IMG/VR virus record: IMGVR_UViG_3300050029_000114
Span: 22,052 to 86,051 of that record
DNA: 64,000 bases
Reading direction: 5' to 3' (one strand)
Source of the DNA: a virus
Shown here: one piece after another, positions 1 to 64,000 of the stretch
How the letters are laid out: every line of letters starts with the position of its first letter
Position numbering within the stretch: the stretch's first letter is position 1
Notes under the pieces: generated by a model
The model's database searches: none
Seen by the model: the letters and a program-made list of their open reading frames with translations, nothing else
What the model was told of the DNA's origin: nothing
Translations under genes and position numbers: made by a program

Positions 1-156
1 CGGCCGGTAGCAGCCGTGGACCCATCTGTCGAACATGGCCGGGTTATGCGTCGAGCACGGCACGACGGCCCCGCCTCCCGGTAGCTCGATCTGCCCGGTC
101 GGCTGGCCGTCGACCTCGCAGGCGCATGGGGCCTCGATGGTCGCGGCCATGCTCAT
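1..156 (-). CDS. hypothetical Cys-containing protein, runs off the window start
   Basis: ATG at 156 overlaps the upstream gene's stop (ATGA); open frame MSMAATIEAPCACEVDG...PCSTHNP to base 1. Confidence 0.5.
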   Translation of the reverse strand, partial: MSMAATIEAPCACEVDGQPTGQIELPGGGAVVPCSTHNPAMFDRWVHGCYRP

Positions 157-863
157 CTAGCCCGTCGCCGGTCCTGGCCGCTCAACACCACGGCGATCGC
201 CTTGTCGCCCACGAGACGGGAGAATGTGCGGGCCCCGAGATGGGTTTCGAGGGCGGCCCGGTCGAGGTTGCTCGTGATGATCGTCGGCCGCTCGTCAAGC
301 CACCGTCGGTTCACCACGGCGTACAACCGTTCGGCGGTCCACTCGGTGGCCCGTTCCCCGCCTACGTCGTCGATGACGAGCAGGTCTACCCCGGTCAGGG
401 CGTCGAGTGCCCTCTCCGGGCCGTTGGGCCGTAGCTCCTCCAACATCTCGTCGATCGGCTTGAACGCGATCGTGGCGCCCTCGTCGCTGGCCGCCCGGAT
501 CGCAGCGCACGCCAGATGGCTTTTCCCGGTCCCGACGGGGCCGAGGATCACGAGGTTCCTGCCTCCCGGGTCCGTCGACCAGTCGCCTATCCGCTCTCCG
601 GGGATCAGCCCGACGAAGTCGGCCAGCCGGGCCTCGTGGAACCGGGGCGGTATCGCCCGCTCCCACCGGGCCCATGCGTTCCGCTCGTCGGCCTCCGCCC
701 TGGCGGCCGCTCTGACCTCGGGGTCCATGCTGAGGGCCCTTAGCGTGACCGGCTGGTCCGCGGCCGGGAGCGGGGGCTGTAGGGCCCCTCCACGGTCGGC
801 TAGCTGCCGCTTCAGGTCGGCGATCAAGCTCGCCTGGCCGATGCGCTGCGGCTCGCCGCTCAT
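153..863 (-). CDS. DnaC/IstB-like AAA+ helicase loader
   Basis: Walker A GPVGTGKS, Walker B LLVIDDVG, TIITSNL and RTFSRL motifs; directly follows the initiator gene. Confidence 0.9.
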   Translation of the reverse strand: MSGEPQRIGQASLIADLKRQLADRGGALQPPLPAADQPVTLRALSMDPEVRAAARAEADERNAWARWERAIPPRFHEARLADFVGLIPGERIGDWSTDPGGRNLVILGPVGTGKSHLACAAIRAASDEGATIAFKPIDEMLEELRPNGPERALDALTGVDLLVIDDVGGERATEWTAERLYAVVNRRWLDERPTIITSNLDRAALETHLGARTFSRLVGDKAIAVVLSGQDRRRAR

Positions 864-870
864 GCCATCA

Positions 871-885
871 ACTCTAGCGCGCTAT
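871..885 (-). promoter_or_regulatory. TAGCGCGCTA palindrome box with -10 TAGAGT (leaderless promoter of loader gene)
   Basis: - strand atagcgcgcTAGAGT, then 7 nt, then ATG at 863; member of a repeated family. Confidence 0.7.
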
Positions 886-909
886 GGCTGCCCGTGCGTC
901 CCATTACCG

Positions 910-1632
910 TCACAGGTCTTCAATGTACCCGCTCGGCTGCGATCTATCCGTCATCATGCCAGCGTCCCGTCCTCCGCCGTTCGCTTTCGGTGTCGGGCGT
1001 TCGTCCAGCCATCTGTCCTTATTCAGCCAGGTAGCGGGGTAGGGGATGAAGTCCCGTTCGCATCCCGGGAAGGCAGCGAACATACGGGCCGCCGCGATAA
1101 TCGTGTCCGGGTCGGCGCGCTTGACCGCCTTGTCCCATGCTCGCTTGGCGTCGGCTCGGGCTACGTGGCGGGGATAGGGGACGTAGAACTCATCGAATCG
1201 TGATTCGGGGTTCTTCTTCCCTTCATCTACTTCTAAACCTAATAAAAGGCGCGATTCCGGTTCAATACCGCTCTCGTGCGGTTTCGAGTCCGCGTCGGTG
1301 CGGTTTCGAGTCCGCGTCGGTGCGGTCTTGTCGTCGGGGGTCGTGGGCCACAGCCAATAGCTCACGAGAGGGTGCCCTCCCCCGGGGCGAGCCGTGCGCT
1401 CGATGGTCACCGCACCGACCGCTGTCAGGTCTGCGATCGCCCTGTCGAGGGTGTCAGTTGAGTAGCCGGTTAGTTCTGCCAGCCTGGGTCGGCTGGGATG
1501 GGCCTCGTCGCTCGTTATGGCATGGGACTGGAGTACTAACAGGAGCCGAATGGCGCGGTCTGGAAGCGGCGGGTCGTGGAACAGAAACCGTTTATAGATG
1601 GCGACGAATGGCTCGCCGTGAAGGCGGGCCAC
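910..1632 (-). CDS. phage replication initiator (N-terminal wHTH, C-terminal replisome-organizer-type domain)
   Basis: HPSRPRLAELTGYSTDTLDRAIADL HTH; FDEFYVPYPRHVARADAKRAW...IPYPATWLNKDRWLDE; lies between ssb and loader. Confidence 0.8.
   Translation of the reverse strand: MARLHGEPFVAIYKRFLFHDPPLPDRAIRLLLVLQSHAITSDEAHPSRPRLAELTGYSTDTLDRAIADLTAVGAVTIERTARPGGGHPLVSYWLWPTTPDDKTAPTRTRNRTDADSKPHESGIEPESRLLLGLEVDEGKKNPESRFDEFYVPYPRHVARADAKRAWDKAVKRADPDTIIAAARMFAAFPGCERDFIPYPATWLNKDRWLDERPTPKANGGGRDAGMMTDRSQPSGYIEDL
1211..1326. repeat. putative replication origin: 22-bp iterons plus AT-rich tract inside the initiator gene
   Basis: GTGCGGTTTCGAGTCCGCGTCG at 1276-1297 and 1298-1319, partial copy at 1320-1326; AT-rich run at about 1211-1250. 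Confidence 0.65.
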
Positions 1633-2145
1633 CTACATCTGCCAGCGGGGCCGCATCCGATCCCTCGTCGGGTCCGGCGCCATCTCGATAGCGAACGGTT
1701 CTTCCTCTTGCGGTCCCGCATAGGTCGATCCGCCGCTCGCCGCTGTCCGGCCTCCGCTCCGCTCGCTGGGCTCGTTCGGCGTGTGCCGCTCGTTCTTCGT
1801 GACCGTGACGGTCGCCCAACTCATCGCGGCGCCTATCTCGTCGGCGACAAGCTCGACCTTCGACCGTTTCTGGCCCTCTTGGTTCTCCCAGGTCCGCTGG
1901 TCGAGGCGGCCCGTCACGATCAGCCGTGTGCCCTTCTCGATGGACTCGGCGGTGTTCTCGGCTAGCTGGCCCCAGCAGGTCACGTCGAAGAACGACACTT
2001 CTTCGACCCATTCGTCATCCCGTTTCCATGATCGGTTGACGGCGAGCCCGAAGCTCGCGGTGGCCTTGCCGCTCGCGGTGAACCGTAGCTCGGGGGCCCG
2101 GGTGCAGTTGCCGGTCAGGGTGATCGCATTCGTGTTCCTGCTCAT
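1633..2145 (-). CDS. ssb: single-stranded DNA-binding protein
   Basis: ITLTGNCTRAPELRFTASGKATASFGLAVN...FFDVTCWGQLAEN...GRLDQRTWE, acidic EEEPF tail. Confidence 0.95.
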   Translation of the reverse strand: MSRNTNAITLTGNCTRAPELRFTASGKATASFGLAVNRSWKRDDEWVEEVSFFDVTCWGQLAENTAESIEKGTRLIVTGRLDQRTWENQEGQKRSKVELVADEIGAAMSWATVTVTKNERHTPNEPSERSGGRTAASGGSTYAGPQEEEPFAIEMAPDPTRDRMRPRWQM

Positions 2146-2600
2146 CGTGTGCTCGCTGGTGGGTGAGGGTGTCGCTCGTGTGCTGCCTGGAGGGAGGGTG
2201 GGAGCCTGCTAACCAGTCGGGGGGTGAGACGCGGCCATAGGGTCCGGGCCTCGATCCCTTCCTCTGGCTTGGTCGGGTCGACCCATCGGATCAGCCCGTA
2301 GGTGACTAGCTGCCCGAACGCTCGGGCGAGCGGGCTGTTCCGGTTCGTTTCGTCCCGGCCGCCGTGTCTCGGGCTCACGCCGAGGCTGGCAGCGAGCATC
2401 TCGATCAGGATGGGGGTGCAGCGGTCGGGCCTCGCTATCGCCGCAAGGCGTTGCCCGGCTAGGAGGGCCGTCGGTCCGACGATCGGCAGCCAGTACGTCA
2501 GGCTGTAGGAAGTCATGGGGCTCGTGAACCCGTCGGCGGCGGCCGGGTCGCACCATTCGGCAACGATCAGTCTCTCGGGCAGGGGAATCCGGGCGCTCAT
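2142..2600 (-). CDS. hypothetical replication-associated wHTH-like protein
   Basis: YWLPIVGPTALL...LAASLGV...AFGQLVTYGLI; coupled to ERF and ssb by ATGA overlaps. Confidence 0.55.
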   Translation of the reverse strand: MSARIPLPERLIVAEWCDPAAADGFTSPMTSYSLTYWLPIVGPTALLAGQRLAAIARPDRCTPILIEMLAASLGVSPRHGGRDETNRNSPLARAFGQLVTYGLIRWVDPTKPEEGIEARTLWPRLTPRLVSRLPPSLQAAHERHPHPPASTR

Positions 2601-3646
2601 AGCGCCTGCTTTTTGGCGTCGGCGTCGGCCTTGATGATCGCCGTTCCCAGCCGCTTGCGGAGTGTGTCGAGGTTCCCGTTCGTGGACCGCCCTCGCCGCT
2701 GCAACCGTTCGGCCAGGGCCCTCGGGCTCAACTTGGCGATCGCCTCGATCATCGGGTCGATGCCCTTGTCGGCGAACAGGTCGTCAAGGTTGTCCCGCTG
2801 ATATTCGCCTTCCTGGCGGTCGCTGTCCGGCCCGTCTGCCGTTTCGGGGGCGCTTGCCGCCCGTCCCGGCTGCGGCGGCTCTGGCGGCCCTGTGGGGGCC
2901 TCTGGCTGGCTCGTGGTCTTGCCGGTCTGGATAGCTGTCGTCACTTGGGCGACGAACGCCTCGTGGGCAGCCGGAGTCTTGACCGCTGTCTGCCAGGTGG
3001 CCCAAAGGTCGGCGCCCTGTTCCTTCGTCAGTTCCCCCGCCTCGGTGTGGGCGTGCAGGTCGTTCTTCGTCTGCTGGCGGGTCTGCTGGTAGTGCTCGTC
3101 GCTGTCCCAGCCGTGCTCATGGGCCCATATCTCGGCCTGTTCGGCCTCGGTCTTGGTCGGTGCGCCGGGGGCGTCCGTCTCGCTGTGGCTGCTGTCGGCG
3201 TCGTCTTTCGCATCGCCGATCTGGAATAGCTCCATCAGGCAGTACTTGAACGCCTGCGTCTCCGCCTTGTTCGCGCCCTTGTCACTGTTGTCCCGGCCGA
3301 GCCCGATGAGCGGGCCCGCCTCGATGTAGTCGGTGATCCCGCCGGGCCCGTAGACGGTGTAGGTGATCGTCAGGCAGTCCTCAGTCCACGGTTTCCCGTT
3401 GGAGAGGTAGTCCTTGACGGACCGGTCGATGACGTGGGGGACGATGACGACGCCGTGGCGGGCGCACAGCCGTTGCGCCTCTGCGGTGATCGCCTCGATG
3501 CCCCGGTAGCGGTATTGCGCTCCCTGGGTCATCTGCTCGTTTTTGCCGATGGGCGGCATGTCCCGCATGACGCGGGCTATCGCCTCGATGACGTGCGCAG
3601 CGGGCGCCTCGGTCGCGGTCGTTGCGGTCGTGGTCTGCTCTGCCAT
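2597..3646 (-). CDS. ERF-family ssDNA annealing recombinase
   Basis: YRYRGIEAITAEAQRLCARHGV...GRDNSDKGANKAETQAFKYCLMELFQI; GGAGG RBS. Confidence 0.85.
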   Translation of the reverse strand: MAEQTTTATTATEAPAAHVIEAIARVMRDMPPIGKNEQMTQGAQYRYRGIEAITAEAQRLCARHGVVIVPHVIDRSVKDYLSNGKPWTEDCLTITYTVYGPGGITDYIEAGPLIGLGRDNSDKGANKAETQAFKYCLMELFQIGDAKDDADSSHSETDAPGAPTKTEAEQAEIWAHEHGWDSDEHYQQTRQQTKNDLHAHTEAGELTKEQGADLWATWQTAVKTPAAHEAFVAQVTTAIQTGKTTSQPEAPTGPPEPPQPGRAASAPETADGPDSDRQEGEYQRDNLDDLFADKGIDPMIEAIAKLSPRALAERLQRRGRSTNGNLDTLRKRLGTAIIKADADAKKQAL

Positions 3647-3685
3647 TGTTGGCCTCCGGGGCTCGGTGAGGGTGACGGTCGAAGT

Positions 3686-3871
3686 CTACTGCGGGGGTGT
3701 GTCCGATAAGCCAGCGAGCATGGCGGCGGAAGCTAGGACCAGCCGCCCGGTTACGCCGTCGACCGTCGGGGCGCCCCCGTCGAATAGGCATTCCAGAAGT
3801 TCGCCGCAGCGGTCCTCGCTGATGGCCGCCTCGAAGATACGCCGGGCTGCTGCGTCTAATGGGTGGCTCAT
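3686..3871 (-). CDS. small hypothetical protein
   Basis: MSHPLDAAARRIFEAA...; ATGA overlap with upstream gene. Confidence 0.55.
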   Translation of the reverse strand: MSHPLDAAARRIFEAAISEDRCGELLECLFDGGAPTVDGVTGRLVLASAAMLAGLSDTPPQ

Positions 3872-4506
3872 GCGGGGGCGACCTTGACGGTCAGGTGTTC
3901 GGGCTCGATCATCAGGCCCGGCACGACGGCTACCTCGCCGGTTGTCGCGTCGACGATCTGGCCGTCCTTGATCTTGAACCGGTCCTGCACCTTGTCGGCT
4001 ACCGGCTGCGGGTGCGCCTTCAATGTCTCCGGCGCGTTCGTCTCCGCCCACGCCACGTAGGCGTCCTTCCCGACGATCTTCACCGTGTCGGCGTGCATCG
4101 TGGACCGCACGACCCCCGATGGCAGCGAGAGGGTTTTGGCGGTCGGGTCGGCCTCCCGGCGGGCCCGCTGGTAGCGGTTGAGATGGTTCTCGAAGAACAC
4201 GATCTTCGCGGCCGGGCGGCGCCGCTGGGCGGTAAGCCAGTCGGTAACCTGCTCGACCCAATGCTGGGCTTTCGCTTCGGCGTCGGCTATCTCCCGATTC
4301 GCGGCAGCGACATGGCGCATGGCCCACTCGGCGCTGTTGTCATCCTCGATCCGCCATGCGTAGGCGCGGGACGCGCTCGACATCGGGTGCGGGATCGGCT
4401 GGGTGCTGTTCTGGCTGAGGATCAGGTCGACCGCTAACTCGACCTCGTGCGGGTCGAGCCCGGTGGTCGGCGCTGATAACTCGGGGGGAATCGGGTCGGC
4501 TGTCAT
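3868..4506 (-). CDS. Mu Gam-like host-nuclease inhibitor / DNA end protection protein
   Basis: SAEWAMRHVAAANREIA...FFENHLNRY...KTLSLPSGVV; GGAGG then 5 nt then ATG at 4506. Confidence 0.75.
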   Translation of the reverse strand: MTADPIPPELSAPTTGLDPHEVELAVDLILSQNSTQPIPHPMSSASRAYAWRIEDDNSAEWAMRHVAAANREIADAEAKAQHWVEQVTDWLTAQRRRPAAKIVFFENHLNRYQRARREADPTAKTLSLPSGVVRSTMHADTVKIVGKDAYVAWAETNAPETLKAHPQPVADKVQDRFKIKDGQIVDATTGEVAVVPGLMIEPEHLTVKVAPA

Positions 4507-4536
4507 GGGCGCCTCCAATGGTGAGGGAACGACCCA

Positions 4537-4550
4537 ACCTTAGCGCGCGG
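4537..4550 (-). promoter_or_regulatory. gcgcgc-TAAGGT promoter box upstream of Gam-like gene
   Basis: degenerate member of the TAGCGCGCTA/-10 family. Confidence 0.55.
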
Positions 4551-4571
4551 GCGGTCCGGCGCGCCGGGGCG

Positions 4572-4862
4572 TCAGTATTGGTACACCGACCACGAGGCCA
4601 GGAGGTTGCCGCCCGTCCACGGCGCCCGGTAGCGGCCGTCGGGGAACACCGCCCCGCAGTTCGTCGTCCCGTACGAGTGGGCCGCGAACGGGATGCCCTC
4701 CCACGAGCCTCGCACCCAATCGTCGAACTCGCTGCCCGTCGAGTTATACCCGGACCAGGCCCGCACGGCGCACGCTAGGGCGGGACCTCGGGTGTGGGCT
4801 TGGACAGGGCTGGCGAACCCGAAGCTCGCTGCCGCTATCAATGCTAGGACTGTCCGTTTCAC
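4572..4862 (-). CDS. small secreted protein
   Basis: Sec signal MKRTVLALIAAASFGFASPVQA; GAGGAGG RBS. Confidence 0.7.
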   Translation of the reverse strand: MKRTVLALIAAASFGFASPVQAHTRGPALACAVRAWSGYNSTGSEFDDWVRGSWEGIPFAAHSYGTTNCGAVFPDGRYRAPWTGGNLLASWSVYQY

Positions 4863-4880
4863 GGGGCCTCCTCGTCCGGG

Positions 4881-4926
4881 GAAAGGTCAGCGCCCCGGGC
4901 CCTCTTGGGGCGCACCGGGGCGCTGA
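4881..4926 (-). terminator. terminator-like hairpin closing the candidate sRNA
   Basis: TCAGCGCCCCGG (4887-4898) / CCGGGGCGCTGA (4915-4926), followed by a weak CCTTTC tail on the - strand. Confidence 0.55.
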
Positions 4927-4987
4927 TGTCGGCCCTCACCGTAGCTCCCGGAGGAGCAAAGGCGTCGAGGGAACCACCGCTCGACGT
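4881..4987 (-). ncRNA. candidate trans-acting antisense small RNA
   Basis: -10 TATAGT at 4993-4998; hairpins at 4963-4986 and 4944-4957 (C-UCCG-G tetraloop on - strand); unpaired GGUGAGGG at 4933-4940; terminal 12-bp hairpin; complementary to several gene leaders. Confidence 0.65.
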
Positions 4988-5166
4988 TGCCCACTATACC
5001 GCTCGGCCGGTCCTCCGGTGTTCCCAAGCCTCATCCCACCCGGCCCGCCATCCCGCCCGGTATGTCTCCTCGAAGCATCGCCGCCCGGCGATCCTCCGTC
5101 CCAGCCATCGCCTCGCCCGCCGTACCCGCGACCCTGGGGGTTGCAGATGCGGGTGATGCACCGGGA

Positions 5167-5610
5167 CTACTTTTGGGCGGCGACCGCTGCGATGTTCACC
5201 CGGTGGATGCCGTTCACGTGGATGGCCGTCAGTAGGCCCTCGACGCCGAGGGCGATCCCGACGACGCTGCTCTGCACGTCGGCCGACACCGAGAACCCTG
5301 GGTGGATCAGGCCGACGAGGGCGACGACGGCCGCTACCGCTCCCGCTATCGCCGTTGCGCCGGTCGCCCCGGTGGCGACGGTGACGGGCGGGCTCGTGTC
5401 GGCTGGCGCCGCGGCCGGGCTCGGGCTCGTGCTCACCCTCGGGTTGAGGTCGACATAGACCGGCAGGGTGATCCCGGTCTGCGTGAGCGCGGCCGTGAGC
5501 GGATGGGATTCGAGGACGGCCTCGCCGGGTGGGAGCGGCGGAGCCCATCCTTGGGCGGCTGCTTCCTCCTGCCAGGTCGGGGCGGCTACGGGCTGGGCCT
5601 GCTCTGACAT
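5167..5610 (-). CDS. membrane protein, holin-like
   Basis: two C-terminal hydrophobic helices (AIAGAVAAVVALVGLI; VVGIALGVEGLLTAI); GGAGGAG RBS. Confidence 0.55.
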   Translation of the reverse strand: MSEQAQPVAAPTWQEEAAAQGWAPPLPPGEAVLESHPLTAALTQTGITLPVYVDLNPRVSTSPSPAAAPADTSPPVTVATGATGATAIAGAVAAVVALVGLIHPGFSVSADVQSSVVGIALGVEGLLTAIHVNGIHRVNIAAVAAQK

Positions 5611-5643
5611 TGGGCGCTCCTCCGGTTACTCGCTGTGACCGGA

Positions 5644-5658
5644 ACGATAGCGCGCTAG
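5644..5658 (-). promoter_or_regulatory. TAGCGCGCTA palindrome box with -10 TATCGT
   Basis: - strand ctagcgcgcTATCGT upstream of 5610. Confidence 0.65.
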
Positions 5659-6131
5659 TGGGCTCCGCCTTGATTCTTGGCCTTCCATCGCTTAACTCGG
5701 CAGTTGTTGCCGCACACCTGCGCGTCCAATCGGAGCGCCGTGATGTCCACCCCGCAAACCTCGCACGCGCGCCGTCCCGCCGCTTGCTTGCGTGCTCGGT
5801 TCAAGCTGGCGATCCCTTGTCCGACGATGCCTTCGCCGTGTTGGTTACGAATGATCGAGCCGATCGGATGGTGCTCACGGTTATGGGTCGACGACGTTTT
5901 CGGGACGAGATTGCCGAGCGTGTTGTCGGTCTTGTCCTCGTTGTCGTGGTGGACGTGGAGGGCCGGGTCCGTTAGCAGCCCGGCATCCCACGCCAGCTTG
6001 CGGTGCTCGGCCACATACCCGTCCGCCATCGCAAGCGGGTGCGTCGGCTCGAACAGCATCACGTATCCCTGGGTGCCGATCCTACGCTTGGTCCCGTAGC
6101 TCGGGCGCTTGCCGCCCTTACCGGATCGCAC
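5655..6131 (-). CDS. HNH endonuclease
   Basis: GYVAEHRKL...VHHDNEDKTDNTLGNL...HNREHH; C-terminal CxxC...CxxxC. Confidence 0.85.
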   Translation of the reverse strand: MRSGKGGKRPSYGTKRRIGTQGYVMLFEPTHPLAMADGYVAEHRKLAWDAGLLTDPALHVHHDNEDKTDNTLGNLVPKTSSTHNREHHPIGSIIRNQHGEGIVGQGIASLNRARKQAAGRRACEVCGVDITALRLDAQVCGNNCRVKRWKAKNQGGAH

Positions 6132-6153
6132 AACTGGTAACTATAGCCGTTAC

Positions 6154-6747
6154 TCAGACTCCGCACATTCGGCTCGTGTTCGGCCACGGTGACCAACCCG
6201 CTCGCGCTTGGAGCCAGACTCCTGCCGCATCCTGCACGCTGGGCGGGGCCAGGTCCGCCCGGCCATTCGCATACCGGGGTAAGCCCATGCCGCGCATGAC
6301 ACTGTTCCACGTTCCGGGCGCCCATTGCAGGGCCCCGTAGTAGCCGTTGCCGGTGTCCTCGGCGTAGTTGCCGCCGCTCTCGTGCTGGCGGATACACGCC
6401 CACACCCCGCCGGGAGCCGGACCGGTCGCTGTCCGCTGGAGGGCGACCTTGTGGGGCGCCCGGGTCGGGGTGCGGGGTGCAGGTGTCCGCGGGGCCGAGG
6501 TTACCCGCTGGGCGGCCCTCGGTGCTGGACTAGGGGCCGTGGCCGCCGGTTGGGCCGGGATTATCGTTGCGGGCGTCTGCGGGCCTTCTAGTGCCCTCTC
6601 GTGGTTAGCCGTCGACCAGGGCCGTGCGCTGGGCGCAAGAACCTCCAGACGGGTAGTGCGGGTGGGCTGGGTTTGGGCGGCCTGGGCAGCGATAAGGCTG
6701 GCGCCGATCAGCGCAGCTATCCCAAGCCGGAGCCTTGCTCCGAGCAT
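6154..6747 (-). CDS. secreted Rpf-like (resuscitation-promoting factor) lytic transglycosylase
   Basis: signal peptide, Pro/Thr/Ala linker, WACIRQHESGGNY..DTGNGYYGALQW..GTW...GWSPWP; TAGGGT 6 nt before ATG. Confidence 0.9.
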   Translation of the reverse strand: MLGARLRLGIAALIGASLIAAQAAQTQPTRTTRLEVLAPSARPWSTANHERALEGPQTPATIIPAQPAATAPSPAPRAAQRVTSAPRTPAPRTPTRAPHKVALQRTATGPAPGGVWACIRQHESGGNYAEDTGNGYYGALQWAPGTWNSVMRGMGLPRYANGRADLAPPSVQDAAGVWLQARAGWSPWPNTSRMCGV

Positions 6748-6787
6748 CCGGCGACCCTAATGCCTGGCTGCCGGGCCGTGTCAAGTC

Positions 6788-7054
6788 TCACGCAAGTTTC
6801 CCTATCACCAGCGGGTCGGCCCCGGACGGCGCCAACGTCAAGTCGACGATCACCGTGTCGCCGATCGTCGGCGAATACGAAGCCAGGTAGCTGACATTCG
6901 GAATCGTCACCGTCCCGATCACGACATCCACACTGTTCGGGCCCGTATGCGTCGCCGCTATCACTCCCCACCGTCGCCACACGTTCCCGCCCGGCGGGCC
7001 CGGCACCAACCGCGAAGCGATGGCCCGCTCGGTCGCAGCTACCGCCGGGTGCAT
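6788..7054 (-). CDS. small tail-tip/baseplate protein (OB-fold-like)
   Basis: TGATG-coupled start at 7054; GVIAATH...YLASYSPTIGDTVIV...LVIGKL; last gene of tail operon. Confidence 0.6.
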   Translation of the reverse strand: MHPAVAATERAIASRLVPGPPGGNVWRRWGVIAATHTGPNSVDVVIGTVTIPNVSYLASYSPTIGDTVIVDLTLAPSGADPLVIGKLA

Positions 7055-8199
7055 CAGGTGTTCCTCGCCGCAACCGACACGAAAGTCTGCGGCGCGGTCA
7101 AATCGGCGACGAACGTGAAGCTCTGGATCGCCACCGTCGGGATCACCCCAAGGTCGGCCATCAAGTCGACCGTCACCACGTCGTAGCCTTCGAGCGCCGG
7201 GTGCGGGGCCGCGGACCATGAAAGCTGTTCGCTGCCGCCCGCGTTCTGGAGCAGCAACGCCAGCGCAGCGGCGTCGCAGTCGCCCTGAGTCGTGATAGAC
7301 GATGTGTTCAAGAACACCGGCCTCCGCCCGAACGCACCCGGGTAGATCGGCGACAACGGGTTCGTTATCTCGGCCTCACCGCGCAACGGCACAGCGATCC
7401 CGGTCCCGCTCGCCGTCACCACCGCTACGTTCGCGGCGGCCTTCCCGCCGACGGGGGCGAGCGTCACCAGCCGGTTCGTCGCTGCCGTCGTAAGGTTCTC
7501 GTCGCCCGCCAGGTACTCCCAAACTGGCGGCAGGCTCGTCGGGTCCGGGTATGCCCTCAACACGACGGTCCCGGTCGCGTCGAAGTAGAGCACCATCCCC
7601 CCGGCCGCCGCCAAAGCGATCGCGCTCGCCCACGGGTCGGTGTTCTCCTGATAGACCGTCAACGGGACAAGCTGGCCGGTGCCCGCCAAGTTGTATGTCA
7701 GGCCCGGGTACCGGGAATCGATGATATCGTGGATCGCCGTCGCCAGGTTCGTCCCGGCCGCGATCACATACGGAACCTCGAACTTGGCCCCCGCCACCAC
7801 CACCGACCGGTCGCTGCCGATCAACGGGATCGCCCCGGTCGTGTCCGGCGTAACATCCTCCAGGCGGAACACCCCGCACGGCAGGAGCTCGGGCGGGCTG
7901 CCGTCGTTGTAGTCGAACCCGCTGTATAGCAATAGCTCCGATAGGTACGGGGCGAGCGGCGCATTCGGGTTCGTCGGGGTCAGCGACAGGTCGCCCGGGT
8001 CGACGCTCGATGCTCTCAGTTTCCGCAGGGTCGGCGCTGTCGTGTCGAGCGTGACCGCCGCACCGGGCAGCAACGGAATGTCCTTCAACGTCGAGGACAC
8101 CGCGCCCGACGAGATGTTCACCTGCTGAATGTCAGCGCGCACCACCGGGCTCCCGCCGTTGATCACTGCGTTGTCGAACGCCTTCGTCCGGGTCAGCAT
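7054..8199 (-). CDS. minor tail / baseplate hub protein (DUF5047-like)
   Basis: LAPYLSELLLYSGFDY...LPCGVFRL...PHPALEGYDVVTV; position after distal tail; start at MLTRTKAF. Confidence 0.7.
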   Translation of the reverse strand: MLTRTKAFDNAVINGGSPVVRADIQQVNISSGAVSSTLKDIPLLPGAAVTLDTTAPTLRKLRASSVDPGDLSLTPTNPNAPLAPYLSELLLYSGFDYNDGSPPELLPCGVFRLEDVTPDTTGAIPLIGSDRSVVVAGAKFEVPYVIAAGTNLATAIHDIIDSRYPGLTYNLAGTGQLVPLTVYQENTDPWASAIALAAAGGMVLYFDATGTVVLRAYPDPTSLPPVWEYLAGDENLTTAATNRLVTLAPVGGKAAANVAVVTASGTGIAVPLRGEAEITNPLSPIYPGAFGRRPVFLNTSSITTQGDCDAAALALLLQNAGGSEQLSWSAAPHPALEGYDVVTVDLMADLGVIPTVAIQSFTFVADLTAPQTFVSVAARNT

Positions 8200-8200
8200 C

Positions 8201-9745
8201 TCACGGGACGGCGACCTGATAGAAGTCGAACGATACCGTCCTGAACTGGCTCGTGTTTTGGTCGTTCGTCGTGGTCCGCACCGTGGTTGGCTGGGCCGAC
8301 AGCCGCCCATAGAACTGCTCCATCTCGTCGTCGCCGTAAAGGGTCTGGAGGAGCAGCGTGTCCCGGGCGGCCCGCAACGCCAGCCATGCCTCCCATGCGG
8401 TGTCGTTCGGGAAGAACAACGTCACCGTGATCGTCGATGCCCGCAGCGCGCCGATATGCACGACCGGGAACTGGCGGTTGATCGGGTTGAACACCGTCAC
8501 CGCCGCGTCGCCCTTGTCGCCCATCCCCACCACCTGGCAGAGCCCGGTGTTCAACGCCGGGTTCGACACCGACTTCAGCCACGTCAATCCGTCGCTCGGC
8601 TGCGTGTACTTCGTGACCGTCGAATACGGGCCCGGCACGAGGATCGGTCCCGCCAGCGTGTCCACGACCTGGGCCCGGTACTGAGTCTGCGGCTTCGTCG
8701 CGCTACGCGGGCACTCATAGTCGTATGCGACGTTCGCCCCGCCTCCCACCAGCACGGGCGCCAGGTTCAAGCCGCGCACGAAGCGCCACGTCACCCCGCC
8801 GTCGTCGGACCGCTGGACCGTGTAGTTCGTCGGTACGTCGCCGCCGGTCGGTGTGACCGTGAGCCTTGTCCTCCCGTTAGCAAGGTCGGCACCAACCGCC
8901 AGGAGGGGCGCTGGCGGTGCCGCCAGCGAGATCGTGTACTGCGAATGGGCCCAACTGCCTGTCAAGCCGGACAGGGCCGAAGTCGCCCTCGTGTAGACCC
9001 GCCACACGCCGTTCATCTGGAGAACTGTCGGCGTGTATGTCGTCACCCCGGCACCTACCGTGACCCGCTCGGTCGCCGGGGAACTAGCCGCGTCGAACCC
9101 GGGGGCCTGGTACTGCGCCTGCGTGAAGAACGCCACTTGCGCTGAAGCTTCGCTCCCGCCTTCCGGATCACTGTACGTCCAGGCGGCCTGCGGGACCGCT
9201 GTCGTCGTGACCGTCCCGGTCGGCGCCGTCGGGGTCGCTGTCGGCGGCAGGTAGTAGGTGACAATGATCGAGACTTTGTAGATCGAGACGCCCGCCTCGA
9301 CGTTCTGGAACACGAGGGCTAGCTGGTTTAGCTGGGCCGGTGACAATGCCCCCGAATACGTGAACCCGTATGGGCCGCCCACCCCGGAGCCCGGTGAGGC
9401 GGCGTGAACGATGTTGTTGTTCGTCACTGTCGCCAGCACGGTCGAAGTCGTCGTGTCGATTAGCTGGACCGTCTCGAAGTTGCGGCCGAGCGTGTTCGGG
9501 TCGGTCCCGGTCGCCCGATATTGGATGGTCAGATATTGGAGCGTGGCATTGGCTGGCAGCGCATACGGCCCGAACCCAATCTCGAAGTTGACAGCGGTGT
9601 TGCTCGACGGATTCGTGACATAGCTGTTGTCGTTGTTGTCAGCAAGGATCGCGTCGATCGTGTTCGACGGCGCCGAGCCCTGCGTCAACGTCCACGCCCC
9701 GCCGTTCCCGATAGTCGAAGTCGGGTTAAGGGTATGCGTCGTCAC
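8201..9745 (-). CDS. minor tail protein (distal-tail-like with beta-sandwich domains)
   Basis: follows tape measure; YTVQRSDDGGVTW, YDYECP, TWLKSVSNPALN. Confidence 0.7.
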   Translation of the reverse strand: MTTHTLNPTSTIGNGGAWTLTQGSAPSNTIDAILADNNDNSYVTNPSSNTAVNFEIGFGPYALPANATLQYLTIQYRATGTDPNTLGRNFETVQLIDTTTSTVLATVTNNNIVHAASPGSGVGGPYGFTYSGALSPAQLNQLALVFQNVEAGVSIYKVSIIVTYYLPPTATPTAPTGTVTTTAVPQAAWTYSDPEGGSEASAQVAFFTQAQYQAPGFDAASSPATERVTVGAGVTTYTPTVLQMNGVWRVYTRATSALSGLTGSWAHSQYTISLAAPPAPLLAVGADLANGRTRLTVTPTGGDVPTNYTVQRSDDGGVTWRFVRGLNLAPVLVGGGANVAYDYECPRSATKPQTQYRAQVVDTLAGPILVPGPYSTVTKYTQPSDGLTWLKSVSNPALNTGLCQVVGMGDKGDAAVTVFNPINRQFPVVHIGALRASTITVTLFFPNDTAWEAWLALRAARDTLLLQTLYGDDEMEQFYGRLSAQPTTVRTTTNDQNTSQFRTVSFDFYQVAVP

Positions 9746-12030
9746 GACCCGACTCCCGCCTGCGCCATCCCCAACACCCGCTGCAAGGTGGCCGCTATCT
9801 CGTGTTCGGCGATGCTCTTGAACGCCGCCATCACGTCGTCAGCGTTGGTGCCCGGCCCGAAGCTCGCCGATATCTCGATCGTCCCGATCAGCGGCCCCCC
9901 GCCTGGCCCGCTCGGGCTGCCCGATCGGGTCTGCTGGGCGTTCTGCTGCATCTGACGGGACACGACGAACTCTCCGCCGTGACCGACCATCAGGATTGGT
10001 TCGTCAGGCCGCCCCGGTATCCACCCGCCCTCCTGGGCATGGAACAAGCCCCCGACCTTACCGATGGCGCCGGTCACCCCGCCGATCACCCCGGCGATGC
10101 CGCTGACCGCTCCGCTGATCTTCGACGCTATCCCCTGGATGATGCTCCACGCCGTCTGGATCACCTTGGTCACGCCCGCCCATGCGTCGTTCCACGCCGT
10201 CTTGAACGTGTTGATCGCCACGGTTATGAGCCCGAGGCCGAGGTTAACGATGAAGTTGAATACCGTCTGCATCTGGCTCCATGCCGTCTGGACTACCGCC
10301 GACACCCCGGCCCATACGGCATTCCAAACGGTTTGAAGGAGGAGAATATTTAGGCGAATCGGCAGTAACCCGATGTCGACTAGCGTGCGGAATATCTGGA
10401 TAACCACCGAAACTACAGCCTCTGTGATCGCCTTGATCGCGCCCCAAATAGCCGTCCAGTGATCCTTCACCAGCATAATCGCGGCCACGAACGGCAGGAA
10501 TATCTCGATTATCAACATGATGTGCTGGCGCACAAAGTCGGCGGCCGCGCTGGCTATCGATTTGATGAATCCCCAAACGGTGTCCCAATTTCTGTACAGC
10601 AGGTAGGCCGCAGCGATCACGACGGCGATCACGGCTATGACCGGCAGGAACGGCAGAAGCATGGCGGCCCCGGCGGCGATCGAAGCGGCAGCGGTGGCGG
10701 CCATGCTCGCTACCCAAGCGACGGCCCCGGCTATCGCCGCTGCGGCGGTCGTAGCCCATCCCGCTACGGCAGAGGCTGCCTGCGTCGCCATTGTCGCTAC
10801 CCAATCCGCGGCGTACATAGCCATCAATGCGATCGTTTCGCTCAGGCTGGCCGTCGCCTCGACGGCCCATGTTGTCGCCGCCGCAGCCGCTCGGGCTGCC
10901 ACTAGCAGGAATCCGGCCCCGGCCTCTGTCTCGGTGACCGTAGCGATGGCTAGCTCGGCGATGTAAACGCCGATGGCGGTTACAAGGACCCCGCCGATTA
11001 CCGCTCCCAAGGCTATTGCCGCTGTCTTGTGCCGCTCCAAAAACTGCACGCCGCTTAGGAGGATTGACGCCAATAGTTCGAGCTTCGGGATCAGCCAGAG
11101 TCCGACCTTCACGCCCAAGTCTTGGAAGGTCGCCTCCAGAACCTTCACCTTGCCACCGAACGTCTCGGCTTGCGCCTGGGCGCTCCCGGCGAACCGGGTC
11201 CCCAGCGCGGTTACAGCGAGCGCGCCCGCGTTCCCGGCGGCGGCCAGCTTCGTTGTCGCCGCTGCGACGGCCTCGTGTGCCTTCGTCACCCCGGCAGCGG
11301 CCGTGGTAACGGCCTTGTGCGCGTTGAGCAAAGCGGTCGCCGCCGCCGCCCCTTTCAGATGCCCGGACGTGACCTGCCCCTCGACGATCGTCAACTTGGC
11401 CTGGGCTGCCGTCAGTTTGTCGGATGCCGGGGCCACCGCAGCCTCGGCCTTGGCGAGCGTGTCGTGCGCCTTCGCCGCGGCGGTCACCCCGCCGTTCGCT
11501 ATCCCAAGGTCAATGCCGTACCGCTTCAAGATGCCAGTGTTCCCCTCGGCCACCTTCCCGACGAGGGTCGCCGCCGTCTCCAAGTCGATATGCCGGGCAG
11601 CAGCCACGTTCACGGCGACAGCCAAGTCCTTCAACGCCAACGTCGGATTGTTTGTGGCCTGGGTCAACCGGGCGAGAGCGGCCTCGGTTTGGGCATTCGT
11701 GTACCCGTAATGCTCGTTCGTCGAATCGGCCGCCTTGATCTGCCCGGCGAACTTGTCGATGCTGCCCCCGGCCGCGGTGATGGCCGTTTCAAGTCGGGCG
11801 TGCGCTGCCTCCCACTGGTCGGCCATTTTGATGGCGAACGCCCCGCCGACCACGGCCACCACGCCGAGCCCGAGAATGGCTTTCTGGCCGACCTGGGCGA
11901 ACTTGCCGAACGTCGATTCGCTTTTCGCCTCGGCCTCGCTCGCGGCGGCCTGGACCTCTTTGTTGAGTGCGCTGGAGAACCCGCCAGTTACTGGCAAGAC
12001 CTCAATGAACGCGGTGCCCACGACCCCCAT
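9742..12030 (-). CDS. tape measure protein
   Basis: 762 aa, Ala-rich helical; AAYLLYRNWDTVW and periodic Trp repeats; GHGGEFVV C-terminus; follows chaperone. Confidence 0.9.
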   Translation of the reverse strand: MGVVGTAFIEVLPVTGGFSSALNKEVQAAASEAEAKSESTFGKFAQVGQKAILGLGVVAVVGGAFAIKMADQWEAAHARLETAITAAGGSIDKFAGQIKAADSTNEHYGYTNAQTEAALARLTQATNNPTLALKDLAVAVNVAAARHIDLETAATLVGKVAEGNTGILKRYGIDLGIANGGVTAAAKAHDTLAKAEAAVAPASDKLTAAQAKLTIVEGQVTSGHLKGAAAATALLNAHKAVTTAAAGVTKAHEAVAAATTKLAAAGNAGALAVTALGTRFAGSAQAQAETFGGKVKVLEATFQDLGVKVGLWLIPKLELLASILLSGVQFLERHKTAAIALGAVIGGVLVTAIGVYIAELAIATVTETEAGAGFLLVAARAAAAATTWAVEATASLSETIALMAMYAADWVATMATQAASAVAGWATTAAAAIAGAVAWVASMAATAAASIAAGAAMLLPFLPVIAVIAVVIAAAYLLYRNWDTVWGFIKSIASAAADFVRQHIMLIIEIFLPFVAAIMLVKDHWTAIWGAIKAITEAVVSVVIQIFRTLVDIGLLPIRLNILLLQTVWNAVWAGVSAVVQTAWSQMQTVFNFIVNLGLGLITVAINTFKTAWNDAWAGVTKVIQTAWSIIQGIASKISGAVSGIAGVIGGVTGAIGKVGGLFHAQEGGWIPGRPDEPILMVGHGGEFVVSRQMQQNAQQTRSGSPSGPGGGPLIGTIEISASFGPGTNADDVMAAFKSIAEHEIAATLQRVLGMAQAGVGS

Positions 12031-12032
12031 CG

Positions 12033-12682
12033 TCAGCCTCCGCCTATCAGGCCCATCATCGCGGCCTGCCCGGCCTGGGCGGCCTCGCTCTCACCCCACG
12101 CCTCGCGGGTCGGGTCGTCCGCGCCGTCAAGCCACTTATCGAACTCAGCTTTCTCCTTCGCATCGAGGTTCCGGGTGAACATGACGTACAGGACGCTCAG
12201 TAGTCGCGGCAGCCTTAGCCGCGTGAGGTCGACGCCTTCGAGGAGCGCGTTGCCGTCGATCGTCTCCCATTGCCAGGCAGCGAGCCAGAGGAGCGTCGCT
12301 GCTCTCGTGTAGGGCGGCCCGTGTATACCTCCATCAGTTCGTTGAACGCGTCCCCGAATGTCTCGCTTGGAATCATGATGTCGTGTCGCTCATAGATAGC
12401 GTCGTGGAGCACCGCATACTCGTCCTCGGGCAAAACGCGCCGGTAAAACTCCATGATCCCGTTGATATCAACGATCTGCCGTCCGCGCTGGTCGTAGCGG
12501 ACGAGTCGCCCGATAGTCATGTCGAGGCCGACGCCCGGATCGCCCATTGCCGTGAACTGGAGAATTTCGTGTTCGCCGGGGATGATCCGTTGGTTGCTAT
12601 CGACCTTGTTGAACTTCAAGCCGAATGTGACCGGTTCTCGTTCGGGCTCCGTTGAGGCCTCGAAGATTCCTAGGTCGGGCAT
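12033..12682 (-). CDS. tail assembly chaperone, long form via -1 frameshift near 12309-12316
   Basis: -1 frame after GGC CGC CCT AC reads YTRAATLLWLAAWQWETIDGNALLEGVDLTRL...GLIGGG* and fills the gap to the tape measure. Confidence 0.7.
12215..12682 (-). CDS. tail assembly chaperone, short form
   Basis: position before tape measure; ...ELMEVYTGRPT followed by Ser/Arg-rich low-complexity tail. Confidence 0.75.
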   Translation of the reverse strand: MPDLGIFEASTEPEREPVTFGLKFNKVDSNQRIIPGEHEILQFTAMGDPGVGLDMTIGRLVRYDQRGRQIVDINGIMEFYRRVLPEDEYAVLHDAIYERHDIMIPSETFGDAFNELMEVYTGRPTREQRRSSGSLPGNGRRSTATRSSKASTSRG

Positions 12683-12698
12683 GGGTTCTCCTTCGTTG

Positions 12699-13088
12699 TT
12701 AGAAGCTGTTGACTTCGGCTAGGGCCTCGGCGAGTTTCTTCTCCAAGTAGGGTCGGAACTCGCTGCCCGGGTGGTTGACGTGACGCAAGAACATGAGTTG
12801 GCCGCCCATCTTCTTCCAGTTGAACACGAGCAGCGGGTTCCCGTCGATGGGGTGGGGGGCGGTCTTGGTCTTGTCGGTCCCGACCATGATGTGCGGGCCG
12901 TCGGACTGCATCGACATGCGCTTCACGATGGTCGGGCCAAGGAACTCTCGTGCGAACTTGGGGCTCAGCAGCGATATCGTTTTCAGCTTGATCCGCTCGC
13001 CCAACACCAGCATGTGGCGGGCGAGCGGACCGTCCGTCTCTCGGAAGAATGCCGCCACGGCGGCGCGGTCGATATCTACTTTCGCCAT
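12699..13088 (-). CDS. HK97 gp10-like tail completion protein
   Basis: HPIDGNPLLVF...FLRHVNHPGS..RPYL..ALAE; position. Confidence 0.65.
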   Translation of the reverse strand: MAKVDIDRAAVAAFFRETDGPLARHMLVLGERIKLKTISLLSPKFAREFLGPTIVKRMSMQSDGPHIMVGTDKTKTAPHPIDGNPLLVFNWKKMGGQLMFLRHVNHPGSEFRPYLEKKLAEALAEVNSF

Positions 13089-13588
13089 CAGGTCAGGTCG
13101 ATCGTGACGATCATGGTCATGCCGCCTATCTCCCCGGCGGCCGGGGTCGGGGTGACCGGGCCCAGCGACACGCCTTTCGGGTCGCCGAACGCTCGTGCGT
13201 TGGCGGCGGTCATCAGGCCCCGGTGCATCAGGAACGCATCCGTCATCAGGTCGATGCCGCTCGCCTGAATGTCGGCGGCGCTCGGCGCCATCGTGCCCTG
13301 CCCGACGCCCTCCAAACTCGGGATCAGCCGGTTGATCTGCACCGTGAACGTCGCCACCCGCGTCGACGACGGCCGGATGAACTGCGGCGTGGCGGCCTGG
13401 CCGGGCGTGCCAGTGAAGATCGAGTCGAACGCCACCACCAACTGCTCGCAGTCCTCCGCGATCGTCGTCCCGGTCGCGAACTGGCGGTCCGGCAACGGTA
13501 CCGGCGGGCTCGCCGTAGCGAACGCGTTCTGGACTGCCGCCAGCAACGCTAGGGCGAGGTCGGCGGCGTTCGTGTTCCCGGTGCTCAC
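13088..13588 (-). CDS. tail terminator / head-tail joining protein
   Basis: IAEDCEQLVVAF...VQINR...MTDA; position in tail completion cluster. Confidence 0.6.
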   Translation of the reverse strand: MSTGNTNAADLALALLAAVQNAFATASPPVPLPDRQFATGTTIAEDCEQLVVAFDSIFTGTPGQAATPQFIRPSSTRVATFTVQINRLIPSLEGVGQGTMAPSAADIQASGIDLMTDAFLMHRGLMTAANARAFGDPKGVSLGPVTPTPAAGEIGGMTMIVTIDLT

Positions 13589-14022
13589 TCGGGGGCTCCT
13601 AGCGGTACGCCCTTCAGGCGTTCAAGCTGGGTTATCAACCGGGTGCGCGGCAGGTCGCGGCGGCGCTCGGCAATCAGAGCCACGGATGCGGCGGCCTTGA
13701 CGGCCGGGTGGCCCTGCACCCAGGCGATCACGACGTTCGCCGCGCCGGTCGGCGCGATCAGCATGGACGGTCCGTACCGTTTCATCTGCTGGTCGGGGGC
13801 GACGGCGATCTTCGCTGCCATCGCCGTCCGGCTTCTCGGCCCGGATTCCTCCCACAACCGCCGCAGGATGGTCGTCTCCAACTCGCTGACTCCCAGCCGC
13901 TCCAGTCTGGCGGTCGGGAACGTCGCATCCGACCTCGGCGGGGCCGGCTGGCCGCGCCTGTCGCCGACCTTCCGCCGGGGCGGGTAGTTCGGATGCGGGA
14001 ACCCGGCGTACGGGTCAGGCAT
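13585..14022 (-). CDS. hypothetical protein
   Basis: 145-aa ORF coupled to neighbours; C-terminal ALIAERRRDLPRTRLITQL. Confidence 0.6.
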   Translation of the reverse strand: MPDPYAGFPHPNYPPRRKVGDRRGQPAPPRSDATFPTARLERLGVSELETTILRRLWEESGPRSRTAMAAKIAVAPDQQMKRYGPSMLIAPTGAANVVIAWVQGHPAVKAAASVALIAERRRDLPRTRLITQLERLKGVPLGAPE

Positions 14023-14551
14023 TGGCTGGGACTCTGCTCGTGATGAATCCTCGGCGGCGGGCCTCCCGCACCCAGGCGCGGGCCCGGTCGACGGTCACGC
14101 CGTTCGCCTCCGCCAGCTTCACGGTCGGGGCCGCCGACTGTGTAGCCGCCAGCCCATAGGCGTCCGCCACGGAACGGTAGAACTCGTCGTCACGCATGGC
14201 CCCGTCACCGGCCACGAGGGCGGCGAGGGTGTCGGCCTGTTCCTCGGCTCCGTCCCGCTCGCCCCACTCGGAGCGTGTCGCGGCCTCGGCTCGTTCCTGG
14301 CTGTCGGTTGCGTCGTGATGGTGCGTGGCAAGCTCAGCAAGAAGCTCGGATCGGCCGGGCCCGTTAGCCCAAGCGATCAGCCGTCCCGTCGGCACCCCGC
14401 GCACGACTGGCGATCCGATCCCGGCGCGCCGGGCGAGCAGCAGTTCGACGATGACGAGGCGCCCGTCGACCTGGCGGAAGCGGGCTCGGGCCTCGGTGCC
14501 GTCGTCGAGGGTCGCCCGGCACCATCCTGCCCGGGTCGCTATCACGTTCAC
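14015..14551 (-). CDS. C-terminal HTH protein (DUF6214-like)
   Basis: DDEFYRSVADAY...LAEANGVTVDRARAWVREARRRGF; TAGTGT 6 nt before GTG. Confidence 0.6.
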   Translation of the reverse strand: MNVIATRAGWCRATLDDGTEARARFRQVDGRLVIVELLLARRAGIGSPVVRGVPTGRLIAWANGPGRSELLAELATHHHDATDSQERAEAATRSEWGERDGAEEQADTLAALVAGDGAMRDDEFYRSVADAYGLAATQSAAPTVKLAEANGVTVDRARAWVREARRRGFITSRVPANA

Positions 14552-14606
14552 CAGGCCACACTACATGAGCATCCGCCGACTTGGCCGGATGGTTAGTAGA
14601 TTGGGA

Positions 14607-15755
14607 TCAGGTGCCCTTGTAGTTGAGAACCTGATGCAACGTGTGCTCGATCGCGACGAGGTCCGCTTGGTCGGCCATCACCTGGTCGATCGACTTGTAT
14701 GAATCGGGGTGTTCGTCGAGCAGCGCCTTCGCGTCTCCGTCATTCCACGCCCGGCCCTTCATCGCTGTCTCTAACGATTCGACGGTCAACGTCTTACGGG
14801 CCGCCGATCGGGACATGCGCCGTCCCGCACCATGTGAGCACGACTCGTAGCTGGCCGGATTCCCGAGCCCGCGGACAATGTAGCTCGACGTGCCCATCGA
14901 ACCGGGGATCACGCCCTCGTCGCCGGTCCCGGCTTTGATCGCCCCTTTGCGGGTCAGCCACACGTTCCGGCCGTGGTGGTTCTCCATCTGCGTGAAGTTG
15001 TGATGGCAGTTGATGCGGCGTACCTCGTTGCCGACGCCGTGCTCCCGGTCAACGCCAACGAATCCCCATAGCTGGGTGAGAACGGCATCCATCATCGCGG
15101 CGCGGTTCCCTAGCGCGTACCGCTGCGCCCATTGCATGTCGCTGATGTAGGCGTCGAACTCGTGGGTTCCCTGGACGAGATAGGCAAGGTCGGGGTCGTC
15201 TAGCTCGATGAACCATTGGCGCATGAGCCGCTTCGCCCCGTCGATGTGCTTCTTGGCTAGCTGGTTGCCGATCCCTCTGCTACCGGAGTGGAGAACGACC
15301 CACACCCGGTCGCGTTCGTCGAGGCAGACCTCGACGAAATGGTTGCCGCTGCCCAAGCTGCCATATTGGTTGGCGGCGGTCGCTGCCTCTTTCTGGCTGA
15401 AGTGCGCTGGTATCTCGACCCCGCGCGCTGATGCGTGGCCCTTGCCTACCCCGGCCGGTACAACCTCGGCGATCCACCCGTGGAGCGGGTCAAGGTTGTC
15501 GGGCAGGCCGTCGGCGACTAGGTCCGTCTCGACGGCGATCATGCCGCAGCCGATATCGACACCGACCGCTGCTGGGACGATCGCTCCTCGTGTCGGGATG
15601 ACCGATCCGATGGTAGCTCCGATACCGATATGGGCGTCGGGCATGAGGGCAAGATGCCCGTCAATGAATGGCAGTCGGCTGGCTTTGGCTGCCTGCTCGA
15701 TCGTGGCGGCCTCGATGTCCGAGCCCCACGCCAGCACGTTACCGATCTTCTGCAC
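14607..15755 (-). CDS. rtcB: RtcB-family RNA ligase
   Basis: MPDAHIG.GATIG, VGVDIGCG, GSLGSGNHFVE, LHSGSRGIG, CHHN, RKGA, IPGSMG, SCSHGAGR, DEHPDSYK; GAAAGGG RBS then GTG at 15755. Confidence 0.97.
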   Translation of the reverse strand: MQKIGNVLAWGSDIEAATIEQAAKASRLPFIDGHLALMPDAHIGIGATIGSVIPTRGAIVPAAVGVDIGCGMIAVETDLVADGLPDNLDPLHGWIAEVVPAGVGKGHASARGVEIPAHFSQKEAATAANQYGSLGSGNHFVEVCLDERDRVWVVLHSGSRGIGNQLAKKHIDGAKRLMRQWFIELDDPDLAYLVQGTHEFDAYISDMQWAQRYALGNRAAMMDAVLTQLWGFVGVDREHGVGNEVRRINCHHNFTQMENHHGRNVWLTRKGAIKAGTGDEGVIPGSMGTSSYIVRGLGNPASYESCSHGAGRRMSRSAARKTLTVESLETAMKGRAWNDGDAKALLDEHPDSYKSIDQVMADQADLVAIEHTLHQVLNYKGT

Positions 15756-15777
15756 CGTCGCTGCCCTTTCTCTCGAT

Positions 15778-15920
15778 TGGCGGGAGCTAGGAGTAGGCGT
15801 GTAGAGACGCCTCGTTCTTAGGCCACGGTCTAGTTGTCGAACACAAACCCGACAGCTACGACTCGCCCGCTCGGTATGCAACCTCCTACTAGGTACCGGA
15901 CTGTGGCCTCCTAGCTCCAC
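15778..15920 (-). ncRNA. structured tRNA-like/Y-like RNA heading the rtcB transcript
   Basis: starts 7 nt after -10 TATAGT; 11-bp closing stem 15908-15918/15783-15793 followed by CGCCA; four internal helices. Confidence 0.6.
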
Positions 15921-15927
15921 GCGCCGA

Positions 15928-15942
15928 ACTATAGCGCGCTAG
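15928..15942 (-). promoter_or_regulatory. TAGCGCGCTA palindrome box with -10 TATAGT
   Basis: - strand ctagcgcgcTATAGT directly upstream of the structured RNA and rtcB. Confidence 0.75.
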
Positions 15943-16943
15943 GGGCCGACGTGCGCCCTGATCGCCTCTGCGGCCCTCTGTGCCGCTTGCCCGTCCGTTG
16001 CGACGTAAACGGTGCGGACCATCTCCTCGCGGGCTGTGCGGACCTCTGGCGGATCGCTGAGGGCAATCTCGACGGCCCGGACTAGGTGCTCAGGGTCGGA
16101 TGCCCCGACCTGGCCGCGCGGCCAGTCCCAAAACCGGCCGCCATGCTGCACGTCCCGCCGGTACCACGGGGCGTTCAACCACACGAGCGGGATGCCCAAG
16201 CTCGCCGCCTCCGGCAGAAGACTCGTGTTGTCGCCCACCAACACCGAGGCCCGGGCGAACACGTCGTCCACGTCGGGAACTGTCTCGACGCCGATCGCCT
16301 GCCACCGCTGCTCGATCTTCCGCCATAGGCGCGGGTGGCCGTGCCCGATCACCTTGAACCGGTCCGCCAACGCCGGGAGGGCGTCGTCGTAGTGGCGCCA
16401 CGCCCCGATCGTCTCCGGTATCTTCCTCGCCCCGAACCCGTGGAACGTGACCGCCACCGTCGGCACTACCTCGCCCAACCCTGACGGCTTCAGCTTCCCG
16501 TCGTGCCAGCGGTCCAGGCGCGGGCAGCCGACCGCCACCGCCGGGGTTTCCGGGTACTCGTCCCGCCACCGGTCGGCGACCGCCTCCGATGGGCACAAGA
16601 AGAGGGCGGTCCCGTCGTGGCCTCCGCTGCCGCTGTAGCTCGTGTCGCCCGCGGTGTTCGGGTCGCCGTCGTAGCTCTGCCCGGCGCCGTGCTCGACGTA
16701 GACGGTGCGCCGCCCGGCTCGCTCGACGGTCGTCTGATCCATGATCCCCGCTACGATCACCGCTGGGCCTAGCCCGTGGGGCGCGCCCCACTCGACCCGG
16801 TCCTGCACCCATTCGGGCGGCTCGACACTGGCGAACTGGCCCGCCAGGTAGATCGTGCCCCGCTCCCCCATATCCAGGGCCCTCCAGATCGGCTCGATAT
16901 GGGCCAGGTAGTGGGTCATCGTGGCGTACACGTCGACTGTCAT
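15939..16943 (-). CDS. GT-B fold transferase (CDP-glycerol glycerophosphotransferase/glycosyltransferase-like)
   Basis: VYVEHGAG, VGCPRLD, GHPRL, VLVGDNTSLLPEAASLGIPLVWLN. Confidence 0.7.
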   Translation of the reverse strand: MTVDVYATMTHYLAHIEPIWRALDMGERGTIYLAGQFASVEPPEWVQDRVEWGAPHGLGPAVIVAGIMDQTTVERAGRRTVYVEHGAGQSYDGDPNTAGDTSYSGSGGHDGTALFLCPSEAVADRWRDEYPETPAVAVGCPRLDRWHDGKLKPSGLGEVVPTVAVTFHGFGARKIPETIGAWRHYDDALPALADRFKVIGHGHPRLWRKIEQRWQAIGVETVPDVDDVFARASVLVGDNTSLLPEAASLGIPLVWLNAPWYRRDVQHGGRFWDWPRGQVGASDPEHLVRAVEIALSDPPEVRTAREEMVRTVYVATDGQAAQRAAEAIRAHVGP

Positions 16944-16952
16944 CGCCCTCGG

Positions 16953-16967
16953 ACTCTAGCGCGCTAG
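16953..16967 (-). promoter_or_regulatory. CTAGCGCGCTAG palindrome box with -10 TAGAGT
   Basis: 9 nt upstream of ATG 16943. Confidence 0.7.
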
Positions 16968-17075
16968 GGGCCTCGTGGGTTCGTGGCGGGGACAGTAGAA
17001 CGGGCCGTTGATATGCCCGCAAGCCTGGCTGCAAACGCAGCAATGGCCCGGTCCCAATCGGATCGGGCTATCCAT
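16956..17075 (-). CDS. 39-aa Cys/His-rich microprotein
   Basis: MDSPIRLGPGHCCVCSQACGHINGPFYCPRHEPTRPLAR*; fills the intergenic gap; below the ORF-track cutoff. Confidence 0.45.
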   Translation of the reverse strand: MDSPIRLGPGHCCVCSQACGHINGPFYCPRHEPTRPLAR

Positions 17076-17475
17076 TCGGATGGGCCTTGCCGGATGCCGG
17101 GTCGTTCCATCTCAGGTCGTCGTCCCTACCCATCCCGCACTCGCTGCACTTGCCGTGGCCGTACTCGCCTTCGGCCACGTCTGACAACCTGAACGGATGG
17201 CCGTCGCCCGGCCAGCCGTCCTCGCTCGGGCTGATGTCGATGAACACTTCCGGTTGCTTCCCGGTCGCCCGCGCTGTCCGCATGAACTCGTCCCACTGCT
17301 CAGCGGCGGCCAGGTTGTTCACCGTCATGCTCAACTGGCCAATGGGGGTCGCCTTCGCCCAGCTTGCGTTGCGGTCGCCGCGGGCTACCGCCGATAGGTT
17401 GATCTGGATGCCTGCATCCTTGCCGGGCAGCAAGGTTAGGCCGGTCAGGTAGAACTTGGCTCGGGTGGTACGCAT
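17068..17475 (-). CDS. hypothetical phage protein with C-terminal Zn-binding motif
   Basis: TRAKFY...NASWAKATPIGQLSMTVNN; H...CSECG...H; GAGGAG RBS. Confidence 0.7.
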   Translation of the reverse strand: MRTTRAKFYLTGLTLLPGKDAGIQINLSAVARGDRNASWAKATPIGQLSMTVNNLAAAEQWDEFMRTARATGKQPEVFIDISPSEDGWPGDGHPFRLSDVAEGEYGHGKCSECGMGRDDDLRWNDPASGKAHPNG

Positions 17476-17544
17476 CGTGGCTCCTCGCGCTGATAGGGCG
17501 GAACTAGCGACGATGCGAGGGGCGCTCGGCCAACTCGACGTTCG

Positions 17545-17617
17545 AGGCGGAGACGGGACTCGAACCCGTGTCCTCTGGCTTATGAGGCCAACGCGCTACC
17601 GACTGCGCCACTCCGCT
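17545..17617 (-). tRNA. tRNA-Met(CAT) with initiator-like 1:72 mismatch
   Basis: cloverleaf AGCGGAG-TG-GCGC-AGTCGGTA-GCGC-G-TTGGC-CTCATAA-GCCAG-AGGAC-ACGGG-TTCGAGT-CCCGT-CTCCGCC-T; no encoded CCA; -10 TACACT 6 nt upstream. Confidence 0.9.
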
Positions 17618-17634
17618 CCGGCGAGTGTAGCCGC

Positions 17635-17898
17635 TCAGGTGGTCCGGCCGAGGTATCTGTCGCGCTCGGGGAACGTGCCCGTGCGGATACCGGTCATCAA
17701 GTCGTCGGTGATGGTGCCCTCCGGGCTGTAGCCAAGGTCGGCGGGCCAATGCTCGATCCTGGCGACCTTGACCGTCTCGTTCGCACGCTTCAAGCGGCGC
17801 ACCAGTTCCCGGGCCATGCAGTCCGGGCAGTTCGACCGCTCGCATCCGACGACGCTCTCGCTGTCGCCCTTCTCCCGCTGGCAGCCGTGGCCGCCCAT
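17635..17898 (-). CDS. hypothetical protein
   Basis: GGHGCQRE...GCERSNCPDC motif, GC3-rich codons. Confidence 0.6.
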   Translation of the reverse strand: MGGHGCQREKGDSESVVGCERSNCPDCMARELVRRLKRANETVKVARIEHWPADLGYSPEGTITDDLMTGIRTGTFPERDRYLGRTT

Positions 17899-17958
17899 GG
17901 CCTCGATAACTATTCTGTAATCTCCGATGTCACACCTCTTTCGGGTTATTGTTGCTAG

Positions 17959-18654
17959 GTGAAATCTCGATCGGTTGAGCCTTGCCAGGTCGCCGAATGC
18001 GGCGGCCGGTTTTACGCCCGTGGATGGTGCCGGTCACACTACAAGCGGTGGCAACGCTGGGGCGATCCGCTTGGTGTCGGGCCTCGCCGGGTCCGTCCGC
18101 CCCGCCCATGCGCCGTCCCGGGCTGCCCGAACCGTCACGCCGCGCATGGATACTGCCAGGCGCACTGGACGCGAGTACGCCGATATGGCGACCCGCGGGC
18201 CGATCGACCGATCGCTGTCCCGGCTCCAGATCGTTGCATCGTTGAAGGATGCGGGCGAAAACCATTCGGGCATGGCCTCTGCCAAGCGCACTATTCGCGC
18301 TTACGCCACACCGGCGGCCTTCGAGCGGATATCCCGATCGGTGCTCCTCGCCGTGAACTAGCCGATGGCGAGGAGCGGATCGGCAAGGATGGGTACGTCT
18401 GGACCCGAAGGGCCGGGCAGAGCGGCTACCAGCATCGGCTCCTGATGGCTGAGCACTTGGGGCGTCCCCTGCTCGGTAATGAGAATGTCCATCACCGCAA
18501 CGGGGACAGGGCCGACAACCGGCTTGAAAACCTTGAACTCTGGATTGCTCCGCAGCCGCCGGGGCAGCGGGTAACCGACACATTGATGTGGGCACGAGAG
18601 GTTGTCGCGCTCTACAGCGCCCTTGTGGATAGCGGCGATGCGGTGGTTCGGTAA
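17959..18654 (+). CDS. HNH endonuclease with three N-terminal C-x-V-x-x-C...C-x-x-H repeats
   Basis: three CxVxxC..(G)xCxxH(Y/W)xR repeats; [36 protein letters not shown]; the only large + strand gene. Confidence 0.9.
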
Positions 18655-18730
18655 GCCTCAATAACGATCCTGTAGTCACCCATTATCGGTCCTCCTCGGT
18701 TGCTGCGTCTGGCCTGCTGGCGCCAGGGTA

Positions 18731-21634
18731 CTAGAAGCCGAGCATCGACTCGAACAGCGCGTGGTAGCGGGGCAGCAGCACCTTCCATTCGTGCTCAGCG
18801 GCGATCCGGTCGGCCTCCGCGCTCATCCGGCCCATCAGGTCCGGGTCGGTCTGCAACCGGTCCATGCGCTCCGCCAATGAGGAGGCGTCGGTGTCGTGCA
18901 GGTCGACGCGCCCGGCCTGGCAGCGGAAGCTCCGGTACGTCTGACATTCGATCAGCATCTCGGCCGGGAGGATCGACCGGTTCGGCTCGGCGTCCGGCAT
19001 GAGCACCGGCATCCCCCGGCTCAGGGCCTCCATCATCGGCAAGCTCTGCCCGCCGTACCGCCTGGGGGCGATCACCACGTCGCCGTCGTCGTAGAGTCGC
19101 CGGTTGTCTCGTACGTCCTCGACTCGTAGGTCTAGCTCGATGTGCGACGGGAACCGGCGTGGCAGGGTCGGCATCTGTTGGGCGCGCACCACCAGCCGTG
19201 TCGGCTGCTCCACGATGTAGAGGGCGTCGATCAGAACGGTCGTCCCGGCCCGGTCGTGCCCGGCTGGGTGGCCGAGGACATGCAGGAAGCTGCGAACCTC
19301 GGTGCGGTGCTCGTAAGGGAAGCGGCTGCGGTCGATGCCATGCGGGACGTGCACCGCGTCCGGTACCTCGTCGATATGCCACGTCGAGGGGGCGATGAAC
19401 AGGTCGGGGCGGGGCAGGTCGTGGTCGGCGAAGTACCGGAAGAACTCGAAGTTGTAGATGCACGCCGTCTTGACGCCCAGCTTGGCGGCCAGGTCGTAGA
19501 TGCGGTACGCGTACGGTGTCTCGGCGGTGATAACCACGTCGAGCCCGCCCAGCCATAGCTCTAGCTGCTGGTCGCTGCACGTCAGGTCGCTGCCCTTGAA
19601 CTCGAACACGGCGGCCCCCGGGAACCGCTCCAAGTGCATCGGGTACGGGGAGATGTCGCCCATGTCCACGACGAGGGCCTTGTCCGGCTTCAAGTGGCGC
19701 ACGAGGTCGGCCGACTGGATGCCGAGCCCTCGGTTCTCGCTCCGACAGATGATCCCCAACCGTAGGTGGCGGCCCCCGTAGACCGTCTCGTCGCGCGGGT
19801 TCGGTGCGCCCTCCGGGGTCGGCCCGTCGTACTCCCACGTCATCCCGTACTTCGGGTCGGTCCCCCGGCCGTCGGTGTGCGTCGACCGTTTCAGGTCGCC
19901 CTCGGGGGCGTACAACCACAGCTTGAACTCCCCCCACCCGCGGGTTATCCCCCGCTTCATCCACCGGTTGTGGACGACGCCGTGCAGCACGTCCTCGATC
20001 ATCGTGCGGGCCTTCGCCCCGAAGTAGTCGGCCATGAGCCACCGGTAATGCTCGGTGCCCGACAGGTGGGGCCGCTGGCTCCACTGCACTGTTCGCATCA
20101 GCGGGGCGCCCTCCACGTCGACCGGCGCGGTGTCGAGCATCAGGTGTTGATGCTCCGGCTGGATGCGCGCCTCGTGGTGCAACCGAATCGTGTGGGCCTG
20201 GCCGCTGCGGACGGCCCGCACCAGCGCAGACCAGTCGACCTGGCCGACGATCGGGGTATCGTGCTCGACGAACAGAACGCAGTCAGATCGCACCCGGTCG
20301 AGCGTCGCTCTCGTCATGGCGGCCTGGTGGGTGTACTCGTCGAACATGATCGGCAGGACGTTCCGCCAGCGATGGTTCGTCGCCCACGCCAGCCGCCGCC
20401 GGTACTCGTCGTAGTCGGCCCGGCGGTCCTCCTGCTCGGGCCGGAGCCCGTCGACCATGACCAGTATCTCGCAGTCGCCTAGCTCGGTCTGCGCCCGGAT
20501 ACTGTCGATCGTCTCGGCGATCACGTCGATGCTCGGGTGCGCCGGTATCACGCTGGTCGGCATCAGTACCGTCACGGCGGCCGGTACAAGGGAAACGGGC
20601 CCCGAAGGGCCCGCTTCCCCGGACGAGTCGTTGCATCGCTCGCCCTCGCTGGCGGGGCCTTGCGGCCCCTCTATGGGTGTATTCGTGTCGCCCGTGCTGG
20701 TGCTGGCGTTGGCCTTCAATGTAGCCAGGTCGTCGGCCAGCCACCAAGCCATCTCCCGTTTCTTGCCCTGCCACCACGCGTGGCAGCGGGCCGCCTGGGC
20801 GGGCCAGTCGTCAAGTACCTGCTCGACCGTCACCCCGAAGTCGGCCCAATCCTCCAACACCGGGAACGGCGGCTCCTCCCCGAACAGGTACCGCCAGTAT
20901 CCTCGCTCGTCCGGCGTGTTCGGGGCGCTCGTGTCAGCTATCGGCACGCACCCTGCCTCCAACGCCTCGAACAGCCGGAACGTGTCCGGCGAGTAGGTGC
21001 CGCTCGGGCATGGGATGACCTTGCTGGCCGCCATCTCCCTCAGATAGTCCGGGTAGTCGAACCCGCTCCCGAAGATGCGGGTCACTCGGGTCCGGCCGTC
21101 ATGGTGGCTGTCCCGGCGGGCCTGCAACGCCTGGATGCACTCCTCCCGGCGGGCGTTGTTCAACTGCCCGGCGAAGAACCACCCCTGGGTGCGGCGCTCG
21201 GCCGGGTCGAACGTGTCCAAGATGCCCGGCGCCTGCGGCGGGAACCCGTCGCCTATCCGCCGGTCGGCCCGGTCGTGGCGGCCCTCGTGCGGGGTCTGCA
21301 CCCATACCTTCATGTTCGGGTGGGTCAGCCGCTCGTACGGGAACTCGCCTTCCTCGTCGCCGCACAGCAGCACGAGCACCCACTGGAACCGGGCGAGCGC
21401 CGCGTTGATCTGCTCGACCTGGGTGGCGTACCACCGGGCCGGGAACACGACGATCGCCCCGTCCTCGCTCTCAGGGACCTCCTGCGCCGTCGCATAGTGC
21501 TCCCACTCCATCGGCAGGGTCGGTGCCCGCCAAGCCCATACGGCCCCGGCTAGCAGCCCCTCAATGATCCCCTGATCCCAGTAGCCGCGGGCGTAGACGC
21601 CGGGCTCGGTGCCCCACCATATGACAGCGGTCAT
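18731..21634 (-). CDS. three-domain glycosyltransferase (exostosin/GT47-like, GT-A, GT4-like)
   Basis: MAASKVIPCPSG...TFRLFEALEAGCVPI; VTVLMPTS...ILVMVDG...VLFVEHD; DVVIAPRRYGGQSLPMMEALSRGMPVL. Confidence 0.85.
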   Translation of the reverse strand: MTAVIWWGTEPGVYARGYWDQGIIEGLLAGAVWAWRAPTLPMEWEHYATAQEVPESEDGAIVVFPARWYATQVEQINAALARFQWVLVLLCGDEEGEFPYERLTHPNMKVWVQTPHEGRHDRADRRIGDGFPPQAPGILDTFDPAERRTQGWFFAGQLNNARREECIQALQARRDSHHDGRTRVTRIFGSGFDYPDYLREMAASKVIPCPSGTYSPDTFRLFEALEAGCVPIADTSAPNTPDERGYWRYLFGEEPPFPVLEDWADFGVTVEQVLDDWPAQAARCHAWWQGKKREMAWWLADDLATLKANASTSTGDTNTPIEGPQGPASEGERCNDSSGEAGPSGPVSLVPAAVTVLMPTSVIPAHPSIDVIAETIDSIRAQTELGDCEILVMVDGLRPEQEDRRADYDEYRRRLAWATNHRWRNVLPIMFDEYTHQAAMTRATLDRVRSDCVLFVEHDTPIVGQVDWSALVRAVRSGQAHTIRLHHEARIQPEHQHLMLDTAPVDVEGAPLMRTVQWSQRPHLSGTEHYRWLMADYFGAKARTMIEDVLHGVVHNRWMKRGITRGWGEFKLWLYAPEGDLKRSTHTDGRGTDPKYGMTWEYDGPTPEGAPNPRDETVYGGRHLRLGIICRSENRGLGIQSADLVRHLKPDKALVVDMGDISPYPMHLERFPGAAVFEFKGSDLTCSDQQLELWLGGLDVVITAETPYAYRIYDLAAKLGVKTACIYNFEFFRYFADHDLPRPDLFIAPSTWHIDEVPDAVHVPHGIDRSRFPYEHRTEVRSFLHVLGHPAGHDRAGTTVLIDALYIVEQPTRLVVRAQQMPTLPRRFPSHIELDLRVEDVRDNRRLYDDGDVVIAPRRYGGQSLPMMEALSRGMPVLMPDAEPNRSILPAEMLIECQTYRSFRCQAGRVDLHDTDASSLAERMDRLQTDPDLMGRMSAEADRIAAEHEWKVLLPRYHALFESMLGF

Positions 21635-21660
21635 GGTTTCGCTGACCCGCGTACCTCGGC

Positions 21661-22044
21661 CTAAACGTTCTTGATGTCCCGCTCGGCCTGCTCCTCGATC
21701 CCGACGAGTGCAGCCCGGCCTCCGACCGCTTCGAGGATCGCGTCGAGCTTGACCTGTTGGGCTCGGCCCTCCCGGTTCTGCGCCGACTGGATGATGAAAA
21801 CCATGATGAACGTGACGACGGTCGTGAACGTGTTGATGTACAGCCCGTAGTTCGTGTTCTGAAGCCCTCCCCTGACGAAAAACAGCCCGGACGCCCAGGA
21901 GAGCACGACGAGGATGGCTAGGGCTATCGCCCATGTCGAGCCGAGCCAGCCGGTCATCGCCGAGACGGCCCGCACTAGCACCGGCGGGTTCTGTGCCTGC
22001 GTCTCGGCCTCGATCGCCTCGACTGCGTCGAGCGGGGCCATCAC
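21661..22044 (-). CDS. low-affinity iron permease (Fet4-like) family membrane protein
   Basis: GWLGS...W...INTFTTVVTFIMVFIIQSAQNREGRAQQVKLDAI. Confidence 0.8.
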   Translation of the reverse strand: MMAPLDAVEAIEAETQAQNPPVLVRAVSAMTGWLGSTWAIALAILVVLSWASGLFFVRGGLQNTNYGLYINTFTTVVTFIMVFIIQSAQNREGRAQQVKLDAILEAVGGRAALVGIEEQAERDIKNV

Positions 22045-22051
22045 GCTCCTG

Positions 22052-22975
22052 TCATTGGGTCGCCCCGTGGATCGCGGCTAGCTCGGCCGTGATCTTCACG
22101 ATAGCGTCGTGGTCGCCTGGCACCCCGCCGGTCGGCAGGCTCGCCACGAGGGCCTGGAGGGATGCTAGGGCGGCCTCGTCGGCGTTCAGCCGCGCCAGCC
22201 ATGACGCCACCCGGTCGGGTGTCCCGGCGAACCGGTAATACCGGAACGGGTCGCCCGTCGTGTCGGCGTGCTCGAACGTCACGATCACGTACCCGGTCGT
22301 CCACGGGGCCCCGCCGATCGTCTCGCTCGATCCGGTCCCGGCGTGCCACTCCGGGTGAGCGTTCAGCCCGCCGCAATACGGGGCACCGTCGGCCGTGAAG
22401 ATGCTGCCGTCCGGCTTCATCGACCACGACCCGCCGCTGATCGGGTCGCCGAAAGTGACTGCTGTGATCATCGGTCCTCCTATGTCCGCCGCGGCGGCGA
22501 TAGCTGGTAGCTGCCCCAGGCGCAACGGCCCCGGGCACGGATGGTTCCCCCAGGCAACGTCCGGCTGGCCGGTCGGGAAATGGCAGTGTGCCGTGATGCC
22601 CTTACCGCCATGGTCGACGGCCGTGTAGGGCCACTGGCCGGGCTCGGCTATGTCATGCAGCCATCGGAGCAGCTTCACGAGCGTCCCGATCTGCGCCACG
22701 TTCATGTACTCGTCCACGGTGCCGTCTACCTCGATGGACCCGTACCAGCCGTTGCCGTTCATCTGCGCCCACGAGACTTCGGCCGTGTCGATGTACTGCT
22801 CTAGCTCCCCGTTCGCCCCGACCCAGAAATGGGAGCTAGCGCCGTGGGCGGGGTCGACGAAGTAGCCGTACGGGTCGACGTGGGTTGTCGTGACGTGGAT
22901 GACCCAACCGAAGTAGCCGGACCGGGCGAGCCCGTGGCTCGGGACCGGCTTCTGGATAGCGAACGAGCAGAGCAT
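22052..22975 (-). CDS. N-acetylmuramoyl-L-alanine amidase (endolysin)
   Basis: VIH, ASSHFWVG..GELEQYID...SWAQ, SIE, GITAH, HPCPG amidase-2 motifs. Confidence 0.85.
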   Translation of the reverse strand: MLCSFAIQKPVPSHGLARSGYFGWVIHVTTTHVDPYGYFVDPAHGASSHFWVGANGELEQYIDTAEVSWAQMNGNGWYGSIEVDGTVDEYMNVAQIGTLVKLLRWLHDIAEPGQWPYTAVDHGGKGITAHCHFPTGQPDVAWGNHPCPGPLRLGQLPAIAAAADIGGPMITAVTFGDPISGGSWSMKPDGSIFTADGAPYCGGLNAHPEWHAGTGSSETIGGAPWTTGYVIVTFEHADTTGDPFRYYRFAGTPDRVASWLARLNADEAALASLQALVASLPTGGVPGDHDAIVKITAELAAIHGATQ

Positions 22976-22985
22976 TCCGGGCCGG

Positions 22986-23000
22986 ACTCTAGCGCGCTAG
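22986..23000 (-). promoter_or_regulatory. CTAGCGCGCTAG palindrome box with -10 TAGAGT
   Basis: 10 nt upstream of the amidase ATG. Confidence 0.7.
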
Positions 23001-23079
23001 CGCGCCGGTTACGCGCCACCGCCCCGGGCGGGTGGCCTCGGGGCGGTGGTCGCTGCGGTGTCTCGGGTGGCTTATGGGA

Positions 23080-23292
23080 TCATGCCGTGTACCTCGACCC
23101 TGGGTTTAGCCGCTCTAGGCGGGCGATCGTCTCGTCTACCTTGTCCGCGTCGACGTACAAGGAGATGGCTTTGGCCGGGGTGCCGCTCTTGGTGGTCCGG
23201 CGGATACCGACCTGGGTGGCCTGGCGGCGCTCCCGGCGGATCGAGGCCAACTGGCCGTGCGTGGCGTTCGTGATCTTCATCGGGCGGGCCAT
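23080..23292 (-). CDS. small basic protein, leaderless
   Basis: TAGGAT then 6 nt then ATG; preceded by CTAG-doublet box. Confidence 0.6.
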   Translation of the reverse strand: MARPMKITNATHGQLASIRRERRQATQVGIRRTTKSGTPAKAISLYVDADKVDETIARLERLNPGSRYTA

Positions 23293-23320
23293 GTGTCCAT
23301 CCTACCCCTCGGCTCCCGTT

Positions 23321-23337
23321 TGTCTAGGGGTTTCTAG
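23321..23337 (-). promoter_or_regulatory. CTAG-doublet box CTAGAAACCCCTAGACA (contains -35 TAGACA)
   Basis: one of six near-identical 17-mers; -10 TAGGAT 16 nt downstream. Confidence 0.7.
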
Positions 23338-23710
23338 CGGCTGCCGTTATCGGCGCCCTCTCCCCTGAGCGGTAAGCCCGATCGTAATCCCGGCGGCACT
23401 GGCGGCATCGTCGATGTCCCTTCCGGTTGCGCAGGGTGTTCTCCGGCGTGTAGTCGTGCCCTTGCGGGCAGGCGGTTTTGCCGTTCGTGTCCCGGCGGTC
23501 ACCGGGGCGTCCGCTGCGCGTGTTGGCTGATCGGGTCGCGGGGCGGAGGTGGTCGGGATTGCAGCAGCGGCGGTGCGGGCAGGAGCCTCCACCGGGGCAC
23601 GCCTTGTCCTCGTTATGGCATTGGTGATCCAAGTCGAGTCCCGGCGGTACCGGCCCTTTCTTGAGTCGCTGGCGCTCGGCCAGGTTCCGTTGGCGTGGCT
23701 TGCGTGGCAC
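23324..23710 (-). CDS. HNH endonuclease, possibly N-terminally truncated
   Basis: LDLDHQC...CCNPDHLRPATRSANTR; KTACPQGHDYTPENT...RRCRQC. Confidence 0.75.
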   Translation of the reverse strand: MPRKPRQRNLAERQRLKKGPVPPGLDLDHQCHNEDKACPGGGSCPHRRCCNPDHLRPATRSANTRSGRPGDRRDTNGKTACPQGHDYTPENTLRNRKGHRRCRQCRRDYDRAYRSGERAPITAAARNP

Positions 23711-24653
23711 CGTCCTCCATACCTATCAGCCGCAGAAACTCTGTGACTCGGTGGGTGTAGGTGTGGAAGTCTAATACGTGCTGGCGGCCCGTTGCGGCTA
23801 TCTGGCGGCGCTCGTCGTCGGCCTTCACGTAGTAGTCGATCAGCGAGCGAAGCTGCCCCCAATCGCCTAGCTCCCACAGCCGCAGGTGGGTGCCATCGGT
23901 GTAGCTCTCCTCGATACCCTCCGTGTACGGGTGCAACAGGAAGCCGCCCCGGCCGACCGTCTCCGGTACCCGGTCGCTCCAGTACCAGCCGGTCCCGCCA
24001 ACCATGCAGGAATCCCCGACGACCACCCGGCTGCTCGCATACAGGTCGGCCAGGTCGGGGCCTCGTATCCCGCCGCGGCGCCGGTTCGGCCAGAACCTCA
24101 CCCCGCCCATATCCTTCAGGAACGCGACAAGCTGGCCGCGGTGCGCCCACTCCGTGTGGTAGCCGTATCGGGTGCCCACGAACGCCACGTCGGCGTCGAA
24201 CTCGTCCCGGTACTGGCCGGGTGTCTCCGCCTCCGGCCCGAACACGCCTGGCGGCAGCCAGTGATGGTTGATCCCCAACGCCTTGAACCGGGCCTGGTTG
24301 CCGCCGTCGGCGGTGCACACATGCTCGCACCGGAAGAACGGCGACAGGGGAATGTCCTCCTCGCGGGGCAAGTCCCACCACTTGTCGAGATGGTATCCGG
24401 CGGTCACGATCCCGGCCTGGCGGAGCTTCCCCAACCCGACGATCATGGCGTCGAGGTCGCTGTCCAGGCCCTTCGTCCGGGTCCACACGACCAGCGGAAC
24501 CTCGTGCTCCATCGCGATGCCCGGCAGGTCGGCCCACACGTGCTCCTGCTCCTGCACTCGCACGACCTCATGCCCGGCTAGCTCGAAACTCGCCGACACA
24601 TGGTTCTCGGTGCTCGACGGCGGCCCGAAGTTCCCGAGATATGCCAGTTTCAC
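23613..24653 (-). CDS. glycosyltransferase (CgeB-like GT-B)
   Basis: DVAFVGT.Y, LADLYASSRVVVG, YWSDRVPETVGRGGFLL, ERRQIAATG..HV...HTYTHR. Confidence 0.85.
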   Translation of the reverse strand: MKLAYLGNFGPPSSTENHVSASFELAGHEVVRVQEQEHVWADLPGIAMEHEVPLVVWTRTKGLDSDLDAMIVGLGKLRQAGIVTAGYHLDKWWDLPREEDIPLSPFFRCEHVCTADGGNQARFKALGINHHWLPPGVFGPEAETPGQYRDEFDADVAFVGTRYGYHTEWAHRGQLVAFLKDMGGVRFWPNRRRGGIRGPDLADLYASSRVVVGDSCMVGGTGWYWSDRVPETVGRGGFLLHPYTEGIEESYTDGTHLRLWELGDWGQLRSLIDYYVKADDERRQIAATGRQHVLDFHTYTHRVTEFLRLIGMEDGATQATPTEPGRAPATQERAGTAGTRLGSPMP

Positions 24654-25057
24654 TCCTGGGCCGCCTTCCGCCCGGTGGCCGTCTGCGGGCCCTTGTGCGT
24701 CGCCCTGGGTTTCGTGGCCGTAGCAGGCCTTGTAGGGGCCTCTGGCGGCCGATTCAGTAGCTCGTGCTGGTCAGGGTGTTTGCGGGCGTGGTCAGCGTGC
24801 AGTCTGGAATGGTGGGCGATGGTCGCGTGGACGTGGCACGTCCGGTACTTGGTCCCGCCGACCGAGTGTTTCCCTACCCGCCAGCAGCCCTTCTCGGCGC
24901 AGTTGAAATGCATCAACGCCTTGATGACCACACCGAGCAGGGCGAACTCGGTCAGGTCGCTGCCGAACCCGCTCCAGAACCCGTACCACGGGCCGGAGAG
25001 GTTGTCTAGCCCGAGTACCCTGGCTAGAAAGTCGAAGATATCTCGGACGCCGTGCAT
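24650..25057 (-). CDS. membrane protein with Cys/His motif
   Basis: WYGFWSGFGSDL, hydrophobic helix, HFNC..GCWRVGKH...CHVH; TAACCT 7 nt before ATG. Confidence 0.65.
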   Translation of the reverse strand: MHGVRDIFDFLARVLGLDNLSGPWYGFWSGFGSDLTEFALLGVVIKALMHFNCAEKGCWRVGKHSVGGTKYRTCHVHATIAHHSRLHADHARKHPDQHELLNRPPEAPTRPATATKPRATHKGPQTATGRKAAQE

Positions 25058-25087
25058 GGCCCGGAGGTTACCGCTGGATTGGTGCAG

Positions 25088-25870
25088 CTAGATGGATGAG
25101 AACGCGAACACGTAGCCGTCGCCGACGTGGCGGATATGGCGGTCGACGACCCCGGTGTTGTCGCCGTTGCCTTCGATAGTGTTGATCGTGACGCCATCGG
25201 TCCATTCGATGAGGGCGACGTGCGAGGCATAGCCCGTGGCGCCGCCTTGGCCGGTCAGGTCGATGTAGACGAGCCCGCCTATCTGCGGGCCAGCGGTGAT
25301 CCGCCCGGATCGTTGCGCGTCGCCCATCAACGCCGCGGGCCCGTCCTCATAGACGAATCCGGGTACGAACGCCTTGCGGGCGACCCATGACACAAACTTG
25401 GCGCACCAAAACCCGCCTGCCGTGTACGGACCTGCTAACCCGACCTGGCTGGCGGCGATGCCGATGTCCTCCGGTTCTATCGGCCCGGTGAACGTGTAGC
25501 TCTCGCCGTGGACGTTCCGCATCAGGTAGCCGTCTCGGGTAAGCGAGAATCCTCCTGGGGCAAACTGGCCGTGCGCTGCCCGCTCAGCGCCTGGGTTGGG
25601 GGTGATAGCCGCATACCCGAGATAGCTGAACAGCCAGTGGCCGGGCGCGTTGCCGCTGGTCCATATGCCGCCGAAGTTGGTCATCCCGTACCATCCGCCC
25701 TCCGGGCTGGCCGTGCTCTGCACTACCAGTTCGCCGTTCGGCGGTGTCGGCCATGCTGGCGGCCCGTCGGCGCGGGCGACGGCCGGAGCTAGGAGACAGG
25801 CGGCAATGAAGGTTGCCACTAGAGCCCGGAACGTCGGGCGGCTAGACAGGTGGGGTGTCGGGGTAGTCAC
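25088..25870 (-). CDS. secreted CHAP-domain peptidoglycan hydrolase
   Basis: signal peptide (ending AVARA); WCAKFVSWV...SHVALI...TIEGN. Confidence 0.85.
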   Translation of the reverse strand: MTTPTPHLSSRPTFRALVATFIAACLLAPAVARADGPPAWPTPPNGELVVQSTASPEGGWYGMTNFGGIWTSGNAPGHWLFSYLGYAAITPNPGAERAAHGQFAPGGFSLTRDGYLMRNVHGESYTFTGPIEPEDIGIAASQVGLAGPYTAGGFWCAKFVSWVARKAFVPGFVYEDGPAALMGDAQRSGRITAGPQIGGLVYIDLTGQGGATGYASHVALIEWTDGVTINTIEGNGDNTGVVDRHIRHVGDGYVFAFSSI

Positions 25871-25899
25871 GCGTATCCTTTCGGCTAGGAATCGCCCGA

Positions 25900-25914
25900 A
25901 CTATAGCGCGCTAG
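25900..25914 (-). promoter_or_regulatory. TAGCGCGCTA palindrome box with -10 TATAGT
   Basis: - strand ctagcgcgcTATAGT upstream of CHAP gene. Confidence 0.7.
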
Positions 25915-25918
25915 TGGT

Positions 25919-26794
25919 CTAGTTAGCTCCGGCGCGTCGCACCCGGCGGTGTAGGTCCGGGCTCATCACGCTCGCCCGGCGCCGCAAGTTGTGCGGGTTA
26001 ACGCTCGACAGGAACAGGTCCGTCAGGTAGAGGCCCGTCCGGCCCTTATCCAAGAACGCCCACGGATCGAGAACGATAGCCGTCACGCCCTGGCGGGTGA
26101 TCTGCGTCACCCGTTGCGGCAACCGGCATTTCCCCACCATCGACGGCGTGAGAGCGAGAGCCAGTTCGCAAGCAATCTCGGCGCACGCCCGCACTCCGCT
26201 CCGGGGCGGCATCTGCCCGTAGTTGACCACGACCTCCCACGTCAACGGCTGCGACGAATCCAAGTCCATGCGCTGGTAAGCGGGCCACCCCGGGTTCTGG
26301 CCTGTCTTGGGGTCGGCCAGCCGCACCAGCCAGCGGTTGTCGTCCACCCGGTATGTCGACGGGTCGACGGTCACCCCGTCGATCGTCATCGACTGGACAG
26401 AGGACACCGGATAGACGCCCAACGTGACCTCGTACACGGGCGCTGTCGCCGGGCCGCCCCGCTCCTCGGTGTTCACCCCCGAGTAGATCATCGCAGCGTT
26501 GAATCCCTGCAAGCCGCCCGTGAAATACCCGAACGGCCACAACGGGTAGATCGGGCGCCCGTGATCACGGGTCAACGACCGGGGGTATGGGCGCACCACG
26601 TCCTGGCAGGAACCGGCCCACCGCTGCCCGGATAGCTCGAACAGGATGTCGCTCGCGGCCTGGAGGCAGTCCTCCATGAGTGCCAGGTCGAACGAAACGT
26701 TCGAGCACGGCTCGCAGATGTCGTCGGGGCCCGCCCACGGCGAACAGGTGCCAGCGCATGGCACTCCGGCCCCGGTTTGGACTACGAAAGACAC
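25919..26794 (-). CDS. head-to-tail adaptor
   Basis: ASDILFELSGQRW.G.C...RP; LACELA...CRLPQRVTQITRQGVT...GRTGL...D.FL..VNP, as in cluster B-like actinophage adaptors. Confidence 0.8.
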   Translation of the reverse strand: MSFVVQTGAGVPCAGTCSPWAGPDDICEPCSNVSFDLALMEDCLQAASDILFELSGQRWAGSCQDVVRPYPRSLTRDHGRPIYPLWPFGYFTGGLQGFNAAMIYSGVNTEERGGPATAPVYEVTLGVYPVSSVQSMTIDGVTVDPSTYRVDDNRWLVRLADPKTGQNPGWPAYQRMDLDSSQPLTWEVVVNYGQMPPRSGVRACAEIACELALALTPSMVGKCRLPQRVTQITRQGVTAIVLDPWAFLDKGRTGLYLTDLFLSSVNPHNLRRRASVMSPDLHRRVRRAGAN

Positions 26795-26825
26795 GGCGGC
26801 TCCTCTCGCCCCCGATAGTACGGGC

Positions 26826-29090
26826 TCACCGGCATACCAGGGCGTGACCTTCCCGGCAGGCTCGGGTGGTCGGGGCGATGATCGTGCATCCCCGCTGCGA
26901 GGGCAACGGGAACGGGGCCGGGAATACCTCCTCGATCCGCGTCATCGTGTCGATCAGTTTGAGCGCGTCGGTGAGGGTCCGCCGGTAGGTGGCGGTCTGC
27001 ACTGCGATGTCGGCCAGGTCGGCTAGCTGGTCGTCGTCGGTGATCGTATGCGTCTCGGTGATCGGGTGCTGGTCGGTCAGCCCTATCGTGTCGGTCAGCG
27101 CCCGGGTGATTGCCCGGCCGATGGGGTCCGTGAGGGTCAGCGGGTCGGCGGCAGCGTGTATCTCCGTGAGGGTCAGCGGGTCGGAGAGGCCCAGCGGGTT
27201 CGTCTGCGGCCGTGCTGCGGCCTGTGCGGCCACAGCCGGGTCGGTCAGCCCTTCGGCCTCGATGGTCGCCCGGATCGCGTGTTGGGCTAGGTTCGCCTGG
27301 TCGGTAAGACCCTCGGGCTCGGTCAGCGGCCTGACCGCGGCCTGTGCGGCCACCTTCGGGTCGGTCAGGCCCTCGGCCTCGGCGATCGCACGGCTGGAGG
27401 CGGTCGCCTGAACGAGCGGGTCGGCTAGCGATTCCCGGTCGGTGAACAGGTCGACCCCGGCCCCGGACCGGTTGATCAGGTCGAGCAGGCCCAGCGACTC
27501 GGTGACTACCCGGATATACGGGACCGCCTGGGAGCGCGGGTCCGTCAGGCCGACCGTCTCCGTCAGCGTCCGGGTAACGGCGCGCGCCGCGATCGCGTCG
27601 GTCAGGCCCTCCGGGTCCGTAGCGGGGCGGCTGGCGGCCTGGGCAGGCACCCTGGGGTCGGGCAGGCCCTCCGGGTCCGTGAGGGCCCTCGCTGCGGCCT
27701 GGGCAGCCACCCTGGGGTCGCTGATGCCCTCGGCGTCGGCAATCGCCCGGATCATCGTCTGGACGGAAGCCTCGGCGTCCGTCAGCCCCAACGCCTCCAC
27801 CAGTGTCCGGGTCAGGGTCCGCAGCGCCGTGTCTGTCAGACCCTCGGCGTCTGTGGGCGCCTGGGCGGCCGAGAGGGCCTGGCCGAGAGCTAGCGCCGAA
27901 CTCTGCCCTGGCGGCAAACCGAGGGACACGAACCCTAGCCGCGATTGGGCGGTCCCCAGCGTCCCGTCCGCAGTGTTCGTCCCGACCCGCACATCGGCCA
28001 GCCCGATCACGTCGAAGAAGATGCCCCGGCTCGTCTGATTCGCCAGGCTGTCGGTGATGCCCTCGGCGTCCGTGAACGTCCGGCTGTACGACCACTGCCA
28101 GCCGGTATCGTTCCCGCCGTTCGTGGCGTTGGCGCTCGCCTGCCACGTCGCCCCGCCCGTCGCGTTGCTATCGGTCAGGGAGACGTAGTTGGCGGTGAAT
28201 GTCCCCGAAGCCTTCGAGAGCGTCCACTGTGACCCGGGGGAGGAGGAGACGAACGTGTAGTGGTGGGCCGAACCGGAGCCCTCCGTGAACGTGGTCACCG
28301 TTTGGGTGGTCCCGGCTGTCCACGTCACCGTTGTCGTCCCGCCCGTGAAGGCCAGGGATGCGAACGTGTTGGAGCCGCTGATCGTGACGTTCGTCGCGGC
28401 GATGGTGACAGCGTTGTAGGTGAGCCCGCCCCCGGCGAACGTCGTCGGGGCGGCAATGGCCGCGAACGAGATTGTGGAGGTCCCGGCGCTGAACGTGAGC
28501 CCGGTCGCCGCCGCGCTCCACGCCACGCTCCCGCCGTTCGTGATCGTGATAGTCGAGGACCCGAGGGTAAGACTCCGGGTGAACCCGGAGTCGACCTGGA
28601 AGGTCCCGACACTGATCGGCTGGCTACCGGTATCGAGCGCCCCGCGGATCACTTGGAAGGACCCGGACAACGCGATAGTGATCCCCGAGGAAAGCAGCCA
28701 GGAACCGCCCGCCCCGTTGAACTTGGTCGTCCCGAGGTTGTGGCCCCCGGTGTCAATCGTTAGCTGGGTGGCGGCCGTCGATGCGAAAGTGATCGCCGAC
28801 GTATTGACGTTCCCGAGGGTGTACGTCCACCCGGTCGACGGGAACAGCAGGGCGAGTGTCCCGTTCGCCGTGCTCGTCCCGATCGTCAGTGTCACCCCCG
28901 CCGTGTGGGTGACCGTGCTCGTGTAGCCGGTCAGGTCGATGCTGCGGCAGACAGCCCCGGCATCGACCGTCAGCGCCCCCGAGGTCCCGGTCGCCACCAC
29001 GTCGTCGGCGGCGGTCGGGGCGAAGCCCTCGACCCATGTCCCGGCGGATGACCATGCCCCGCCTCCGTTAGCGATCGTGCGGGTCGCCAT
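26826..29090 (-). CDS. virion protein with Thr/Ser-rich beta-solenoid head and TD(A/P)EGLTD repeats (paralog 1)
   Basis: MATRTIANGGGAWS...; many 16-20-aa GLTD repeats in C-terminal half; within structural operon. Confidence 0.7.
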   Translation of the reverse strand: MATRTIANGGGAWSSAGTWVEGFAPTAADDVVATGTSGALTVDAGAVCRSIDLTGYTSTVTHTAGVTLTIGTSTANGTLALLFPSTGWTYTLGNVNTSAITFASTAATQLTIDTGGHNLGTTKFNGAGGSWLLSSGITIALSGSFQVIRGALDTGSQPISVGTFQVDSGFTRSLTLGSSTITITNGGSVAWSAAATGLTFSAGTSTISFAAIAAPTTFAGGGLTYNAVTIAATNVTISGSNTFASLAFTGGTTTVTWTAGTTQTVTTFTEGSGSAHHYTFVSSSPGSQWTLSKASGTFTANYVSLTDSNATGGATWQASANATNGGNDTGWQWSYSRTFTDAEGITDSLANQTSRGIFFDVIGLADVRVGTNTADGTLGTAQSRLGFVSLGLPPGQSSALALGQALSAAQAPTDAEGLTDTALRTLTRTLVEALGLTDAEASVQTMIRAIADAEGISDPRVAAQAAARALTDPEGLPDPRVPAQAASRPATDPEGLTDAIAARAVTRTLTETVGLTDPRSQAVPYIRVVTESLGLLDLINRSGAGVDLFTDRESLADPLVQATASSRAIAEAEGLTDPKVAAQAAVRPLTEPEGLTDQANLAQHAIRATIEAEGLTDPAVAAQAAARPQTNPLGLSDPLTLTEIHAAADPLTLTDPIGRAITRALTDTIGLTDQHPITETHTITDDDQLADLADIAVQTATYRRTLTDALKLIDTMTRIEEVFPAPFPLPSQRGCTIIAPTTRACREGHALVCR

Positions 29091-29113
29091 CGCTTACCGC
29101 CGGGCCGCGGCGA

Positions 29114-29335
29114 TCAGCCGGGCGGGACGGCCCCTTCGATGACGGCGGCCGGAAGCTCGCCGGTTATCTGGAAGATCGCTAGGTGTAGCTCCTCGATCTG
29201 CGCCTGAAGCATCGCGACGGCTTCGTCCTTCCAGTCCGGCTCGTCTGTCTCGTCCGCTTCCACGAACCGGGCGATGGCCGCGGACTTCGAGTTGTGGGTC
29301 CGGATGAGTAGCTGGTTTACGTCGTCCTTGGTCAT
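29114..29335 (-). CDS. small hypothetical protein
   Basis: TAATG-coupled start MTKDDVNQLLIR. Confidence 0.55.
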   Translation of the reverse strand: MTKDDVNQLLIRTHNSKSAAIARFVEADETDEPDWKDEAVAMLQAQIEELHLAIFQITGELPAAVIEGAVPPG

Positions 29336-31704
29336 TACGAGGGAGTGTACGTGCTCGTCGTGAGGTCGTGCTGTAGGCCGGTCACTGCGCCCTGCATGAT
29401 CCCGACGGCCGACGGGATCACCGCGACGGTGAACGTCTCGCCCGAGGCTGAAGTCACGCAATCCTTGTTGACCGTCGCCGTCAGCCCGTCGTCGCTGACC
29501 GCGATGATCTGCGTGCCCGCCGGTATCTTCCCGCTCTGCGCAGTGACCACGGCGTTGAGCATTTGTTTGCGGAACGAGAAGTTGGCGACCGCGGTCGTGA
29601 CGAAGAGGGTCCGGGCGGAGGATATGCCGGTAGTCCCGTTGCCCCCGACCGTCTTGATATTGGCGGCGGCCGTCGCGATATGGAGTTGGTTTTTGGAGAG
29701 GAATACCCGATCCAATCCTTGGAGCACGATCGGGTTTACCGGCTGGACGACGCTCTTAACGCCATCCACGTTCCCTACGATCTGATAGTCGTAGCGGACG
29801 ACCCCGGGATGCTGGACCTGATCCGCCCCGAGGATCATATCTAACGGGCAGGCGCCGTCCGGGGTCGCCGTCGAGTTGTTGTGGTTGATCTTCACATGAT
29901 CATTGATCGGCGCTCCTCCCCGCATTCCGATACAGGGCGAGGCTCCGTGGGCCCCGAAGCTGTTATCCAGAATGTAGGTGTCGAGGTTCCCGGGGTCGGC
30001 GTTCGGCTCGAAGTCGATGTGGTAGCTGCTCTGATTCCACATGAAGTTACTGATCACATGATTGTGATAGCAGTGGGTCCCTAGGATCGCCCCCTGGGCG
30101 TTACCCGTGAACCCGCATTGCTGGACGATGAGCCCGGTCGTCGGGCGCATATAGGCCGCGCTGGTGAGCCAAGACGAGAAGTTCATCGCGTCGGACGGCG
30201 AGTTAGCCATCCGGCAGTTGAAGTGGCGGGGGTCCTTGCAGGCTTGCACAGAGAACAGATGCTGGCCCTGGACGGCGTTCGTCGATGGCCCGTTGTGGTA
30301 GACCCCGCCGAAGAACACGTCGGGCAGGACGCATTGGAGCCCGGAGAGGTTCACGGCGGCTGCCGGGCTCGCCGCGTTCGCCAATGTCAGCGTGTGTCCG
30401 TCGGTACTGATCGAGGAGATGGTGACCTTCCCTCCGGCGAAGAACGGGGAGAGCAGGACCGGGTTGTTCGGTGGCGCTGCGTTCGTGGCGGGGAGCGCGC
30501 ACCAAGGCGGCATCGTCGTGGAGATGGTCAGGTTGTTCGTCCCGGATGCGGTTGCCAGCATCTTGATCTGCGGGTTCCCGCCGACACAGGAAAGGGTGAA
30601 GCTGTTGACCCCGACCGTCCCTACGTAGGCGTTCGTTGAAATGTTGATCTTCTGACCGCTAGCCGAGTTAGTCGCCAGCACGTCGATCTGCGTGGTCGGG
30701 GAGGAGGACAGGGAGAACGTCCCGCCCGTCACAGTCCCGACGAACGTGTTGGATGGGATGTACGGCCCCATCACCAGCCGGTAGACCCCGGCGTCGCCGG
30801 AGAGGATCGCTGCGTCCGTGATGGTCTTGCTCCCCGAGGACATCGAGCAGCCGGAGTCAGTCCGGTTGAACGCGGCCGGGATGCCCGTCCCGACGACGCT
30901 CCGGTAGGCGGTGTCATCGCCAGCCAGGATCGAGTTGTCCGTCACGGTCGCCGAGCCGCTGGTCGTGGTGCAGCTATCGGTTCGGTAGTTCGGGGTGCCA
31001 ACCCCGCCGCTTGTCAGGGTCGTGGCGCCGTTGTTGATTGCGCCGTCCTCGATAGTCAGGTTCGTGAAGCTCCCGTAGAACTGTGCGTTCTGCCATTGGA
31101 CATCGCGGCATTCAAGCTCGTTGACGATGTCTCGTTTCAGGAGCGGCGCCCCGCCCGTGAAGGCCGGGTCCATGAAGGCGTTGTTGCCCGACGTGTAGCT
31201 GTTGAACTGGCAGCCGACTCCGCCCTCCCGGCCGGTACCGGAGACGCCCGGCGCTCCGCCGCTCATGTTGCCGAGGGTCGTCGCTCCGCCCTCGAACCGA
31301 ATGTTGTCTCGGTAGAGGAGGAACATCTGCCCGTCTACCCGGAGCTTGGTTGTCGCGCCCAACGTGACGAGCGTGTTATCGAGCAGGGTCGTCGTGTACC
31401 ACTTGTAGAGCCCGTAGGAGGAGGCTTTCACGCCGGTCAGGTCGATAGGTCCGCGGAGCTTCAACGTGACAGACCCGTTCCCGGCGTGAGCGGCGTTCGA
31501 GTTTTGGGTCGCGAGGGCGTGCGTCGAATCGATAATCGACATGATCTGCGTGTTAGCGGGCCAGTCCCCGGTTAGCCCGAGCCCGATATCGTCGCTGGTC
31601 AGGTTCGCTCCGGTCACCGTGAGGGTGTTATCGGTGCCGGTAGTGGTAGCGGTCGCGAATGTCTCGTCCGCTCCGACGCTGGTTGTGAGGGTGAGAAGGT
31701 TCAC
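29335..31704 (-). CDS. tailspike / parallel beta-helix (pectin-lyase-like) receptor-binding protein
   Basis: Asn/Gly-rich strand repeats, HIDFEPN motif, repeated GS.TVT...G..IP..T.V modules. Confidence 0.65.
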   Translation of the reverse strand: MNLLTLTTSVGADETFATATTTGTDNTLTVTGANLTSDDIGLGLTGDWPANTQIMSIIDSTHALATQNSNAAHAGNGSVTLKLRGPIDLTGVKASSYGLYKWYTTTLLDNTLVTLGATTKLRVDGQMFLLYRDNIRFEGGATTLGNMSGGAPGVSGTGREGGVGCQFNSYTSGNNAFMDPAFTGGAPLLKRDIVNELECRDVQWQNAQFYGSFTNLTIEDGAINNGATTLTSGGVGTPNYRTDSCTTTSGSATVTDNSILAGDDTAYRSVVGTGIPAAFNRTDSGCSMSSGSKTITDAAILSGDAGVYRLVMGPYIPSNTFVGTVTGGTFSLSSSPTTQIDVLATNSASGQKINISTNAYVGTVGVNSFTLSCVGGNPQIKMLATASGTNNLTISTTMPPWCALPATNAAPPNNPVLLSPFFAGGKVTISSISTDGHTLTLANAASPAAAVNLSGLQCVLPDVFFGGVYHNGPSTNAVQGQHLFSVQACKDPRHFNCRMANSPSDAMNFSSWLTSAAYMRPTTGLIVQQCGFTGNAQGAILGTHCYHNHVISNFMWNQSSYHIDFEPNADPGNLDTYILDNSFGAHGASPCIGMRGGAPINDHVKINHNNSTATPDGACPLDMILGADQVQHPGVVRYDYQIVGNVDGVKSVVQPVNPIVLQGLDRVFLSKNQLHIATAAANIKTVGGNGTTGISSARTLFVTTAVANFSFRKQMLNAVVTAQSGKIPAGTQIIAVSDDGLTATVNKDCVTSASGETFTVAVIPSAVGIMQGAVTGLQHDLTTSTYTPS

Positions 31705-32411
31705 GAAATCACCTGATAGAGAAGGTCGATGAGAATGTTCGGCTGGGGGAAGCGGAGCCCGATATCGAACCCGTTGACGGTGACGTTCAACGGGACCGGG
31801 ATCGCGTCCGCGGTGGCCTCGTTCAACGGCTCAAAGGAGAGAGTCGGCGGGACCGGATGGGGGACCGCGAACGTGACCGTTGCCATCGTCGGGGTCGCGG
31901 CCCCGGTCGCGCTGGGCCGGTAGGCGGTCGGGTTCCCGCCGGTAGTGAACTTGACCTCTCCCCGCACATCGTTCCCGGCTATCACCGGGCCGGGGACTCC
32001 GGGCGCGTTCCCGAGCGCGCCACCCGCCGCGATGGTCGCGGCGGTCCCGGTTCCGGTCAGATGGGTGAGAGGGAACACCTGTAGGCCGCCCAACGTGAGA
32101 ACACAGACGAGGAGGTCCCCGAGGGCGTGAGCTTTCACCGGGCTTCCCTCGATCCCCCGGGTCACGGAGACATGAGAGGCGTCCGGCGGCTGGCCGACCA
32201 TCACGTACTCCGGTTGGGTATCCGGCGGGGAGAGCGGGGAGATAGCGGCCCGGTACTGGCTGACCCCCGCGACCGGCTGCGGGAGCGGGAGCCCGGAGGA
32301 GACGACCTGCCATGTTTCCACGGTGCCCGGAGCAGGCGCGGCGGCCCACGGTTGGGCTGTGCCCGCCAGCGTGGTAAGTGCCGCGTTGGCGAACAGGTCG
32401 AGAACGCCCAT
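31701..32411 (-). CDS. minor tail / fibre-associated protein
   Basis: FANAALTTLAG, EYVMV...VTRGIEGS...AH, GNDVRGEV.FTTG, TVTFA. Confidence 0.6.
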   Translation of the reverse strand: MGVLDLFANAALTTLAGTAQPWAAAPAPGTVETWQVVSSGLPLPQPVAGVSQYRAAISPLSPPDTQPEYVMVGQPPDASHVSVTRGIEGSPVKAHALGDLLVCVLTLGGLQVFPLTHLTGTGTAATIAAGGALGNAPGVPGPVIAGNDVRGEVKFTTGGNPTAYRPSATGAATPTMATVTFAVPHPVPPTLSFEPLNEATADAIPVPLNVTVNGFDIGLRFPQPNILIDLLYQVIS

Positions 32412-32414
32412 CGG

Positions 32415-32666
32415 TTAGCCGCTAGGCCAGTGAGCCGGGTCCGGTCCTTTTTCGACTCCCTCGCCCGGATCGAACTCCGGTTCCGGCTGGCGGTTCTCCA
32501 CCGGCCAGTGAGCCTCGTCCGGTCCCTTTACGCCTCCGGCGCCCTCCGTGACCTCTACGGGCCCGCTAGGGGCCTCCCCGGTCAGGGTGGCCGCGTCGAC
32601 GGTAGCCACATCTGGGGAACCGATGGTCACGACAACCTCGTCGCTGATCCCGCTGCCGTCGCTCAC
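32415..32666 (-). CDS. small acidic protein with duplicated KGPDxAHWP motif
   Basis: GVKGPDEAHWP and GVEKGPDPAHWP. Confidence 0.55.
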   Translation of the reverse strand: MSDGSGISDEVVVTIGSPDVATVDAATLTGEAPSGPVEVTEGAGGVKGPDEAHWPVENRQPEPEFDPGEGVEKGPDPAHWPSG

Positions 32667-32681
32667 GTCAGGCCCCCAAAC

Positions 32682-33275
32682 CTAAAGCCAGGCGCGCTCC
32701 AGATAGGCGACAGCCCGCTTCGCTACCGCTGGGTCGTCTCCCATAAATCCGATCGCACGATTGCATGGTCCGCACAGTAGCGCCCTCACTTTCCCGCTCC
32801 GGTGACAATGGTCGATATCTAGCGGTCGATCCGTCCGTAGGCAGATCGGGCACTCGCCCTGCTGGGCGTCGACCAACGCCTGGTATTCCTCGGCGGTCAG
32901 TCCTCGCCTGCGGAGCCGGGCATTGAGTCGTACCTGTACCCGATTCGCCGCGCTCCAGCGGTTCATGGCTGCCGCGAGGCATGGTCGACAGGTCCGCTTC
33001 GGCTGGTCCCGAGTCGTATCCCAACCGAACTCGCCCTCGTCCACGAACTGCTTGCACGACCCGCACCACCGATATCCCTCCGCTGAGTCCGGCCTCGATG
33101 GACGAACGGCACGCAACTCGATCCCGCGTCGCTTCTGATCTGCATGGGCGGCGCATAACCCGTGGGCATGATTCATTCGATCGCACTCGGGGAAGCTGCA
33201 CTTCTGCCGTCCTTTAGGTCGCTTCGGTTTGCGAGGGGTCTTTGGTCGAGCGGCGAACTTCTCGGGTCTTTCCAT
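32682..33275 (-). CDS. endonuclease VII-like HNH nuclease
   Basis: QQGECPIC...LDIDHCHRSGKVRALLCGPCNRAIG; TAGAAT 6 nt before ATG. Confidence 0.88.
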   Translation of the reverse strand: MERPEKFAARPKTPRKPKRPKGRQKCSFPECDRMNHAHGLCAAHADQKRRGIELRAVRPSRPDSAEGYRWCGSCKQFVDEGEFGWDTTRDQPKRTCRPCLAAAMNRWSAANRVQVRLNARLRRRGLTAEEYQALVDAQQGECPICLRTDRPLDIDHCHRSGKVRALLCGPCNRAIGFMGDDPAVAKRAVAYLERAWL

Positions 33276-33316
33276 GCGGCCATTCTAGCCGCTCGTTGTA
33301 AGGTGGAACTAGTCGG

Positions 33317-33892
33317 TCAAGCACCCAAAAGCTGGTGGTTCCAGTCGACGACCAGGCTGTCCGAGGCGCCCTTGTTCACGACCGGGCTCAGCAACGCCCG
33401 GCTGATCGTGTTCGCCGCGGTGCTCGTCGCGTCGGCCAGCGTGTCGTTCACGATCACGACCTCGGCCAGCGAGTTGACGGTGACCACTCCGGCCGCCCAA
33501 GTCGTCTGCCATTGAATCTGGCGGGACGACCCGGAGAGCGTCGACTTCGGCCACGTCGCGTCGATCGCCACGTCGGAAGTCGCCGTGTACGTCACGAGGG
33601 CGGCCCCGGCGCCCGTCTTGGCGACAGCGGTGTTCCCGATGCCGAGCTTCATGCACGTCACCTGGCCGGGCGGGGAACCGATACCGGCGGCCCGCTCCCC
33701 GTAGTACTGGTCGCCGATCTGCGTGATCAGGTTGCGGAACACCCCAAGTTCCTTCAGGTGTCCGTCCTCGTCGACCAACCGGAAGAAGCCGTGCCCGGTC
33801 AGGCCGACGCCATCGACATTCCCCACGTCCCGGGGCCGGACGCCGAGAACCTGGCAGGCCCGGTGGAAGCTGGGAACCTCTATAGCTCGCAT
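33317..33892 (-). CDS. virion structural protein
   Basis: NLITQIGDQYY...MKLGIG...VVNKGASDSLVVDWNH; follows major tail gene. Confidence 0.6.
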   Translation of the reverse strand: MRAIEVPSFHRACQVLGVRPRDVGNVDGVGLTGHGFFRLVDEDGHLKELGVFRNLITQIGDQYYGERAAGIGSPPGQVTCMKLGIGNTAVAKTGAGAALVTYTATSDVAIDATWPKSTLSGSSRQIQWQTTWAAGVVTVNSLAEVVIVNDTLADATSTAANTISRALLSPVVNKGASDSLVVDWNHQLLGA

Positions 33893-33908
33893 GGATTCGA
33901 CCTTTCGG

Positions 33909-34556
33909 TTAGCTGACGGGTGTGGCCTGGGAACCGCACTGGATGGTCGGCAGCGTCCTCGTGTACGCGTAGCCGAGGGTGCTCGCGCTGTCCCACAGCC
34001 AGTCGCCAGCGGGCCCGTCCTCGAAGTTCGGATTCTCGCTCGTGTAGCCCTGGAACATGCGGCTCATGTGGTTCACGTCGAACGTCGTCTTGTCTGGCTG
34101 CCAGTAAGTCCGGCCCAGGTACCAATGGATGTACGGGTAGAACACGTCGAGGTCGCCGTTGACGATGTGCTTCGTCCAAAGCTCCATCGAAACCCCGAAC
34201 GGCGCCCCGATCGCCCCGACCCGCGGTGTGGTCGCCCCGATCGTGAACCCACCGGCCGTGATCGGCAGGCCGCCCACGAGCATCTGCTCTAGCTCCGGGT
34301 CGAGGGTGCATATCTCCAACACGAGGTCGTACCGCTTGAACCGGTCCCGCTCCTTGTACGTGACGCACAGGCCGCCCCCGGCGTTCATTACCTCGATGTC
34401 ATTGCCCTTCGTGAAAACGGGCGTGAGGTCGAGCTTCACGAGAGCGTCGGTCGTGTACATGTTGCCCGCGCCCGGGATCGGCACGCCGTCCTGCTCCAAC
34501 ACGGCGACCCTCGTGGCGACCGCCTCGACGGATGCCCCGCAGTTCTGTTCGGCCAT
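33909..34556 (-). CDS. major tail protein
   Basis: GNDIEVMNAGGGLCV...LEICTLDPEL, GVSMELWT, NPNF.DGP; cluster B-like. Confidence 0.75.
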   Translation of the reverse strand: MAEQNCGASVEAVATRVAVLEQDGVPIPGAGNMYTTDALVKLDLTPVFTKGNDIEVMNAGGGLCVTYKERDRFKRYDLVLEICTLDPELEQMLVGGLPITAGGFTIGATTPRVGAIGAPFGVSMELWTKHIVNGDLDVFYPYIHWYLGRTYWQPDKTTFDVNHMSRMFQGYTSENPNFEDGPAGDWLWDSASTLGYAYTRTLPTIQCGSQATPVS

Positions 34557-34579
34557 CTATCGACTCCCTTGCTCGATAC

Positions 34580-35473
34580 TCACGAGGCCCCCGGGCTGGA
34601 GTAGACCGGCAGAGAAACCTCGACTCCGACGTGGACGCAGTTTGGCACAGCCACGACCGCCGGGCGGTACGCCCGCCACTCGATCGTGTTCAAGCTCTGC
34701 ACTATCGCCTGATCCCACGTGTCGGGGACGACCGTGATCGGGCCCAGGTACACGGTCGGCATCAGCGTCGCGTAAGCGAACTGCGTCGCCCCTGGCGCCA
34801 CGCCCTCCGGGCCCTGCCCGGTGTACCCGGCGTCGGGAATGATGACCGTGCCCATGTACGTCTGAATCTGGCCGGGCACCGTCTTGAACGTGTTGCCTAG
34901 CTCCGACCATTTCGATCCAAGCTGCCGGGTGCAGTGGATCGCCCCTCGGGCCCCGGTGCTGAAGTCGGCGATCGCCTGCTCCAAGATAGCGAGCGCGTCC
35001 GCCACTGACGCCGGGGAACCGGAGTTCAAGATGCTGACGCTCGTGTCGTCCGCCAGGAAGAAGTTAGGCCAACCGCTCGCCTGCGCCTGAGTCCCAAGCC
35101 AGAACTCCTTCGCGATCGCCTTGCTCTGCGCCGCCCGCAGCGCCCGGGTGGCCCGGTCCTGATAGGAATGGGCCTCCCACCCGAACGAACTGCACTTATC
35201 TCCCGCCCAAACCTCGAACGGGACCGCGTCGACGATGCCCGGGTTCGCCGGGGTCGACAAGGTGCCGCCGCCGCACGGGTCCACGATCGCTGTCGCCGTG
35301 CACATCTGCTCGGGCAGGTAGCGGACCCCGCCCTCCCAACGAAGCTCCGCCCCGTCGATGTCGGTCAGTTTCTCCTCGGTAACGAGATACGGGCCCGACA
35401 ACGACGCCAGCAACCCGACAACGGGCTCCTCCGCCGGAGGGGTACGGACTACACCCAGGCCGAATGTCGCCAT
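34580..35473 (-). CDS. second capsid protein (pentamer-type)
   Basis: RWEGGV.Y, PFEVWA...CS, RA...L...QSKAI..EFW.G, LAILEQA, GTVII..AGY; follows major capsid. Confidence 0.7.
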   Translation of the reverse strand: MATFGLGVVRTPPAEEPVVGLLASLSGPYLVTEEKLTDIDGAELRWEGGVRYLPEQMCTATAIVDPCGGGTLSTPANPGIVDAVPFEVWAGDKCSSFGWEAHSYQDRATRALRAAQSKAIAKEFWLGTQAQASGWPNFFLADDTSVSILNSGSPASVADALAILEQAIADFSTGARGAIHCTRQLGSKWSELGNTFKTVPGQIQTYMGTVIIPDAGYTGQGPEGVAPGATQFAYATLMPTVYLGPITVVPDTWDQAIVQSLNTIEWRAYRPAVVAVPNCVHVGVEVSLPVYSSPGAS

Positions 35474-35525
35474 CGTCTAGCCCGTACCCTTCCCGCTCGT
35501 CGGTTCTTCCCTCAGCCCGGCTCGG

Positions 35526-37304
35526 TCAGGAACCGCTCAGGCAAAGGCTGGACGTGTCGACGGTGCTGGCCGTCTGGCCGTTCGGGCAGATGTCGAACTG
35601 CAAGCTGATCGACTCGTGGCCCCTGAAGATCGCCTTCTCGAACGTCTCCGAGAACATCTGGAAGTTGTTCGTGGCGTTGAGCGTCGAGTCGCGGATCATG
35701 CCCAGGTTGAGCTCTCCGCCGTCGAGGAACATCCAGCTTCCCTCCGGGTACAGCCAGGTGATCACGTCCTGGCTCCACGGGAGCAGCAGTCCGGCGCCCT
35801 GCACGCCGAAGCCCTGGCCGGACTGGCCGGTCGGGGCGTCCATCGTGCGGGTCGTGTTGATCTGCCGGACAGCGAAGAAGTTGTCGATCTGCGCGTCCGT
35901 CACTGCAAGCCGTTCGGCGCCGCTGCCGCTGTCGCCGGGAAGCTGGCGGGCCAGGTCGACCCGGATCACGTAGTCGAGCCAGTCCGGGTACACGAACCGC
36001 AGCGGGGCGTCCGGGTCCATCCGGTGCCGGTACCGCATGGCGGCGGCGGCCCGGTCGACAATCGCGAGTACGTCTCGGGCTGCGCCGAGCAGGATCGTCT
36101 CGCCGAACGCTGTCGTCGAACCCGTGATCATCGCCGCCTGCAACGTGGCCTCGGCGAGCCGTGCGTGCACGGCGTCGACCTCCTCCAAGTATTGGGCGAT
36201 CTGCTCGGGGAAGTACCGGGACTGGAAGTTGCCGAACTGAGCGATCGACGTGACCGCGTCGACGGTGCTCTCCTGCACGTTCTGGCAAAGGAATGTGGCG
36301 TGGGGCTTCAGGGCCGGGCTCACCGGGTTGGCGTCGTTCGCAGCGGTCCAAAGTGCGGCCGGGCCGTCGGCGGTCACCTGGGCGAGCGTGTGCGGCAAGA
36401 TGTACCGCAATCCGCCTCGGGTCGCCCCGAACTGCGCCATCGCGCCTTTCACGGGCCGGTCAGCGACGCTGATCCCGGCGACGTTGTAATCCACGCCAAC
36501 CGGGCCGCAGATGCCGCCGCTGGCGGTCAGTCCGGCCTCGGCGGCGGCCGCGGCCATCGCTGCGGGCTCCAACACGGCCCGAACCTTGCGGTCGTTGTTC
36601 GCGGCGTCCTGATCGAGCCACCGGTCGGCCGGGTACATCGGCTTGCTGTCGATCATGCCCAACGGGATGAACTCGCCATTCCCGGCATCGCTGCTGACCT
36701 TCATCACGGCGTCGATCCGCTTTTTGGCGGAGTGGGCGAACTTCTCGATGTCGAGCGGTTCGCCCGGCACGATGCCCGGCAGGTCGGCTGAAGCGACCAG
36801 CGAAGGCCGGACCCTGGTCACGGCGTCGGTCGCGGTCGCGGTCGGCCGGTGGGCCCTGGGGGTCCGGCTCGCCAGTCGGCTGATGCGGGGCAGCACCGGC
36901 TCGGGGGCGCCCCCGCTGGCGGCGACGGGCACCGGCTCGGGCTCGACCGTCTCCTCCGCCTCTCCCGTGGTGGGCTCGGGCTCGGTTGCTGTCTCCGCGG
37001 CGGTCGGGTCGCCCTCGGCGACCGTCTCGGCCGGGGCCTCGGCGGGAAGCTCGGCGAGCAGTTCGGCGGCCTGGGCGACGCGCTCGGCACGCTCATCGGC
37101 GTGGGCCTGAAGCTGAGCCTCAATCTCGCGGTTGCGGTCGCGGGCCTCCGTCAACACCGCGATGTCGTCGGCCGACGGGTCGGCCCGGTCAACCGTGGCG
37201 ACTCGCTCGGCGATCGCGGCCTGGAGGGCGTGAAGCTCCTCGTCGGTCAGCGGGTTCGCCTCGTCGTGGAGACGCTCCAACAGGGCAAGCAGTTCCGGGT
37301 CCAT
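35526..37304 (-). CDS. major capsid (hexamer) protein with N-terminal scaffold-like region
   Basis: acidic coiled N-terminus, LTASGGICGP..DY, ATRGGLRY, FGNFQSRYFPE, LNLGMIRDSTLNATNNFQMFSE; GGAGG RBS. Confidence 0.9.
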   Translation of the reverse strand: MDPELLALLERLHDEANPLTDEELHALQAAIAERVATVDRADPSADDIAVLTEARDRNREIEAQLQAHADERAERVAQAAELLAELPAEAPAETVAEGDPTAAETATEPEPTTGEAEETVEPEPVPVAASGGAPEPVLPRISRLASRTPRAHRPTATATDAVTRVRPSLVASADLPGIVPGEPLDIEKFAHSAKKRIDAVMKVSSDAGNGEFIPLGMIDSKPMYPADRWLDQDAANNDRKVRAVLEPAAMAAAAAEAGLTASGGICGPVGVDYNVAGISVADRPVKGAMAQFGATRGGLRYILPHTLAQVTADGPAALWTAANDANPVSPALKPHATFLCQNVQESTVDAVTSIAQFGNFQSRYFPEQIAQYLEEVDAVHARLAEATLQAAMITGSTTAFGETILLGAARDVLAIVDRAAAAMRYRHRMDPDAPLRFVYPDWLDYVIRVDLARQLPGDSGSGAERLAVTDAQIDNFFAVRQINTTRTMDAPTGQSGQGFGVQGAGLLLPWSQDVITWLYPEGSWMFLDGGELNLGMIRDSTLNATNNFQMFSETFEKAIFRGHESISLQFDICPNGQTASTVDTSSLCLSGS

Positions 37305-37440
37305 CCGATTCCTCCAAGGTGAGCACAGCGGTTTGGGATACATCTCACGAGGGCGAGAACCGGCGGCCGGGCGACTGCGTGGCCTCGGCTGGCCTTTAGG
37401 ATCGGACTAGGTGCGACCCCGCTCTATCTCTTGCCGGGGC

Positions 37441-37455
37441 AGGGTAGCGCGGATA
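37441..37455 (-). promoter_or_regulatory. capsid operon promoter (tatccgcgc-TACCCT) followed by a ~130-nt leader
   Basis: degenerate member of the gcgc-TAnnnT family in the non-coding gap 37305-37482. Confidence 0.5.
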
Positions 37456-37482
37456 TGAACGGCGTGGGGTGGATGGCGCGCG

Positions 37483-38124
37483 CTACGAGCCTGCTGGGCC
37501 TTGGAACGGCGGCCAGTAGGAGAGCGGCAGGCTCGGGTCGTTGAACGGGTTATCCCACATCCCGTCGGGCCCGTTCGTGCCTCCCCACTTGCGTTTCATG
37601 TAAGCGATCAGCCGGTCGATAGGGACGTGGGCCCCGCCGAGGTCGACGCCGTGCCGGAACCCTGCCATCGCCACGTCCACGCTCACCTTCAGCCAGTACG
37701 GCTCGCTCAGGTTGAACCCTCGGGCGATCCGGTGCCCATAGTCGAAGTCCTCGTAGTAGCCCGGGTAGAAGTTCTCGTCGAACAACCCCACCGTCTCTAG
37801 GGCGCGCCGGTTGAAGGCGATCAGGTGCCAGCCGATCCCGTGGGCGGCCTCGACGGCCACGGCCTCCGGGTTGGCGTCGAGCGCGTCGATGAAGTCCTGG
37901 CCGCCGGGCTCGCCGAACCGGATCGACGCCGAACACACGATCAGCCAGTCGGCCTTCTCGTTGAGAACCTTGCGGGCCCCGACGTTCCATGCTGCCGCCA
38001 CGCCGTGGTTGATCCGGCTGTTGTCGACGACGATGATCCGGCCGGGCAGCAGGCGGCAGCTAGCGAGGCAGCGGTCGGTCCACGGCTGGTGGATCGACGG
38101 GATCACCATGAAGTACTCGGTCAC
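37483..38124 (-). CDS. GT2-family glycosyltransferase
   Basis: VIPS...IIVVDNS..NHGVAAAWNVG...VGLFDENFYPGYYEDFDY; GTGA-coupled start at 38124. Confidence 0.85.
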   Translation of the reverse strand: MTEYFMVIPSIHQPWTDRCLASCRLLPGRIIVVDNSRINHGVAAAWNVGARKVLNEKADWLIVCSASIRFGEPGGQDFIDALDANPEAVAVEAAHGIGWHLIAFNRRALETVGLFDENFYPGYYEDFDYGHRIARGFNLSEPYWLKVSVDVAMAGFRHGVDLGGAHVPIDRLIAYMKRKWGGTNGPDGMWDNPFNDPSLPLSYWPPFQGPAGS

Positions 38125-38825
38125 GGGCGCGGCTTGAACATGTAGTGGTGCTCGTGGTCGAACGCCAGGAACGTCTCCTCGTACCGGTGGAGGCGCATGT
38201 GGGTGAGCAGGTCGTCGGGGGTGTCGCCGTAGCGGTCCCGCATGAACTCGGGGTGGACCGAGATGAAGAAGATCGGTCGGTCCTCCTCCAGCAGCCGTCC
38301 GGCCCCAAGGATCATGCGGTACTCGGCGCCCTCGATGTCGACGGTCACCACGTCCGGTCGGCGCTCGATGCGGGCCGTGAACGTGTTGAGCGTGATCGTC
38401 GGGCAGTCCGGTCGCTCGTCGATGTGCAGGAACCCGTGGTCGAGGATCGTCTCCCCGGTAGCGCAGTCCGGCCAGCCTGTCTCCGGGCTCAACGGCCAGT
38501 GCGGCCGCGTGATGTTGTCTGTCTCCCCGGCGAACCCCACGAAGCAAGCCTCGGGTTCGCCGGGCACGTTCGCCTCCCACACCGTCCGTATGTTCGGCCA
38601 CACCTTCGGGTTCGGCTCGATCATTGCCACGTCCGCGCCCCAAGTCGCCCAAAGGGTCGGCAGGTCGCCCTCCTCAGCGCCCACGTCGACCACGAAGTCG
38701 CCCGGCCGTATGACCGAGTACATGGCCGCCAGGCGTTCCTTCTCCCAATACGGCCAGGCGATCCAACTGGCCCGCGGTTCGCCCAACTCCAGCGGCCACC
38801 GGTCGTTGATCCGTATGAGCGTCAC
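38121..38825 (-). CDS. FkbM-family methyltransferase
   Basis: PGDFVVDVGAEEG, IEPNP, VDIEGAEYRMILGA..LL...RP; GTGA-coupled start. Confidence 0.85.
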   Translation of the reverse strand: MTLIRINDRWPLELGEPRASWIAWPYWEKERLAAMYSVIRPGDFVVDVGAEEGDLPTLWATWGADVAMIEPNPKVWPNIRTVWEANVPGEPEACFVGFAGETDNITRPHWPLSPETGWPDCATGETILDHGFLHIDERPDCPTITLNTFTARIERRPDVVTVDIEGAEYRMILGAGRLLEEDRPIFFISVHPEFMRDRYGDTPDDLLTHMRLHRYEETFLAFDHEHHYMFKPRP

Positions 38826-39478
38826 CGTTCCGCCACGTGCCAGCGCCAGTCCGGGTAGCGGCCACCCATGCCGTCCTGCTCGGCGTGGACCGACGTGAGC
38901 CCGGCGTCGGCGATCCATCCCTGAACTAGCTCGTCGGGCAGGTGGCCCTCGTCCTCGAAGTCGATGTCCGAGACGATCTGGAAGATGAACCGCCCACCCG
39001 GCCGCAACACCCGGCCGACGGCGTTCACTATCGCCGCGGCGTCGGGCCTGGTCAGGTGTTGGAGGACAACGACCGAGAACGCCGCATCGTAGGGCTCGTG
39101 GCCCCGGAACAGGCGCAGGTCGGCTGCCCCTCCCAGCATCCACGTCACGTTCCCGGTCCCGGCCGCGGCCGCCTCTATCCCGGCGAGCGCCAGCATCCGG
39201 TGGCTCGGGTCGATGCCCAACACCCGGGCGTCCGGGTGGGCGAGAGCGACCGGGATTGTCAGCCGTCCGCAGCCGCACCCGACATCGAGCAGCCGGGTGT
39301 ACGGGCCCGGCGGAAGATGTGTCTCGATCTGTTTCAGGCACAGGTCGGTCGTGTACTGCCACTGGCCGGGCGTCTCCGCCCAAACCTCCATGCGCGCCGT
39401 CTCGATGTCCGGCGCCAGGGAGTCCCAATAGCGGCCTGCTCCGCTCGTCACTATCCCTCCGGGGGCTCGCTCGATCAC
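38822..39478 (-). CDS. class I SAM-dependent methyltransferase
   Basis: LLDVGCGCGRL, GIDPSHRML, VLQHL, VLRPGGRF. Confidence 0.9.
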   Translation of the reverse strand: MIERAPGGIVTSGAGRYWDSLAPDIETARMEVWAETPGQWQYTTDLCLKQIETHLPPGPYTRLLDVGCGCGRLTIPVALAHPDARVLGIDPSHRMLALAGIEAAAAGTGNVTWMLGGAADLRLFRGHEPYDAAFSVVVLQHLTRPDAAAIVNAVGRVLRPGGRFIFQIVSDIDFEDEGHLPDELVQGWIADAGLTSVHAEQDGMGGRYPDWRWHVAER

Positions 39479-40302
39479 GTTCGGCGCGGTGCCCGTTTCT
39501 TGACCGGTCGGGCCGCCACGGCGGCCGATGTGACCTTCTTCTCCTCCTCAACGATCTTCTGCTGCCGCATCCGGTCGGCAAGGATCGCTTCTAGCTCCTC
39601 GATCCGAGCGTCTAGCTCCTCGATCCGCTCCTCCGCCGTCGCGACGGCCGCCAGGTCGTCGGGGTCGGGTTGCTTGCCCGCCCTCTCGTCCAGTCGCATC
39701 ACCCGCCGTAACGCTGCCAGCGCAAGCACGGTCTGTGCCCGTTCGTCCTTGCGGGCGTCCAGTTCTTCCTTGCGGGCAGCCGTCATATCGCTATTGACCA
39801 GCGTGTGAATCTGCTTCAGTTGGGATTCGGTTACCACGGCGCGCTCCTCGGCGAGCCGGGCAACCTCGTCGAGTGCTCGCTTCGATTCGGCCTGGGCGTC
39901 AAGAAGTAGCTTCGCTGCCGTGGCAGCCTGGGTCGCCGCCTCCTCGGTCCGGGCTGCCAGGGTCGCAGCGGCGATGGCCCTCTGCTTGTCGGCCTCGTCG
40001 GTGCGCTCACGCAGCGTCACGGCCGCCTCGGCCGCCAGCGTTGCCGCCTCTTTCGCCTGTTGGGCAACCTCGTCGGTCCGGGTGATGGATTCGGCCTGGG
40101 CAGCCTGCAACAGCGTCGCCGCCTTGGCGGCCTCGGCAGCGGCGGCAGCGGCGGTCGCTGCTCGGGCTTCCTCGCGCTTGTCCTGCCTATCCCACTCCTC
40201 GCGCCGGGCGCTACGAGCCTGCTTGCCGTTTAGCAACGATAGGGAGACTCCGGTTATCAGCGCGACTAATGCCGCCCCGAGGATCCCGTACACCTGGGTC
40301 AC
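39475..40302 (-). CDS. membrane-anchored coiled-coil protein
   Basis: N-terminal TM (GILGAALVALITGVSL), Ala/Glu coiled coil, QIHTLVNSDM motif. Confidence 0.65.
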   Translation of the reverse strand: MTQVYGILGAALVALITGVSLSLLNGKQARSARREEWDRQDKREEARAATAAAAAAEAAKAATLLQAAQAESITRTDEVAQQAKEAATLAAEAAVTLRERTDEADKQRAIAAATLAARTEEAATQAATAAKLLLDAQAESKRALDEVARLAEERAVVTESQLKQIHTLVNSDMTAARKEELDARKDERAQTVLALAALRRVMRLDERAGKQPDPDDLAAVATAEERIEELDARIEELEAILADRMRQQKIVEEEKKVTSAAVAARPVKKRAPRRT

Positions 40303-40310
40303 GGAGGCCC

Positions 40311-42323
40311 TCAGCCCTGCATCGAGGCGACCAGCCGCTCCGCTGCCACCGGGCGCAACGGGGCGATGGTCGCTTCGGCCGTGGCGACTCGGGCCGTCAG
40401 GTCGGCTATCTGCTGCGCCTGCTCGGCCTGCGCCCGCTCCCACGGCATCGGCTGCCGGATAACGCCAGACGCCACGAGGGCTGTGACGGTCCCGTTGGCG
40501 AATGCGGCGTGCGGGTCGCCGATCGGCGCTACAAGCCCGCTGGCGGCCGCTGAGGCGGCTATCCCGGCGATCGGGAAGCCCGGGACTGTCACCCCGGCCA
40601 AGATGGCAACAAGGTCCAGTCCTTTGCCCGACCATACGCTCCGCCAGTCGCCCGAGGTCGAGCACGCGGCGAACGCCTGCACCTGCGCCTCGGTGGCGTC
40701 GAACTTGACGACCCCGGCTATCCACGGCCCGAAGTCGTCATCCCCGGCCACGACCTGCGCCATGCGCTCCACTCCGGGCCCGCCGTCGTAGTGGGCTCGG
40801 ACCGCCTCAACGCTCATCGCTCGGGTCGTGCTGGCATGCCCGCATCCCATCGATAGATGACCGACGTGGACGATGCCGCCCTCGGCCGTCAGGAACGGCC
40901 GCATGTTGAACGCTGCGTACCCGGTCTGGCTGCGCGGCGGGGTCATGCACCGGTCGGTGTACCCGGTGTGGCACGAGAACCAACTGGCGATGTGCCCGTA
41001 CACTCGGCGCCACCCATTCTCGTCGGGCGCCTCGATCGTCAATGGGCAGGCGTACCGGCCGTTCGGCTGGCGGACCATGCGCCGGTCGCCGACGTGGAAT
41101 CCCGGGTTCTCGAAGTACCGTGCTGGCGGCGGGCTCGGCGGCTGGGCGGCAGCCAGGACCGGTTCTGGCTCGGGGTGAAGCTCGGCGGTCGTGGCGGCCT
41201 GCTCGGCGCACTCGACGCACGGCTCGTCAACGGTCGCGCTCGCAGCGACCTGCCCGGCGGTCGGGGCGGTGTCGGCCTCGATGAACGCATCCTCGAACGC
41301 CGGGAACGGCGTCATCGTCAGGCCCATCACCCGGATCAGGCTGAACTTCACGATCCCGTCGATGCAGTCGCCGTCCATGTCCCGCTCGGTGCACTCGAAC
41401 TCGCCTTCGCTCTCGCACACGTCGATCGAAACGCCGAACTTGCCGCGGGCCGCCACGATCTGCTCGGCCTGACGGCCTGCGTCGCTGTCGTCGTAGAAGC
41501 CTTTGCCCATAGCGACCTGGCTGACCGTCCCGACGCCAGTGATCGCCCCCGCCAGGACGGCGCCATAGTGGCCGCCCTCGGTGACGGTCTGGAGCATGAG
41601 CGGTTGCGGCGGGTTCCTGTACTCGATGGCCCCCGGGTTGATGTACCGGCCGTCGCCGGTCGGCTTGCCCTCGTACGCCATCTCGCTCCGCCATCCGCCC
41701 GCCAGCACCGGCCGGTCGCCTTGTGCTAGCTGCTCGGCGAGCGCATCCATCACGGATACATAGCCGCCAGTAACGTCCGGCGTCCCAGCCCACTCCGCGG
41801 TCGGCACCGCGGCGGCCGCGGTCAGCCCGGCCTCGGTCCAGTTCTTCGCGTCGATGAGCCGCCAGTCGGCGCCGTCCTGCTCCACGCCGAACCGGGCCCC
41901 TAGCCGGGCCATCGTCTCGGCAACTGGCTCCCAGGTGCCGCCTGTCTCCGCGCTGGCGATGAACTGGTCGATCCCTAGCGGCTGGGCGTGCTCGACCGTC
42001 CCACCGGTCAGCATCCCGGCGGCAAGGACAGCCGCGCCGTGGCCGTGGCCGTGGTTCGCGTCGCCGCTGTGGCTGTGCTGATGGTCATGGGTCGTGTCGC
42101 CTCCCTGGCTGCCGTAGCTCGGGTGCGGGTGACTGTGATTGCCGTCAATGGGCGCGTGGGCGGCGGCAAGCTCGACCCCGAACGGGGCGACAGGGCGCGC
42201 CGTGTTGGTGAAGGTCGTGCCGGTCACGTCGCCGACCGCGACGCCTCCTCCGGGCGGGAGATGATCAGCCGGTACCCCGGGCGGCTGTCCGGGTGCGTGC
42301 CGCTCGAACAGCTTCGACTTCAT
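40311..42323 (-). CDS. capsid maturation protease (cluster B-like) with His-rich N-terminal segment
   Basis: EGKPTGDGR, PFPAFEDA, RVYGHIASW..CHTG, PPRS..GY..F, AHYD, G.WIAG, SGDWR, VPGFP. Confidence 0.8.
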   Translation of the reverse strand: MKSKLFERHAPGQPPGVPADHLPPGGGVAVGDVTGTTFTNTARPVAPFGVELAAAHAPIDGNHSHPHPSYGSQGGDTTHDHQHSHSGDANHGHGHGAAVLAAGMLTGGTVEHAQPLGIDQFIASAETGGTWEPVAETMARLGARFGVEQDGADWRLIDAKNWTEAGLTAAAAVPTAEWAGTPDVTGGYVSVMDALAEQLAQGDRPVLAGGWRSEMAYEGKPTGDGRYINPGAIEYRNPPQPLMLQTVTEGGHYGAVLAGAITGVGTVSQVAMGKGFYDDSDAGRQAEQIVAARGKFGVSIDVCESEGEFECTERDMDGDCIDGIVKFSLIRVMGLTMTPFPAFEDAFIEADTAPTAGQVAASATVDEPCVECAEQAATTAELHPEPEPVLAAAQPPSPPPARYFENPGFHVGDRRMVRQPNGRYACPLTIEAPDENGWRRVYGHIASWFSCHTGYTDRCMTPPRSQTGYAAFNMRPFLTAEGGIVHVGHLSMGCGHASTTRAMSVEAVRAHYDGGPGVERMAQVVAGDDDFGPWIAGVVKFDATEAQVQAFAACSTSGDWRSVWSGKGLDLVAILAGVTVPGFPIAGIAASAAASGLVAPIGDPHAAFANGTVTALVASGVIRQPMPWERAQAEQAQQIADLTARVATAEATIAPLRPVAAERLVASMQG

Positions 42324-42387
42324 GGGCGTGCCTCCTCGCGAACCTGCCTCATCCGCATGAGGGTAGCGTCCCGGCGCCCTGGACGCG

Positions 42388-42735
42388 AAGATGCCCCCGG
42401 CGGATCAGGCCGAGGGCATCGTTCGCTGCTGCTATCAGGCCAGCCGTATTGTCGCCGTGCCTCCCCGGATCGTGCGCACTCCCCGGTTACCTCGGGCTAT
42501 CGTCCGACTGTTCTCCGTGTTCGCTCCCCTTACCGTTCGGGCTCCCGCTGGCTTCATTCAGGAATCCCCCGTGCTCTGCCCGGGTGGTGGTCGTTAGTCG
42601 TCAGGCCAGGTTCACAGCCGTACTTGCGAAGGCACATCCACGGTCCTGCGTGGGCTCGCCCGGATCGCACCGGACCCGATAAGGCCCCCTCCCTCGGGGA
42701 TACGCCCATCGGCCAAACGTGAGAGCCCCGCCGGG
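42388..42735 (-). ncRNA. candidate ~340-nt structured non-coding RNA
   Basis: no credible ORF between a CTAG-doublet promoter and a hairpin at 42390-42420; internal helices and repeats. Confidence 0.4.
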
Positions 42736-42764
42736 GCCGGAGTCCTACCCCGCTATAGGTTATC

Positions 42765-42781
42765 TGTCTAGAGGGTTCTAG
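42765..42781 (-). promoter_or_regulatory. CTAG-doublet box CTAGAACCCTCTAGACA
   Basis: TAGACA-N17-TAGGAC. Confidence 0.65.
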
Positions 42782-42804
42782 CGGATTTCTGAGATTTCTT
42801 TCGG

Positions 42805-45636
42805 CTAGGCGTGGACCGCCCGGCGATGCCCTACCTCCGCTACCTCCCCGGAGTCCGGGACCGCAAGTGGATCGTTGACCGTCCGGACGTGGGCGGCGGA
42901 CCCGCCGGTCGTCGTCGTTACCGCCCACGCGACCGGATCGGCCAGCGCGGAGAGGTCCGTCCCCGCGTAGACCGGATGGCGGGCCGGGACCGGCCCCTGC
43001 ACCTGGCGGCGCCCGCCGATAGCGTCCACCCATCCGAGGTCGAACCCGCCTAGAAGGTCCGTGACCGTGAACATGAGATAGCGGATAGCCGTGAACGGGT
43101 CGGAGAGGCCCTCCGCGTCGGTGAGCGTCCACACGACCGGGGAGTACTGGAAGATTTCGGCTAGCTCCTCCGCGTCCGTGATCGTCCGGCCGAGCACAAG
43201 CCCGGCCGTCTCCGCGTCCGTCAGCCCGGCCGGGTCTATCAGCGCCCGGACGTAGCTCTGACCGGTGACCTTCGGGTCCGTCAGCCCGGCTGCGTCGAGC
43301 ATGGCCCGGGCGAACTGGCGCGCCGTCGCGTCCGCGATCCCGGCGGGGTCGGTTACCGTCCTGCCGAAGTTGCTCACCCGGCTCGTCGCGTCCGTCAGCC
43401 CGGCGGGGTCCGCGATCACCCGGCGGCTAGCCTCCAGCCGCGAGGACGGATCGGTCAGACCGGCGGAGTCCGTGATCGTGCGGGCCAGGTTCCGGGCGGC
43501 CGGGTCCGTCAGGCCGAGGGCGTCCGTGGCGGACCGTACATAAGTAGCAGCCCGGGCGGCCGGGTCCGTCAGGCCGAGGGCGTCCGTGGCCGGGCGGCCG
43601 AATCCTTCCGCCCTGCTCGTAGAGTCCGTCAGCCCTAGAGCGTCAGTCGGCGACTTCATTATCGCCACGACGGCGACCTTCGGGTCCGTCAGCCCTTCAG
43701 CCTCAGTAACGCTCCGGACCGACGCCTCCGCGCGCCCGGCTGCGTCCGTCAGCCCGGCCGGGTCCGTGATCGTGACAGCCAGCGCGCGGACCTCACTGTC
43801 GCTGATCCCCTCCGGGTCGCTCACCGGCCGGGTAAGACTCCGAGGCTGGCTATCCGATAATCCCGCCGCGTCGGCTGTGAGGACCCTAGAGAGGCCCCTC
43901 GTCTGACTGTCGGTGAGTCCTGCGGCCTCCGTCGCCAGTACGCGAGCTATGGCCCGGGACTCCGTATCCGTTAGGCCCTCTACGTCGGCCAGCGCGCGGG
44001 CTACCGCCCGGATGAGGGCGTCCGTCAACCCTTCCGTATCGGTTGGCGCCCGGAGGGATGCGACGGCCCGGCCCAGCGGGTCCGTCAGCCCAACTAGGTC
44101 GGTAATCGTTCGGACTACGGCCCTAGTCTCCGCGTCCGTCAGCCCGGCTAGATCAGTCAGCGAGCGGCCTACCGCCCGAGTGAGGGCATCTACGAGGCCC
44201 TCCGTCTCCGTCAGCGTCCGGGTTAGAGCGTCAGCGCGCGGGTCGGTCAGTCCCTCCGCCTCGGTCGCGAGGGTCCGGCTCAACGTCCGAGGCTGGGTAT
44301 CCGTCAGCCCGCACGCGTCCGTGACCGTCCGGCTCCACGCCGTCCCGCCCGGCGTGAAGGTCTGGACTATCGCGTCGGTCAGCCCTTCCGCTTCCGTCGC
44401 CAGGGTACGGTCGAGGGTCCGCGGAACGGAGTCCGTCAGGCCCTCCGCCTCAGTGAGCGCCCGGGAGAGCGTGTCCGCCCGGGAGTCCGTCAGACCCTCC
44501 GCGTCCGTGAACGTCTGCTTGTAGGCGGCGGCCTGCGTGACCGGGTCGGTCAGTCCCTCCGCCTCCGCCGTGAGCGTCGGGGAGAGCGTGCCCGGCGCCC
44601 GGAAAAACCAGCCGGTGTTCCGGGCTGTGTCCACAGAGTTGGCCCCGGCGTACCAGCTAGCTCCGCCGGTCGCGGTCGAGTCGGTCAGGTCCAGAAAGTT
44701 GACGGATACCGACCCGGACGCCTTCGAGAGCGTCCACGCCGTGCTAGGGGTAGAGGAGACGAACGTGAACACCTTGCCAGTGATAGCGGCAGAGGAGAAC
44801 GTGGTCACCGTCCACGTCGAGCTAGCGCCCATCGTGTAGGTCTTGGCGTTCGCCGTCCCCTGAAATGAGAGGGTTCCGAACGTGCCGCCACCGAGGAGGT
44901 TCATCCCGGAGCCGGTCTGTGTCCACTGGATATTGAGAGTCCCGATGGACAGGGAGGAGGCGCCCTGCCACGTTCTCGCCCCGGCAGCCGCGCTCGTAAG
45001 GTTGAAGGTCGCGGACGCCCCGGAGAACGTCAGACCGGTGACGTTCGTCGCGTCGAAACAGGTTCCGGACGCAGCGAGGTTGAAGGTTGCCGCTCCCAGC
45101 GTCACGACCCGGGTCGATCCTCCGGTGATCGCGAAGGAGCCGATCGAATAGGTCAGCCCGTTGTAGTCCACGTCCCCGAGGGAATGGGTAAGAGTGGTCG
45201 ACGAGCTACCAGTCAGCCCGTGGTTCACGAACTGGTATTTGCCGTTGGTGCTCGTGGAGAACGTGACGTTACCGGTGGTCTGCCCGCCGAAATCGATCGT
45301 TAGCCGGGTCGCTGACACGGTGGACTTAAACGTCCATGCCGAAGTCGTCGCGTTGCTGAGCGTGTACGTCCACCCGGAAGTCGGGAACTTCAGTGCAAGC
45401 GTACCGTTGGCGGTGCTCGTCCCGACCTGAATGTTGAACGCGCCGTGCGTGAACGTGTTCGTGTAGCCCGTCAGATCGATCGACCGGCACGACGAGGTAG
45501 AAGTCACGCTGATCGACCCGGATGTGGCGGTCGCGACCACATCGTCGGAGGCGGTCGGGACGGCTGCCTCTACCCAGGTGGCGGTATCAGACCAGGCCCG
45601 GGTTCCTCCGGAGTTACTGATCGTCCGGGTCGCCAC
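42805..45636 (-). CDS. virion protein with TD(A/P)xGLTD repeats (paralog 2)
   Basis: N-terminus closely matches 26826-29090 (CRSIDLTGYT, GTSTANGTLAL, WTLSKASG); longer repeat tract; TACCCT 6 nt before GTG. Confidence 0.75.
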   Translation of the reverse strand: MATRTISNSGGTRAWSDTATWVEAAVPTASDDVVATATSGSISVTSTSSCRSIDLTGYTNTFTHGAFNIQVGTSTANGTLALKFPTSGWTYTLSNATTSAWTFKSTVSATRLTIDFGGQTTGNVTFSTSTNGKYQFVNHGLTGSSSTTLTHSLGDVDYNGLTYSIGSFAITGGSTRVVTLGAATFNLAASGTCFDATNVTGLTFSGASATFNLTSAAAGARTWQGASSLSIGTLNIQWTQTGSGMNLLGGGTFGTLSFQGTANAKTYTMGASSTWTVTTFSSAAITGKVFTFVSSTPSTAWTLSKASGSVSVNFLDLTDSTATGGASWYAGANSVDTARNTGWFFRAPGTLSPTLTAEAEGLTDPVTQAAAYKQTFTDAEGLTDSRADTLSRALTEAEGLTDSVPRTLDRTLATEAEGLTDAIVQTFTPGGTAWSRTVTDACGLTDTQPRTLSRTLATEAEGLTDPRADALTRTLTETEGLVDALTRAVGRSLTDLAGLTDAETRAVVRTITDLVGLTDPLGRAVASLRAPTDTEGLTDALIRAVARALADVEGLTDTESRAIARVLATEAAGLTDSQTRGLSRVLTADAAGLSDSQPRSLTRPVSDPEGISDSEVRALAVTITDPAGLTDAAGRAEASVRSVTEAEGLTDPKVAVVAIMKSPTDALGLTDSTSRAEGFGRPATDALGLTDPAARAATYVRSATDALGLTDPAARNLARTITDSAGLTDPSSRLEASRRVIADPAGLTDATSRVSNFGRTVTDPAGIADATARQFARAMLDAAGLTDPKVTGQSYVRALIDPAGLTDAETAGLVLGRTITDAEELAEIFQYSPVVWTLTDAEGLSDPFTAIRYLMFTVTDLLGGFDLGWVDAIGGRRQVQGPVPARHPVYAGTDLSALADPVAWAVTTTTGGSAAHVRTVNDPLAVPDSGEVAEVGHRRAVHA

Positions 45637-45747
45637 GCCCCGAGGGTATCTGCCCGACCGTCAGACGCGAGGGGACCCCGGCCTAGGACCGGGGCCTCCT
45701 CTATCGAGCGGGACCCGGAGGTCCCTCTATGGGTGTATGGATGGCCG

Positions 45748-45822
45748 CTAGACGCGGCGGGCGAGGTAGATGATCAGGAGGATTACCAGGATCAGGATGA
45801 CGGTCCCGAGGCCGATATACAC
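45748..45822 (-). CDS. 24-aa single-pass membrane microprotein
   Basis: MYIGLGTVILILVILLIIYLARRV*. Confidence 0.55.
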   Translation of the reverse strand: MYIGLGTVILILVILLIIYLARRV

Positions 45823-45831
45823 GACCGGCCC

Positions 45832-46026
45832 CTACAGGAGCGTGGCGGCGGTGAGGAGGAACCCGCCGACGCCTAGCCAGCCGATGGCGTCGACCGCTTC
45901 CCGCGCCTTCGCTCCGATCACGCCGAACGCGAGGAGAACCGCCACGGCGAACGCGACGCAGGCGAGGACGAGGACGATAACCCGGAGTAGCCCTCGCTCC
46001 CGGGCGTAGCTCCTAGGGGCGACCAT
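45832..46026 (-). CDS. small two-TM membrane protein
   Basis: VIVLVLACVAFAVAVLLAFGVI and IGWLGVGGFLLTAATLL. Confidence 0.6.
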   Translation of the reverse strand: MVAPRSYARERGLLRVIVLVLACVAFAVAVLLAFGVIGAKAREAVDAIGWLGVGGFLLTAATLL

Positions 46027-46724
46027 CAGGCGACCGTGAACACTTCTCCGGCAGCGGCGCCCGGGTCGACCGTGAACGCGACCGGCGCGGGCGCCGGGAT
46101 CGGATTCCCGTCCGGACCGTTGACCGGATTCCCGGCGGAATCGACCGGGGCGTCAACGGAGGCGTTCCCGCTTCCCGCCTTCAACGGCGTGAGCGTTCCC
46201 GTCCAGACGGTATGCCCGGCGGCGTCCGTCGATTCGGTGGCGGCGCCGACCGTGACGAGCGTGGTGTCGTCCACGGTCACGACCGGGGCGGCCAGATCGG
46301 CAGGAGAGTCCGTCTCCTCACCCAGGCGGTCGGAGAAATCGACCGTGTAGGTGCCGGTTCCATCGATGTTGAACGTACCCATAGCTGTGTCTCCTCTGAT
46401 CGTTAGCCTGACGGCTGCCGCCGGGCCGGGTGCGGGGGGTTCGAGTTGCGCCAGAATCCTATCCAACCGGGACAGAGTTTCAGCGAACCCGTTGGTGACG
46501 GTTGCTGTCGCCTCGGTGATGGCAGCCGTGGTGGCCCCCATCGCTTCGACTACGGCTGCCGCTGCGGCCTGTATGGCGGCCACGACTGGAGTGTCGTCGT
46601 CGTCATGGTCAGCCTTGATCGCCGCAAGAATCTCGGCGAGCAACGTGTTCGTGGTCGGCGGTCTGGCCAGCACCCAGGCGGCCGCGGCCAGGTACTCGTC
46701 CTGCGAATGGTCGCCCACGCTCAC
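46026..46724 (-). CDS. hypothetical protein with C-terminal Ig-like domain; possible internal start at 46382
   Basis: TACAGT 6 nt before GTG 46724; in-frame GAGGAG-N7-ATG at 46382. Confidence 0.6.
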   Translation of the reverse strand: MSVGDHSQDEYLAAAAWVLARPPTTNTLLAEILAAIKADHDDDDTPVVAAIQAAAAAVVEAMGATTAAITEATATVTNGFAETLSRLDRILAQLEPPAPGPAAAVRLTIRGDTAMGTFNIDGTGTYTVDFSDRLGEETDSPADLAAPVVTVDDTTLVTVGAATESTDAAGHTVWTGTLTPLKAGSGNASVDAPVDSAGNPVNGPDGNPIPAPAPVAFTVDPGAAAGEVFTVA

Positions 46725-46740
46725 GCCCTGACTGTACCCG

Positions 46741-46917
46741 CTAGACCTTCGAAGTAGTCGCCATGGCTGCGGCTCGGGCCACGGCCGCCTGGGTGCTGGC
46801 CTCCGTGACCTTCGCACCCTTCCCGGGCGCCGGACGCCCTTTCTGCGCGGCGTGGATCAGGCGGGCGTTCGTGCGGGCCTGCTGGATGCGTTCAACGATC
46901 CGGTCGGCCTGGCTCAT
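46741..46917 (-). CDS. small basic protein
   Basis: ATGA-coupled to the portal stop; MSQADRIVERIQQARTN... Confidence 0.55.
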   Translation of the reverse strand: MSQADRIVERIQQARTNARLIHAAQKGRPAPGKGAKVTEASTQAAVARAAAMATTSKV

Positions 46918-49900
46918 ACAAGTCCTCCCTGGCGGGCGATCCGCAAGATAGTCCGGTAGAGGGCGTCGGCGCTCATCGGGTTATGCGGGTCGTCGATCCC
47001 CGGTGGCACCAACTGGTCGAGTCGGCGCATCGCGGCCTGCTCCTCGGTCCGGTACATCGGCCCCCACTCGTCCTGGCTTTCGCCCGTGAACCTGGCGACC
47101 TCGGCCTCCAAGCTCGTAACCTCCTGCACGTAGTCGGCCTCGGTCATTTCCCATGCTGGGGTGCCGCCACGCTCGGCGGCGCTCAGGATCATGCGGGCCT
47201 CGTCGGCCTGGGCGGTCGCCTCGACGCGGGCTATCTCGGCGGCCGCCTCGGCCCGGTTCGCCATGATCGAGTTCAAGTCGTACGGGGAATCGATGAGGCT
47301 GTTCACGTTGAGCCCGCCATACCGGGTCGTGTCGACGATGGCCCGGCCGTTGCTCAGGGTGTTCGCCGCGTCGATGATGCGTGTCTCGGTGAGCCATATC
47401 TGCATGGCTTCGTCGGTCGTCAACTCGCGGCCCAGCAGCCGCGACAGGCTGGCGGCTATCTCGTCGGGGCTCAACGCCGTCGAATCCCCCGCCAACGCAA
47501 ACCAGTTTTGGGTCAGCCGGGATGTTTCCTTGTCGGTCAGCGCGTCGTACCAGTCGGCGTTGTACCCGCCCGGCCTCACGTACTCGCCGTTCACGAGTAC
47601 CGACTGCGGGGGCCGCTGCACCATGCCCTTGTCGGCCTCGGCGTTCTGCAACAGCGACGTGTGCTCGTCCCTGATCCCGCCCAAGATGTCCCTCAACTCG
47701 GAACGGATCGCGTCGACCTCGCCCTTCGCCCACGCTTCAAGCTCGGCCGTGACTTCGCCGTCGGCCTGCGCGAAACCAAGCAAGTCGGCGAGAGCTCCAG
47801 GGTCGAGAGTGCTCGCCGTCCCGGTGTCCGCCATGCTCGTGCCCTCGTCAACGGCGGCGCCCTGGTCAACGAGGTCGCCGTTCTCGTCGACCACCGGGCT
47901 CGGTTCGCCGTTCGTGTCGATGATCACGGGCGCCATGTCGCATGTGCAGCCGTCGTGGTCGCCCGGGAAGAAGAAGTCTGTTTCCGGCCAACCCTCATTG
48001 TTCGCCAACACGTCGTCGTCGAAGTTCACGAACGTCACGCCGTCGAGGGACTGGTGCGGCTCGAATGGCCGCTCGGCGCCACCCCACTGCCACTCGTATC
48101 CGTCGATGCCGCCACCGGCCGCGTCGACGACGCCCATCATCGCCTCGCCCGTCGCCACTCCGCCCAGCGGGTTCCCGCCCGCGTCGGTGACCGGTTGGCC
48201 GTTCCCGCCTTGCGGGTCGGCACCACCGGCTATCCCCATCGATTCGCGCACCAGCGACGAAGGGATCGTGATCGAAGGGTCGGCTTCGCCCAAGCCTGGC
48301 GCCCCGGCGGTCGGGTCGTACAGGCGTTGCCCGGCTAGGGCGGTCAACGAGTCCGTCAGGTTCGTGACGGCGGCGTCGGTCGCGGCCTGGGCTCCTGCCA
48401 TCAGATCGTCGACAGCGGTTTGCGGTGGGGCTCCCAGCCCGGCCTCGATGGCGGTCAACGCCTGGGAGCGGGCCAGGTCGATCCACGCCCCGGTGTCCTC
48501 GGCGAGTCCGTCGAACGCCCCGGCCAGCGGGTCGTCGACTCCGGCCGCGGCAACTAGCTCCGGGCCGCATGTCACCGTCACGAGCCGATTCGGCTTGTCC
48601 TTGATCAACGCTGCGATCAGAGTTTTCTCGCCACCCTTCGCCCGGTGGGTCGCTGCCCGTATCTTCGCTCCGGCGCGCTCCAGGGCCCGGCGCATCGCCA
48701 CGTCCGACTCGATCAGGATGCGGTGCCGTAGCTGGCGGTCTATCTCCGTGAGGCGGGCCCCGACGTTGGTTGCCACTCCGGCGGCCTGGAACGCCTTAGC
48801 GAGCCCTGTGGGGGCCTCTCCTGCCCGAATCTCGGCCCCGGCCGGGGCCGTGTGTGCGGCTGCTGCGGGTGGGGTTGGGGCCGCGGCCGGGGCGGGCGGC
48901 GGGGCGGGCGGCGGGCTGCCTGGGCCCGGTATCGGCATGGCCGGGCCCTGCACGGGTGGCACGTTCGATCCTGGCATCTCGACGATGCCGGACTGAGGGG
49001 CCGGGACGAGAACGCCGGGGAACAGCCCGGTCCTTGCTAGAAGCTGGGAGAACAGGAACGGGTCCATGCGCGGCGAGTTGAGCATCAAGCGGAGAAGTTT
49101 CTCGTCGTCGTCGGGTGCGTCGTCCTCCCTGTACCCGACGTATCGGCGGCGGGCCTCCTCGCTGATCACGCCGTCGCTGAACGCCTGCTGGGCGTTCTCA
49201 GCCTGGTCCGGATGGACGATCAGGGCGGTCGCGTCGAACCACACGAAGATCGTCCGGGCGACCGCGGGGTCTACACCGGCCTCGATGAGCGCGCCCTGGA
49301 AGTATCCGGCCGTCAGGGCGTCGCACACGAGGATCGCCCTGGGCTCGATGTGGCTGTCGAACTCCTCCTCCTTGATGGTGGCGGCGTTCGCGAACGTCGT
49401 GTTCATCATCCCGAGCGTGACCTCGACGGGCATGTTCAACCCTCGGGCGATCCGCAATATCCGCTGGTCTATCTCCGCCGCCAAGATCGGGTCGCGGGGC
49501 CGGGAGAGGATCAGGTGCCGAACCTCTTTCAGCACTTCAGCCGGGCCCCGGATCACCACCGGCACGACGGCGGCGGCGCTGCCTTCCTCCTGTATCGGCG
49601 TGATCATCGACTCGGCAAGGTCGGCCGAGAACGGATCTTCCGTCTCCTCGCCATCGCCACCGTCGCGGGTCGGGTCGGCGCTCCCGAAGCTCAGTTCGCT
49701 CGGCACGAGCAGGATGCCGCTACTTAGCCGGGACTTGGCCCCGGCCCGAACCTCCCGGGACAGCAGCAGCAGCGCCTCGCACTCGCTGAGCACGCCCCGC
49801 ATCGCGCACGTCGCCAACGCCGAGATACGCGGGTGGCGCTCCCACATGCGGATCACCACGTCGTCGGCCGGTACCGGCGTGCCGCCCTGGCTGTTCCCCA

Positions 49901-51605
49901 GCCCGTCCCGCACGATGTACTCGTCGCCCACGACGGTCAGTTCGTCCACCGACCGTATCTGCCACTCCTCGTCTCCGGTGTCGGCGTCCTCGTGGCCGTG
50001 CAGGTAGCACTCGGCGGCGACCTCGAAGTTGAGGCTCATCTCCCGCACCAACGCGCTCTGACCGCCCTCGGTCGACCGCAACCGGGCGAGGGTCGCCATC
50101 GCTATCTTCGCCACCGTCGCATCGACGTTCGCCTCGTCGCTGTCGACCGCGATCGGCGCCTGCTCGGGGTCCGGCTGCACCGCGGCGTACAGGCGCAGCT
50201 TCGACATCAGGTTCGCCAGGAAGCTCGTCGAGTTGCCGGTGTAGTAGACGGTCCCGTTGCGGCGGGCCAGCCAGGTTCCGTTCGCTGTCGTCGGGCACCA
50301 AATCGTCCCGGTGTAAGTGGTCCGGGTGAGGGAGCAGTTGCGGAGCCCGACTGTCACCTTGCGCTTGATGGTCAGGAGCGAGCGGTCCTCGGTTCGGTCG
50401 CGCCGAATCTGTGGAAGGCGACCACTCAGGATGCAGGCCAACGCCACGGGCTCTAACCATCGGCTGTTCTTTTGGCCGATGATCGTCGTGCCGTCCGGCT
50501 TGACGTGGCCGTCCGCGGCTATCGAAGTTGCTATGAACAGTTCAAGCTGGGCAGCGGTTAATGCGAGGATGAACCCGTCGGCTACCTGCTTGCCCGGCGC
50601 CACTGAAAGCAGCAGGGCGGACGCTGCGAGGTTCATCTTGAAATGCGAGATGGTCGAGTTAGGCGGCCGGTACTCACGCCATGCGGGCTCCGGGTTAGTC
50701 GTCCTGCCCGCGCCTAGTGACTCGGCCTCTGGCCCGATGAGCGCGGTGAGCGCCGCCCGGATGCGGGCCACGTTCTCGGGGTACGCGCTGTGCGACTGGT
50801 AGATAACGGCACGGCGCCGGTTGATCGTCCCCTCAGTCCAGAACCATGCCACTAGTTCGACCAGCGCATCCGACCATTTCGGGTCGGTCGGCAAGTCTGC
50901 GCTCGGCGCTGCTGTGAGCAGGCGGAACGGATGGTGGCCGCCCACCTTGCATCGGTCGCCGATGCTGGCTAGCTCCTCTGACGTTGCCCAGCCAGTCAGC
51001 CAATGCCTAGGGCCCGCGCTATCCCGCTGGCGCTCGGTCGGCCAGCGGTGCCCGAGGCTCGACAGCGAAGAATGGTCCCGGCCCTCCACCGACAACATCG
51101 GCTCATCGGCAACCTCAAACCGGTTGACCGCCTCGACCGGCTGCCACTCGCTCAACCCGGTCGCCGTGTTCAACGTCAGCGCCCGGTCGCCCTCCTCTAC
51201 CTCATCGACCGACAACCAACCCCGTGTCGTGAGGATTTCGGACATACGGTCCAAACAGTAATGAACTTCACCAATTTCATCGAAGTAGTCCCATGCCTCG
51301 CTCTGCCAGGTTTGGCGGCGGCGGCGGGCCCCGGCGACGGCCCTGCGGTCGTGTAGGTCGACTCGTGCCGCGCTGGCGATCAGGGCCGGTTGGGTGTTCG
51401 TCCGGCGCCCGAATGTGTGCGCTTTCGCCGGGAGGACCGCGTCCGGCGTGACGGTGCCCTGCGTGGCCCGCTTGCTCTTGCTCCTCGCCACCGACCTGCC
51501 CGGTTCGGGTTCGGTCGGCGGCGGGCTCGCCGCTGTCACCGCGTCAGTGCCTAGGTGCTCCTCCCGGCGTCGCCGCTCGCTCGGTGTCTCCCGCGCCCCG
51601 GCCAT
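46914..51605 (-). CDS. portal protein fused to MuF-like domain and C-terminal extension, intein-containing
   Basis: WQSEAWDYFDEIGEVHY, GILLVPSEL, SAAAVVPVVIRGP, RIARGLNMPVE, VWFDAT.L..PD; MuF-like YEWQWG...H..LDG...PGDHDGCTC; start MAGARETP. Confidence 0.85.
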   Translation of the reverse strand: MAGARETPSERRRREEHLGTDAVTAASPPPTEPEPGRSVARSKSKRATQGTVTPDAVLPAKAHTFGRRTNTQPALIASAARVDLHDRRAVAGARRRRQTWQSEAWDYFDEIGEVHYCLDRMSEILTTRGWLSVDEVEEGDRALTLNTATGLSEWQPVEAVNRFEVADEPMLSVEGRDHSSLSSLGHRWPTERQRDSAGPRHWLTGWATSEELASIGDRCKVGGHHPFRLLTAAPSADLPTDPKWSDALVELVAWFWTEGTINRRRAVIYQSHSAYPENVARIRAALTALIGPEAESLGAGRTTNPEPAWREYRPPNSTISHFKMNLAASALLLSVAPGKQVADGFILALTAAQLELFIATSIAADGHVKPDGTTIIGQKNSRWLEPVALACILSGRLPQIRRDRTEDRSLLTIKRKVTVGLRNCSLTRTTYTGTIWCPTTANGTWLARRNGTVYYTGNSTSFLANLMSKLRLYAAVQPDPEQAPIAVDSDEANVDATVAKIAMATLARLRSTEGGQSALVREMSLNFEVAAECYLHGHEDADTGDEEWQIRSVDELTVVGDEYIVRDGLGNSQGGTPVPADDVVIRMWERHPRISALATCAMRGVLSECEALLLLSREVRAGAKSRLSSGILLVPSELSFGSADPTRDGGDGEETEDPFSADLAESMITPIQEEGSAAAVVPVVIRGPAEVLKEVRHLILSRPRDPILAAEIDQRILRIARGLNMPVEVTLGMMNTTFANAATIKEEEFDSHIEPRAILVCDALTAGYFQGALIEAGVDPAVARTIFVWFDATALIVHPDQAENAQQAFSDGVISEEARRRYVGYREDDAPDDDEKLLRLMLNSPRMDPFLFSQLLARTGLFPGVLVPAPQSGIVEMPGSNVPPVQGPAMPIPGPGSPPPAPPPAPAAAPTPPAAAAHTAPAGAEIRAGEAPTGLAKAFQAAGVATNVGARLTEIDRQLRHRILIESDVAMRRALERAGAKIRAATHRAKGGEKTLIAALIKDKPNRLVTVTCGPELVAAAGVDDPLAGAFDGLAEDTGAWIDLARSQALTAIEAGLGAPPQTAVDDLMAGAQAATDAAVTNLTDSLTALAGQRLYDPTAGAPGLGEADPSITIPSSLVRESMGIAGGADPQGGNGQPVTDAGGNPLGGVATGEAMMGVVDAAGGGIDGYEWQWGGAERPFEPHQSLDGVTFVNFDDDVLANNEGWPETDFFFPGDHDGCTCDMAPVIIDTNGEPSPVVDENGDLVDQGAAVDEGTSMADTGTASTLDPGALADLLGFAQADGEVTAELEAWAKGEVDAIRSELRDILGGIRDEHTSLLQNAEADKGMVQRPPQSVLVNGEYVRPGGYNADWYDALTDKETSRLTQNWFALAGDSTALSPDEIAASLSRLLGRELTTDEAMQIWLTETRIIDAANTLSNGRAIVDTTRYGGLNVNSLIDSPYDLNSIMANRAEAAAEIARVEATAQADEARMILSAAERGGTPAWEMTEADYVQEVTSLEAEVARFTGESQDEWGPMYRTEEQAAMRRLDQLVPPGIDDPHNPMSADALYRTILRIARQGGLV
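50232..51257 (-). mobile_element. intein with LAGLIDADG homing endonuclease (342 aa)
   Basis: Y|CLDRMSEILTTRGW ... HRW ... ELVAWFWTEG ... FIATSIAADG ... IWCPTTANGTWLARRNG..YYTGN|S. Confidence 0.92.
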
Positions 51606-51967
51606 CAGCCCTCGATGTTCTTCTTCTCGATGTACCCGCCGACCGCGTGGATAGCGGAGTCGGCGGCGTTTATTAGCATCTGCACTCCGGCCACGGTCCA
51701 GAAGAACACTAGGTCGAACTTCATCGGCCATCGGGCCAGGTCTACTGCGTGGGCGATAAGCAGCATGGCTCCTGATACCCACGCGCCCATGCAGTACGGG
51801 CATTGCACCAGCCCGCCCAGCGGGTGTGACTGCGGCGGGAACCGGCGGAACCATCGCTCCCGAAGCGAGTCAAGCTGGTCGTCTGAGACGATGTAGCGGG
51901 TGATCCGGGCGGCGGCGAACGCCAACACGATCAGGGTGAGCGCGATCATCGGGTCCGGCTCCACCAT
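51605..51967 (-). CDS. DUF1360-like membrane protein
   Basis: ARITRYIVSDD...LRERW...LVQCPYCMGAWVS; just upstream of portal. Confidence 0.75.
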   Translation of the reverse strand: MVEPDPMIALTLIVLAFAAARITRYIVSDDQLDSLRERWFRRFPPQSHPLGGLVQCPYCMGAWVSGAMLLIAHAVDLARWPMKFDLVFFWTVAGVQMLINAADSAIHAVGGYIEKKNIEG

Positions 51968-52088
51968 GCCCTGACCCAGCACCCAGCACAACCCTTCCAT
52001 CGTCCTCGCCCTACCCATCGGTGGGTCGCGCATTCCTTCGGCCCGATGCCGGGCAGCGTCGGCTGGATAGCGTCGGGCGCTGTCGTAG

Positions 52089-52364
52089 TCATCGGGCTCG
52101 GCGTAGCTGTGCAGCGATCTGGCGGAGTGTCCGGTTGACTGTGCGGATCGTCACGCTCTGCGGTTTGCGGGCCTCTCGGCGGACTATGGCGGCTGCTCGG
52201 TCAAGTGTGGCCGCGTCGTCGGCCCGTTCGCTCATGTCGTAGGCCCGCCAGTCGGGGACGGGTTCTCCGAACAGCCGGTCGATGGGCACCGGCTCGAACG
52301 GTACCTCGCTGGGCCGCAGCCTCCGTCCGGTTCCGGGCACGATCCAGGCTCCGATCGCCGTCAC
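52089..52364 (-). CDS. hypothetical protein
   Basis: GTGA-coupled ORF. Confidence 0.55.
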   Translation of the reverse strand: MTAIGAWIVPGTGRRLRPSEVPFEPVPIDRLFGEPVPDWRAYDMSERADDAATLDRAAAIVRREARKPQSVTIRTVNRTLRQIAAQLRRAR

Positions 52365-52639
52365 TGGCCTCGGGCCACCGCTGCGATCGCGTGGAACAGC
52401 GTCTCCTCCAGGCGGGTCAGGGCCGTCGACTGCTCCCGGCTAAGCGGGCAAAGCTCCACGATTGCCGTCCCGAACGCCTTAGCGGCCTCCCGCAGCGAAT
52501 CCATCGTCCCGGTTACCTCGGGCCCGGTCGGCGGGTGCAGGGTCAGGTCGTGATCTACGCGCTGGCGTAACTCTTCTCGACGGTCGGAGTCCGGCACTCG
52601 GCTGATCGTGATGCCTTGGCGGACATCTCCCTCGCCCAT
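52361..52639 (-). CDS. Acb2/Tad1-like helical-hairpin protein (putative immune-signal sponge)
   Basis: LTLHPP...LREAAKAFG..IVELCPLSREQSTALTRLEETLFHAIAAVAR. Confidence 0.6.
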   Translation of the reverse strand: MGEGDVRQGITISRVPDSDRREELRQRVDHDLTLHPPTGPEVTGTMDSLREAAKAFGTAIVELCPLSREQSTALTRLEETLFHAIAAVARGQ

Positions 52640-52640
52640 C

Positions 52641-52949
52641 TCAGGCGTCGACCGTGTCGGCGACGGCAAGCTCCGCGAGCGCGCCCGCCCGCCAACCCTT
52701 CAACGGGTGCCCGCAGCCGCAGCCGCTTCCCCGGCTCGCCCTCCACGCCACGCCGTCGGCCGTGAACTCGACCGGGTAGTGCGACGGGTCAAGTGTCCCG
52801 TCGACCTGGCCGTGCCTGAGCACGGTCGGCTGCCGCCCCTTCACCCCGAACGCATAGGCGTGCCCGTCGGCTACGACGAGCCGGACGGTCGAGTGGATCA
52901 CCCCGTCGATGGTGATGTTGGCGGGCCACAGGTCGAACTCGACGTTCAT
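52641..52949 (-). CDS. hypothetical protein with C-terminal GCGCG motif
   Basis: DLWPA.I...GSGCGCGHPLKGW; TACCAT 8 nt before ATG. Confidence 0.65.
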   Translation of the reverse strand: MNVEFDLWPANITIDGVIHSTVRLVVADGHAYAFGVKGRQPTVLRHGQVDGTLDPSHYPVEFTADGVAWRASRGSGCGCGHPLKGWRAGALAELAVADTVDA

Positions 52950-53253
52950 AGCCCGGTATGGTAGGCCACCAGCGGGCTCTCAGCGCGTGACCTGGGGCGC
53001 GGCACCGCCCCCGGGCTGGCTAGGCGGCCGGGGGCGGTGATACTGCCGGGGGGTTCTACCCAGCCAGCAGGTTGTCCCACTTTCCGGTTTCCTTGCGGAT
53101 GTCCTTCTCCCACTTGGGGAGGGCGGCCTCGACATCGAACTTGCCGCGCAGCGCCTCGGCGAGTTTCACGGCGTCGGCCTTCCACTCGCTGTAGCTCGGG
53201 TGGCTCGGGCTCGGGTGAGGGTGTGCCGTCATCCTACCGCGGTTCGTTCGGCT

Positions 53254-53270
53254 TGTCTAGGGTTTTCTAG
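53254..53270 (-). promoter_or_regulatory. CTAG-doublet box CTAGAAAACCCTAGACA
   Basis: TAGACA-N17-TAGGAT. Confidence 0.75.
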
Positions 53271-53565
53271 CGTCGGCTCCCGGGTAGTGCTTGGCGATGA
53301 TCCGGTCGGCCCACTCCCGGAAGTCAGGGTTCTCCGCTCGGCGGGCCTTGCAACGGGCGCACAGGTCGATCGATATCGACACCCACGGCCGGTCGGGCTC
53401 GGGCCACCACCGCTCGATCGACCCAGGTCGCTTGACGGGCTTGTCGCACACGTCGCAGATGATCCGGGGTCGCTGGCCGCGGATACAGATGAACGCGCCA
53501 TCCGGTAGCCGTCCAGCTTCCCCGGGCGCGGGTCGGCGCGCCGGGAGGCTCGGTCGGTCCGTCAT
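53257..53565 (-). CDS. Zn-ribbon protein
   Basis: CDVCDK...DLCARC; ATGA-coupled. Confidence 0.6.
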   Translation of the reverse strand: MTDRPSLPARRPAPGEAGRLPDGAFICIRGQRPRIICDVCDKPVKRPGSIERWWPEPDRPWVSISIDLCARCKARRAENPDFREWADRIIAKHYPGADARKP

Positions 53566-54059
53566 GCCGCGTCCCGTCTCGGTGTCGCCGCCGTCATCAC
53601 GAGCAGGTGCATGGCGAACCGCTCTACCGCCGCGGCCTCGGTCGGGGTAAGGGTCGGGTCGAAGCTCCGGCCCCGCTGGGCGGCCGCGGCGATCGCCTCG
53701 TCGCGGCTCACTGGAGTTTGACGGCCCGGTACAGGTCGCCGTTCTCGCAGGATGACGCCCTCGCCGTTCGGAAGCTCGGCCAACGTCTCGAACATGCACC
53801 CCGTCAGCGTAGGTGCAGTGCCGTTCGGGCTGGGCGTCGAGCCGGGGGCTGGCGGGTCGTACTCCCATACGCCTTCGCCGATGCGGGTCAGGCCGGGCAG
53901 CGGGGTCGGGGTCAAGTGAAGGGCCCGGTACATCGCCCGGAACACCTGAACACGGGCGAGCCCGGTCCGGCGGGCGATGTCGTCAACGAAGATGCGGCCG
54001 GGCCCGTGGGCGGCTACCTCCGCGAACACTAGGGGACTGGTGGAAGTGGAGCGGGTCAT
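53562..54059 (-). CDS. wHTH-like DNA-binding protein
   Basis: VDDIARRTGLARVQV...IGEGVWEY; GAAAGGA RBS. Confidence 0.6.
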   Translation of the reverse strand: MTRSTSTSPLVFAEVAAHGPGRIFVDDIARRTGLARVQVFRAMYRALHLTPTPLPGLTRIGEGVWEYDPPAPGSTPSPNGTAPTLTGCMFETLAELPNGEGVILRERRPVPGRQTPVSRDEAIAAAAQRGRSFDPTLTPTEAAAVERFAMHLLVMTAATPRRDAA

Positions 54060-54110
54060 CGGGTGGTTCCTTTCGGTGAGGGTGGTGCTCGGGTGCTGCC
54101 AGGAGGGGGA

Positions 54111-54377
54111 CTAGAGGCCCCGTTCCATCTGTTGGGCGCGCTGGCGGTTCACGCCCAACGCGTCGGCGATCTGCTGGTAGGTGGCCCCCGCCTGGCGGGC
54201 CGTCGAGATGGCTGCCATCCGGCGGGTGACCACCCGGGCTCGGTTCTCGTCGTACTGCTTGACGGCCGCGTCGGCCTTGACGACCTTGCGGACAGCGGGG
54301 GCGGCCTTCGTCGCCCTCTCTGCCTTCGTCGGCTCTGCGGGGCGGCTGGGGGCTTCTCGTTGGCTTGTGGTGGTCAT
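54111..54377 (-). CDS. HTH DNA-binding protein
   Basis: ARQAGATYQQIADALGVNRQRAQQM. Confidence 0.8.
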   Translation of the reverse strand: MTTTSQREAPSRPAEPTKAERATKAAPAVRKVVKADAAVKQYDENRARVVTRRMAAISTARQAGATYQQIADALGVNRQRAQQMERGL

Positions 54378-55120
54378 TCGCTGTTCCTCTCGTCGTGCTC
54401 GATGGCCTCCTCGTCGGCGCCATCTGCTCGTGCTGCTCCGATCAGCCGTTCCATTGTCTGCGGGCTGAGGGTGATCTGCTGGCGGTAGCTGTCATACGTG
54501 ATGTCATCGCTAGTGAACCCTAGCGCGTGGAGGGGTGGCTTGACGTGCCGGTCGTAGAACGCCTGCGATGCGTCTCGGGCGGCGGCCTCGGCGGCGGCTT
54601 TCTCGCGGTACTTGACAGCGGCGGCGTCCTGCTCGATCTTGAGTAGCCGGTCCCGGCGCCGCAGGTCGGCCCGGTGGATCGCCGCAACACGTTCCTCCTC
54701 GGCGAGCCTGACCAGCCAGTCGGCCCACGGTTCCTTCAAGTCCCGCAGCTGGGCGGCGAACGGAACCCATATCGTCGGGCCGTCGATCTGCAATGTCCGT
54801 TCCTTGCGATGCCAGTACGGGCCTTCGGCTATCTGTGCGTCGGTCCACGGTTCCCCGGTCGCCGGGTCGATCGTGGTCGTGATCTGCGTCTCAACCTCGG
54901 CGGCCACGTACATGCGTGCCGTCTCCCGCCATGTACTCGTCCTCGTGACCGTGAAGCTGTAGCTGCCGTCGTTGTCGACGAGCGTCCACGGCAACCATCT
55001 GGCGTCGGCGTTCCAGTAGTGAAGCTCGGGGTCAAGGGCGATCACCCGGTGCGAGTTGCGGCCAGTGCGCCCCTCGGCATACCGGTAGATGCCGTACCGC
55101 TCTATCTTCTCGCGTCTCAT
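54374..55120 (-). CDS. hypothetical protein
   Basis: start MRREKIERYG after GGAGG; coupled to neighbours. Confidence 0.6.
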   Translation of the reverse strand: MRREKIERYGIYRYAEGRTGRNSHRVIALDPELHYWNADARWLPWTLVDNDGSYSFTVTRTSTWRETARMYVAAEVETQITTTIDPATGEPWTDAQIAEGPYWHRKERTLQIDGPTIWVPFAAQLRDLKEPWADWLVRLAEEERVAAIHRADLRRRDRLLKIEQDAAAVKYREKAAAEAAARDASQAFYDRHVKPPLHALGFTSDDITYDSYRQQITLSPQTMERLIGAARADGADEEAIEHDERNSE

Positions 55121-55602
55121 CGCTGGGCCTCCGCTTCGAACGCCGCAGCGCCAGCGGCGTGCTCGGCGCACCATTCGCTGTCGGGCAGGGCATCCTCGGT
55201 GCAGCGGGCGACGTACGGCCAGTAGCCCGGGTTCACGACGTACTCGCATCGCGGCTGCGCCCGCTTGGTCGCCCGCTCGTAGAGGGCGGCGATCCGGTCG
55301 TCCGCGGCGGCTGTCTCCCGGTCCTTGCGACTCAGCCGTCGGGCGGGGGCGGCGTTGCGTTCCCGTTCGGCGCGGGCTCGCTGCTCGGCAGGCCGGAGCG
55401 GGCCCGCTAGCCGGGCGGCGCGCTGGTCGTCGTTCTCGACCTGCAAGATGTCGCCGACCCGGTACACCCGTTTGCCTACGTCGCCGGGCTGCACCCGGCC
55501 GATAGCCGAACCGAGATGGTGGATATTGCGGCCGACCTGCACCGTCGACTTGTGGACGTGCTCGGCTGCGATCGTGAACAGGAAGATCGGGCGGGCCGTC
55601 AT
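55117..55602 (-). CDS. hypothetical protein with C-terminal Cys3His motif
   Basis: IGRVQPGDVGKRVY; CEY...RC...WCAEH. Confidence 0.6.
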   Translation of the reverse strand: MTARPIFLFTIAAEHVHKSTVQVGRNIHHLGSAIGRVQPGDVGKRVYRVGDILQVENDDQRAARLAGPLRPAEQRARAERERNAAPARRLSRKDRETAAADDRIAALYERATKRAQPRCEYVVNPGYWPYVARCTEDALPDSEWCAEHAAGAAAFEAEAQR

Positions 55603-55947
55603 GGTGTCGTGACCGCCTTCGGGAAGTGCTCCGGGCAGATCGGGCCTTCGGGCGGGTTCTCAACGAGTCGACCTCGGGTCGTCGGCTTCCCGCAACGAGC
55701 GCACTCCGCGTAGAGCGTCCACTCGACCTGCTCGTTCGCCCGGATCAGCAGGTGCGGGACATGCGACTCGAACGCGGACCAGTCGGCCGCGCCTATCGCG
55801 CTGAGCGTCGAGACGCCCATCGTCTCGCCCGCCTGGTAGAGCGCGTCCCGGGCGGTCGCCAAGTGCGACGTACGCCTGGCGGGCCCGCTCGATAGCCCGG
55901 AGAAGGCGCGCCCGGTTCGCTCGGGCCTTGCGTTCCGCGGCGGTCAT
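55599..55947 (-). pseudogene. hypothetical gene split by a +1 frameshift near 55861
   Basis: MTAAERKARANRARLL...AYVAL continues as LATARDALYQAG...CARCG...CPEH only after skipping one base at GCA CTT GGC G. Confidence 0.5.
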
Positions 55948-56120
55948 CGGTGAGCCCAATCGGCCGTGCCGTCCGCGCAGCGAATCGGCTCGCCGCACTC
56001 GGCGCAGAAGCCGCGCAACGGATAATCCTGGCGGGTCGCTCCGTTGACGGACGCGCCCCAGCGGTTAGTGATCGAGCCGGGCACCTGGGCGGGCTCGGGC
56101 TTATGGTCCGTAGTGGACAT
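55944..56120 (-). CDS. small Zn-ribbon protein
   Basis: GAAAGGA RBS; CAECGEPIRC...WAH. Confidence 0.6.
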   Translation of the reverse strand: MSTTDHKPEPAQVPGSITNRWGASVNGATRQDYPLRGFCAECGEPIRCADGTADWAHR

Positions 56121-56178
56121 GGCGGGTTCCTTTCGTGGTGAGGGTGACAGCGGTGATTCTACCGCGGATCGGTCGGCT

Positions 56179-56195
56179 TGTCTAGGGGGTTCTAG
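56179..56195 (-). promoter_or_regulatory. CTAG-doublet box CTAGAACCCCCTAGACA
   Basis: TAGACA-N17-TAGAAT. Confidence 0.75.
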
Positions 56196-56275
56196 CGGCG
56201 GCAGGTGGCGGGAATCGCTCTCGGGGCGGCGGCACACGTGGCAGGCGTCGCCGTCCGGCCAGTAGCGGTGCCGGA

Positions 56276-56809
56276 TCAACGTGCGGCCCGCTCGACCGTG
56301 ACGGGGCATTCGGCGTCGAGGTAGCGGTGCGGCCAGCGGTGCTCCACGAGGAGCGTCACCGTCCCGTCGCTGTTGTCGGTGCGCTCAGCTACCCGCAGCG
56401 GGTCAAGTCCTTCCCGGTGATCGTAGACGCCGACGATCGTGTCTCCGGGCTCGACGTGGCCTGCGGTCGTCTCTAGCCTGACGGGCGCTGGCGGGGCAGG
56501 GCGGGCCTCCTGGCGGGCTCTCGTGGCCTCCTGCCGTTGGCGGCGCTCATCGGCGCGCTCGGTGCAGGGGCGGCCCTGCTGGTGGTATCCGACGCCGAGG
56601 CTGCGGATCGTCTCGCCGCATGCGTCGCAGCGGAGCATCCGGGTCGGCCCGGTGTCTGTCTGCAAGTCAGGGATTCGGGTGAACCCGCGGACGGTTGGGA
56701 GCGTCGACCAGTGGCGGCGTGGCGGTAGCCCTTGATGGATCGGGTCGTTCTCGGTCCGCCAACAATCGCATCGGTCGCCGTCTCGGGGGGTGAACCGGTG
56801 CCGGATCAT
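56276..56809 (-). CDS. hypothetical protein with Zn-binding motifs
   Basis: MIRHRF..DGDRCDC...H; CDACG...H...C. Confidence 0.55.
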   Translation of the reverse strand: MIRHRFTPRDGDRCDCWRTENDPIHQGLPPRRHWSTLPTVRGFTRIPDLQTDTGPTRMLRCDACGETIRSLGVGYHQQGRPCTERADERRQRQEATRARQEARPAPPAPVRLETTAGHVEPGDTIVGVYDHREGLDPLRVAERTDNSDGTVTLLVEHRWPHRYLDAECPVTVERAAR

Positions 56810-57015
56810 CTGGCCGCCCGCTCGGCTGCCACCTTGCGCTGCCATGCCTTGACGGCGGCGAGGGTGGCCGAAATGTTGTCATGAACCTCGGCGGCCCAGC
56901 CAGCGTCTCGCCACGCCGCGGCTTCCCGCTCGGCCCGGTGCTCCGTCCGGAGCGGCCCGACCCAGCCATCACGTCCGTCCCGTTCGCGGCGCACATAGAA
57001 GCTGGGGGCGCTCAT
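56806..57015 (-). CDS. hypothetical protein
   Basis: ATGA-coupled; GWVGPLR...AEREAAAWRDAGW. Confidence 0.6.
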   Translation of the reverse strand: MSAPSFYVRRERDGRDGWVGPLRTEHRAEREAAAWRDAGWAAEVHDNISATLAAVKAWQRKVAAERAAR

Positions 57016-57251
57016 CGGGGCGGCCTGAACCCTCGGGGCATGTACCGCCACTCGATGACGGTCGCGGTGCTCTCGCCGCGGGCGGCGGCACGCTTGTCCT
57101 GCCGTTTCACGGCCCGCACCAGCCGGGTCGGGGTCGTGTGGAACTCGACCTTGCCGTCCGGGTGCATGACGGCCAGCAGGCCGCTGTCGTCCCGCATCCG
57201 CTCGACGATCAGCTTGCGGACCGTCAAGGTCGGGGTCGGTGAGTCGGTCAT
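57012..57251 (-). CDS. hypothetical protein
   Basis: ATGA-coupled ORF. Confidence 0.6.
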   Translation of the reverse strand: MTDSPTPTLTVRKLIVERMRDDSGLLAVMHPDGKVEFHTTPTRLVRAVKRQDKRAAARGESTATVIEWRYMPRGFRPPR

Positions 57252-57487
57252 CGTCCGGTCCCGTCGTAGCGGCGAACGGTGTCCTCGTTCTTCAGGGTGA
57301 CCTCGGTGCGATTGCCGCCAAGGTCACGCAGCGTGACGCGCACGCCGTTCGTCGGCAGTTCACCGTTCCGGGTGTTACGCGGATAGAACACGACGTGCGA
57401 GACGTTACGAACGTATTGGCGGCGGTTGTCGTGACGGATGATGTCGCCCCGGTTCAACCGGAACGCTGGGATCGTGGTGAGGGCCAT
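57248..57487 (-). CDS. small beta-rich (SH3/KOW-like) protein, leaderless
   Basis: IPAFRLNRGDII; TAGGAT 6 nt before ATG. Confidence 0.6.
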   Translation of the reverse strand: MALTTIPAFRLNRGDIIRHDNRRQYVRNVSHVVFYPRNTRNGELPTNGVRVTLRDLGGNRTEVTLKNEDTVRRYDGTGR

Positions 57488-57513
57488 ACGTCCATCCTAC
57501 TCCTCGGCGGTTC

Positions 57514-57530
57514 TGTCTAGGGGTTTCTAG
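57514..57530 (-). promoter_or_regulatory. CTAG-doublet box CTAGAAACCCCTAGACA
   Basis: identical to the 23321 and 61104 copies; spacer to TAGGAT is only 14 nt. Confidence 0.65.
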
Positions 57531-57961
57531 CGCATCCTGTCAAGCTGGCGGCGGAGGGCGGCAAGCTGGCGGGTGATGTCGGGCCGCATGGGCAGCCCGG
57601 CCTCCCGGGACCGCTGGTGGGCCTCCGTCAGAATGTCCTCCCGCATCAGCGCGCGGCCTAGCTCACCCTCCCCGGCGCGGCCTAGCTGGGTCAGGCACTC
57701 CTCCTTCGTGCTTAGGGCGGAGCGGGCGATCCGCTGGCTGTCCGGGTCGGAGTGGTCTACCCGTGCCAGTCTGCGGGCGGTCCGGGCCGCCTCCCGGTAC
57801 CGGCCGACTAGCTGGCGGCGGGTCGCCGTCGACATCACCCGTGGTGGTGGCAGCATGACGCGGACCTGCCCGGACAGGATGCCGTGGAGGCGCGCCTGGG
57901 CCGGGTCCGGCTCCGGTGGCTGTAGCGGCTCCCCCTCGGGCTCGGGTGACGGGTCGGTCAC
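57527..57961 (-). CDS. hypothetical protein
   Basis: GGAGG RBS, GTGA-coupled. Confidence 0.55.
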   Translation of the reverse strand: MTDPSPEPEGEPLQPPEPDPAQARLHGILSGQVRVMLPPPRVMSTATRRQLVGRYREAARTARRLARVDHSDPDSQRIARSALSTKEECLTQLGRAGEGELGRALMREDILTEAHQRSREAGLPMRPDITRQLAALRRQLDRMR

Positions 57962-58209
57962 GGTCCCTCCCCCGCGACGATCAGGGCCATGAGCGACCAT
58001 ATGGCTGCGGCCGAGTGGCCGTTAAGCTCGCCGAGAACGTTGAGAACGCCGGTCAGGCAGGTGGCAAGCTCGACAGCGAGAGCTCGGGGGTCCGGGTCGG
58101 CCTCAATCTCGCCGACCGCGGTGGCGTGATCCTCGGCCAGCATCGCTGTCACGACCCTGAACATCGTGCGGGCCGTCTCGGCGGTCGGCCCGTGGATGGG
58201 GGCGCTCAC
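57958..58209 (-). CDS. hypothetical protein
   Basis: GTGA-coupled; MSAPIHGPTAETARTMF... Confidence 0.55.
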   Translation of the reverse strand: MSAPIHGPTAETARTMFRVVTAMLAEDHATAVGEIEADPDPRALAVELATCLTGVLNVLGELNGHSAAAIWSLMALIVAGEGP

Positions 58210-59675
58210 GTCGGGTCGTCCGGGTTGTCGGGGTTCGCCTTCAACTGCCGGTAGGTGGCGGCCGGGACTTTCCGTTCTGGCAGCCAGTGCGGGGCGCTGG
58301 GCGGCGGGAGCGTGAAGTCGAACACCCGGTGGAAGTCGTAGGCGGTGCCGTCCGGTGTGGTCGGGCTGATAGGCGGCGCATTGAACAACCACTCGATCAG
58401 GGCGTCCACGCTGGTCGTGTCGGCGGGGGTGCTGTCCGTCCAGCCGAGCCGGACGTACGCTCCCTCGAACACGGCCGGGATGCGCAACCCGACGGGTCGG
58501 CCGTTGATGATCTTCTGGCCGACGGTCCGGTCCAGTTCCCCGGTGTAGAAACACCCGCAGTCGTCCCACGTTTTCATGAACACGGCCCCGGCGTGCTGCG
58601 GGCCGCCCTGCATGGCGTTGATCACCCGGGCGGTCATGTTCTCCCCAACCTGCCAACTGTCGAGATTGTGCTGGCTGTAGTTGCCCGCATCGTCCTGGCC
58701 GGGCAAGAAGAAGCTCACCTGGGGCAGCGTGCCGTTCGCGGCGTCAACGAAGTACTGGCTGTCCGGCTTCAAGTTGTTGCCCTCGGCCGTGTAGATGCAA
58801 CTGGCGAAGCTCGGGCAGATCGCAAACTGGTAGCTGCCGACCCCGGGGCTCGCGGCCCCGTAGATACGCCACGTCACCCCGGCGGCATCCAAGTCTTGGA
58901 ACAGGGTCGGTATGTCGGGCTGCACGGCTGACGGCCGGTAGGCGCCCTGGTATCCGGGGATGCCGGGCAAGCTGCTCGTGTAACACGAAGGCTGATAGCT
59001 CGTCACACCGGTCGGGCTGCGCCACTGTGCGTCGTCGTTCCCGTTGCACGCCCAGCGGGCCCCGAGATGGGTGATGCTGCTGTAGGTCGGCAACTGGCCG
59101 GTGAAGCCTTGGGTCTGGCCTGCCGTGGCGAAGTCGGTGTGCCCGGTCCAGCTTGGCACCGGGTTAGCGGAGTGGTAGTTATCCGCGACGGTTCCCTGCT
59201 GCATGAGTGCCGTCTCCGTGAACGCGGCGGAGGCGGTGATGTACTCGTAGCAGTCTCCTCCTCGATGGCCGGGGTTACAGCCGGTCACGGAGGCCCACTG
59301 GTTATTCATCGCCAGCATCTGGCCGGGGACACCGTGATCTATCTCCGGGGGGATATCGCCCTGGACGGTCGGGGTCGCTGTGACCGGAACACCTTTCTTC
59401 GTGAACGTGTGGATGAGGGCGGTCACGTCGAATGGCTGGCCGGTCCGCGGGTCGACGTTACAGGGCGTCGGCCGGGAGACGGTCATGCAGGCGGCGCCTA
59501 GGGCATGGTCAAAGCTGTTGTTCTCGTCAAGCTGGATGATCAGATGACGGATAGGGGTAGGGAGGGCGGCGGCTCGTAGAGACGCCTGGGAGACTCCGGC
59601 TACGGATAGCGCGGAGAGAGCGGCCATCGCCCCTAGCGAGGCTAGAGCGACCGCTCGTACGGTTCTACGGGTCAT
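58206..59675 (-). CDS. secreted phosphoesterase / phospholipase C (PlcH/AcpA-like) family protein
   Basis: RR-containing signal peptide; PIRHLII...ENNSFDH, ADNY, AAGVTWRIY, DAANGTLPQVSF, TWDD.G.FY, GLRIP. Confidence 0.8.
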   Translation of the reverse strand: MTRRTVRAVALASLGAMAALSALSVAGVSQASLRAAALPTPIRHLIIQLDENNSFDHALGAACMTVSRPTPCNVDPRTGQPFDVTALIHTFTKKGVPVTATPTVQGDIPPEIDHGVPGQMLAMNNQWASVTGCNPGHRGGDCYEYITASAAFTETALMQQGTVADNYHSANPVPSWTGHTDFATAGQTQGFTGQLPTYSSITHLGARWACNGNDDAQWRSPTGVTSYQPSCYTSSLPGIPGYQGAYRPSAVQPDIPTLFQDLDAAGVTWRIYGAASPGVGSYQFAICPSFASCIYTAEGNNLKPDSQYFVDAANGTLPQVSFFLPGQDDAGNYSQHNLDSWQVGENMTARVINAMQGGPQHAGAVFMKTWDDCGCFYTGELDRTVGQKIINGRPVGLRIPAVFEGAYVRLGWTDSTPADTTSVDALIEWLFNAPPISPTTPDGTAYDFHRVFDFTLPPPSAPHWLPERKVPAATYRQLKANPDNPDDPT

Positions 59676-59959
59676 GCTGGTGATCCTTCCTTTTCGGTGA
59701 GGGATGCTGCTGGTTTGCCTAGCTCTTGCGCGAGGACCCGGATCGCCTGGGCCATCGTCTCCATTCCTTCCTCGGAGAGCAGATGGCCCGTATGCCAGGA
59801 CCCGCAGAAACAGCAGCGGTAGGCGGCGAGCGGGCGGCCCTCCTCAGTCTTGTTCCGGTTGTAGGCGGCGGCCCGGCGGCGGGCCTCATCCTGGCCTAGC
59901 CGCGGTTTATGACCACAGGCGCGGTCCCGGATCGCTTCGGCCTCCGGGTAGGTGATCAC
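59672..59959 (-). CDS. Zn-finger protein
   Basis: C.HK...A...YRCCFCGSWHTGH. Confidence 0.65.
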   Translation of the reverse strand: MITYPEAEAIRDRACGHKPRLGQDEARRRAAAYNRNKTEEGRPLAAYRCCFCGSWHTGHLLSEEGMETMAQAIRVLAQELGKPAASLTEKEGSPA

Positions 59960-60147
59960 GACGGGTCCTCCCGGCGGCGGAGGAGCAGGTAGATACGACC
60001 CCCTAGCCACGGCCCGAGGAACAGGACCAGGAACAAGCCGCACGCCATCGAGCGGGACCCGCCCAACCCGGCGGCGGTCCCGGCGAATATCCCGGTCACC
60101 CCGAGGAGGACGGCGGAGAGGAACCGGGAGAGGTCACGGCGGGTCAC
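59956..60147 (-). CDS. small membrane protein
   Basis: two hydrophobic segments; GTGA-coupled. Confidence 0.55.
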   Translation of the reverse strand: MTRRDLSRFLSAVLLGVTGIFAGTAAGLGGSRSMACGLFLVLFLGPWLGGRIYLLLRRREDPS

Positions 60148-60374
60148 CGGACCCTCTGACTTTTCCCGCGGCTCCCCCGGATCGGAAGCGCCCATGCCTG
60201 GCGGCGGCGCTCGTAGTCAGCGCGGGCGGCGCGCCGGGTATCGATCTGCTCGATGATCCGGTCCGCGATCAGCCGGTCGGCCTTCGTGGACCGGAGGCCC
60301 CGGAGCACACGCTCCCACTGGCTCTCCGTCAGCGTCACATCCGCGTGGCAGCGGGGTTCGGGAAAGTGCTTCAT
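60144..60374 (-). CDS. hypothetical protein
   Basis: strong GGAGGAGG RBS. Confidence 0.6.
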   Translation of the reverse strand: MKHFPEPRCHADVTLTESQWERVLRGLRSTKADRLIADRIIEQIDTRRAARADYERRRQAWALPIRGSRGKSQRVR

Positions 60375-60509
60375 AGGTATCCTCCTCCTGCCATGTAGGC
60401 GGTCAGGGCGGCAACGATGGCCGCCACGGTATCCGGGTCGGCCTGCTCGGGCCGGGGAGCCCGGAAGCCGGGGCTGTAGGTGCGGGTCGGGGCCAGGATC
60501 GCCGCGCCG

Positions 60510-60842
60510 CTAGCCACGGTCGTCCGTCCACGAAAGAATCTCGTCGGCTCGGGCCAGAAGCTCCCGGTACGCCTCCCACGTGCCCTCGGTCCCGGCGATC
60601 CGGTCGGTGCCCTGCAACGTGTGGAGGGCGGTGTGCGTCGCCCACATCGCGGGCAGGAAGCTGGCGACCGGGTTCCACGTCAGGGTGTTCGGGTTCCACA
60701 CGGCGACGGTCGCGGTCGACTGCTTGGCGTAGTGGGTGTCGTGGTGAATCTGGAAGCGGAGCAGGTGCCCGGTGTGCAGCGTTTCGCCGCTGTCCAAGTC
60801 CCAGCCCTGCCCGTGCTGCGTGACGTTCTGATAGTCGAGCAT
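60510..60842 (-). CDS. hypothetical protein
   Basis: GC3-rich 110-aa ORF in operon. Confidence 0.6.
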   Translation of the reverse strand: MLDYQNVTQHGQGWDLDSGETLHTGHLLRFQIHHDTHYAKQSTATVAVWNPNTLTWNPVASFLPAMWATHTALHTLQGTDRIAGTEGTWEAYRELLARADEILSWTDDRG

Positions 60843-60844
60843 GG

Positions 60845-61042
60845 CTATCGGCTCCTGACCACGGTCACCTGGAACTCGCTGCCGTCGTCCAGTTTCACGA
60901 CGAGCCCGAAGTTGCCGGTCAACACGCCTGCCTCGGCGAAACTGGTCGTGCTCATCACGGCGAACTGCTCGCCGTCGCCCACGCCCAGCAGGTCAGCCTG
61001 CAACGCCTCGGCCACTGCCGCTGCGAACTCGTCCTCGGTCAT
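60845..61042 (-). CDS. small conserved-looking phage protein
   Basis: SFAEAGVLTGNFGLVVKLDDGSEFQVTVVRS; GAAAGGA RBS. Confidence 0.7.
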   Translation of the reverse strand: MTEDEFAAAVAEALQADLLGVGDGEQFAVMSTTSFAEAGVLTGNFGLVVKLDDGSEFQVTVVRSR

Positions 61043-61080
61043 GGTGGTTCCTTTCGGGTAGGTGAGGGTTACCGCTACCC

Positions 61081-61120
61081 ACTATAGCGCGCTAGGGCCC
61101 GGCTGTCTAGGGGTTTCTAG
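61081..61120 (-). promoter_or_regulatory. composite promoter carrying both the CTAG-doublet box and the TAGCGCGCTA box
   Basis: CTAGAAACCCcTAGACA-gccgggccctagcgcgc (17 nt)-TATAGT. Confidence 0.8.
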
Positions 61121-61461
61121 CGGTGCGGGTCGCGGATGCGCTGCCCGTCGTACAGGAGCCATTCGCCGCGCTCGTGCTCCTCGGCTTCGTCGATAGCTAC
61201 CTCGACGATCATTTTCACCTGCTCCTCGCTATAGAGCGGGCCCATCGTCGTCCGCTGAATGTAGAGGATCGTCCGGCCCGGGTTTCTAGCGTCGTGGTGG
61301 TCGGCCTCGATGCGCAGGATCGGCCCGTCGTAGGGTAGGTGGCCGTTGCTCTCGACCCCGAACCGCCATCCCGGCTTGTACCGGAACCGGGCGACGATCC
61401 GCTCGACCTGCTGCAACGGCAATGTCGGTGCCGCCTGGCCTGGCCTCAGTCCGGTCGCCAT
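61117..61461 (-). CDS. hypothetical protein
   Basis: RYKPGWRF...EEHERGEWLLYDGQRIRDPH. Confidence 0.65.
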   Translation of the reverse strand: MATGLRPGQAAPTLPLQQVERIVARFRYKPGWRFGVESNGHLPYDGPILRIEADHHDARNPGRTILYIQRTTMGPLYSEEQVKMIVEVAIDEAEEHERGEWLLYDGQRIRDPHR

Positions 61462-61564
61462 CAGCGGTCCCCGCTGTGCGCTATCAGCAGGACGATGGCG
61501 AGGTAGATGCCCGCCACCGCGAACGTGACGGCCATCGCCTCCCCCGTGGTGAACGCTGCGGCGA

Positions 61565-62341
61565 TCACTTTTTCGCTGCTTTCGGGAACGTCTGCACCAT
61601 CCTCGGGCGGGGCGGCGTCAGCGCCCGTGCCTCCGCTACCGCGGGGCGTGCCGCTGGCGTCGGGTAGCCTTTCGCTGCTGTCTCGAACTCGCCCGCCCAG
61701 CGGATCAACTTGCGGGCCACGTCGAGCCGAACGGCGCGGTCGGCGATCTGTTCGGCTACATCGGCAGCCGGTTTCTGCATGACGTGGAGCAGCGCATCAG
61801 CTCTTGTGGCGGGGGCCGTCCCGGTCGGTCGCTCAGCCTTCGGTATCTCATGGGCCATCGCGTCGATGATCGGCCGTGCTGGCGCCGCTGGCGGGCGCTT
61901 CGCCGTCCGGGCTGCCTCTATGGCCCGCTGGGATAAGGGCGGCTCGACGGGCAGCATAAGGGCCTCTCGTGCCACTCTGGCCGGGTCGGGCAGTTTTGTG
62001 TCGCGCGACCCATTTTCTCGCGCTGCTTTTGCTAGCTCGTGTACGTCTAGCCCTTCGTGCTCCAACATCGCCTCTCCGACGTGGACCCATCGGTAGGCCG
62101 CCTTCCGTGACCTGCCGTGGCGCTCCTCCGTGTACGCCTCAAAGGTCCGGTGGGTCGCCTTGTAGAGCTTCCCCGCGTGGATGATCGCTAGGGCCACGTA
62201 ACCCATCTCGATATCTTCACGGGAGTCCTCCGCTGTGCGGATGGACCGGGCGACGTATTCGTCTAAGCCGTCGAACGTCGAGCACCCCAGCTTCTCTAGC
62301 CCGAGGGCCGGTAACCTGTCGGGCAGTAGGTCAGACGACAT
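61565..62341 (-). CDS. putative DNA-binding protein
   Basis: GYVALAII...LYKATHRTFEAYTEERHGRSRKAAYRWV. Confidence 0.6.
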   Translation of the reverse strand: MSSDLLPDRLPALGLEKLGCSTFDGLDEYVARSIRTAEDSREDIEMGYVALAIIHAGKLYKATHRTFEAYTEERHGRSRKAAYRWVHVGEAMLEHEGLDVHELAKAARENGSRDTKLPDPARVAREALMLPVEPPLSQRAIEAARTAKRPPAAPARPIIDAMAHEIPKAERPTGTAPATRADALLHVMQKPAADVAEQIADRAVRLDVARKLIRWAGEFETAAKGYPTPAARPAVAEARALTPPRPRMVQTFPKAAKK

Positions 62342-62669
62342 GGCTGTCGTCCACTACGAGGCATCCGCCCTCGTAGCGCCATGTCAAGCGGGTGTTCCAG
62401 GGATGGCAGGCCACCCCTCGCCAGAGGGTCTGCGTGTGGTCCGGGTACTGGAGTACCTGGCCGCTTAGGGCCTCTAGAACTCGGCGGCCGACCTCCTCGT
62501 GGGTGATCTTCGCCGCGTCGTATTCGACTGAAACGGTGACCGTCTTGGATCGCCATACCGGGTCGGCGTTCCACGGGCCCCATTCGTCGGGAAGTAGGAG
62601 CGGGTCATCGAAGATGATGATCGGGTCGTCGTCGACTGGCTGGGTTGGCGGGCTAGTCTTGATGATCAT
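62331..62669 (-). CDS. hypothetical protein
   Basis: AGGAGG RBS. Confidence 0.5.
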   Translation of the reverse strand: MIIKTSPPTQPVDDDPIIIFDDPLLLPDEWGPWNADPVWRSKTVTVSVEYDAAKITHEEVGRRVLEALSGQVLQYPDHTQTLWRGVACHPWNTRLTWRYEGGCLVVDDSHVV

Positions 62670-62741
62670 CGGGTACCTCCTAGATAGGTGTCCGGTTGCC
62701 TGCGGTGCCGCTCGGGGAAGTGTGGCACCGCAGGCCTAATC

Positions 62742-63038
62742 CTAGCCCGGTTCCTGCGGGCTCGGCGTCTCGTGGACCGTGTTGAACGCGGAGTTGTTGT
62801 TCTCGTCGCCGACCCACAGCCAGCAGTTCTGGCCGTAGGAGTGGTGCGCCGCCTTGCTCGGGTCGCCATAGATGTAGAGCGTCCCGTCAGGGTCGACCGA
62901 GAAGCTGGCATCGCCGTGCTCCTCATAGAAGCCGTGGTCCTGAACGTACTCTGCGCCCATCGGCTCGTCGGGCGTCATGTGCTCGTCGTACACCTTGACT
63001 CGGACGGCAGATCGGACATGGCCGTGAAGGATTCTCAT
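62742..63038 (-). CDS. hypothetical protein
   Basis: AGGAG RBS downstream of palindrome promoter. Confidence 0.6.
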   Translation of the reverse strand: MRILHGHVRSAVRVKVYDEHMTPDEPMGAEYVQDHGFYEEHGDASFSVDPDGTLYIYGDPSKAAHHSYGQNCWLWVGDENNNSAFNTVHETPSPQEPG

Positions 63039-63071
63039 ACCGCTCTCCTTGGTCGTACTGCGCTGCCCTCA

Positions 63072-63089
63072 ACTCTAGCGCGCTAGCCT
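63072..63089. promoter_or_regulatory. CTAGCGCGCTAG palindrome forming back-to-back -10 elements (TAGAGT on -, TAGCCT on +)
   Basis: actCTAGCGCGCTAGcct; + strand GTG lies 6 nt after TAGCCT. Confidence 0.6.
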
Positions 63090-63095
63090 CGCCGG

Positions 63096-63248
63096 GTGCG
63101 GTCTGCTGATGCCATCCAACCGTGCCTGCCCGGGATGGGCCTCGCCGGGGAATGCGCTGAGCATCGCTGGGCGGTCCGGTGGACCGGGCGGGGATGGCGC
63201 CGGTGCGATGCGTGCGGGGTGCGCGGCTGGTGGTTCCGGGCGCGCTAG
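63096..63248 (+). CDS. 50-aa Zn-ribbon microprotein, leaderless
   Basis: MRSADAIQPCLPGMGLAGECAEHRWAVRWTGRGWRRCDACGVRGWWFRAR*. Confidence 0.45.
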   Translation: MRSADAIQPCLPGMGLAGECAEHRWAVRWTGRGWRRCDACGVRGWWFRAR

Positions 63249-63535
63249 CCCTTCGGTGTCGGGATCGGTGTGATCCTGCCGTCCCGGCGGTGCTTGCCCT
63301 TGTGGTGGCGGCGCAGGAGGCATGGGTTCCGGTCGTTGGCGTGGCCGCAGCGGGGCACGTTGCAGAACGGGATCGCGCAGCGGACTACCTCCTCGACTTT
63401 GTGGCCTGGTGGGCCGAGCAGGACGCTCTCCCATTCGTGGGCGCACGTGTCGATCTTCGGGTTCTGCTCCCAGCCGGGCGGCCAGGGTGTCAGGCCCTTC
63501 TCAGTGATGGTCGGGCCTACCCGGTAGCCGCTCAC
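63245..63535 (-). CDS. Cys/His-rich hypothetical protein
   Basis: CAHEW...RC...C.VPRCGH...PCLLRRHH.GKH. Confidence 0.6.
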   Translation of the reverse strand: MSGYRVGPTITEKGLTPWPPGWEQNPKIDTCAHEWESVLLGPPGHKVEEVVRCAIPFCNVPRCGHANDRNPCLLRRHHKGKHRRDGRITPIPTPKG

Positions 63536-64000
63536 ACGTCCTCCCCGTACCCGAACGCGGCCCGGCGCGCCCCGTCATAGTCCGGGGTGTGCCGGACGCC
63601 GGAGGGAACCATCTTCGCCGGGGGCCGCGGGCTCTCCGTCCGCTCCTCGATCCGTTTCGTGTCCTCCCTGATCCGGTCCGCCAGGTTGATCCCCTCCGGC
63701 CGGTCCGCCGCGACGAGCCAGCGTTTCACGACGCTCCTGGACACGTCGTACTGTTTCGCGGCCCGGTAGACGGTCGAGGCCCGGGCGAACGCGACTATCT
63801 CGGCCCGCTCCTCCGCCGTCCAGGAGCGGCGCGGCCGGGGCGCGTGGCGGCGGTCGTCCGGCCCCTGAGGTTCCTGGGGTTCCGTGACCGCTTTGACCTC
63901 AACCGGTTCAGGGGCCTCAACCGGCGGGGGAGGCGGGAGCGGGTGGCGTTCCCGGTCGTAGCCGGGGGAGAGCTGAGCACAGATACCGCCCTCGGCCAGT
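63532..64000 (-). CDS. HTH-containing protein, start beyond window end
   Basis: frame open to the window edge; RRSWTAEERAEIV...VYRAAKQYDVSRSVVKRW. Confidence 0.6.
   Translation of the reverse strand, partial: LAEGGICAQLSPGYDRERHPLPPPPPVEAPEPVEVKAVTEPQEPQGPDDRRHAPRPRRSWTAEERAEIVAFARASTVYRAAKQYDVSRSVVKRWLVAADRPEGINLADRIREDTKRIEERTESPRPPAKMVPSGVRHTPDYDGARRAAFGYGEDV

Follow-up and report, generated by a model that had tools for sequence, protein, structure and literature searches.

A candidate antisense RNA with extended complementarity to the erf leader of an uncultivated peat actinophage

Introduction

The known phage antisense RNAs are local immunity devices that act at one or two sites. In P1 and P7, the antisense RNA C4 is encoded upstream of the ribosome-binding site (RBS) that it targets and on the same strand, while the CI RNA of P4 acts on promoter-proximal leader sites. 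Repeated short sequences near genes have been described as well, such as the L5-type stoperators of Cluster A mycobacteriophages, which are asymmetric, protein-bound and arranged in one orientation (PMC9262239). The phages of Cluster K carry start-associated sequences (SAS), with 11-19 copies in one orientation near the 5' ends of non-structural genes, and their function is still unknown, the authors having left open whether the partner is an RNA or a protein (PMC3203893, PMC11373665, PMC12699233). The SAS has a 13-bp consensus, GGGATAGGAGCCC, that includes a Shine-Dalgarno sequence (SD), and is separated from the start codon by 3-7 bp, and Pope et al. described one reverse SAS per K1 genome, located away from gene starts (PMC3203893, PMC11373665, PMC12699233).

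The present study concerns a unit of about 105 nt in the genome of an actinophage, for which the first-pass annotation had proposed a small RNA complementary to the ribosome-binding regions of about nine phage genes. By analogy, its closest functional counterparts would be P1/P7 C4 and P4 CI. As is generally known of those systems, a small structured phage RNA is predicted here upstream on the strand of its target, with short exposed segments that would pair with the RBS or the promoter-proximal leader to block translation or cause early termination, and the sites in this phage are promoter-proximal like the targets of P4 CI. However, C4 and CI are immunity RNAs of temperate elements with only one or two targets, all of them local. 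No integrase was found in the phage described here, the strong predicted target of its candidate RNA is at a distance of 1.3 kb, and the seed is matched at ≥10 other 5' ends as well. Unlike C4, the unit also has no sequence or structure match to the Rfam C4 family or to any other family. When bacterial seed-pairing sRNAs are compared as a functional class, the predicted unit resembles those that act in trans in having a putative promoter of its own, a hairpin at the 3' end and a short, semi-accessible seed that matches many mRNAs close to their translation starts, but here the targets would be the phage's own genes, all carrying the same 8-mer at a constant spacing from the transcription start. 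Since actinobacteria, to our knowledge, lack Hfq and have many leaderless mRNAs, an RNA of this kind would be informative on regulation in these hosts.

Results and discussion

The phage and its gene neighborhood

The DNA analyzed here, referred to as the window, is a stretch of 64,000 nt that corresponds to positions 22052-86051 of an 86,051-bp IMG/VR virus record with a CheckV completeness of 97%. The genome has a G+C content of 67% and essentially all of its genes are on the - strand. Its major capsid protein (MCP) shares ≤39% identity with its counterparts in phages of Arthrobacter, Microbacterium, and Gordonia (best isolate match 39%), and DNA of the phage is present in three peat metagenomes. 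The phage found in two other peat samples is identical, with no variants seen at low depth, and the bin containing the unit is uncovered there. The source is an uncultivated peat actinophage without close relatives. Searches of 50,697 phage records (INPHARED) by blastn of the locus and tblastn of Gam gave nothing useful, no loci related by Gam and ERF were found in IMG/VR, and the Gam homologues in a set of 5.8 billion proteins are ≤39% identical. Exact-pattern scans of IMG/VR for both of the promoter types described below returned nothing or single chance matches, while in JGI metagenome contigs the class A promoter pattern matched 50 stretches, most of them low in GC and none related to the phage. 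The nearest genome found, IMGVR_UViG_3300003267_000132, encodes an MCP with 53% identity, and the box, class A and class B promoters, and ERF are all missing from it, which makes it uninformative for the present question.

The genes that surround the unit in the window are as follows:

5610-5167, - strand: two-TM holin-like gene, the last of the tail/lysis block
4572-4862, - strand: 96-aa gene with a signal-peptide-like N-terminus, SD GAGGAGG, a GUG start, and GC3 up to 1.0 in frame
4506-3868, - strand: Mu Gam-like gene (Pfam and PHROGs)
3646-2597, - strand: ERF gene (Pfam and PHROGs)
2145-1633, - strand: SSB gene (Pfam and PHROGs)

The Gam-like, ERF, and SSB identities given by the first-pass annotation were thus all confirmed, while the 96-aa gene has no family in Pfam or PHROG. 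Between the holin-like gene and the 96-aa gene there is a 304-nt stretch (5166-4863) in which a coding frame signal is absent. The earlier observation that the window lacks an integrase holds and extends to the entire 86-kb genome, where neither an integrase nor a serine recombinase was found. Likewise, no repressor family was detected in the phage, and its early genes are orphans.

A structured unit upstream of the 96-aa gene

The noncoding stretch contains the following elements, each of which had already been described from the sequence and was found again at the same place:

4993-4998, - strand: -10-like hexamer TATAGT, a putative promoter element
4963-4986, - strand: hairpin 1, GUCGAG / loop CGGUGGUUCC / CUCGAC
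4962-4958, - strand: CCUUU linker between hairpins 1 and 2
4957-4944, - strand: hairpin 2, GCUCC-UCCG-GGAGC, which holds the anti-SD CCUCC
4933-4940, - strand: octamer GGUGAGGG within a UAC-GGUGAGGG-CC linker, 5' of the terminal hairpin
4926-4887 (feature to 4878), - strand: terminal hairpin with a perfect 12-bp G+C stem and a 16-nt loop, followed by CCUUUCCCC

As calculated with RNAfold, a 110-nt stretch has a minimum free energy (MFE) of -62.6 kcal/mol (z = -3.87; 0 of 200 shuffles as stable), and the predicted fold consists of the two small hairpins, the linker with GGUGAGGG, and the perfect 12-bp hairpin. The octamer is only partly free in this fold (unpaired probability 0.1-0.5) because a weak local 4-bp helix competes for it. 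All seven genomic copies of TATAGT are on the gene strand and none is on the opposite one; five of them belong to repeated GCGCGC-TATAGT promoters and a sixth precedes an HNH gene. The GAGCGG found 5' of the unit's own TATAGT resembles the GCGCGC of these palindrome-fused promoters. At the other end, a consensus terminator scan of the region found no canonical U-tailed terminator, the hairpin being without a U tract, but the hairpin is one of a family of five 12-bp hairpins that are all intergenic, and the other four sit after stop codons in the manner of terminators. With Rfam, cmscan of the whole window at gathering thresholds yielded only tRNA, and a scan of 4700-5300 at E ≤ 10 yielded six chance-level matches, none of which was C4. 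The C4 families that the first-pass annotation had brought into play are therefore not matched by the unit, nor is any other family, even at E ≤ 10. We conclude that 4987-4881 (-) is a real, non-random feature which, judged by its sequence, looks like a discrete small transcription unit.

A serious rival to a trans-acting RNA, or an additional role for it, is that the unit functions in cis, both as the terminator of the upstream lysis/structural operon and as a 5' leader or attenuator in front of the gene for the secreted 96-aa protein, in which case its anti-SD-rich 5' part would sequester the RBS of that gene in read-through transcripts. The SD of the 96-aa gene begins ~12 nt and its GUG 24 nt past the hairpin with no promoter between, so some transcripts must read through and the unit may also be the 5' leader of this gene. 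When the RBS is included in the folding, both the MFE and the centroid structures pair GGUGGUUCCCUCG with the CGAGGAGGCC SD region and thereby replace hairpin 1 (z = -2.88), and the terminator-like placement of the four sister hairpins fits this scenario as well. However, a leader acting in cis would not need an octamer and 20 nt of antisense sequence to a gene at 1.3 kb distance. The cis and antisense roles are also not exclusive, as leader-derived or operon-internal antisense RNAs are known, e.g. P1 C4 and P4 CI. As an account of the unit, we regard the cis role as unlikely.

A promoter-proximal box marks non-structural transcription units

The octamer GGUGAGGG is antisense to a sequence, CCCTCACC, hereafter referred to as the box, that is found at the following 5' ends in the window:

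3646-3693, - strand: ERF promoter and leader, with -10 TAGACT at 3693-3688, box at 3672-3665, SD GGAGG, and ATG at 3646
4506-4553, - strand: Gam-like promoter and leader, with GCGCGC-TAAGGT, box at 4527-4520, SD GGAGG, and ATG at 4506
2145-2200, - strand: SSB leader, with box at 2169-2162 behind the shared element CCTCCAGGCAGCACACGAGC and without TAnnnT
53185-61110, - strand: six more box-bearing 5' ends, with boxes at 61068, 59703, 57483 (leaderless), 56144, 54082, and 53221

All nine sites that had been listed previously are present, and two more copies (26970 and 50325) are inside genes. Counting against shuffled sequence, as the first-pass annotation had suggested, confirmed that the box is enriched, with 12 matches in the window vs. 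3.47 ± 1.9 in shuffles (0 of 100 shuffles reached 12). The gene strand of the 86-kb genome has 15 copies vs. ~2 expected, among which 11 are at gene 5' ends and four are deep in genes, the latter being approximately at chance level. In the antisense orientation, the genome has a single copy and it lies within the candidate RNA unit. Scaling from the shuffles, ~2.3 antisense copies would be expected genome-wide, from which we estimate a chance of the order of 0.002 that one falls in the ~60 nt between TATAGT and the 12-bp hairpin. A + strand gene downstream of this + strand box was also considered and rejected, as promoter, start codon, and coding signal are all absent.

The box tracks promoters in its placement. 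It starts 9-12 nt past the -10 hexamer at 12 promoters of two classes (8 exact copies, 4 with one mismatch), which puts it at about +3 to +12 of the transcript. The first promoter type reads CTAGAAAcCCCTAGACA-N17/18-TAGGAT/TAGAAT (9 copies) and the second is a palindrome-fused (C)TAGCGCGC-TA(T/G)AGT (13 copies); 4 of the 6 box-bearing 5' ends in 53185-61110 follow promoters of the CTAGAAAcCCCTAGACA-N17/18-TAGGAT type. The distance to the start codon is bimodal, however. When a leader is present, 13-20 nt separate the end of the box from the start codon and the SD follows the box directly, whereas in leaderless genes the box constitutes codons 2-4, as in TAGGAT-N6-ATG-gCCCTCACC at 57487, an arrangement that also occurs at genome positions 13023, 16259, 18968, and 1302. 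Thus, the box does not behave primarily as the RBS element it had been taken for, but rather tracks the -10 hexamers of leadered and leaderless genes alike. From the precedent of P4 CI, a promoter-proximal position does not by itself exclude an RNA mechanism.

Including its flank, the box is a 9-mer, ACCCTCACC, with an A at -1 in 8 of 11 copies against a background of 0.19 (binomial p ~1e-4). This conserved A faces a C in the RNA, where pairing would need a U, and hence something other than the RNA maintains the box. Together with the fixed distance from the -10 hexamer, the unmatched A indicates that the box is kept by another reader, which could be a protein, RNAP, or the ribosome, and that the candidate RNA may exploit it. 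None of the structural or lysis promoters carries the box, so it marks non-structural transcription units, including those of small orphan genes, a secreted phosphoesterase, Gam, ERF, SSB, a UvrD-like helicase, and others. The promoter-proximal 9-mer is a well-defined marker of a non-structural regulon.

These properties also suit an explanation in which ACCCTCACC is simply a promoter-proximal cis element that is read by something other than RNA and the antisense octamer is incidental. Candidate readers would be a DNA-binding protein of the phage or the host (an operator or roadblock at +3 to +12), a nut-like RNA-site protein, or the ribosome. The spacing to the -10 hexamer at both promoter classes, the bimodal distance to the start codon, and the unmatched A all agree with such an element, and a single antisense octamer is not above compositional expectation. 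Protein-bound asymmetric repeats in one orientation are established in Cluster A mycobacteriophages (PMC9262239), and the box resembles their stoperators in having many asymmetric short copies in one orientation to transcription within short intergenic or 5' regions. The stoperators are nevertheless 13-14 bp in length, are bound by a known immunity repressor of temperate phages, and may lie anywhere in intergenic sequence, whereas the motif here has 9 bp and is fixed just after transcription starts in a phage in which, unlike in the L5 system, no repressor or integrase family was identified. The Cluster K phages with a diverged anti-SAS loop, described below, still keep their SAS, which also agrees with a box that needs no RNA. 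Several features do not fit a cis element: no candidate binding protein was identified among the orphan early genes, the boxes at 54082, 2169, and 59703 have no recognizable -10 (two of these three share a 35-nt upstream element) and yet are found 15-20 nt before start codons, and neither the position of the antisense copy in the linker between promoter and hairpin nor the 20-bp complementarity to the ERF leader is accounted for. Overall, we consider this explanation somewhat unlikely.

The unit has extended complementarity to the ERF leader

The first-pass annotation had described a 20-nt match with two 1-nt bulges between the RNA and the ERF leader, which proved to be correct: CCCTCACC-G-AGC-CCCGGAGG of the leader complements CCUCCGGG-A-GCU-A-CGGUGAGGG of the RNA over 20 bp. 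In the leader, the complement covers 3672-3653 and spans from the box through the SD GGAGG, while in the RNA the hairpin 2/CCUUU region (4944-4962) forms part of it. An RNAduplex scan without accessibility was uninformative because the G+C-rich terminator arm pairs with everything, and it was replaced by a partition-function cofold, which charges for the opening of intramolecular structure. For the seed test, the octamer was held fixed and the rest of the RNA was swapped for real genomic sequence; in the cofold null, both the seed and the terminator were kept and the 5' part of the RNA was drawn from real genomic sequence.

By cofold, the ERF leader has a ddG of -28.5 to -29.6 kcal/mol compared to a genome background of -6.5 ± 2.85, and in a scan of 3441 windows of the gene strand it occupies both the first and the second rank (-28.5 and -24.0), making it the best predicted target in the whole genome. 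Against the null, its -29.6 kcal/mol compares with -15.3 ± 3.9 (p = 0.003), and the best of 11 leaders remains at p = 0.014. Independently, a Smith-Waterman measure of complementarity with small bulges gave p = 0.002 for ERF and p = 0.045 for the maximum over 11 leaders. Family-wise, the p values for ERF of 0.014-0.045 are modest for a feature found post hoc. Chance alone is nonetheless an unlikely source of the antisense unit, since the antisense octamer is found in the linker of the only place that is bounded by TATAGT and a 12-bp hairpin, and since it forms part of a 20-nt complement to one of the box leaders. The box is also where the complementarity ends, and the ERF promoter is left out of it, which fits selection for RNA-RNA pairing better than a duplicated promoter fragment.

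The same boundary bears upon whether the complementarity might be a non-functional remnant or a chance product. On the + strand, 4933-4978 resembles a degenerate inverted box-SD leader cassette (CCCTCACC...CCGGAGGAG...AAAGG...GGAACCACC), with its leader elements in leader order, and recombination could occur among the many paralogous promoter-leader cassettes of the phage. This cassette, however, mixes features of two leader types and is followed by no + strand promoter or ORF, its complementary segments fall in the loops and linkers of a stable fold, and the match ends right at the part of the ERF leader that is transcribed. A remnant or chance product seems to us very unlikely.

We favor the reading that the unit encodes an antisense RNA, or a leader-derived RNA, directed at the erf leader, to which we assign a probability of roughly 0.4 from the sequence. 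The unit would most likely be transcribed from its own TATAGT and end at least partly at the 12-bp hairpin, so that a structured, ~105-nt RNA would result. In this RNA, hairpin 2 and the linker are antisense to the erf leader, 1.3 kb downstream on the same strand, with which they can form a 20-bp duplex with two single-A bulges, reaching from the 5'-terminal box through the Shine-Dalgarno sequence. Such a duplex would block 30S binding and could possibly make the erf transcript a substrate for decay or for Rho termination. The core of the duplex, the 8 nt GGUGAGGG, also fits the box of ≥10 other non-structural transcripts, which might be weaker, seed-only targets. From these features we infer that such an RNA is made and base-pairs with the leader, and that translation is repressed as a result. 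As no integrase was found, a role in immunity is less likely than a temporal one. Even this conservative reading yields a concrete pair of antisense RNA and erf leader.

Predicted pairing with other box leaders is limited to the seed

Aside from ERF, the remaining 10 box leaders bind no better than the null with the same octamer (summed p 0.25-0.43). The sum over leaders is at p 0.25 by cofold, or 0.36 without ERF, and at p 0.43 by Smith-Waterman, and the Gam-like and SSB leaders have seed-only matches to the RNA (p = 0.58 and p = 0.72, respectively). The other box leaders reach -17 to -18 kcal/mol, which is in the top 0.5% of the 3441 windows, but several windows without a box equal or beat them, up to -21.7. 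Consequently, the proposal that pairing extends beyond the seed is supported for the ERF leader and not for the other 10, and the expectation that targets would outrank random sites likewise held for ERF, which ranks 1/3441, but not for the others.

A three-segment match to the leaders of genes 54059 and 61042 had also been proposed. The complementarity does exist, as the hairpin 1 loop CGGUGGUUCC has its complement in GGAACCACC, which is located in the RBS spacer of each gene, directly or 2 nt before the ATG, but it is weak evidence, since both copies of GGAACCACC are part of one shared RBS cassette, CGAAAGGAACC, common to four leaders with a box or a one-mismatch box. Null RNAs have a complement of ≥9 nt to any leader with P = 0.083 and to two leaders with 0.005, so the k-mer test is marginal, and the energy of the bipartite loop-plus-seed pairing is within the cofold null. 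The match described for the leaderless gene 57487 right after its ATG is accurate, with ATG-GCCCTCACC complementary to the RNA.

Because only the ERF leader pairs past the seed, a one-target antisense RNA is plausible, while the nine-gene regulon put forward by the first-pass annotation is unproven. On the basis of sequence, we regard a multi-target regulon with a shared seed as rather doubtful. It is similarly improbable, in our view, that the ~105-nt RNA would be a global switch of a lytic actinophage whose seed reads the box on 11-16 non-structural units, both leadered and leaderless. Under a switch of this kind, units would be shut down together and the recombinase leader would be the highest-affinity target, a scheme that we likewise think improbable. 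If true, a whole class of phage transcripts would be addressed by an RNA of the same phage via a shared 5' box, which would be a new mode of gene timing.

A parallel in the start-associated sequences of Cluster K

In its distribution, the box most resembles the SAS of Cluster K, though neither in sequence nor in position. Both are asymmetric, occur in one orientation at non-structural genes only, and have one stray reverse copy (for the box, 15 sense and 1 antisense). The two have no sequence similarity, and unlike the SAS, the box (A)CCCTCACC is C-rich, contains no SD, precedes the start by 13-20 nt or, in leaderless ORFs, falls within the coding sequence, and keeps a fixed spacing to the -10 hexamer.

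In phage Anaya, the reverse SAS lies in the 385-nt gap between gp96 and gp97, where a long hairpin (z = -4.29) displays CCUCCUAUCC of the gene strand in its apical loop of 10 nt. This anti-SAS element was found in 128 Cluster K genomes and matches no Rfam family. An alignment of the hairpin from 13 phages has 7 pairs with compensatory changes and many G-U pairs that are strand-specific, and 1-2 nt indels in the element argue against the CDS annotated there in some records. By analogy, the Cluster K case raises the prior for systems that combine a box with an antisense RNA, and the same logic may explain the SAS repeats themselves, thereby providing a hypothesis in a cultivable system for a puzzle that has been open since 2011. 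Cluster K also shows that boxes of this kind can be retained when the RNA is absent: Amgine has kept 11 exact SAS copies even though its anti-SAS loop has diverged, and the loop of SirPhilip is unrelated to anti-SAS, so the SAS does not depend on a perfect anti-SAS loop.

Promoter hexamers and box sites

Counted over the whole genome, the hexamers TATAGT, TAGAGT, TAGGAT, and TAGAAT exhibit a strong bias toward the gene strand (7 to 0, 6 to 2, 8 to 2, and 4 to 0 for gene strand versus the other, respectively), which fits a set of ~25 SigA-like promoters with two repeated architectures.

Window 61086, 25905, 15933, 6145, and 4998: example gene-strand hexamers from this set

A ~35-nt upstream element of common sequence, CCTCC(T/A)GGCAGCAC(C/A)CGAGC..CA-CCCTCACC, precedes two sites of the box, the 9-mer found near the 5' ends of the phage's non-structural transcripts. 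Both of these sites lack a TAnnnT -10. This shared stretch could be either an RNA element or a promoter of a class not yet recognised, and the copy at 2169 falls within the 3'-terminal part of the 152-aa ORF that lies upstream.

Window 54065-54115, - strand: box site with the ~35-nt upstream element, first copy
Window 2150-2200, - strand: box site with the ~35-nt upstream element, second copy

Hairpins and non-coding stretches

Perfect G+C hairpins of 11-12 bp, with 12-16-nt loops and without a U tract, form a family in which every member is intergenic, and these are probably the terminators or processing sites of the phage.

Window 62735-62698, - strand: intergenic G+C hairpin
Window 53039-53003, - strand: intergenic G+C hairpin
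Window 38564-38526, - strand: intergenic G+C hairpin
Window 23049-23016, - strand: intergenic G+C hairpin
Window 4926-4887, - strand: intergenic G+C hairpin, the terminal hairpin of the candidate RNA

The 170 nt located 5' of the candidate RNA's TATAGT (4998-4993) are G-rich and non-coding, and could be a piece of a longer 3' UTR or ncRNA, or a G-quadruplex former.

Window 4999-5166, - strand: G-rich non-coding stretch, including GGGCGGGAUGGCGGGCCGGGUGGGAUGAGGCUUGGG

Cluster K anti-SAS hairpin

In Cluster K1 mycobacteriophages, the sole reverse-oriented start-associated sequence (SAS) sits in the gp96-gp97 non-coding gap. A conserved hairpin displays this anti-SAS, CCUCCUAUCC on the gene strand, in its apical loop.

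Mycobacterium phage Anaya (JF704106) 34850-34910, displayed on the gene strand: anti-SAS hairpin element

The element is present in 128 phages, has seven compensatory pairs in an alignment of 13 phages, and matches no Rfam family. Its loops have diverged in Amgine and SirPhilip, the former keeping the SAS consensus despite this divergence. The hairpin may be an undescribed ncRNA tied to the SAS puzzle.

Genome layout

The large terminase is found at the contig's far end, and the portal forms part of a fused protein of 1646 aa. The contig is therefore open at a point inside the genome, and ~12 kb of small genes bearing the box separate the terminase from the portal.

Genome 1337-3091, outside the window: large terminase
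Window 46914-51854: portal, within the 1646-aa protein
Window 58206-59675, - strand: box-bearing 489-aa gene, Pfam Phosphoesterase (PF04185)

The phosphoesterase gene, an unusual cargo between terminase and portal genes, encodes a product with a signal-peptide-like N-terminus and belongs to a family of the phospholipase C/acid phosphatase type.
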